Below, piece after piece: positions 1 through 20,000 of a stretch of DNA of 20,000 nucleotides. Below the pieces are notes generated by a model. It saw only the letters and a program-made list of their open reading frames with translations, ran no database searches and had not been told where the DNA came from. The position numbers and the translations under genes are program-made. This DNA comes from an uncultured virus (IMG/VR IMGVR_UViG_3300021087_000002) (lineage: Duplodnaviria > Heunggongvirae > Uroviricota > Caudoviricetes), in the IMG/VR virus record IMGVR_UViG_3300021087_000002; one strand, written 5' to 3'. Numbering within the stretch: the first letter of the stretch is position 1; the number at the start of each line of letters is the position of its first letter.

Positions 1-52
1 ATGGAAGATGCAGAAGATTGCTGATAAACCTGTGGAAGAATGGAAGCTATGA
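1..52 (+). CDS. 3' end of an upstream gene (partial)
   Basis: Frame starting at nt 2 reads WKMQKIADKPVEEWKL to TGA at 50-52, just before the RBS of the next gene. Confidence 0.55.
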   Translation, partial: WKMQKIADKPVEEWKL

Positions 53-68
53 CGAAAAAGGAACTAAT

Positions 69-638
69 ATGATTAATGTTGAACTAGGCCATGTAAAGAA
101 TTTGGTAGAATTTTATGATGAGATCCGTAGTGGTCAAGAGGGAGAACATGGAGATGATTATTGTGGTCAACATGATGCTATCAAGTTCTATGCTAAAGAT
201 TGTGACAGTTATAGAGAACTAGGAACACACCAAGGTGGCACATTAGCCAATGCACTTCTCAGTGGTTTTGATTATGTAGAAGGTGTTGACATTGATATGC
301 ATCGTTATCGCAAATTCTGTCAACCCCATGCAGAACACTATGCACGAGAGAATGGCATTCAGTTAGTTATTAAAGAAGTTGATAGTGCAGGTTTGGGTGC
401 TGTGGGTAGACAAGTAGATATGCTGTTGATCGATAGTATTCACAAAGCCTACCATATGACAAAAGAATTAGACCTACATGCTCCTCTTGCTAGGAAGTAT
501 ATTGTAGCACACGACACAAACACAGTTCCAGAACTACAAGCTTGTCTTGAGAGGTTCTGCCAAAAGAACTCCGAGTGGAGCATCATTGAACGTGGAGTTG
601 TTAATGTTGGCTTTACGGTGTTACAGAAGAATGCCTAA
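69..638 (+). CDS. Class I SAM-dependent methyltransferase (Methyltransf_24-like)
   Basis: Motif I ELGTHQGGT, acidic GVDID, DMLLIDSIH and terminal HDT. Start moved to ATG 69 after AAGGA. Confidence 0.8.
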   Translation: MINVELGHVKNLVEFYDEIRSGQEGEHGDDYCGQHDAIKFYAKDCDSYRELGTHQGGTLANALLSGFDYVEGVDIDMHRYRKFCQPHAEHYARENGIQLVIKEVDSAGLGAVGRQVDMLLIDSIHKAYHMTKELDLHAPLARKYIVAHDTNTVPELQACLERFCQKNSEWSIIERGVVNVGFTVLQKNA

Positions 639-1305
639 TATAATATTACAACACTTCGATGGAGAGCTACGTGAACTAGATCTTCTATCTATGACAAACA
701 TTCAAAATTATGCAAAAGATGTTGGTGCAGACTATCAACTTGTCAAAGGCATGCCATTCCGTGATCATCTAACAGCACCTTGTCAGAAGGTGTTCATGAT
801 CGACGAACAGTATGATGATTATGATGATGTTCTAATGTTAGACATTGACATGTTTGTACCAAAGAATATGAATAAGAACATATTTGATGAAGTGGGTGTT
901 GGTTTATACAATCCTATTCAACAGAATTTACATGCCAAGTTGGTGAGACAACACTCTTTCCAAGGATCCATGGAAGCTCCTTATTGGGGTGGTGCTATCT
1001 ACAAGATGGATAGAGCATTACGTCAAAAGCTGAGATCTGGATTAGGTGGTAATGAGAATTGGATGAATGCGTACAATCAACCATATCAGTGGGAAGACGA
1101 AGGCATCTTTCATACACTTGCTTTTAGAACAGGTGTTAAGATATCCGATGATCAGTTCTTACATCCAAAGTGGTGCTATGACAACTATCTAGAATATCCA
1201 CAATACGCTGGAATGATCCATGTGCGTACAAAGATTACACCCACAGGACCTAAGCAAGAGAAGATCAAAAACTATAGAGCATTAGTGGAAAGGGGTATTT
1301 TATAA
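631..1305 (+). CDS. GT-A fold glycosyltransferase (GT34-like)
   Basis: NYAKDVGADY, DxD motif in VLMLDIDMF, EDEG motif, C-terminal His. ATG 631 overlaps the previous gene end. Confidence 0.7.
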   Translation: MPNIILQHFDGELRELDLLSMTNIQNYAKDVGADYQLVKGMPFRDHLTAPCQKVFMIDEQYDDYDDVLMLDIDMFVPKNMNKNIFDEVGVGLYNPIQQNLHAKLVRQHSFQGSMEAPYWGGAIYKMDRALRQKLRSGLGGNENWMNAYNQPYQWEDEGIFHTLAFRTGVKISDDQFLHPKWCYDNYLEYPQYAGMIHVRTKITPTGPKQEKIKNYRALVERGIL

Positions 1306-2000
1306 TGGAAGCCCTTGTTATTACCATAAAGGGTAATGAATTAAGTGAAACTGCCGCCGCTAACTGTATTGCATCTTCAGCTAAGTTGGATAATAAATTT
1401 AGAGTAAAGACCTTTGAAGCTACCACACCAGAAGATGTTGAAGAGTGGGTTAAGGCATACAAGCTTACATGGAATTGGCCTTGGGATGGTGAGATCCATG
1501 ACATGGCCTCTGGACTTAGGAAGGTGGCATATCAAACGGCTAACCGACATGCTCGTGTGGCATGTTCAATGAGTCATTTTAGATTATGGGATAGATGTTC
1601 TAGAAACAAATCGCCTATGCTTATACTAGAGCATGATGCAATATTTACAGACAAGATTAACGTTAAGACCTACCTAAACAAGGGATTTAATATCATAGGT
1701 ATTAATTCTCCACTAGGAGCAACACGTAAGTCACAACAATTCCATGATATAATACAGAACAGAAAAGAAGTTATACAACCAGTTCCCCATATAGATGGTT
1801 GGGGTGTGCCTCAAGGTATCGCTGGAAACAGTGCATATATACTAACACCAGATGGGGCTGATGATTTGCTGAGAGCATCCTATCAGTATGGTCTGTGGCC
1901 TAATGATGCTATAATGTGTAGACAGATGATAAAGCATATAGGTGTGACTAAGAAGTATTACACTACAATTCAACGTACTAGGAGTACGACTACGTTATGA
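1305..2000 (+). CDS. Glycosyltransferase family 25
   Basis: ACSMSHFRLW, LILEHDA, GNSAYILTPDGA and PND motifs. TAATG translational coupling. Confidence 0.85.
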   Translation: MEALVITIKGNELSETAAANCIASSAKLDNKFRVKTFEATTPEDVEEWVKAYKLTWNWPWDGEIHDMASGLRKVAYQTANRHARVACSMSHFRLWDRCSRNKSPMLILEHDAIFTDKINVKTYLNKGFNIIGINSPLGATRKSQQFHDIIQNRKEVIQPVPHIDGWGVPQGIAGNSAYILTPDGADDLLRASYQYGLWPNDAIMCRQMIKHIGVTKKYYTTIQRTRSTTTL

Positions 2001-2647
2001 GAGCATTTGTTATCACAATAAAAGATAATCCACAGAGTGTGGAGATGTCTGATCGTTGCATCAAATCATTTAAAAAGCATAATGATGATAGTATAGAAGC
2101 ATTTGATGCTATAACACCAGAAACAACTGAAGTGTTTTCTTTGGCACATTACCACGGAGTTCCTGTAAAGAACTTCTTAGAGAAATACTCTAGATATGAT
2201 AGATGTGTATCCGCATTCCTATCACATTTTCTTTTATGGAAGAAGTGTATTGAGCTAGACGAATCTATTATCATATTCGAACACGATGCTGTTGTTAAAG
2301 CACCCATTCCTAAGATGCCATTCAACGGACTTGTGAACATTGGAAAACCAAGCTATGGTAAATACCTCATACCTAACCTAGGTCTTGGTAAATTGGTTTC
2401 AAAACAATACTTACCCGGAGCACATGCGTATGCTATTACACCCAAGGGTGCTGAAGCTATCATTGCCGAGACAGTATTCAATGCACAACCAACAGACGTT
2501 TATCTTAACAATAGATTATTTCCATGGATTGAAGAGTACTACCCATGGCCTGTAGATTGTGAAGATAGTTTTACAACTATTCAGAATGAGACAGGTTGTT
2601 TAGCCAAACATAATTATGGAAACGGAGAAGACTATGGGATTATCTAG
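1997..2647 (+). CDS. Glycosyltransferase family 25 (paralogue)
   Basis: AFLSHFLLWKKC, IIFEHDA, GAHAYAITPKGA and PTD motifs. ATGA overlap. Confidence 0.85.
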   Translation: MRAFVITIKDNPQSVEMSDRCIKSFKKHNDDSIEAFDAITPETTEVFSLAHYHGVPVKNFLEKYSRYDRCVSAFLSHFLLWKKCIELDESIIIFEHDAVVKAPIPKMPFNGLVNIGKPSYGKYLIPNLGLGKLVSKQYLPGAHAYAITPKGAEAIIAETVFNAQPTDVYLNNRLFPWIEEYYPWPVDCEDSFTTIQNETGCLAKHNYGNGEDYGII

Positions 2648-3266
2648 TAAACAATTCAATAAACTTTATATAACAGGTTGTGATAAGAATACAGACTGGA
2701 TGCTACCTTGGTTCGAAGAGAACTTTACTCTACACAATCAAGATGCACAATTGGCTGTATATGAGTTCGATACATTCAGAGAGGATTTGGAAGGTTGGTT
2801 TAAGAAACCTGCAGCGATGATAGATGCGTCTCAGATTGCAGATCAGGTTGTTTGGATTGATACCGACTGCCACATCAAGGGCAATCTAGATGGGATCTTT
2901 AATCACATCACACCCAATAAACTTACTATGGCTATTGATCGTCCTTGGACTACACGCCGTTCTAATCGTGGAACTTGGTATAATAGTGGTGTTGTGGGCT
3001 TTGAAGGTGTTCCACCAGTACTATCCGAATGGGCTAGATACATTCAAGATGGCTTGACAAAAGAAGTTGGTGATCAGGAAGTATTGAACTGGATGTTAGG
3101 TGGGGATCCTATTAGAGAGATTACTCACATGAATACATTGCCACCTATGTACAATTTTCTACGCCTAGATATACAAGATGAGTACCCAGGATATGAGAGT
3201 GCTAAGGTTGTGCACTGGACAGGTGGTAAGGGTAAAGAAGTAATTAAAGAGATGATGAATGTCTGA
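2634..3266 (+). CDS. Nucleotide-diphospho-sugar transferase (GT8-like)
   Basis: WIDTDC (DxD), YNSGVV, GDQEVLN, YN and VVHWTG motifs. GGAG upstream of ATG 2634. Confidence 0.8.
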   Translation: MGLSSKQFNKLYITGCDKNTDWMLPWFEENFTLHNQDAQLAVYEFDTFREDLEGWFKKPAAMIDASQIADQVVWIDTDCHIKGNLDGIFNHITPNKLTMAIDRPWTTRRSNRGTWYNSGVVGFEGVPPVLSEWARYIQDGLTKEVGDQEVLNWMLGGDPIREITHMNTLPPMYNFLRLDIQDEYPGYESAKVVHWTGGKGKEVIKEMMNV

Positions 3267-3858
3267 AGATATTGTTAATGTTATTGGTAATGGTCAGTCC
3301 GCTGGATATTTCAAGGAAGATCAAAAGGGCATTCGCCTAACGTGTAATCTACCACCATTTGAAGTGAAGAATGTATTTGCAACTATTATGGTTGACTTCA
3401 AGATGATGAGAGCAATCCAAGAAGGAAGTGTAACAGTTCCTGGTCATTGGATACTTGGTAACAGACCTAAGATCCACATGGAACAAAACTCTAGCTTTTA
3501 CATGAAGCATGCCTCACAGATACGAGGCTTCTATCTAGAAGTACCACCATATGCACGTAATGCCACAGATTTTAATTGTGGACATGTAGCAACTCACTAT
3601 GGTGTGAGTAGATGGAAACCAAAAGTATGTAACATGTTTGGATTTAACTCTATCTTTGACTTTGACATGACAAGTGCTACAGACTTCTATCTCGAATCAG
3701 ATCGTGGTGATATAAACAATAATAGATTAGCAAACAATTGGAGAGGTATTTGGCCTCAGTTGTTTAATGAATTTCCAGATACAGAATTTAGGCTACACCA
3801 CAAGCATGCTAATGCTAAAATGCAGTGTCCCAAAAATGTCACTATTATTACTCCTTGA
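3259..3858 (+). CDS. Putative glycosyltransferase of the sialyltransferase/Maf-like Rossmann fold
   Basis: VIGNGQS, xCN, NCGHVA and MFGF motifs resemble GT29/GT42/Maf-type enzymes. Last gene of the glycosyltransferase operon. Confidence 0.55.
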   Translation: MSEDIVNVIGNGQSAGYFKEDQKGIRLTCNLPPFEVKNVFATIMVDFKMMRAIQEGSVTVPGHWILGNRPKIHMEQNSSFYMKHASQIRGFYLEVPPYARNATDFNCGHVATHYGVSRWKPKVCNMFGFNSIFDFDMTSATDFYLESDRGDINNNRLANNWRGIWPQLFNEFPDTEFRLHHKHANAKMQCPKNVTIITP

Positions 3859-3883
3859 CATCAATTAGAACGTTTGTTATTAT
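3855..3883 (+). promoter_or_regulatory. Sigma70-type promoter
   Basis: TTGACA (3855-3860), 17-bp spacer ending in TGn, TATTAT (3878-3883). Confidence 0.7.
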
Positions 3884-3890
3884 ATAAATA
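3883..3890 (+). promoter_or_regulatory. T4-type late promoter (gp55)
   Basis: Exact TATAAATA in an intergenic gap. Confidence 0.7.
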
Positions 3891-3919
3891 ATAAAGCGAC
3901 TAAAGAAGGATCATTAACT

Positions 3920-4006
3920 ATGACCGATTCAGACCAATCCTTCGATAACAAGAAGGATGACCCTCACGATGACTGGTCAAAACACCCAATCCCCCAACCT
4001 AGATAG
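3920..4006 (+). CDS. Possible 28-aa acidic micro-peptide (MTDSDQSFDNKKDDPHDDWSKHPIPQPR)
   Basis: First ATG after the dual promoter, preceded by AAGGA. Overlaps the next ORF in another frame. Confidence 0.35.
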   Translation: MTDSDQSFDNKKDDPHDDWSKHPIPQPR

Positions 4007-4280
4007 CATATACAAAAAGTACTCAGATGTAACCGACAGGAACGACAACATGTTAATCCCTTGGTATCTGATGGCATGTTATGCATACTACGTTGACGAT
4101 GAGCCAATACTTGAAGATGTTATCTTTGATAGGCTAACTAAGAAACTACTTAAAGTGTTCGATGACGTTGAGCACATGCATAAACATTATATAACAAAGG
4201 ATATGCTAGAAGCAGGAACATACCTAGGAGAATATCCGTCTAGAATAAAGTATGTTGTAGAAGATATTAAAACAACATAA
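3957..4280 (+). CDS. Stand-alone NAD+-dependent DNA ligase domain Ia-like protein (Nlig-Ia)
   Basis: YAYYVDDEPILEDVIFDRL matches the LigA Ia motif YYxxDxPxxxDxxYD. No adenylation domain. Start uncertain. Confidence 0.7.
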   Translation: MTLTMTGQNTQSPNLDSIYKKYSDVTDRNDNMLIPWYLMACYAYYVDDEPILEDVIFDRLTKKLLKVFDDVEHMHKHYITKDMLEAGTYLGEYPSRIKYVVEDIKTT

Positions 4281-4284
4281 ACAC

Positions 4285-4313
4285 TTGACAACCCCTCAGA
4301 CAAATGCTAATAT
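4285..4313 (+). promoter_or_regulatory. Sigma70-type promoter
   Basis: TTGACA, 17-bp spacer with extended -10 TG, TAATAT. Overlapped by an 8-bp inverted repeat ACCCCTCA/TGAGGGGT. Confidence 0.75.
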
Positions 4314-4335
4314 GAGGGGTAAATTGGAGAATCAA

Positions 4336-4494
4336 ATGGCATACCCGAATCACTTAATCGACTACGAAGCAGATCCAGAGCAATTACTAAAACTTAAAAA
4401 AGCTCTTTCTGAAGCGAAACTTGATTATATGATTACAAACCGTGATGGAGCCTTGGTGCAACTGAACGTATGGGTAGGCAAGATTAATGATTAA
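4336..4494 (+). CDS. Small hypothetical protein (52 aa)
   Basis: GGAGA RBS and ATG 4336 downstream of the promoter. The TTG start in the ORF track is the -35 box. Confidence 0.7.
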   Translation: MAYPNHLIDYEADPEQLLKLKKALSEAKLDYMITNRDGALVQLNVWVGKIND

Positions 4495-4504
4495 GGAGAA
4501 TAAT

Positions 4505-4999
4505 ATGAATGATGATAAATTAGGCTACTTGGCTATTGGTGCCGCCGCTATACTAATTGCTTTTACTGCGACAAGTGCAAAGGCAAACAATGCAACGCCA
4601 ATTAACGGTACTATTCAAGATTATTATAAAGTTGTACAAGACAGTGAACCATACACAAAGAAAGAGTGTGTGAATGTAAACGTTCCAGTATATGGTAATG
4701 TTACACAAGAAGGAGATGCCGCAGGTGGAGCCTTGCTTGGTATGATCCTTGGTGGTCTTGTTGGTAAAGGTGTTACAGGTGACGATAAAGGTGCCGCCGC
4801 AGGAGCTATCTTTGGTGGTCTTGTTGGTGCCGATAAAGGTGCTAAACCAAAATCTGGACAGGTTGTCACAGGATACCGAACTGAGAACCGTTGCGATTAC
4901 GTAACTTATTATCGTACCATTGAGCGTACTGAGTATGATTACTCAATCATTAATTGGAAAATTGACGGTGTTACTTACACAACTGAATTTGTAAAATAA
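4505..4999 (+). CDS. Glycine-zipper 2TM (YcfJ-like) exported/membrane protein
   Basis: Signal peptide ending AKA, glycine zipper GGALLGMILGGLVG...GAAAGAIFGGLVG, two Cys, AAGGAG RBS. Confidence 0.8.
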   Translation: MNDDKLGYLAIGAAAILIAFTATSAKANNATPINGTIQDYYKVVQDSEPYTKKECVNVNVPVYGNVTQEGDAAGGALLGMILGGLVGKGVTGDDKGAAAGAIFGGLVGADKGAKPKSGQVVTGYRTENRCDYVTYYRTIERTEYDYSIINWKIDGVTYTTEFVK

Positions 5000-5631
5000 T
5001 GAGCGTCACGGAGTATACAGTAGCTCCGATAACCATACAGGAAGCCACACCATTTGTAGAGAATTGGCACTACTCCAAGAATACAAATGGTTTGGCTACA
5101 CGATATTGTTTTGGACTGTTTAGAGGATCCGAAATGATTGGTTGTATGATTTACGCCTACTTAGGTATGGCGAGTGTTTGGAAGAAGTATGGTGAAGTAG
5201 AGACAGACGTAGTAGAACTAAGGAGACTATGCTGTATTGACGATACTCCCAAGAACACTGAAAGCTACTTTATAGCGAAAACTATTAAGTGGTTGAAGGC
5301 AGAGACTGATTGTAAAGTAGTAGTGAGTTATGCAGATACCATGCAAGGTCACGTTGGAACTATATACCATGCATCTAACTTCTATCATCTAGGCATGACA
5401 GCCAAGGGTAGATCGATAAAGATTAAAGGTAATAATCGTCTCTATCATGAGAAGACTATTAGGACATACTATCAACCTGTGAACGGAGAAAGACGTTTGA
5501 AACCATATGCTCAGAAGATCAAAGAGCAGTTGGAGAATGGTGAAGCAGAGTATGTCCATAGTGAAGGTAAACACATATTCGTCTATCCTTTGAATAAAAA
5601 AGAGAGACGAAAGTATAGGAAGTTAATATGA
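4999..5631 (+). CDS. mom: Mom-like DNA adenine-modification protein (GNAT fold)
   Basis: WHYS, ELRRL, KNTESYFI and VSYADxxxGHVGTIYHASNF are the conserved blocks of phage Mu Mom homologues. Confidence 0.85.
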   Translation: MSVTEYTVAPITIQEATPFVENWHYSKNTNGLATRYCFGLFRGSEMIGCMIYAYLGMASVWKKYGEVETDVVELRRLCCIDDTPKNTESYFIAKTIKWLKAETDCKVVVSYADTMQGHVGTIYHASNFYHLGMTAKGRSIKIKGNNRLYHEKTIRTYYQPVNGERRLKPYAQKIKEQLENGEAEYVHSEGKHIFVYPLNKKERRKYRKLI

Positions 5632-5918
5632 CAAGTTTTATTATGGATTGGTGGAATTTAGTGATGGATCATGAAAGAAATCCATTGTCTAACATCAAAG
5701 ATTTGAGAGTACGTCATCTCGTTATGCAAATACTTGCATGGATGTGGTGTATCGTATTCACGGCAATGACAGGTACATGGATGTACTTGGGTATCAATAT
5801 TCTGTTTCACGCATTGCTATTGTGTGGGATCTTTATAACAGTATCGGTGTTCGAAGCCGCTAAACGTAAACCGCAGATCTTTTATACACTGCGTGGTGAA
5901 GGTGGAGAACACGACTAG
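5628..5918 (+). CDS. Small two-TM membrane protein
   Basis: Two hydrophobic stretches (LVMQILAWMWCIVF; LGINILFHALLLCGIFITVSVF). ATGA coupling. Confidence 0.7.
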   Translation: MTSFIMDWWNLVMDHERNPLSNIKDLRVRHLVMQILAWMWCIVFTAMTGTWMYLGINILFHALLLCGIFITVSVFEAAKRKPQIFYTLRGEGGEHD

Positions 5919-5961
5919 GACGTTCTGGGTAGCACCAGATAATATGGGTTAGCAAATCCCA

Positions 5962-6110
5962 TATGATGAGAAGTGATGTTGCAGTCACAACAAAAGGCTC
6001 GATGGAAGTATCTCGGCACGAGTTTGCCGTTAGCGAGATAGAGCGGAGTTATACCAAAGGATATTAAACGTACTACAATATCTGACGTTGAGAACTCTTC
6101 TCGCATACCA
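5962..6110 (+). ncRNA. Putative structured non-coding RNA ending in CCA
   Basis: Terminal helix TATG(A)TGAGAAG / CTTCTCGCATA followed by CCA (6108-6110), several internal hairpins, lies 8 nt upstream of a tRNA. Confidence 0.55.
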
Positions 6111-6118
6111 CAGATTTA

Positions 6119-6195
6119 GTTTCCTTAGCTCAGTTGGATAGAGCAAGTGCCTTCTAAGCACTAGGTCATAGGTTCGAATCCTATAGGGAACACCA
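6119..6195 (+). tRNA. trnR: tRNA-Arg (anticodon TCT)
   Basis: Full cloverleaf: GTTTCCT/AGGGAAC acceptor, GCTC/GAGC D arm, AGTGC-CTTCTAA-GCACT anticodon arm, ATAGG-TTCGAAT-CCTAT T arm, encoded CCA. Confidence 0.97.
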
Positions 6196-6206
6196 AACTA
6201 GAAGGA

Positions 6207-6740
6207 ATGGTTCATTTGACAAGCCTAGATATGCTAAAGAGGACAGGAACGAATGCTGAGAGTGATGAATGTTATACTCCATCAGATCAGATCATTCCTC
6301 TTCTTAAATATTTAGATAAGGATAAGACTTACTATGAAGCAACTTCTGGAATCTCTTCTAACATACTTGACGGAATGGTTAAATTCGGTTATAATGTGGT
6401 TGGAAGTGGGGGAAGAGACTTTTTTGAATGCAATTCTGATGACGTGTTTGATGGGATTATTACTAACCCACCTTATAGTCTAAAGGATAAGTTCATTGAA
6501 CACTGCTATTCGTTAGGGAAACCATTTGCGTTATTCCTACCTGTAGCATCTTTCCAAGGTGGTAAACGTGGACAGATGTTCATGGACTATGGTATGTCAT
6601 GTTTAGTCTACAATAATAGAGTAGACTTCACAGGTGGTGGTGCACCACATTTTGGTAACGCTTGGTTTATGCATGGGATCCTACCACCCAACACGATATA
6701 TTGGGCTAATAACCCAAAGATGAGAGGAAAGCGAAAATGA
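6207..6740 (+). CDS. Small DNA amino-methyltransferase (N6-adenine type)
   Basis: SDECYTP, DFF, catalytic IITNPPYS, LFLP and RVDF motifs. Confidence 0.8.
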   Translation: MVHLTSLDMLKRTGTNAESDECYTPSDQIIPLLKYLDKDKTYYEATSGISSNILDGMVKFGYNVVGSGGRDFFECNSDDVFDGIITNPPYSLKDKFIEHCYSLGKPFALFLPVASFQGGKRGQMFMDYGMSCLVYNNRVDFTGGGAPHFGNAWFMHGILPPNTIYWANNPKMRGKRK

Positions 6741-7798
6741 AGGTAACAGTAGAACGTGATAAGATCACAGATGAGATCAGCGAGATCTTCGACTATGAGT
6801 TTGACGGAACATCTACGTTCCATCCTCATGAGATTAATTCATTAGATCGTGAAACCGTTCTATCTGATTTTGGTATTGGTTTAATTGTGGGACCTTCGGG
6901 ATCTGGCAAGACTACTTTACTGAAAGAGTTTGGTGAAGAGTATGAACCTTATTGGTTTGATAACAAATCTATTGCTTCTCATTTCGATGACATCGATGAC
7001 GTACAGGACAGACTAGGTGCTGTTGGATTTAACTCTGTACCGTCTTGGATGCGTCCCTATCATGTACTATCTAATGGTGAACAGTTTAGAGCTAGGTTAG
7101 CTCGACAGTTAGACAGCAACATTGTTGTTGATGAGTTCACATCTGTTATCGACAGAGATGTTGCCAAGAGTTGTTCTAATGCTATCTCACGATATGTTAA
7201 GAGACACAACTTAAAGAACATTGTATTTTCATCTTGTCATTATGACATTATTGAGTGGTTGCAACCAGATTGGGTATTTGATACTCAGACTGGTAAGCTG
7301 ACCACAAGGGGGTATCAAAGGCCAGATATCGTTCTGGAAATTTTACCTTGTACCAGAGACATCTGGACGCACTTCAGCGACCACCACTATCTCGACCACA
7401 ACATCCACAAAGGTGCATCTTGTTGGATCGCAACATGGAACGGCAGACTTGTCGGATTTCTTTCTAGCCTAAGCATGCCTTCGGGCAGTCTTAAGAATGC
7501 ATGGAGAGCACATAGAGTTGTGATACTTCCAGAGTTCCAAGGGCTAGGTATTGGTGCCAGACTTATGGATGCCCTAGGTGATATGCACGTTGCAGAAGGT
7601 AAAAGATTCTTTCTCAAAACAAGTCACCCTAGACTAGGCGAATACTGTAATAGAAATGATGCTTGGAAAGGCACATCAAAGAACGGTATTGCCAGACCTG
7701 ACTATAAAACTAATTCTAGTACCTATGGCGGATTTGCTGAAGGACTACAAAAGCATATGAATAGAATATGCTATTCCCATGAATATATCGGAAAATAG
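6737..7798 (+). CDS. ABC-family ATPase fused to a GNAT acetyltransferase (COG2401-like)
   Basis: Walker A GPSGSGKTT, signature LSNGE, Walker B VVDEF, H-loop SSCH. C-terminal HHYL and RVVILPEFQGLGIG acetyl-CoA motif. Confidence 0.9.
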   Translation: MKVTVERDKITDEISEIFDYEFDGTSTFHPHEINSLDRETVLSDFGIGLIVGPSGSGKTTLLKEFGEEYEPYWFDNKSIASHFDDIDDVQDRLGAVGFNSVPSWMRPYHVLSNGEQFRARLARQLDSNIVVDEFTSVIDRDVAKSCSNAISRYVKRHNLKNIVFSSCHYDIIEWLQPDWVFDTQTGKLTTRGYQRPDIVLEILPCTRDIWTHFSDHHYLDHNIHKGASCWIATWNGRLVGFLSSLSMPSGSLKNAWRAHRVVILPEFQGLGIGARLMDALGDMHVAEGKRFFLKTSHPRLGEYCNRNDAWKGTSKNGIARPDYKTNSSTYGGFAEGLQKHMNRICYSHEYIGK

Positions 7799-7801
7799 TA
7801 C

Positions 7802-7830
7802 TTGACATTAGACGAATCACATGCTATTAA
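7802..7830 (+). promoter_or_regulatory. Sigma70-type early promoter with CGAATCA in the spacer
   Basis: TTGACA, 17-bp spacer with TG, TATTAA. CGAATC at 7813-7818. Confidence 0.75.
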
Positions 7831-7859
7831 TAGTATGTAATCTCAGAAAGGATTCGTTA

Positions 7860-8150
7860 ATGTCTTACTTAGAAATCATCAAAGAAACAATGGATGACCT
7901 GATCGTCTGCTCCACTAACTTTAAAGAGTGTAAGCGTGATGCTGAACGTGCTCTATCTAATGCCCTGAGTGGTGATTATGATTGGGATAACGACAAAATC
8001 ATTGAGACACTTACTGGTGCTTGTAATGATGCGGCATTTGACATGGATAAGTGTCATGACGAAATCATAGAGATCAAAGATCGTTTGGATCTTTTGATTG
8101 CCAATGCTGAGTTTAATGAAGTAGCGCAAGCCGCTATAAAAGGAGTTTAA
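7860..8150 (+). CDS. Hypothetical acidic helical protein
   Basis: AAAGGA RBS and ATG 7860 downstream of the promoter. Confidence 0.7.
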   Translation: MSYLEIIKETMDDLIVCSTNFKECKRDAERALSNALSGDYDWDNDKIIETLTGACNDAAFDMDKCHDEIIEIKDRLDLLIANAEFNEVAQAAIKGV

Positions 8151-8151
8151 T

Positions 8152-8334
8152 ATGAATACTAATTACCAAAATGCCTATGATCAGGCTTGTGAATTAATCG
8201 ATATGTGTCCTGACCTAGAGATTACTTCTGCGTTTAAAGAATGTGCTTTTAACGTTGGTATCCAAGAGGGTGACGAGTTAGGTAACTTTGTTACTTGGGC
8301 TTGGAATAAAATAACTACTTCTTACGAAGGGTAA
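8152..8334 (+). CDS. Small hypothetical protein (60 aa)
   Basis: AAGGAG RBS, adjacent to the previous stop. Confidence 0.75.
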   Translation: MNTNYQNAYDQACELIDMCPDLEITSAFKECAFNVGIQEGDELGNFVTWAWNKITTSYEG

Positions 8335-8339
8335 ATCGA

Positions 8340-8501
8340 ATGATAGAACAGTATGAAAATGAAATCAAAAAGTTAGAAAAGTTACTAACTAAGTTTTACG
8401 GTAACACTTCATCAGTAAAAATGAAGAAGTATGCAATTGAGAAAAAGATTGCCAAATACCAAGAGATTGTTGATGAAATGAATCTAATACTTGCGATTTA
8501 G
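8340..8501 (+). CDS. Small hypothetical coiled-coil protein (53 aa, not in the ORF track)
   Basis: MIEQYENEIKKLEKLLTKFYG...LAI-stop fills the gap exactly. AAGGG upstream. Confidence 0.65.
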   Translation: MIEQYENEIKKLEKLLTKFYGNTSSVKMKKYAIEKKIAKYQEIVDEMNLILAI

Positions 8502-8504
8502 TAC

Positions 8505-8564
8505 TTGACAAGCCCGAATCGATATGCTATAAAATTAGTATAGACAAAAGAAAGTGAGAATCAC
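8505..8564 (+). promoter_or_regulatory. Repeated early promoter and leader cassette (copy 1)
   Basis: TTGACA-N17 (CGAATCG, TG)-TATAAA, then TAGTATA...AAGAAAGtGAGAATCAC-ATG. Confidence 0.85.
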
Positions 8565-8954
8565 ATGACATATGACCAACAAGATGAATACTTCGGTTTC
8601 CACCAAAACGAAATGAACTACAACTCAATCTGGTCTTGTGACCTAGAGTTCACTAGCCTTGATCAAGAGATGTATGAAGGTGAGTGGGAAGGTTCACATT
8701 GTAAAGGTGACGGTCAACAGAAAATCACTTACGAAGTTATTTCTAAAGATGCCACTATTGATGAGATCTTGAATAACACTGCCGAAAAGATTGTCTACAA
8801 AGCCTATGTTATCGGTAACACTGTCAAAGACTTCTGGAGAGCCGCCGAATACTTGATCACAGAGTCTGCTATTGAGCAAGACAACCACCACAGATATGTG
8901 GAAGGTTTTGATAAGCAAGCAGACGGTTCATATGAATTGGTAACAGGATCTTAA
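8565..8954 (+). CDS. Hypothetical acidic early protein
   Basis: ORF begins exactly at the cassette ATG. Confidence 0.8.
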   Translation: MTYDQQDEYFGFHQNEMNYNSIWSCDLEFTSLDQEMYEGEWEGSHCKGDGQQKITYEVISKDATIDEILNNTAEKIVYKAYVIGNTVKDFWRAAEYLITESAIEQDNHHRYVEGFDKQADGSYELVTGS

Positions 8955-8955
8955 T

Positions 8956-9123
8956 ATGTTAGAATTTTTCCCTTCTGCCTACGAACTCCCATCAGTCAAT
9001 GAGTGTAAAGATTACGCTCATTACTGCCAGACCAGAACTGCTGTTGGTCTTGGCTCAATGCCAGAAGACTTATTTATTGAAATAAAAGGGTTGACAAAGC
9101 AATCCGAATCAGCTATAAAGTAA
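8956..9123 (+). CDS. Small hypothetical protein (55 aa, not in the ORF track)
   Basis: MLEFFPSAYELPSVNECKDY...SAIK-stop, AGGA upstream. Its 3' end runs through the next promoter. Confidence 0.55.
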   Translation: MLEFFPSAYELPSVNECKDYAHYCQTRTAVGLGSMPEDLFIEIKGLTKQSESAIK

Positions 9124-9151
9124 GTATAGAAACAAAGAAAGCGAGAATCAC
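9091..9151 (+). promoter_or_regulatory. Repeated early promoter and leader cassette (copy 2)
   Basis: TTGACA-N17 (CGAATCA)-TATAAA, then TAAGTATA...AAGAAAGcGAGAATCAC-ATG. Confidence 0.85.
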
Positions 9152-9559
9152 ATGGCTTATATTTCACAAGAAGACAAAAAAGCATTAGCTCCTAAGATCA
9201 AAAGTATCCTTAAACAGTACGGTCTTAAAGGTAGCTTGTCTATTCGTCACCATTCTACTCTAGTTCTTAATATCGCTAAGGGCGGTATCGACTTCATTGC
9301 TGAAGCTAACAAGAAGAACAAAGAGATTGCTGATCGTCGTGGCACTCCTATGTATGAGTGTGATGGCTATATCCAAGTGAACACTCACTACCCTGAGACA
9401 TACGGCAAAGGTTCAAAAGTATTGACTGAGCTTGTTGATGCCATGAAAGGTCCCAATTGGTTTGATGAGAGTGATATAATGACTGACTATTTCCACGTTG
9501 CTCACTATGTTGATATCAATATCGGTAAATGGAACAAGCCTTACGTGTGTGAGGCTTAA
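9152..9559 (+). CDS. Conserved phage early protein (possibly LPD25/LPD29 polyvalent-domain-like)
   Basis: Begins at the cassette ATG. C-terminal SDIMTDYF motif. Family assignment tentative. Confidence 0.65.
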   Translation: MAYISQEDKKALAPKIKSILKQYGLKGSLSIRHHSTLVLNIAKGGIDFIAEANKKNKEIADRRGTPMYECDGYIQVNTHYPETYGKGSKVLTELVDAMKGPNWFDESDIMTDYFHVAHYVDINIGKWNKPYVCEA

Positions 9560-9561
9560 TC

Positions 9562-9768
9562 ATGAGCAATCAAAGAAATGGAAAAATGCACCGTGCCAAG
9601 TTGGATGACGGTGCATCTGATATGAAACTACGAAACTTCTTTAGAGATTGTGCTGAACTTCTACCCGAAGACGAAGCATTTTATTTTGAGCAGATCGTAG
9701 ATCATTTGAATGATGGTAAAGCATTACCAACCACAAAAGGTGAAGTGGGCAGACTATTGGGTTTGTAA
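9562..9768 (+). CDS. Small hypothetical protein (68 aa)
   Basis: GAGG RBS, adjacent to the previous stop. Confidence 0.7.
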   Translation: MSNQRNGKMHRAKLDDGASDMKLRNFFRDCAELLPEDEAFYFEQIVDHLNDGKALPTTKGEVGRLLGL

Positions 9769-9771
9769 TCG

Positions 9772-9779
9772 TATAAATA
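9772..9779 (+). promoter_or_regulatory. T4-type late promoter
   Basis: Exact intergenic TATAAATA ending 27 nt before the TTG start. Confidence 0.85.
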
Positions 9780-9806
9780 GATGTAAATCATCTGTGGAGA
9801 ATAACG

Positions 9807-10730
9807 TTGAGAAAGTTTTTAAATTATATGGCGGAAGCCGAAGTAATAGACGAGGAGTATATCGAAGCACACTTTGATATTCTTCTTGAAAAGCTTATTA
9901 CATTTGGTGGTAAGGCATATCCAAAGTTTGGCAACGTTGTAATCATGGCGGGCGGAGCGGGATCTGGTAAAGGTTTTGTTAAGGATAATCTAGTTGGACT
10001 TGAAGGTAAAGTCTTTGACGTGGATGCTCTTAAGACTGCCGCCGCCAAAGCACCTAAGATTATTGCTAAGGTTAAGGCTGAGACAGGCCAAGACTTGGCT
10101 AAGATCGGTGGTAACCTCAAGAAGGCAAGTAATGTAAGTGCCATGCACGATATCATCTCAAACCTTCTAAACCTACCAGATAAGAAACAGGCGGCATTCT
10201 TTGCTTCTGTATTTTCATCTGCCCCTGATCGTAAGCCTAATATTATTTTTGATGTTACGCTAAAGGATCTACAGAAATTAAATAACATTACACGTCAAGT
10301 ATCTGCCCTAGGGTATGATAAGAAAAGCATTCACATTGTGTGGGTAGTTAATGATATTGAGGTTGCTAAGGCACAGAACAAGAAGAGGGATCGTGTGGTT
10401 CCTACTGACATTCTTGTCAACACTCATAGAGGTGCTTCTGCCACCATGAATGATATTGTGAACATGGGTAACGGTCTTAAGAAGTATATGGACGGAGATA
10501 TCGTGTTTGCATTCAATAAGGTTGGTGTAGACAGTGAACTCGTTAAGTCTGGCAAGAGCGGTAAAAAGATTGGCATGAAGGGTAAGACCGAGGGTGGTCA
10601 ATATCTAAAGGATGCTGAATACTTCTATGTTAAGCGTAAGGGTGCACGAGCTATTCCTGTAGCCAAGTTGGATAAACAGATACGTATGAAGATCTCCAAA
10701 TATGTACCAAAGGGAGTGGAATGGAACTGA
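9807..10730 (+). CDS. P-loop kinase of the zeta-toxin/AAA_33-like family, late-expressed
   Basis: Walker A GGAGSGKG, DVD, Walker B IIFDVT, lid NKKRDRVVP. GGAG RBS with TTG start. Confidence 0.75.
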   Translation: MRKFLNYMAEAEVIDEEYIEAHFDILLEKLITFGGKAYPKFGNVVIMAGGAGSGKGFVKDNLVGLEGKVFDVDALKTAAAKAPKIIAKVKAETGQDLAKIGGNLKKASNVSAMHDIISNLLNLPDKKQAAFFASVFSSAPDRKPNIIFDVTLKDLQKLNNITRQVSALGYDKKSIHIVWVVNDIEVAKAQNKKRDRVVPTDILVNTHRGASATMNDIVNMGNGLKKYMDGDIVFAFNKVGVDSELVKSGKSGKKIGMKGKTEGGQYLKDAEYFYVKRKGARAIPVAKLDKQIRMKISKYVPKGVEWN

Positions 10731-11128
10731 TGCTAACATTTGCTGAACACCTACAAGAAGCCAAAGAACCCACAGTAACAGCCAAGGTCATGAAAGACTT
10801 TGAGAAGGTTGTGGATAAGTTATTTAAGAAGTTTGACATGGACTTTAACTTCACCAGACATTTTGCGGATCGTATGACAGACAAACGCAATGACCCTAGT
10901 ATTACTCTCAAAGAGTTAGCTGACTTCATTAAGAAGATCTATGCTAAACAAGGTAAGAGTATTAAGGATATGAAGGGTGCCGAAGCTGTTATTAAAGACA
11001 TGCAGAAGGATCTAAACATCCCTATTGCAATCAAGTATGATCAACGCAATGATGAGTTTGATGTTGTTATGAAAACAATTATGAGAAAGAAGAACTTCTC
11101 AACCCCAAATAAAGTGATAAAATATTAA
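10730..11128 (+). CDS. Late protein, possible RelE/BECR-like nuclease fold
   Basis: TGATG coupling. N-terminal MLTFAEHLQE, FTRHFADRMTDKRN motif, C-terminal VMKTIMRK. Confidence 0.6.
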   Translation: MLTFAEHLQEAKEPTVTAKVMKDFEKVVDKLFKKFDMDFNFTRHFADRMTDKRNDPSITLKELADFIKKIYAKQGKSIKDMKGAEAVIKDMQKDLNIPIAIKYDQRNDEFDVVMKTIMRKKNFSTPNKVIKY

Positions 11129-11136
11129 TTTAGCCC

Positions 11137-11165
11137 TTGACAATACGGTCAACAAAGGTTAATAT
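11137..11165 (+). promoter_or_regulatory. Sigma70-type promoter
   Basis: Intergenic TTGACA-N17-TAATAT. Confidence 0.7.
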
Positions 11166-11187
11166 AAGATGAATTAAGAAAGAATAT

Positions 11188-11769
11188 ATGATGAATAATA
11201 AAGTGATTCTAACCGACTGTGATGGCGTTTTGTGCGATTGGGTTAGTAAATATGTCCAGTGGATGTTACGTCAAGGTTATGTCATGAAGATGTATCCCGA
11301 AGGTACATATGACATGGAGAAAGTCTTTGGTATTGACAAAGATGAATGTAAGAAGCTTGTACGAATGTTTAACGAAAGTGCTGACATTCAATACATGGCT
11401 CCTTTACGAGATGCCATTAAGTATGTTAAGAAGTTACACGAAGAGCATGGGTACGTGTTCCGTTGCATTACTAGTTTGAGCCTTAGTCGTTCTGCTTATA
11501 AGGCACGTGAGGCCAACCTAAAAGCTTTGTTTGGTGAGACTGCCTTTGAAGATCTTGTGTGTCTAGATACTGGTGCTGACAAGGATGATGCTCTTGAGCA
11601 ATATCGTGACAGTGGTATGGTTTGGATTGAAGACAAGCCTGAGAACGTTGAGCTTGGTAAAAAGCTTGGTCTTGATTGTATTATGATTGACCATGACTTT
11701 AACCGTGGTACTGTTGAGGATGTCTTCGTTGCTAAAAATTGGAAAGACGTGTATGGATACCTCACTTAA
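11188..11769 (+). CDS. HAD-superfamily hydrolase, T4 gp30.2-like (putative nucleotidase)
   Basis: Motif I ILTDCDGVL, motif II ITS, motif III K, motif IV WIEDKPEN. Confidence 0.85.
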   Translation: MMNNKVILTDCDGVLCDWVSKYVQWMLRQGYVMKMYPEGTYDMEKVFGIDKDECKKLVRMFNESADIQYMAPLRDAIKYVKKLHEEHGYVFRCITSLSLSRSAYKAREANLKALFGETAFEDLVCLDTGADKDDALEQYRDSGMVWIEDKPENVELGKKLGLDCIMIDHDFNRGTVEDVFVAKNWKDVYGYLT

Positions 11770-12379
11770 GTACGTTAAACTATATTACACATATCTAAAG
11801 GAACTAGGTGTCTCGCAAGAGGTGCCTATTTCTGCATTTCCAGAGAGCGAATTTGAAACGTTTGATGTTAATCATGGTAACGTTGGGGCAACCTTTGAAA
11901 AATTTATTACAGTGTATGAGAATAAAGATCAATACCTGTATATGTCTATGTACGATAATGTAATCAATAATGAAGAGCCTGAGTACGTCAAGCGAAACAT
12001 GAAAGATCTTATGGAAACTATTCGTTATGATAACAAAAGTCGTATGGTAGAGATAGGATTTAAGTGGAAGAGTCCATATCATCAATCGGAATTATGGAAG
12101 TCTGATAAGACACGGCTGTTATTTAAGGCATTTCAACACTTTCGTGGTCTGGCTGAGAAAGGTGAATGGTGTGGTACTAAGGGTATAGATGGTGATACTG
12201 TTGTTGTATACCCTAGAGCATGTAAGGATTGGCTAACATACACGACTTCATCAATGGATATTGGGACAAAACAAAGGCATTCCATGGCTAAGAGATTTGG
12301 CTTTGGAGAAGTATCATTTGAGGGTACGCAGTTTGCTACATATGATAAAGGTAAACTAATCCCATGGAGAAAGACATGA
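11753..12379 (+). CDS. Hypothetical protein
   Basis: Long ORF overlapping both neighbours by a few nucleotides. No family recognised. Confidence 0.65.
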   Translation: MDTSLKYVKLYYTYLKELGVSQEVPISAFPESEFETFDVNHGNVGATFEKFITVYENKDQYLYMSMYDNVINNEEPEYVKRNMKDLMETIRYDNKSRMVEIGFKWKSPYHQSELWKSDKTRLLFKAFQHFRGLAEKGEWCGTKGIDGDTVVVYPRACKDWLTYTTSSMDIGTKQRHSMAKRFGFGEVSFEGTQFATYDKGKLIPWRKT

Positions 12380-12636
12380 GCGACATATTTGATTTTGGGT
12401 TTACGGCAGTCACTGAAGACGAGCTAGAGTATTCACAAAAGGCTGTTGCAACAGCTACAAAGGCTAAAGAAGAAGCCAACACAACACAAGAGCGATTGGA
12501 TAAACTGTATAATGCAGTTATTCCTTTGCTGACTAATTTAAAGAAGAACCCTGAGAAAGATTATATCCTCTGGCCTAATCGCCTAGATAAGGTAGAGCAG
12601 TTTGAAACTGTGATAACAAACATCTATAAAGGATAA
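12376..12636 (+). CDS. Hypothetical protein of a type seen in T4-like phages
   Basis: GGAG RBS, ATGA overlap. DFGFTAV...LKKNPEKDYILWPNR. Confidence 0.75.
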   Translation: MSDIFDFGFTAVTEDELEYSQKAVATATKAKEEANTTQERLDKLYNAVIPLLTNLKKNPEKDYILWPNRLDKVEQFETVITNIYKG

Positions 12637-12639
12637 CTT

Positions 12640-13263
12640 ATGTTAACGATGTCGATCATCGGTGGGCTTATATGGAGTCAGATCATATCGCATTTTGGTG
12701 CGAGTATTCTGCTACACAGACATTATTGCCATAATCAGTTTAAGGTGCCACCATGGTTTGAGACTATGGGATTGGCTATGCTTATGGTAGCAGTCATTAG
12801 GTCACCCATTGGTTGGATTGCTTCTCATAGGATGCACCACACCCACTCTGATACGGATAAGGATCCCCATGCACCCCAACACGTGGGCTATTGGAAGGTT
12901 CTATTTACGATATGGACTATACCACGTATCCCATCAAAGTATGCCAAAGATCTTTATCAAAACAAAAAGCTTGTGTTCTGCCATAAGCATTGGTTTAAGA
13001 TAGTTGCATGTGTGTGGGTAGTGTCATATCTGATATCCCCATACTTCTTTATAGGGTTTGCTCTAATCCCATTCATATTCGCTAAGGTGGGCTTCGGTCT
13101 ATTAAACACTGTTGCACATGCCAATGGTGCTTTAAACGTTCCTTGGTTGAATTTTTTTATTGCAGGTGAAGGGTATCACAAGAATCATCATGATAACTGG
13201 AAAAGAGTACGCCTACATAAGTATGACACAGGCGGATGGATTGCAGAGAGATTGTTTAAATGA
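12640..13263 (+). CDS. Membrane fatty-acid desaturase (delta-9/DesC-like)
   Basis: Three His boxes (HRHYCH; HRMHH with SD..DPH; EGYHKNHH), NTVAH and hydrophobic segments. Confidence 0.9.
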   Translation: MLTMSIIGGLIWSQIISHFGASILLHRHYCHNQFKVPPWFETMGLAMLMVAVIRSPIGWIASHRMHHTHSDTDKDPHAPQHVGYWKVLFTIWTIPRIPSKYAKDLYQNKKLVFCHKHWFKIVACVWVVSYLISPYFFIGFALIPFIFAKVGFGLLNTVAHANGALNVPWLNFFIAGEGYHKNHHDNWKRVRLHKYDTGGWIAERLFK

Positions 13264-13862
13264 AAAAGAACCAACTACCAAGTATAATGAAGCTGAACGT
13301 AGATATAGACTTATCTGCATTAAGGAAAGCTACTGATGATCTAGCATCTAAGTTTGTGGATGTACGAACTGCTAATCCTGGGCTTTGTATGAACCACGAA
13401 GAGTTGGTTAAGGATGTCTATGATAACTTTGAACAGATAAACCTCACAACACCAAGTGAGATCTTGCCACACACGGCTTCTATTAAAGAACGATTGAAGC
13501 GTAGGGAAGAGCATTTGTATAATGTACCAACGAGTGAATATACTGATAGTTACTTCGAAAAGGTGGTAACACAGTGTAAGGCTCCTGCATCTCGTATACG
13601 AATCACAAAGCTTGCTCCATCAAAGACTATTCCATTTCATGTGGACTATGATGTATCCTATGCGGTACGTTGTATTGTACCCATCTATGGTGATAATAAC
13701 GCCGTTAATCTGTTTAGACGAGATGGTAAGCTAGAGGCATATAACCTTAACTGTGGAACTGCCTATTTTTTAAACATCGGATACCCCCATGCCGTAGTCA
13801 ATATGAGTGACAAACCTAGAATTGCCTTAATGTTTAGTTTGGATGGTACAGATGACTTGTGA
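13260..13862 (+). CDS. 2OG-Fe(II) oxygenase (Asp/Asn beta-hydroxylase-like cupin)
   Basis: RIRITKL, HVD, distal PHAVVN, 2OG-binding R in PRIAL. Confidence 0.85.
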   Translation: MKKNQLPSIMKLNVDIDLSALRKATDDLASKFVDVRTANPGLCMNHEELVKDVYDNFEQINLTTPSEILPHTASIKERLKRREEHLYNVPTSEYTDSYFEKVVTQCKAPASRIRITKLAPSKTIPFHVDYDVSYAVRCIVPIYGDNNAVNLFRRDGKLEAYNLNCGTAYFLNIGYPHAVVNMSDKPRIALMFSLDGTDDL

Positions 13863-14640
13863 TAACCAACCAGAATATCCTAGATCCCATATGTGGCCTG
13901 TTGCACGAGAAGTGCAAATAAAAGGATATAAAATTTTTCATGAACTAGAGCATACCGAGCAATCTTACATTGACTACATGAAAGGCTTTGGTGAACTAGA
14001 GAGACATGAACTGTTTATGAACTCTAAGGAAGTACCAGAACTATTCTATGTAACAGACAGACGCACTGAGAGTGGTGATAAGATAGGTATGTTTGGTGGT
14101 GGAGAGCTAGGATGGCACTCTAATGGAAACTCTAGGCATAAGATAGACAAGATCCTTATCAGTTTATACTGTGTGGACGGAGATCCTAACACCACTCTAT
14201 CGGTGTGTAACACGTCACAACCCTTCTATGATCTATCTGATGAGGATCAAGAGTACTTTAAGAACATCACTATACGTCTTAAGTTTAAGAATAACACAAT
14301 GTATGAGCTAGATGAAGATGATCCCGAACTAGAGTTTATGAGTAAGAACAAAGGATCTATCATACCATTGGTAGGAAGACATCCCCACACGGACAAGTAT
14401 TATTTTTATTTTCCTTACCACTTTATCTGTAGAGCATGGCATGGTAAGACACGGATCGATCATGAAGAGCTTATAGAGAGACTTAAGCCTATTATCTTTA
14501 AGAGCAAGTATCAGATCCATCATGTGTTTCAAAAGGGTGATATGTTACTAATGGATCAGTTGACAACACTCCATAGGAGAACTCCTGTGATGGGTGACCG
14601 TATGTTATGGAGAGCCGCTGGTGACTATTCAAAGGTATAG
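13852..14640 (+). CDS. TauD/TfdA-family dioxygenase (HxN variant)
   Basis: WHSNG, T in NTT, PLVGRHP, GDMLLMDQLTTLHRR, RMLWR. Confidence 0.85.
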   Translation: MTCDNQPEYPRSHMWPVAREVQIKGYKIFHELEHTEQSYIDYMKGFGELERHELFMNSKEVPELFYVTDRRTESGDKIGMFGGGELGWHSNGNSRHKIDKILISLYCVDGDPNTTLSVCNTSQPFYDLSDEDQEYFKNITIRLKFKNNTMYELDEDDPELEFMSKNKGSIIPLVGRHPHTDKYYFYFPYHFICRAWHGKTRIDHEELIERLKPIIFKSKYQIHHVFQKGDMLLMDQLTTLHRRTPVMGDRMLWRAAGDYSKV

Positions 14641-15526
14641 AAGACTATTAAGAGCAAACCCTTGGGTAGAAGTACCTTGCCATAAAGACGTTTTAGTTTT
14701 GCTTTCAGAACAAAAGGTATCTGATACATACTACAGACGTGGAAGCGGAGAAGCTACCGAAGACCTAAACATAGCCGAATCACTTCATAGAAATTGGGTA
14801 AAGGATATGGTAGATCTATCCGACTTTCCTTATTGCTATGTTACTAATGGTGCTACTGATGCTATACACTACTGGAGACTGATGCATGGTAAGGAATGGC
14901 AGAAGTTTGAGGGTGAATACGAATATCCTGATATGATTGGTATTGAGGGTCGAAGCATGTGTGATGTCGAGGGACAGCACATGAAGAACCATAGAGCCGC
15001 CTTAAATGCATCTGTAGATCCTAACCAAACTCTATATGTATCCAACCCATCTAGTGCTGATGGTAATATCTTCAGTCCCAATATGCACAAATGGAAAAAC
15101 CAACCCCCTGTTATTCTTGACTGCACATACGTATCATCCACACCTATTAAAAAAATAGAAGTACCGTCTAATACTGAGCAAATCTTTTTCTCGTTCAGTA
15201 AGGGCTTTGGTGTGGTTGGTCAAAGGATTGGATTTGTATACACAAAGAAACCCCATTCTATACTACACACCCTTAAAGAGTTTGAGAACTGGAACTATGG
15301 GTCGGTAAAGACTGCTTCTCTTCTTATGTCTAACTTTAAGGTTGATGAGATGTACAACAGGCACAGGGATAAACAGCTATCAATATGTGACGAATACAAC
15401 CTAACACCTTCGGATTGTTTCTATTTGGCTACAACATATGATGATTACTATGAGAAACGCAGACGTATGAGATGGAATGACAGTGCCAGGATATGCATCA
15501 CCCCTTTATTTGACCACTATATATGA
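14621..15526 (+). CDS. PLP-dependent enzyme, aminotransferase class I/II fold
   Basis: TNGATDAI, SNP, ILDCTY, SFSK (PLP lysine) followed by GQRIG, terminal R. GTG start 8 nt after GGAG. Confidence 0.85.
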   Translation: MTIQRYRRLLRANPWVEVPCHKDVLVLLSEQKVSDTYYRRGSGEATEDLNIAESLHRNWVKDMVDLSDFPYCYVTNGATDAIHYWRLMHGKEWQKFEGEYEYPDMIGIEGRSMCDVEGQHMKNHRAALNASVDPNQTLYVSNPSSADGNIFSPNMHKWKNQPPVILDCTYVSSTPIKKIEVPSNTEQIFFSFSKGFGVVGQRIGFVYTKKPHSILHTLKEFENWNYGSVKTASLLMSNFKVDEMYNRHRDKQLSICDEYNLTPSDCFYLATTYDDYYEKRRRMRWNDSARICITPLFDHYI

Positions 15527-16404
15527 CGAAGGAGTTTGATATGGATAAGCAAATATTAGATTATACAGACGAGGAATACATAGATCTCGTTAAGAAGATT
15601 GTTGCTGATGGGTCTACAGTACTACATGATCAGAACCTGACACGTCAAGAACTAGCTAAAGTATGTGCTAGGATGGGTAAGGTAGAAGAGCTAGATTATT
15701 TTATGAACCCCAAGGACAGCCCACAGATTTCTATTGTGTCTGGTAAAGTTGTTGATGGTAAGGCTATCGGGATGTTCGGTCCTACTGAGTTAGAGTGGCA
15801 CGCCAACGGAACTGGTAGATATAATTTTGATGAGATATGTGTAGGTCTATACTGTAAGAAAGGATGTGTTGACACCGTGCTTTCTATTGTAGACCAAAGA
15901 GCGGCATTCCAAGAACTATCCGAAGAAGATAAGGAATACTACCGAGGGATCTATATCAATCTTAATAACGAGAGAGGTCGTGCACAGATCTGGCGTGATG
16001 ATGGTGTTTACTCTAAGGCATATAATGCTTCTGGTGAGAATACATTTAGAACAGGACAGGAACATTACAAGGAAACGATTGATCGTAGACCTCTTGTGGC
16101 ACGTCACCCTGTTGATGGTTCTGAATATTTTTATCCTATGTTCATCTATCTGTACAAAGCATTCTATGAGGATGGTAGCGAGGTAGAAGACTTCCAAGCG
16201 TTTCGAGATAAGCTATATGATACCATTACACGAAGTAAGTATATGTTCCACCATGTATTCCGTGATGGTGATCTGTTGTTCATGGATCAATTGCTGACAT
16301 CCCATAGACGTTCTGCCGTAAAGGATAAGGACAGAGAGCTATGGAGAACTGCATTTGATTACTCTAACACTGTAGAAGACTATACTCCTGTGGTGTTCAC
16401 GTGA
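15523..16404 (+). CDS. TauD/TfdA-family dioxygenase (HxN variant, paralogue)
   Basis: WHANG, PLVARHP, GDLLFMDQLLTSHRR, RELWR. Confidence 0.85.
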   Translation: MTKEFDMDKQILDYTDEEYIDLVKKIVADGSTVLHDQNLTRQELAKVCARMGKVEELDYFMNPKDSPQISIVSGKVVDGKAIGMFGPTELEWHANGTGRYNFDEICVGLYCKKGCVDTVLSIVDQRAAFQELSEEDKEYYRGIYINLNNERGRAQIWRDDGVYSKAYNASGENTFRTGQEHYKETIDRRPLVARHPVDGSEYFYPMFIYLYKAFYEDGSEVEDFQAFRDKLYDTITRSKYMFHHVFRDGDLLFMDQLLTSHRRSAVKDKDRELWRTAFDYSNTVEDYTPVVFT

Positions 16405-17078
16405 AACAGAAGTCCACAGGCAGACCTATACCATGGCCTAAGATCCATAAGCTAGATGCCTTGGCGTTGGGTGCCAATGAACAAGTACCTGTGCCTCTTA
16501 AAGAAGACTATCTCATGGAAGATATGCACTATCTAGACACAGATGAGGCATATCCACTGTTCGAGAAACAAGCTAGGATCATTAAGAAGGCTGGTTATAA
16601 AAAAATATTAGACGTGGGATGCAGACACGGTCCGATTAACAAAATACTACACAAAAATTTAAAGTATACTGACTATGAATACTTTGGGTTTGATACGAGT
16701 CAAGAGCCTATTGATATCGCTATTGAGACGTGGAAAGACTATGATAACATCAACTATGAGTGTACGTCATGGGAAGGTTTCTCTACTGACTTTGAACCTG
16801 ATGTAATCGTCTTCAGTGGTGTTCTACTCTATATAAAGGACGATGAAGAACGTGCTGACTTCTTTGATGACTTTATGTTTAGGCATCGGTGCAAAAACGC
16901 TATTATCCAAGAGCCATATCACTTCCAAAGACATTGGGACGATAGGCTTATCCTAAATACAATAACAAACGGTGGATTGGACTTCCTTCAAGAAGACTAT
17001 GAGGTGGACGAGCACTACTTAGATCTGCCTATATTTGCTGGTAAGAGAGTATTATACGATGTCACTCCTAAGTCTTAG
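16401..17078 (+). CDS. Class I SAM-dependent methyltransferase
   Basis: ILDVGCRHG, GFDTS and DVIVFSGVLLY motifs. GTGA overlap. Confidence 0.85.
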   Translation: MKQKSTGRPIPWPKIHKLDALALGANEQVPVPLKEDYLMEDMHYLDTDEAYPLFEKQARIIKKAGYKKILDVGCRHGPINKILHKNLKYTDYEYFGFDTSQEPIDIAIETWKDYDNINYECTSWEGFSTDFEPDVIVFSGVLLYIKDDEERADFFDDFMFRHRCKNAIIQEPYHFQRHWDDRLILNTITNGGLDFLQEDYEVDEHYLDLPIFAGKRVLYDVTPKS

Positions 17079-17670
17079 TACAAGCGCATGTCCTGATAGT
17101 CTTAATCATAGGGGTCTGATGGTACTCAATGAGTGTGTAGACCTAGGTGTTATAGATTGTTTATGTAACTATAACCTTCCTGTTGTGAATGTAAATGGTA
17201 TGGACAGTGATGTACCACCCGAAGTCAAACGTCTCTTAGATCATATGTTTAAGTTTGATAAATTTATTTTTGCCATACCTGAGTTCACTGGAATGATGAG
17301 TGCATCGACTAAGAACCTTCTTGATTGGTTTGTTGTTGCAACGAATATGAACCTTGATCATGGTAAAGGCTATCCATGGTCTGATAAGCATGTGATGCTG
17401 TTTACCTTTACTCCCAGTGGATCTGAGGGTGGGAAGAGGCATATGGACGGTACTAAGGCTATCTTTAAGAAGCTTGGGGCTAATGTAATACATACCGAGG
17501 TGTTTAACTATGGGTGGGAGACGGTTATCCCAGGTAATACTGAGCCGTTTAAAGAAGCCGCCGATAGGATAAATAATTTTCTAAGCTATAAACCTAACAG
17601 TAAGAATAGTTTTAAAAACAAATACGAAGAATGGAACAGACAATGGCTAAAGACAGAGGTGGATTACTGA
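17059..17670 (+). CDS. NAD(P)H-dependent FMN reductase (flavodoxin-like)
   Basis: S...DSLN N-terminal loop, FAIPEFTGMMSASTKNLLDW, WSDK and GG motifs. Confidence 0.85.
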   Translation: MSLLSLSTSACPDSLNHRGLMVLNECVDLGVIDCLCNYNLPVVNVNGMDSDVPPEVKRLLDHMFKFDKFIFAIPEFTGMMSASTKNLLDWFVVATNMNLDHGKGYPWSDKHVMLFTFTPSGSEGGKRHMDGTKAIFKKLGANVIHTEVFNYGWETVIPGNTEPFKEAADRINNFLSYKPNSKNSFKNKYEEWNRQWLKTEVDY

Positions 17671-18398
17671 TAGATGCTGGTGATTTCGATGACGAGATCG
17701 ATGGCCTTTGTGAGTACATTAACATACCAAGCTACAGAGATCTCCTATTGTCTATGTGGGAACAGATCGTTGACAAGGAGACAAACCTAGGTAAGGGAGA
17801 AGCACGTGCATTGGTTGGTTGTCATAGTCATGATTATCACAATGTATTTGGTAAGACACGATGGCAATCCTATGTCCTTGGAGATCTAGCAGATCAAGAC
17901 AATGGTAATGCCGCTATCTTTGAACCCTTTATGAAGATCATGAGAAAGGTACATCCCCACTTTCAAATGAGATCCACAGGCTTTAACTTCTCTGATGATG
18001 TAAACAAAGAGCTATATGTCCATACAGATCTAGATCCTAAGCTAGAACACCCCAATTATTTTAATTTTATTCTACCTGTTGCTGGCAGATCTCGTATAGA
18101 TTACTATGAAACCAGACCAGAAGAGATTTGGTTGCCTGAGAGGAACAGTCGTGACGAGTATTACTATCACGAATTTCGTCCTAAGCTCAAGTATGACCTA
18201 GAGTTTAATAAAGAACGACAGATGGGACACATACATGTGAACGAAGAGAGTGGGTGTGTGATGCTAGATACTGATGTTCTACACGGTGTACAGGTACAGG
18301 AAGCACCAAGACTGGCATTCTGTGTACGATTTAATAATATCCCTGCCCATATAGACTTTCATGCGTTTAAGAAGCATGCCGAGAAGGTTCTTAATTGA
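17643..18398 (+). CDS. Cupin-type 2OG-Fe(II) oxygenase-like protein
   Basis: VHTD, FNFILPV, LDTDVLHGV, PRLAFCVRF. Confidence 0.75.
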   Translation: MAKDRGGLLIDAGDFDDEIDGLCEYINIPSYRDLLLSMWEQIVDKETNLGKGEARALVGCHSHDYHNVFGKTRWQSYVLGDLADQDNGNAAIFEPFMKIMRKVHPHFQMRSTGFNFSDDVNKELYVHTDLDPKLEHPNYFNFILPVAGRSRIDYYETRPEEIWLPERNSRDEYYYHEFRPKLKYDLEFNKERQMGHIHVNEESGCVMLDTDVLHGVQVQEAPRLAFCVRFNNIPAHIDFHAFKKHAEKVLN

Positions 18399-18949
18399 AA
18401 ATAGTATCATACATACGCAATGGCATAAGAACACACGAAGATGATGATCTGTGCCACAGTGCATTCCTACAGATGGAAGCAGAACGAGACGGAGATCGTC
18501 TAAGCGATAATTATTCGTTTTCAAAACTAAACCTAGACCGTATGGTAATGTTTAACTTCGTCTTTGACGGAGATCAGCCTGTTCTATGCAGTGGGTGTGA
18601 GAACATATACCCAGGTGTTGTGAGGGTTATGTCTCGTTATTATCACTTTAAGAGCTATAGAACTGATGGCACGTCCCTATTAGAAAAGGTTGATGACTTC
18701 AAAGAGCTACAGTATTGTGTTAATGAGTTGGATGTGCCTCTAATCATATGGACTAGGGAGTTCAGTAAAGGGTTCTTTACACGTCTTAAGAAGGGTAGAC
18801 CAGATGTCTTTGGTGATTGGGAAGTATATCCCGACACACTATTGATCGGGCATCCCCCACGTAAGAAGAAAGATAATTACCAATATGTATTCCATCGTGG
18901 AGACATCACCCATCTACGCAACCCACAATATGAATTCGATTTTCTCTAG
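18395..18949 (+). CDS. Hypothetical protein, possibly GNAT-fold acyltransferase
   Basis: Beta-hairpin FVFDGDQPVLCSG followed by VRVMSRYYHFKSYR, resembling GNAT motif A. TTGA overlap. Confidence 0.5.
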   Translation: MKIVSYIRNGIRTHEDDDLCHSAFLQMEAERDGDRLSDNYSFSKLNLDRMVMFNFVFDGDQPVLCSGCENIYPGVVRVMSRYYHFKSYRTDGTSLLEKVDDFKELQYCVNELDVPLIIWTREFSKGFFTRLKKGRPDVFGDWEVYPDTLLIGHPPRKKKDNYQYVFHRGDITHLRNPQYEFDFL

Positions 18950-19346
18950 AGGCATTCACAAAGGTGTGCTTCTTGGTAGTATCTACTAGGTAATAAGATC
19001 CATCAGCAGGGTATCTGCTTAATTCATCTTCTATAATAAAAAAATTATCTTCATTTGTTATGAGAGGTATATGCATACGTTTGGTAGGATCCCAATGATA
19101 TGTGTAACACGTCTTGGGTTGCATCTTCATTAGTCTGCTTCTAAACATCCCAAGTTCTTTTAATACCGAATTAGTGTAGGGAATGTCATAGGCAAACTCA
19201 ATAAAGTCTTTCTCAGATGTCGTTAGGTTCTTTAACCTACCTTCACCACCGTTACCTTCTTTTGTTACTTGTAGGGATAGCTGTTCTTTATAATCTGGCA
19301 AACCCTCTATCTCAAGCAGTATCATATCAATGTTTATGGGGTACAA
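18906..19346 (-). CDS. 2OG-Fe(II) oxygenase (Asp/Asn beta-hydroxylase-like cupin)
   Basis: RSRLMKM, HWD, RMHIPLITN, HTFVN, RIHIV. Confidence 0.85.
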   Translation of the reverse strand: MYPINIDMILLEIEGLPDYKEQLSLQVTKEGNGGEGRLKNLTTSEKDFIEFAYDIPYTNSVLKELGMFRSRLMKMQPKTCYTYHWDPTKRMHIPLITNEDNFFIIEDELSRYPADGSYYLVDTTKKHTFVNASRENRIHIVGCVDG

Positions 19347-19767
19347 CAGTCATATCCTTTATTCTGTGAGGTTGATCTAGTATCCAGTCAATGATATATA
19401 CACAGTAATCAATATCTAACTTGTTGGCAACAATATGGGCAACACGTGGAGAATCGAAGTAACCAAATCTAACAATGGTTGTATCTACACCCTGATAGAA
19501 TAGCTGATCATTTGCCTTATCTAGTGCACCCTTTTCTATGGCATACTTATGAGGAACCTTCTTCTGTTCGTCTGGTGAGTTAGAACCAATGTTAATGATT
19601 CTCTTACCCTTCTCAGCCGCTTCATAAAGAAGATCTACTTGGTTATCATGCTTACAGTTAATGAATATTTCACAATCACTCATAGACACGTTATTGTATT
19701 CTTCGGCTAATGCTAACCCAAGTCCTCTACGTGCTCCTGTTATGTGTATCTTATTAAACCATATCAT
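19327..19767 (-). CDS. Minimal short-chain dehydrogenase/reductase
   Basis: ITGARRGLG, FINC, INIGS, catalytic YAIEK. Start placed at ATG 19767 because the TTG in the ORF track is a -35 box. Confidence 0.8.
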   Translation of the reverse strand: MIWFNKIHITGARRGLGLALAEEYNNVSMSDCEIFINCKHDNQVDLLYEAAEKGKRIINIGSNSPDEQKKVPHKYAIEKGALDKANDQLFYQGVDTTIVRFGYFDSPRVAHIVANKLDIDYCVYIIDWILDQPHRIKDMTVVPHKH

Positions 19768-19772
19768 AGAGT

Positions 19773-19780
19773 TATTTATC
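19773..19780 (-). promoter_or_regulatory. Possible late promoter variant (GATAAATA)
   Basis: NATAAATA on the minus strand, 5 nt upstream of the SDR ATG. Confidence 0.45.
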
Positions 19781-19813
19781 AAAGTATTCCCCTGTTTTCC
19801 GAATTGGTCCTTT

Positions 19814-19842
19814 ATTATATCATGATTCTTTGATTCTGTCAA
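19814..19842 (-). promoter_or_regulatory. Perfect-consensus sigma70 promoter with two GAATC sites in the spacer
   Basis: Minus strand reads TTGACA-GAATCAAAGAATCATGA-TATAAT (17-bp spacer, extended -10 TG). Confidence 0.85.
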
Positions 19843-19867
19843 GTCTTAATTTAATTGAAATTAGTGC

Positions 19868-19927
19868 TTGACACCTTCGAATCAATCTGCTATAAAATAA
19901 GTATACCAACGAGAAAGAGAGAATCAC
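19868..19927 (+). promoter_or_regulatory. Repeated early promoter and leader cassette (copy 3)
   Basis: TTGACA-N17 (CGAATCA, TG)-TATAAA, then TAAGTATA...GAGAAAGaGAGAATCAC-ATG. Confidence 0.85.
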
Positions 19928-20000
19928 ATGATTAACATTTATCAAATTCAATTGACTGACGAGCAAATCGATGCTGTTAATGCCAATGAGCGTGTGCCTG
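19928..20000 (+). CDS. 5' end of an early gene (partial; MINIYQIQLTDEQIDAVNANERVP...)
   Basis: Starts at the cassette ATG and is open to the window end. Confidence 0.7.
   Translation, partial: MINIYQIQLTDEQIDAVNANERVP

Follow-up and report, generated by a model that had tools for sequence, protein, structure and literature searches.

The ABC-ATPase/GNAT fusion gene described here carries a dual-coding signal, and is constrained in sequence, at the joint between its two domains. The explanation that best accounts for the locus, and which we consider probable, is that three separately mobile genes lie side by side, one of them an in-frame fusion gene with a programmed +1 shift that would yield a short ATPase. 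We infer the ribosomal shift itself, its rate, the role of the short form and the substrates of all the enzymes.

Organisation of the locus

The window, meaning the whole stretch of DNA analysed, comprises 20,000 nt of one strand, within which the locus at 4999-7798 was examined. All of its features lie on the + strand:

4999..5631, +: Mom-family GNAT, 210 aa, a predicted aminoacyl-tRNA-dependent DNA adenine modifier (profile, sequence and fold matches)
5628..5918, +: hydrophobic ORF, 96 aa, overlapping the mom stop (ORF call; family searches gave no match)
~5918..6112, + (inferred from co-orientation with the tRNAs): structured non-coding RNA of ~190 nt with approximate ends (covariation; an Rfam search gave no match)
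6119..6195, +: tRNA-Arg, anticodon UCU (ARAGORN; Rfam RF00005, 71.7 bits)
6207..6740, +: orphan amino-methyltransferase of the NPPY type, small (177 aa), predicted to form m6A or m4C (phrog_799, atlas clusters, conserved motifs)
6737..7798, +: ABC-ATPase/GNAT fusion, 353 aa (ABC_tran and Acetyltransf_1, phrog_11143)
7307..7322, +: predicted programmed +1 frameshift site (SD, spacer codon, P-site, A-site, then C)
7317..7472, +: +1 reading frame over the GNAT start, 51 codons plus stop, the predicted tail of a ~244-aa short ATPase

An earlier note on this DNA had placed a Mom homologue, an NPPY methyltransferase and an ABC-GNAT fusion within 2.8 kb around RNA genes. This is borne out by three intact ORFs, by family searches, and by the presence of both tRNA-Arg(UCU) and the structured RNA. 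Its description of the fusion as translationally coupled agrees with the 4 nt (ATGA) shared with the methyltransferase ORF, an overlap confined to the window's own clade. That account missed the 96-aa hydrophobic ORF and the predicted recoding site where the two domains of the fusion join. For the structured RNA, 30 of 43 pattern matches continued to align outside the pattern, and two-sided change was seen at 11 of 30 consensus pairs (16 sequences).

The locus was reproduced by contigs of four runs (two RNA libraries and two DNA), and the domain joint was covered in three of the four with no listed indel, in contigs that drop rare variants; the listed X16 contig pieces leave 7275-7441 uncovered. 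The RNA-library contigs contain the locus but are no demonstration of transcription, and contigs cannot reveal a trans-frame product. A promoter scan returned 15 sites, against 16.2 expected by chance, and PADLOC gave only weak P-loop or NPPY matches.

A conserved, predicted +1 recoding signal at the domain joint

At the joint, an SD (7307-7312) is followed by a 3-nt spacer codon, a CAA P-site codon (7316-7318), an AGG A-site codon (7319-7321) and then C, such that GGC is the C-ending codon read in the new frame. This is the geometry of prfB, but with the sense codon AGG where prfB has a stop. The letters of the SD and spacer are identical to those of E. coli prfB, and pairing with the anti-SD is -11.1 kcal/mol in the window versus -9.9 kcal/mol for prfB. 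A 3-nt SD spacing marks +1 shifts, according to the part of a 2016 review used here (PMC5009743). The in-frame SD pattern recurs in 127 of 137 homolog clusters and is lacking from 10. The A-site is a sense codon in 127/127, namely CGG, AGG, CAA or CGA in most homologs, and the next base is C in most.

Several features set this joint apart. Firstly, on counts anchored on amino acids only, codon choice was strongly skewed: the second SD codon was AGG or GGG in 115/115 (14.6 expected), a P-site Leu was CTT in 58/58 (8.3 expected) and a P-site Val was GTT in 29/29 (7.3 expected), this P-site set having been picked after inspection of the data, while an A-site Arg was CGG or AGG in 83/92 (18.4 expected). 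Codon bias was also present at E133 and D170, two columns distant from the joint. Secondly, on a tree of the 127 clusters from which the joint was left out, 41 amino-acid changes and no synonymous ones were counted for the P-site codon, compared with 58 changes of codon where the residue is an invariant Pro. Thirdly, the second and third P-site bases were the same (an XYY form) in 117/127, and the new-frame A-site codon ended in C in 122/127. Fourthly, the +1 frame was open as far as the HHYL motif in 126 of the 127 clusters (68.1 expected), and in 70/70 at the joint versus 16-43 of about 70 in other gene windows. HHYL itself was encoded as CAT-CAC-TAT in 113/118, 111/127 and 122/127 respectively, which in the +1 frame reads ITI. 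Fifthly, in four split Firmicute genes and in Oenococcus (L347), the ATPase ORF ends in III or ITI and the GNAT lies in the -1 frame; by default, such split genes would yield the same short ATPase-plus-tail product. As the +1 frame has a stop at the spacer in 7/127, its earliest point of entry is the P-site.

These features suggest a mechanism in which the 16S rRNA tail would pair with the internal SD, 3 nt ahead of the P-site codon, and the ribosome would stall at a slow sense codon in the A-site, AGG in the window. The peptidyl-tRNA could then re-pair one base downstream, and a C-ending codon, GGC in the window, would be read in the +1 frame. A single gene would thereby give both the 353-aa enzyme and, much as dnaX yields both tau and gamma, a ~244-aa ATPase whose tail is read in the +1 frame; the long and short forms most likely join as a mixed ATPase dimer or oligomer in which GNAT domains are fewer than ATPase domains.

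The signal is not uniform. CAA is a minority P-site codon (7/127, against 58 CTT and 29 GTT), and its move to AAA keeps two of three pairs with a mismatch at the first position; hence shifting in the window may be weak. Re-pairing would likewise be poor for the CAT and GAT P-sites of 8/127. The window's tail reads TTI instead of ITI and extends to 51 codons. Tail length is not fixed: about half of the clusters have 25-27 aa, many others have 51-60 aa, and in one cluster the +1 frame shuts after 10 codons. An atlas search with the +1 tail gave no match. All six Bacteroidota-linked homologs lack the SD and keep the codon pair and tail, some host labels of homologs being MAG bins. However, as Bacteroidia prfB usually retains its SD, according to the part of PMC10798248 used here, any argument from these hosts is weakened. 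The Vibrio phage L354 also lacks the SD, though its host is expected to use SDs.

Alternative readings of the joint

The joint could instead be a translational pause, in which an internal SD, rare Arg codons and Pro allow the ATPase to fold before the GNAT while the frame is unchanged. The motif does sit exactly at the domain boundary, the A-site favours rare Arg codons, with Arg-Pro coming next in many homologs, and some P-site codons re-pair poorly in the +1 frame. However, pausing would leave unexplained the open +1 frame, the fixed HHYL codons 25 codons downstream, the XYY P-site with its C-ending new A-site codon, and the split genes with the same short product, and we regard it as improbable. 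It is hardly credible that the motif forms an RNA hairpin, binds a protein or starts the translation of a small, separate protein that overlaps the fusion: the end of the SD can pair with downstream Arg-Pro codons in many homologs and the +1 frame is open, but folding z-scores had a median of -0.95 and fell below -2 in only 12/70, 3' structure was absent (median -0.25), no ATG, GTG or TTG stood at initiation distance (3-12 nt after the SD) in 122/127, and the frame of the motif was always the same. Internal initiation and hairpin readings were rejected on these scans.

Two further routes to a second product were considered and rejected for the window. Its joint has no canonical -1 heptamer, and no constraint holds the -1 frame open (41 of 127 clusters versus 30.5 expected). 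For transcript slippage, there is a run of only five Gs, and the contigs, which drop rare variants, list no indel.

A bolder extension of the programmed +1 shift is that, in phages of many host phyla, SD-driven shifting at a hungry sense codon sets the ratio of short ATPase to full DNA-acylating enzyme, and that in the window AGG is read by the neighbouring viral tRNA-Arg(UCU), tuning both the shift and base modification. We consider this doubtful. A tRNA-Arg(UCU) was found nearby in 5 of the 18 clusters with an AGG or AGA A-site versus none of 12 others. The specific link was rejected as support: all five fall within the wider clade of the window, L007 has the tRNA and a CGG A-site, and AGG, at 44 of the window's 284 Arg codons, is no rare codon there. 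As of the 2016 review, in the part used here, no productive starvation-specific use of hungry-codon shifting was known, and whether any viral tRNA bears on frameshifting was an open question (PMC5009743).

Predicted activities of the three enzymes

Taking the three enzymes separately, a DNA base is the best guess for the target of each. The fusion combines an ABC-fold ATPase, which matches ABC NBDs and has Walker A (52-59), a signature-like LSNGE (111-115), Walker B DE (132-133), a D-loop and H168, with a GNAT domain at ~198-353 containing HHYL (216-219) and an acyl-CoA-type loop, QGLGIG (268-273). It matches phrog_11143 (E 8e-115), a family that numbers at least 6,850 proteins when clustered at 90% and in which JGI names of homologs read ABC-type ATPase/GNAT. 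It shares the architecture of this known family and is 50.7% identical over 99% to the example QAX98348.1; acylation of a DNA base is the family's predicted activity (PMC7824862 section 3.4.7, citing Iyer 2013), and the part of that description used here does not mention recoding. The window differs from the family in having no ParB-like partner. Prophage copies are placed after a ParB-like gene (present in 66/80 genome loci), often ahead of terminase or portal, and lytic-phage copies stand among replication genes.

HHYL and the Mom WHYS motif, between which the earlier note drew a parallel, are in register in a profile-profile alignment, but this alignment is weak (probability 27.6, E 0.00065, 58 columns) and neither the fusion-GNAT HMM nor the Mom HMM picks up the other. 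The fusion keeps QGxGxG where Mom's acyl-CoA loop is replaced, so its donor is probably unlike Mom's.

The target may instead be tRNA, in the manner of TmcA, or a host or phage protein, a tentative alternative with a modest chance of being right and compatible with the frameshift. An ATPase joined to an acyl-CoA-type GNAT is the plan of TmcA, and TmcA and NAT10 contain a helicase-type ATPase and tRNA-binding domains, whereas the ATPase here has an ABC fold. TmcA acetylates a tRNA cytidine (PMC13219725). In L014 and L015 the fusion gene lies inside arrays of 21-25 tRNAs, and a tRNA occurs within the DNA examined at 15 of 80 viral loci, but none is nearby at 65/80 viral loci and 75/80 genome loci, and the neighbouring genes are those for ParB-like, terminase, primase, helicase and polymerase proteins. 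The GNAT fold matches generic acyl-CoA GNATs, including protein N-acetyltransferases (Z 12-14, with ties), and RimI and N-terminal acetyltransferases are among the top matches, but these ties are at 8-14% identity and are no guide to function. Neither TmcA nor Mu Mom is among the best 50 fold matches of the fusion, a protein of only 353 aa, but such an absence carries no weight against either. The TmcA-like role that the earlier note drew from the adjacent tRNA, which is an Arg tRNA, is weakly supported.

The Mom-family protein scores 141.8 bits against PF25680 (cut-off 27.1) and E 3e-61 against phrog_1384. Among solved structures, Mu Mom (PDB 8bv8) is its best match both in sequence, at E 5e-10, and in fold, where it reaches Z 18.9 (rmsd 2.9, 166 aligned) and the next row Z 14.4. 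The two share the replacement of the acyl-CoA loop by a DDxPxNxES segment and six of nine residues whose mutation sharply cut Mu activity, including the catalytic R111 and S124 (PMC13219725). Mu H58, Y59, R111, S124, D149 and Y159 correspond to H24, Y25, R76, S89, D113 and Y123, of which D113 is present in 87/88 aligned sequences and the others in 88/88. By contrast, the window protein is 24% identical in the structural alignment, lies in a lytic T4-like context and has M115, Q14 and L148 for Mu R151, W48 and W181, at columns that vary across its subfamily. R151 is essential in Mu Mom and W48 is a dimer residue (PMC13219725). On this sequence evidence, the absence of the three lowers the likelihood of a product identical to that of Mu, not that of a Mom-like action. 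By analogy with Mu Mom, the protein most likely modifies adenine in dsDNA at N6, with an amino acid taken from a charged tRNA. The account of Mu chemistry in the earlier note, a conversion of adenine to N6-carbamoylmethyladenine that blocks restriction, was incomplete in omitting that glycine is supplied by charged tRNA-Gly (PMC13219725), a supply for which no ATPase partner is needed. The window has a single tRNA, for Arg and not for Gly, and a Mom homolog without R151 is a modest lead towards another aminoacyl donor.

The third protein is probably an orphan SAM-dependent DNA amino-methyltransferase. It matches phrog_799 (E 2e-28) and atlas clusters at 0.96-0.97, in one of which 32% of the members carry EcoRI_methylase. 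Among 51 distinct homologs, NPPY is present in at least 95%, and the conserved motifs are ECYTP, the variant motif I YYEATSG and, after it, the catalytic TNPPYS. Database names disagree, between DNA MTase, tRNA MTase and nucleotidyltransferase.

Independent passengers in a variable region

Linkage was counted over 155 fusion homolog clusters at 90% identity, 106 of them flanked by 1.2 kb at either end. Within that distance of the fusion, Mom was found in 3/155 clusters, the methyltransferase in 3/155 and a ParB-like gene in 41/155. Conversely, 103 Mom loci contained the fusion in 6 and the methyltransferase in 3, and 80 methyltransferase loci contained the fusion in 6 and Mom in 3, all of the window's clade. 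Among sister phages at 86-92%, L005 and L006 lack Mom, L004 and L008 lack both Mom and the methyltransferase within the DNA examined, and L007 and L012 have the genes reordered. A conserved three-gene operon was rejected, as linkage is not kept and sister phages lose or reorder the genes. These are independent passengers in a variable, tRNA-containing region of a marine T4-like phage, together by circumstance, and the three-gene cluster itself is ordinary.

The earlier note had joined the three into one coupled, possibly ATP-dependent hypermodification pathway providing layered base modification. The genes are co-oriented within 2.8 kb, L012 has all three in ~5 kb in a different order, and the L020 clade and L100 each have Mom next to the fusion independently. 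However, gene-neighbourhood analysis finds each pairing to be rare, and Mu Mom acts alone with charged tRNA (PMC13219725), making such a pathway highly improbable.

Relation to known recoding systems

The site at the fusion joint would act like that of prfB, rather than being an autoregulatory site of the prfB type. In the parts of PMC12421855 and PMC5009743 used here, prfB has an AGGGGG or GGAGG SD, a 3-nt spacer, CTT as the commonest P-site codon and C after the A-site, all as in the fusion family. In contrast to prfB, the fusion has a sense codon in place of UGA, a full-length default product with the shift leading to the short form, and varied P-site codons (CTT, GTT, GAA, CAA). It also occurs in phage genes, including those of actinobacterial prophages, whose hosts are described in that part of PMC12421855 as lacking the prfB shift motif. 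The yeast Ty1/ABP140 site CUU_AGG_C similarly has a slow Arg A-site followed by C, with GGC in the new frame (PMC5009743, in part), and CTT-AGG-C itself occurs in 8/127 clusters, whereas the fusion would employ a bacterial ribosome with an SD stimulator and the window has CAA in its P-site.

The two products of one gene recall dnaX, an AAA+ clamp loader gene that relies on -1 shifting, transcript slippage or proteolysis; the fusion differs in its ABC ATPase, its predicted +1 shift and its tail of 25-60 aa under selection. A long and a short ATPase come from the single gene dnaX, namely tau and gamma, as would be the case for the fusion, and lineages reach both products by different recoding routes or with a reversed default (PMC5009743, in the part used here).

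A literature search found no report of an SD-driven +1 shift in this family, and frameshifts that leave an intact ORF escape annotation and broken-gene scans. The motif is present in 127/137 clusters of a phage family that is very common, and its range runs from marine phages to the prophages of actinobacteria. In designing tests of ABC-GNAT proteins, codon-optimised genes would delete the short subunit and might be inactive. If the programmed shift is true, this would be a natural bacterial +1 site in which the stimulator of prfB operates with a sense codon.

Three intact enzyme genes in a variable island

The three enzyme ORFs named in the earlier note are intact, and are arranged with the neighbouring features as follows (all window genes being co-oriented, at ~39% G+C):

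4999-5631, + strand, Mom-family GNAT
5918-6112, + strand coordinates, conserved, covarying structured RNA of ~190 nt
6207-6740, + strand, NPPY methyltransferase ORF, METHYLTRANSFERASE
6737-7798, + strand, ABC-ATPase/GNAT fusion (ABC-GNAT) of 353 aa
7307-7322, + strand, ATPase/GNAT joint of the fusion, with a predicted +1 site: SD, spacer, P-site CAA, A-site AGG, C
between the enzyme ORFs, tRNA-Arg(UCU)
between the enzyme ORFs, hydrophobic ORF of 96 aa

The gaps between the enzyme ORFs also include ~200 non-coding bases. DNA identical to the window is carried by two IMG/VR contigs and is present in 20 of 24 listed runs, labelled marine, seawater or viral metagenome, with close relatives found on contigs of up to 160 kb. 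Among the runs, 14 carry a flag as possible sources.

The earlier note's proposal of a single coupled three-enzyme locus is not supported when related loci are compared. Within 1.2 kb of the fusion, among its 155 clusters at 90%, a Mom gene and a methyltransferase each occur in only three, and a ParB-like gene in 41. In a redundant set of loci with flanks of up to 6 kb, the 80 viral fusion loci include nine with Mom, six with the methyltransferase and three with both, two of these being identical to the window and one reordered; conversely, the fusion is present in 6/103 Mom loci, and 80 methyltransferase loci have the fusion in six and Mom in three. Two sister phages (L005, L006) retain window-like flanks but lack Mom at the site, and one contig of sequencing run X9 fuses 4785 to 6126. 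The cluster is a variable island of already known families, rather than a pathway. The only hint of affinity between families is that the Mom-fusion pairing arose independently twice, in the L020 clade and L100. In L020 (7032-7955; also L021, L023, L024 and L029), a divergent, longer Mom-family gene (307 aa) directly follows ABC-GNAT and precedes a T4-like DNA polymerase.

The structured RNA matches no Rfam family. Of 43 pattern matches, 30 are homologous, mostly adjoining tRNAs, with two-sided changes in 11/30 pairs; these homologs occur in phage tRNA clusters, differ in the length of their 3' third, and are mobile independently of the three enzymes.

Elsewhere in the window, 18-3858 encodes a methyltransferase-like ORF, two GT25 and one GT8-like glycosyltransferases and other ORFs without assignment, possibly for virion or DNA glycosylation; this region is also kept in L005 and L006. 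Positions 12640-18949 resemble a small cluster for biosynthesis or modification, a metabolic-type run with fatty-acid desaturase-like, Asp/Asn hydroxylase-like and aminotransferase-like ORFs, two TauD dioxygenases, a SAM methyltransferase and an FMN reductase. The ORF at 9807-10730 resembles P-loop kinases of the Zeta_toxin family, and 3957-4280 has a weak match, just below the Pfam cut-off, to the NAD+-binding domain of a ligase, here standing alone.

Enzyme families and likely substrates

The Mom homolog matches PF25680 (141.8 bits), and its structure model (pLDDT 91.7) best fits Mu Mom (8bv8, Z 18.9; next match 14.4). Mu residues H58, Y59, R111, S124 and Y159 are invariant across 88 aligned sequences, and D149 is retained in 87; however, the essential R151 is replaced by Met in the window, at a position variable across the subfamily, and neither W48 nor W181 is kept. 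It should nevertheless work like Mom, although the base it makes may differ. According to PMC13219725, Mu Mom moves glycine off Gly-tRNA-Gly and onto N6 of adenine in dsDNA, and the product then rearranges on the base. Homologs match 300 isolate phage records, and hence are common. Two Mom-family genes are adjacent in L210 and L224, while in L109 (10766-11153) and L110 a permuted (two-piece) tmRNA is called close to mom relatives, a weak hint, given the distribution of such RNAs, of an alphaproteobacterial host.

The methyltransferase, a predicted orphan amino-methyltransferase, matches phrog_799. Its atlas clusters are viral, and part of one bears the label EcoRI_methylase; across 51 distinct homologs TNPPYS is kept, as is motif I in a variant form.

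In the fusion, possibly of the COG2401 type, every ABC motif and the QGxGxG loop are invariant across 88 sequences. Its model (pLDDT 92.3) separates an ABC domain (1-193) from a GNAT domain (196-353) whose fold matches are ties among acyl-CoA GNATs. Its HHYL motif, which the earlier note likened to the WHYS of Mom, aligns with the latter only weakly. PMC7824862 reports a GNAT with an ABC ATPase as its partner, for which acylation of a DNA base is predicted; the example, QAX98348.1, is 50.7% identical to the fusion (hit H1), and is recorded from an Aeromonas phage, whereas the paper names pT24. Of 80 genome loci, 66 have a ParB-like gene no more than 3 kb from the fusion, nearly always upstream (6/6 scanned cluster members being ParB-like), terminase or portal genes are often downstream, and lytic copies adjoin primase, helicase or polymerase genes. 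In a Porphyromonas phage the fusion comes after the tail genes, at the right end of the genome, the place corresponding to mom in Mu. These contexts make DNA the favoured candidate substrate. A formyltransferase gene after the fusion in Bcepmuvirus phiE255 and in this phage (L351:3556-4170; L355:3002-3475) may point to the acyl donor.

Other copies are found within large arrays of tRNA genes, flanked by tRNA-Leu(UAG) and tRNA-Ser(GCU) (L014:5906-7185, with an ARAGORN tRNA-SeC(UCA) call; L015:5526-7161, with a CUA-anticodon tRNA), or immediately before uroporphyrinogen decarboxylase and coproporphyrinogen oxidase genes in sister phages (L012:7690-8670; L010:8094-8894). The gene is broken by an in-frame TGA within the GNAT domain in the pT24 record (L350:3247), and by a TAG just before the SD in a Nonomuraea prophage (L320, near 6459).

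Codon constraint at the domain joint

In an initial set of 40 distinct segments, the joint Arg-Gly is coded AGG-GGG in all 40. The wider fusion survey gathered 333 loci, of which 297 could be parsed: 275 fused, 18 unresolved, and 4 split, their GNAT being in -1. Clustering at 90% gave 155 clusters; 137 remained once the 4 split ones and 14 lacking a recognised HHYL were set aside. In 127 of these, an in-frame NG(G/A)-RGG lies 24-29 codons ahead of HHYL. The layout is that of E. coli prfB, whose +1 site, as described in PMC12421855, has an SD set 3 nt before the shift codon, which is followed by a slow codon and then C; PMC5009743 gives SD spacings of 3 nt for +1 shifts and 9-14 nt for -1.

Expected codon counts come from the usage of the individual gene. 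Firstly, with only amino acids as the anchor, the second SD codon is AGG/GGG in 115/115 (14.6 expected), and A-site Arg is CGG/AGG in 83/92 (18.4 expected). Secondly, P-site Leu is always CTT (58/58) and Val GTT (29/29), with a single codon per amino acid in all 119 Leu, Val, Glu, Gln, His and Asp cases (34.5 expected), a set picked after inspection of the data. Even where GC3 exceeds 0.7 (n=20), GTT/CTT occupies the P-site in 18 clusters, despite forming 7-8% of their codon families. Thirdly, in a scan of 344 columns across 78 clusters at 70% (median chi2/df 1.14), the ten most biased columns comprise five at the joint, three at HHY, and E133 and D170, where palindrome avoidance may be responsible. 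Fourthly, when the joint was left out of tree building, at least 41 amino-acid changes mapped to the P-site codon and 21 to the second SD codon, neither with any synonymous change, against 26-66 codon changes at invariant control residues. Hence the constraint was imposed repeatedly, rather than inherited once.

A start codon after the SD is absent in 122/127 clusters, and no hairpin signal was found at the joint. Seven of the 127 have a +1 stop at the spacer, meaning the frame could not be entered before the P-site. Pairing with the anti-SD, assessed in 16 hand-picked named loci and the window (the counts omit L269, which was skipped, and L334, whose register was misassigned although its SD is visible), was -8.0 to -10.9 kcal/mol in six loci from other hosts, and absent (-3.3 to +1.3 kcal/mol) in all six Bacteroidota-linked loci and one Verrucomicrobiota bin, which still retain the tail; one Vibrio phage also lacked pairing. 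PMC10798248 reports that the anti-SD is sequestered on the ribosomes of Bacteroidia and that SDs are missing in Verrucomicrobiales, but also that an SD is usually retained in prfB of Bacteroidia, so this host-linked loss is supporting rather than decisive. The AGG in the A-site could be decoded by the nearby tRNA-Arg(UCU), but the two are associated in one clade only.

A conserved second reading frame

Between the P-site and HHYL, stops are absent from the +1 frame in 126/127 clusters (68.1 expected, sd 4.9), compared with 41 for the -1 frame (30.5 expected). With clustering at 70%, the +1 frame is open in 70/70, versus 16-43 of ~70 for other gene windows. The HHYL codons are almost fixed, such that +1 reads ITI, and 68/127 tails end at the HHYL Leu (52.7 expected). 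Where the gene is split, in Streptococcus, Lactococcus, Oenococcus and Thomasclavelia phages, the ATPase ORF terminates in III or ITI at the corresponding position, GNAT being in -1 relative to it, and T-run joints in four loci (L265, L397, L402, L410) lead into the same tail. Hence three architectures converge on one product pair. In the window, a +1 shift after Gln194 would add 50 residues, giving a 244 aa product.

A predicted programmed shift and its role

At the sequence level, these comparisons strongly support the prediction of a hidden +1 site in ABC-GNAT. A programmed shift very probably exists in the family, and is probable, with somewhat less assurance, in the window, whose CAA site is weaker. 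No report of recoding in this family was found in the literature searched, nor in excerpts of PMC7261163, PMC12839542, PMC10853773, PMC10732093 and 10.64898/2026.10.19.760177. Alternatively, the +1 tail might be a degradation tail merely lowering enzyme output. The preferred role of the short form, by analogy with dnaX, is instead in a mixed oligomer, into which the short and long forms would assemble.

Follow-up and report, generated by a model that had tools for sequence, protein, structure and literature searches.

We describe here a mobile cassette of enzyme genes found in marine T4-like phages (pelagimyophage type), which is inherited as a unit and keeps its gene set while gene order and position change. 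It was analysed in a window of 20,000 nucleotides from an uncultured virus (IMG/VR record IMGVR_UViG_3300021087_000002), where it comprises eleven genes, and on viral contigs it was detected in 63 distinct variants; no description of it was found in the literature. We tentatively propose, with a probability of roughly 0.4, that the cassette acts as one pathway on a host-supplied precursor and leads to an amine-bearing, fatty-acyl-linked product.

The eleven genes described in the initial annotation are all present, and its layout of nine overlapping plus-strand genes meeting two convergent minus-strand genes is borne out by the ORF coordinates, while the family given for each gene is backed by HMM matches, catalytic motifs or predicted fold. 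In longest-ORF coordinates, neighbouring ORFs among the nine on the plus strand all overlap, by 4 to 47 bases, with some true starts perhaps lying later (e.g., GTG 14621, ATG 17059), and at the convergent 3' ends U184 (+) and AAH2 (-) share 44 bases. Upstream of both minus-strand genes lies a sigma-70-type promoter (19814-19842, minus strand) with the consensus TTGACA, 17 nt and TG-TATAAT, matching at 12 of 12 consensus positions and bearing an extended -10. Because the TTG at 19842 belongs to the -35 box of this promoter, ATG 19767 is the most likely start of the miniature SDR gene U171 (19327-19767, minus strand, ~146 aa; longest ORF 19327-19842). No T4 late motif was found near the cassette, which together with the consensus promoter indicates that the cassette is possibly expressed early; the stretch is also present in RNA libraries of four studies, although library contigs are no proof of transcription. 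Compared with the relatives L016 and L053 (the methyltransferase with L016 only), all eleven genes show 0.08-0.36 non-synonymous against 0.71-0.88 synonymous differences per site, demonstrating eleven real genes under purifying selection; the catalytic motifs are intact. A 90-aa ORF directly upstream (12364-12636) was found in five loci only, representing two distinct variants after merging, and carrier or leader features were not found in it.

Across the viral contigs, the core consists of the desaturase, an AspH-type hydroxylase, a TauD-type oxygenase, the mini-aminotransferase and the methyltransferase, with all five in 47 of the 63 variants and at least four in 55. The 49 loci obtained with the desaturase as bait contain the TauD-type gene in 43, the hydroxylase in 46, the PLP gene in 42 and the methyltransferase in 41 cases, and when the TauD-type profile served as independent bait, the desaturase was present in 67 of 73 new loci, the remaining six all being truncated, in the locus listing, by a contig end or close to one. 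The homologues are thus not scattered, as two independent baits each recover other cassette genes. Of the 63 variants, 53 have a GNAT-fold gene, which belongs to either of two types; the two never occur together (0/63), which looks like the replacement of one needed step. FMN reductase, JmjC-like gene, second TauD, second AspH-type gene and SDR are each confined to 14 to 32 of the 63 variants, so that the full set of the window is not a minimal pathway; peroxiredoxin is a frequent companion (30/63), and accessory content varies widely. Gene order is shuffled and genomic position variable among phages: the cassette adjoins UvsX, helicase, ThyX, RNR and PhoH genes in L053 and G001, and in the closest relatives it lies in the replication/nucleotide region, away from structural genes. 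The flanks are unconserved, with 0-2 of 49 loci matching any gene upstream of the cassette here, and no conserved small ORF accompanies it.

The 207-aa product of DES (12640-13263, plus strand) is a di-iron membrane desaturase of stearoyl-CoA/DesC (Delta9) type (PF00487, E 7.4e-13, 49.3 bits) with three conserved His boxes (HRxxxH, HRxHH, HxxHH) and NxxxH (alignment A5). It scores far below the cut-off of the DesA equivalog model, and it alone among the cassette proteins has TM-like segments. It usually sits at one cassette edge, sometimes on the opposite strand. At E<=1e-5 its sole match among 50,697 phage records is Pelagibacter phage Mosig (73% identity to Mosig_00080), and DES is therefore not of the cyanophage type; the earlier remark that single desaturases are common in marine T4-like phages needs the correction that DES is not the usual cyanophage desaturase. 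Like the DesC-like Delta9 desaturases of cyanophages (vFAD), as presented in passages of Roitman et al. 2017 (PMC5776448), it is a phage-borne membrane enzyme with three His boxes, yet no cyanophage record matches it at E<=1e-5, and at 207 aa it is tied to a multi-enzyme cassette. In four loci (L002/L003 and L034/L035, two distinct variants) the desaturase occurs with paralogous desaturases and without TauD, PLP and methyltransferase genes, an observation that speaks against a single pathway.

Five genes encode oxygenases of the Fe/2OG type. AAH1 (13260-13862, plus strand) and AAH2 (18906-19346, minus strand) belong to the AspH/LpxO family (Asp_Arg_Hydrox, PF05118; E 8.1e-6 and 1.3e-9), with invariant H127, D129, H177 and R187 (HxD..H motif) in the former and H77, D79, H120 and R130 (HxD..H..R) in the latter. 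Profile matches of AAH1 include L-proline cis-4-hydroxylase 4p7w (E 6e-8) and beta-hydroxylase 7v4f, its best solved relative being a free-proline hydroxylase. LpxO bears membrane anchors; neither AAH1 nor AAH2 has TM-like segments, and AAH2 reaches 18 bits with the NCBIfam LpxO model (cut-off 500). These missing segments, and LpxO and DesA scores far below the cut-offs, speak against the lipid reading. TauD1 (13843-14640, plus strand; PF02668, E 7.5e-18; His92-Ser-Asn94 ... His244) and TauD2 (15523-16404, plus strand; PF02668, E 2.1e-24; His93-Ala-Asn95) are TauD/TfdA-family proteins with His-x-Asn in place of the family's His-x-Asp. In alignment, Asn94 of TauD1 falls on the Asp that binds iron in ScoE, and HSN is found in 65/65 distinct relatives, while the TauD2 subfamily has HxN in 24 and HxD in 4 of 28 distinct sequences. 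TauD2 matches CarC and TauD in profile searches, and the nearest solved relatives of the TauD-type proteins are the small-molecule enzymes RdpA, ScoE, CarC and TauD; the taurine dioxygenase equivalog model gave 17 bits (cut-off 313). U255 (17631-18398, plus strand) has no Pfam match and is a probable JmjC/FIH-like oxygenase, judging by H131, D133 and H218 (HxD..H, invariant in 13 sequences) and by Foldseek, in which FIH, JMJD5 and TYW5 match weakly (E 1.5e-3, TM <=0.26; model pLDDT 65). The best-known substrates of the AspH, FIH and JmjC families are proteins.

The PLP gene (14594-15526, plus strand) encodes a miniature class-I, HisC/CobD-like aminotransferase-fold enzyme, whose PF00155 score of 20.7 bits barely exceeds the cut-off of 19.7 and whose profile matches are HisC and CobD (E about 6e-4). 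N158, D176, K203 (in SxSK) and R299 are invariant, Tyr179 lies within a conserved LDCTY motif, and the conserved Arg is presumably the alpha-carboxylate-binding residue, by comparison with aspartate aminotransferase. MT (16401-17078, plus strand) is a class-I SAM-dependent methyltransferase (PF13649, 28.5 bits, cut-off 27) with generic PDB matches only (juvenile-hormone acid methyltransferase, phosphoethanolamine N-methyltransferase, BamL; E 2e-4 to 2e-3), and FMN (17035-17670, plus strand) an NAD(P)H-dependent FMN reductase of the YhdA/YieF/azoreductase type (PF03358, E 1.1e-14; PDB profile matches E 6e-6 to 1e-4). U184 (18395-18949, plus strand) has no Pfam match and is a GNAT-fold acyl/acetyltransferase candidate by predicted fold (model pLDDT 81), with 44 Foldseek matches to the GNAT fold at E<=1e-3 (among them E 4e-5) and 50/50 GNAT-superfamily members among the matches listed by VIA-align (Z 7.7-9.2). 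In U171, TGxxRGLG and Y100xxxK104 are conserved, and FabG-type matches are weak (best E 0.013).

Versions of the cassette were identified in four of 401 Bdellovibrionota genomes searched (G002, G152, G273, G276), with the same families at 25-60% identity and the desaturase in the three of these four that were examined for it (G002, G152 and G273). These uncharacterised islands in MAGs and genomes are the only cellular copies found, and no characterised bacterial operon matches the cassette. In the G002 island, the neighbours of the PLP gene and two desaturases include a PP-loop ATPase and an ACP (PF00550, E 8e-14); the PP-loop gene recurs in G152, and G273 has an additional FA_hydroxylase. An ACP was found neither in G152 or G273 nor, by tblastn, in the viral loci, and its presence in one bacterial island only (G002) speaks against the lipid reading. 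The islands of G002, G152 and G273 further contain radical SAM genes with SPASM-like domains, and that of G152 a GNAT-SET domain fusion, features that point to peptides. The window itself holds no radical SAM, NRPS or carrier gene, and the claim that a scaffold or carrier gene is lacking holds beyond it: PF00550 gave 0 matches in 5/5 cassette-bearing phage records, compared with matches in 11 of 14 control genomes. This favours a substrate supplied by the host.

The sole cultured phage with cassette genes among the 50,697 records is Pelagibacter phage Mosig EXVC030M (MT647606.1), whose counterpart block (Mosig_00072 to Mosig_00081) shares 73% amino acid identity in the desaturase, 72% in the AspH-type hydroxylase, 63% in the TauD-type protein, 43% in the methyltransferase, 38% each in the FMN reductase and JmjC-like protein and 33% in the PLP enzyme. 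It differs in gene order, a peroxiredoxin, the other GNAT type and the lack of a second TauD type; by tblastn, U184 and the mini-SDR were not found and AAH2 has a weak match only. The Mosig cassette adjoins tail-fibre genes and is annotated gene by gene only, with no mention found by term search in the genome announcement or isolation paper. The cassette also overlaps in enzyme class with ornithine-lipid and lipid A tailoring (OlsC/LpxO hydroxylases, OlsE, OlsG methyltransferase, OlsB N-acyltransferase), where an amino-acid-headed lipid is acted on by lipid hydroxylases of the AspH family, a di-iron membrane enzyme, an N-methyltransferase and an N-acyltransferase related to GNAT. However, the cassette's AspH-type proteins differ from that system in their low LpxO score and missing TM anchors, and to our knowledge such lipid tailoring involves no TauD-type or PLP enzymes. 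In marine T4-like phages, several unrelated Fe/2OG-type oxygenases, one JmjC-related, are likewise packed together in the array of Synechococcus phage Syn9, which counts 10 dioxygenases in tandem, according to passages of Iyer et al. 2010 (PMC2938197), in which tryptophan halogenases are named for this array and PLP enzyme, methyltransferase and GNAT are not; the text nowhere mentions 'desaturase', and the likeness is one of enzyme class. The same paper (PMC2938197) describes a Photorhabdus NRPS cluster with a clavaminate-synthase-like enzyme, beta-hydroxylase, FIH-clade JmjC, GNAT, aminotransferase and methyltransferase, the same combination of tailoring classes as in the cassette when compared by class, although there four NRPS genes supply the scaffold and the aminotransferase is of the diaminobutyrate type.

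The main rival is peptide or protein modification, in which the target of oxygenases, methyltransferase and GNAT would be a ribosomal peptide or a protein of the virion (e.g., a tail fibre) or of the host, with desaturase and aminotransferase as side players. Protein hydroxylation is the classic activity of AspH-family and FIH/JmjC-like oxygenases, tail-fibre genes adjoin the Mosig cassette, MT weakly matches the RiPP N-methyltransferase BamL, the bacterial islands contribute their SPASM-like radical SAM genes and GNAT-SET fusion, and multi-dioxygenase arrays of phages and bacteria are read as peptide-modifying in passages of Iyer et al. 2010 (PMC2938197). We nevertheless regard it as unlikely, considering that small ORFs are not conserved alongside the cassette, the radical SAM genes have no counterpart in the window, the closest relatives place the cassette away from structural genes, and a membrane SCD-type desaturase or an aminotransferase keeping its presumed carboxylate-binding Arg has no obvious role on proteins.

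Doubtful, too, is a soluble small molecule, such as a hydroxylated, N-capped free amino acid (solute, signal or antimetabolite), produced by aminotransferase, oxygenases, methyltransferase and GNAT, with the desaturase as a separate, co-travelling lipid-fluidity gene. The nearest solved relatives (proline hydroxylase, RdpA, ScoE, CarC, TauD) act on free small molecules, TM-like segments are confined to the desaturase, this gene mostly keeps to the cassette edge and is seen apart from the rest in L002/L003 and L034/L035, and stand-alone Delta9 desaturases are auxiliary genes of cyanophages (passages of PMC5776448); yet DES, whose sole match among the phage records is Mosig, is not of that type and stays linked through every rearrangement and in distant bacterial islands. 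That the auxiliary genes are independent and form a loose island, for example of helpers in oxidative stress or in nutrient scavenging such as TauD/SsuE-like sulfonate use, with nothing but linkage within a hypervariable region keeping them together, appears very unlikely. TauD and FMN reductase together do resemble sulfonate-sulfur genes, peroxiredoxin and the variable accessory content would fit, and phage hypervariable regions gather unrelated auxiliary genes (passages of PMC7029224), but the set is conserved where the flanks are not, the same families recur in bacterial chromosomes, the two GNAT types exclude each other, and the taurine dioxygenase model stays far below its cut-off.

Returning to the suggestion of the initial annotation, a single pathway for an acyl or amino-acid-derived moiety, this reading is supported and fits all the evidence, though it is unproven. 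The lipid link is drawn from the SCD-type desaturase, the sole membrane protein, linked in 67/73 loci and 3/4 bacterial genomes, and from ACP, PP-loop ATPase and FA_hydroxylase in the bacterial islands; the amino-acid link from the aminotransferase motifs, the proline-hydroxylase relative of AAH1, the small-molecule relatives of the TauD-type proteins and the Photorhabdus tailoring set. In the infected cell, possibly early, the genes would act as a single pathway on a precursor supplied by the host, in which the HisC-like aminotransferase may convert a 2-oxo acid into an amino acid or the reverse, the five oxygenases (two of AspH/LpxO type, two of TauD type and one JmjC-like) may hydroxylate several positions, and the methyltransferase and GNAT-fold protein may modify the amine. 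The SCD-type desaturase would create a double bond in the acyl chain, electrons for the di-iron or mononuclear iron centres could come from the FMN reductase, and the mini-SDR could oxidise or reduce a hydroxyl or keto group. In conclusion, a gene set that is inherited as one in dozens of phage relatives, and also in a few predatory bacteria, probably encodes one pathway, and its predicted product would most likely be an amine-bearing molecule joined to a fatty acyl chain, in the manner of aminolipids or N-acyl amino acids.

Homologues of the genes at 12640..19767, which the initial annotation had read as probably one pathway, travel together. With the desaturase as bait we recovered 48 viral loci, or 49 with that of the cultured Pelagibacter phage Mosig EXVC030M (MT647606.1; related block Mosig_00072 to Mosig_00081), and tblastn placed an AspH-type hydroxylase in 46 of these, a TauD-type oxygenase in 43, the PLP-dependent mini-aminotransferase in 42 and the methyltransferase in 41. 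An independent bait, a profile of the first of the two TauD-type proteins (TauD1), found 142 relatives, the best 80 of which were kept; among the 73 new loci obtained from them, tblastn detected the hydroxylase and the methyltransferase in 71 each, the desaturase in 67 and the PLP protein in 64, each bait in this way recovering the other genes. In the six TauD-baited loci without a desaturase, the cassette reaches the contig end or comes near it. Once loci sharing an identical core protein had been merged, 63 distinct variants were left, window and Mosig counted, with all five core genes (desaturase, AspH-type hydroxylase, TauD-type oxygenase, mini-aminotransferase and methyltransferase) complete in 47 and at least four of them present in 55 (ORF-level blastp). 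Exceptions are four loci representing two distinct variants (L002/L003 and L034/L035), which carry the desaturase, paralogous desaturases and radical SAM genes and from which the TauD, PLP and methyltransferase genes are absent.

The remaining genes of the window are accessory across the 63 variants, including the FMN reductase (32), a JmjC-like protein (28), the second AspH type (24), the TauD2 type (21) and a miniature short-chain dehydrogenase, or mini-SDR (14). The GNAT-fold type of the window (24 variants) and a second GNAT-like family resembling Mosig_00073, with a borderline Pfam match (29 variants), never occur together, either one being present in 53 of the 63; profile-profile comparison showed no similarity between these two types. 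Frequent companions in other copies are a peroxiredoxin (30 of 63 variants), a 2OG-FeII_Oxy_3 oxygenase, radical SAM enzymes, an HxD..H-bearing family of ~180 aa, and families without a Pfam match, eight accessory families of other copies giving none even at E 0.1. The H-x-D...H of the ~180-aa family is invariant, and the family is probably a further small oxygenase (four tandem genes at L124:4138-6256 in a bacterial locus; L063:11607-12212 as an example from a phage locus). On one viral contig a TonB-dependent receptor gene (Plug plus beta-barrel) adjoins the cassette (L081:5676-7484, - strand). With eleven enzymes in the window and about a dozen further accessory families in other copies, the cassette is widespread on marine viral contigs.

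G+C content is 39-40% over the whole window, nearly all of which is filled by + strand ORFs. Nine successive + strand ORFs, whose neighbors overlap by 4 to 47 bases in longest-ORF coordinates, occupy 12640-18949 and converge with two - strand ORFs at 18906-19346 and 19327-19842, the innermost pair sharing 44 bases at their 3' ends. A sigma-70-type promoter with 12/12 consensus positions and an extended -10 element (19842-19814, - strand) is placed to drive the convergent pair; the T4 late promoter motif gave two matches in the window, which is chance level, neither of them close to the cassette. In its longest form the last ORF begins with a TTG that coincides with the -35 hexamer of this sigma-70-type promoter, and homologues align from the ATG at 19767, so the last gene is 19327-19767, in agreement with the end coordinate 19767 that had been proposed for the cluster.

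All eleven family labels of the initial annotation stand, three of them by fold or motif only. Pfam backs the desaturase, both AspH-family and both TauD-family oxygenases, the methyltransferase and the FMN reductase, and barely the aminotransferase fold. PHROGs returned nothing beyond a tRNA-methyltransferase family and the unspecific label 'taurine catabolism dioxygenase'. Catalytic residues were taken from family alignments of relatives on viral contigs. The desaturase (PF00487, 49.3 bits against a cut-off of 29.7), alone among the cassette proteins in having TM-like segments, shows in this alignment the His boxes HRHYCH, HRMHH and HKNHH (pattern HRxxxH, HRxHH, HxxHH) and a nearly invariant His160, which we take, by comparison with SCD1, to belong to the NxxxH motif. 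By its motifs it is a predicted desaturase of the stearoyl-CoA/DesC Delta9 (SCD-type) pattern, and the DesA equivalog scored 38.9 against a cut-off of 400. The FMN reductase matches PF03358 with 54.7 bits (cut-off 24) and YhdA, YieF and azoreductase at E 6e-6 to 1e-4.

The PLP protein exceeds the PF00155 cut-off of 19.7 with 20.7 bits, and N158, D176, K203 (in SxSK) and R299 are invariant among 20 sequences, the last being presumably the carboxylate-binding arginine of class-I aminotransferases; Tyr179 lies within a conserved LDCTY motif. The D-x-x-Y form of this motif is that of aminotransferases, and D-x-x-H is that of oxoamine synthases. A serine-palmitoyltransferase-type enzyme was rejected on the D-x-x-Y motif and on profile matches to HisC and CobD (E ~6e-4), and the protein belongs by its motifs to the class I/II aminotransferase fold, HisC/CobD subgroup, as a putative transaminase or decarboxylase. 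These proteins are short, 262-310 aa against at least 335 aa for the matched chains, and their matches in the ESM Atlas are viral clusters only, none with a functional name.

Both TauD-type proteins match PF02668 clearly (65.8 and 87.3 bits, cut-off 27), and both lack the canonical His-x-Asp/Glu...His triad, reading H92-S-N94 and H93-A-N95, with Asn in place of the carboxylate and with the first and distal His kept. In the profile alignment with ScoE, 'WHSN' falls over 'WHAD', Asn on Asp, and distal His over distal His. His-Ser-Asn is found in 65 of 65 distinct TauD1-type sequences, and the 28 TauD2-type sequences comprise 24 with His-x-Asn and four with His-x-Asp; the taurine dioxygenase equivalog NF007104 reached 17 bits against a cut-off of 313. 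Judged by these residues, both proteins are fold relatives of the TauD/TfdA family with a non-canonical metal site. Human AspH is active with only two His ligands (PMC13168262), so hydroxylation may persist even where the carboxylate is lost.

The two AspH-type proteins score 26.2 and 38.5 bits with PF05118 (Asp_Arg_Hydrox, cut-off 22.6), and H-x-D, H and R, the basic 2OG-binding residue, are invariant in both subfamilies; neither has a TM-like segment, and the lipid A hydroxylase equivalog LpxO (NF033391) gave 18.2 bits against a cut-off of 500. HxD..H is likewise present in the 255-aa JmjC-like protein and invariant in its alignment. This protein has no Pfam match, and its model (pLDDT 65) gives weak Foldseek matches to FIH, JMJD5 and TYW5 (best E 1.5e-3, TM <=0.26). 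The 184-aa protein, without a match in Pfam or NCBIfam, was modeled with a pLDDT of 81, from which Foldseek returned 44 GNAT matches at E<=1e-3 and VIA-align only GNAT proteins among the 50 matches listed (Z 7.7-9.2). Its predicted fold is hence GNAT by two independent aligners, making it a candidate acyltransferase. Sequence-profile searches of the JmjC-like and GNAT-fold proteins against PDB chains gave chance-level rows only. The last gene product appears to be an SDR reduced to ~146 aa, against ~250 aa for the full domain, which carries TGxxRGLG and YxxxK; T35-G36-x-x-R39-G40-L41-G42, Y100 and K104 are invariant in six sequences, with a best PDB match at E 0.013, an NCBIfam match at E 0.0019 and no Pfam match.

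Gene order within the cassette varies widely between loci. In comparisons with two relatives (for the methyltransferase, with locus L016 only), non-synonymous differences are far less numerous than synonymous ones in all eleven genes. Viral locus L050 is 57-75% identical to the window up to ~13624 and 99-100% identical thereafter, a sharp recombination joint at ~13624 within the first hydroxylase gene. In Mosig, the cassette is located between a radical-SAM/sugar-type block and the tail fibers, in what Zaragoza-Solas et al. (PMC7029224) term the 'host recognition cluster'; text searches of their paper found neither TauD nor taurine nor aminotransferase, and a desaturase in freshwater genomes only. 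The closest longer relative of the window has UvsX, a DnaB-like helicase, thymidylate synthase and endolysin upstream of the cassette, and the nearest virus record, sharing 80% of the window's sampled words, continues to the left of the window with genes for RNR, RNase H, PhoH and glycosyltransferase. For the RNR large subunit the best matches, at ~60% identity, come from phages infecting various alphaproteobacteria and do not settle the host. Of five viral records that bear the cassette, four have a T4-type major capsid protein, and both complete genomes with terminal repeats are among these four. One such capsid match (G406:C1:110962-112079) is in pieces with in-frame stops; an intron, inserted DNA or faulty assembly could explain this.

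None of the genes upstream in the window itself occurs in more than two of the 49 desaturase-baited loci. Among them are a Mom-family DNA-modification protein (4999-5631, +; PF25680, E 2.8e-41) and, upstream of the cassette, a zeta-toxin-like kinase domain (9807-10730, +; PF06414, E 2.4e-7) and an NT5C deoxynucleotidase (11188-11769, +; E 9.2e-10); a link to DNA hypermodification was rejected, since these three genes do not follow the cassette from locus to locus. The Mom-family protein is ~55% identical to genes of Synechococcus, Geobacillus, Bacillus and Enterococcus phages and is absent from the otherwise syntenic viral locus L057. The nucleotidase and a 90-aa ORF (12364-12636) are common to the window and L054-L058; as a carrier or precursor this ORF was rejected, having no Ser-attachment motif and occurring in only five loci, which reduce to two distinct variants. 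Further upstream are a 353-aa fusion of a P-loop NTPase (residues ~45-180) with a GNAT acetyltransferase (residues ~200-295) at 6737-7798 (+), and two family-25 and one family-8-like glycosyltransferases at 1305-3266 (+), syntenic with L057, which fit the LPS-type glycosyltransferases that PMC7029224 reports in pelagimyophages.

Cellular copies are few. A scan of 185,579 species genomes gave three loci, all on uncharacterised MAG contigs, and a scan of the phylum Bdellovibrionota found a close TauD-type relative in 4 of 401 genomes; no characterised bacterial operon matched the cassette gene for gene, the copies found being these MAG loci and phylum genomes. The first copy, in a Bacteriovoracaceae MAG (G002), is an island on a 118-kb contig, ~21 kb long as judged from coordinates, between aroA-aroB-aroC and Rha and recombinase genes. 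It contains in a row a hydroxylase, a TauD type, an FMN reductase, a JmjC-like protein, a methyltransferase and the GNAT type of the window, and in addition a second TauD type, four tandem 180-aa HxD..H genes, radical SAM genes, a PLP gene and two desaturases. Beside these last three lie an acyl/peptidyl carrier protein with the classic DSL motif (L131:2260-2490; PF00550, E 8e-14, DLGVDSLD) and a PP-loop ATPase (L131:262-1323). An ORF of the bacterial island termed 'u86' was rejected as an antisense artefact over a desaturase gene. A second Bdellovibrionota genome (G152) has three TauD-type genes, two hydroxylases, PLP, desaturase, PP-loop and radical SAM genes, with no class-I methyltransferase match in its cassette and with the second GNAT type joined in one gene to a SET (lysine methyltransferase-type) domain (L138:16992-17996); another (G273) combines two TauD-type genes with a desaturase, an FA_hydroxylase, an HTTM-domain protein and a radical SAM gene of SPASM type. 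The carrier gene was found neither in the G152 and G273 loci nor in the viral loci or in five cassette-bearing phage records (PF00550, 0/5), and tblastn of the bacterial ACP against the viral loci gave only fragments within an oxygenase-like family (E 0.008-0.047). It had been remarked that the window holds no scaffold enzyme; we likewise found none there, nor a carrier or precursor peptide, the ACP occurring only in the G002 island.

Sequence near-identical to the cassette is present in RNA libraries from four marine studies. Twenty public runs from 14 studies contain part of the stretch, 14 of the runs being recorded as RNA, and contigs from four RNA libraries of four studies, compared at a likeness of at least 95% in 30 bins over 10500-20000, cover 26 to 30 of these bins, with single contigs of one run spanning 10500-13600 and 15979-18651. 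These contigs are a hint of expression that shows no strand, ends or level, and DNA may be present in the libraries.

An island of unlinked genes is a quite improbable explanation for the cassette, since the set survives shuffling and relocation, the two baits recover each other, the two GNAT types replace each other and these families turn up again in distant bacterial islands, all of which argues for one functional unit over a chance collection. As to what this unit does, we tentatively favor action on a lipid-linked amino acid, with a probability of roughly 40%. A lipidic, amine-bearing substrate is suggested by the constant membrane desaturase of SCD type, by the ACP, PP-loop and FA_hydroxylase genes that accompany bacterial copies, by an aminotransferase of the alpha-keto/amino acid type and by the TauD- and AspH-type enzymes having relatives that act on small molecules. 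The AspH-family and probable FIH/JmjC-like nature of several oxygenases, the SPASM-type radical SAM genes and the GNAT-SET fusion speak instead for modification of a peptide or protein, as does, by analogy, the view that Iyer et al. (PMC2938197) took of their own phage dioxygenase arrays; we consider this reading unlikely. Doubtful, too, is a soluble amino-acid derivative as the product, with the desaturase acting independently.

A fuller version of the lipid-linked reading would be that the phages infecting the ocean's most abundant bacteria possess an entire, self-powered pathway, by which a molecule of the host envelope is converted during infection to a new poly-hydroxylated, N-methylated/N-acylated unsaturated aminolipid, the His-x-Asn TauD pair performing, say, a halogenation or a substrate-ligated reaction and not plain hydroxylation; this is a long shot. 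Compared with the oxygenase-rich auxiliary arrays of T4-like marine phages, the cassette is of the same known kind, but its composition is new, combining miniature PLP and SDR enzymes with TauD enzymes of the His-x-Asn kind and an SCD-type desaturase. Against phage records the 7.2-kb stretch gave no megablast match, full-text literature searches found no paper describing the cassette, and one GenBank record annotates the genes singly; term searches of the Mosig genome announcement and isolation paper gave no match.

To our knowledge, phage-borne multi-enzyme pathways are rare, most phage auxiliary genes providing single steps. Because a cultured pair exists (Mosig on Pelagibacter ubique HTCC1062), the product is open to direct search. 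The invariant His-x-Asn branch of TauD-type enzymes offers a test case for how metal ligands set Fe/2OG enzyme chemistry, and the presence of the cassette in both phages and predatory Bdellovibrio-type bacteria hints at a function in attacking Gram-negative cells. The identity of the product, which could be a new lipid or amino-acid-derived compound, would give functions to several uncharacterised protein families and would reveal what these phages alter in the infected cell.
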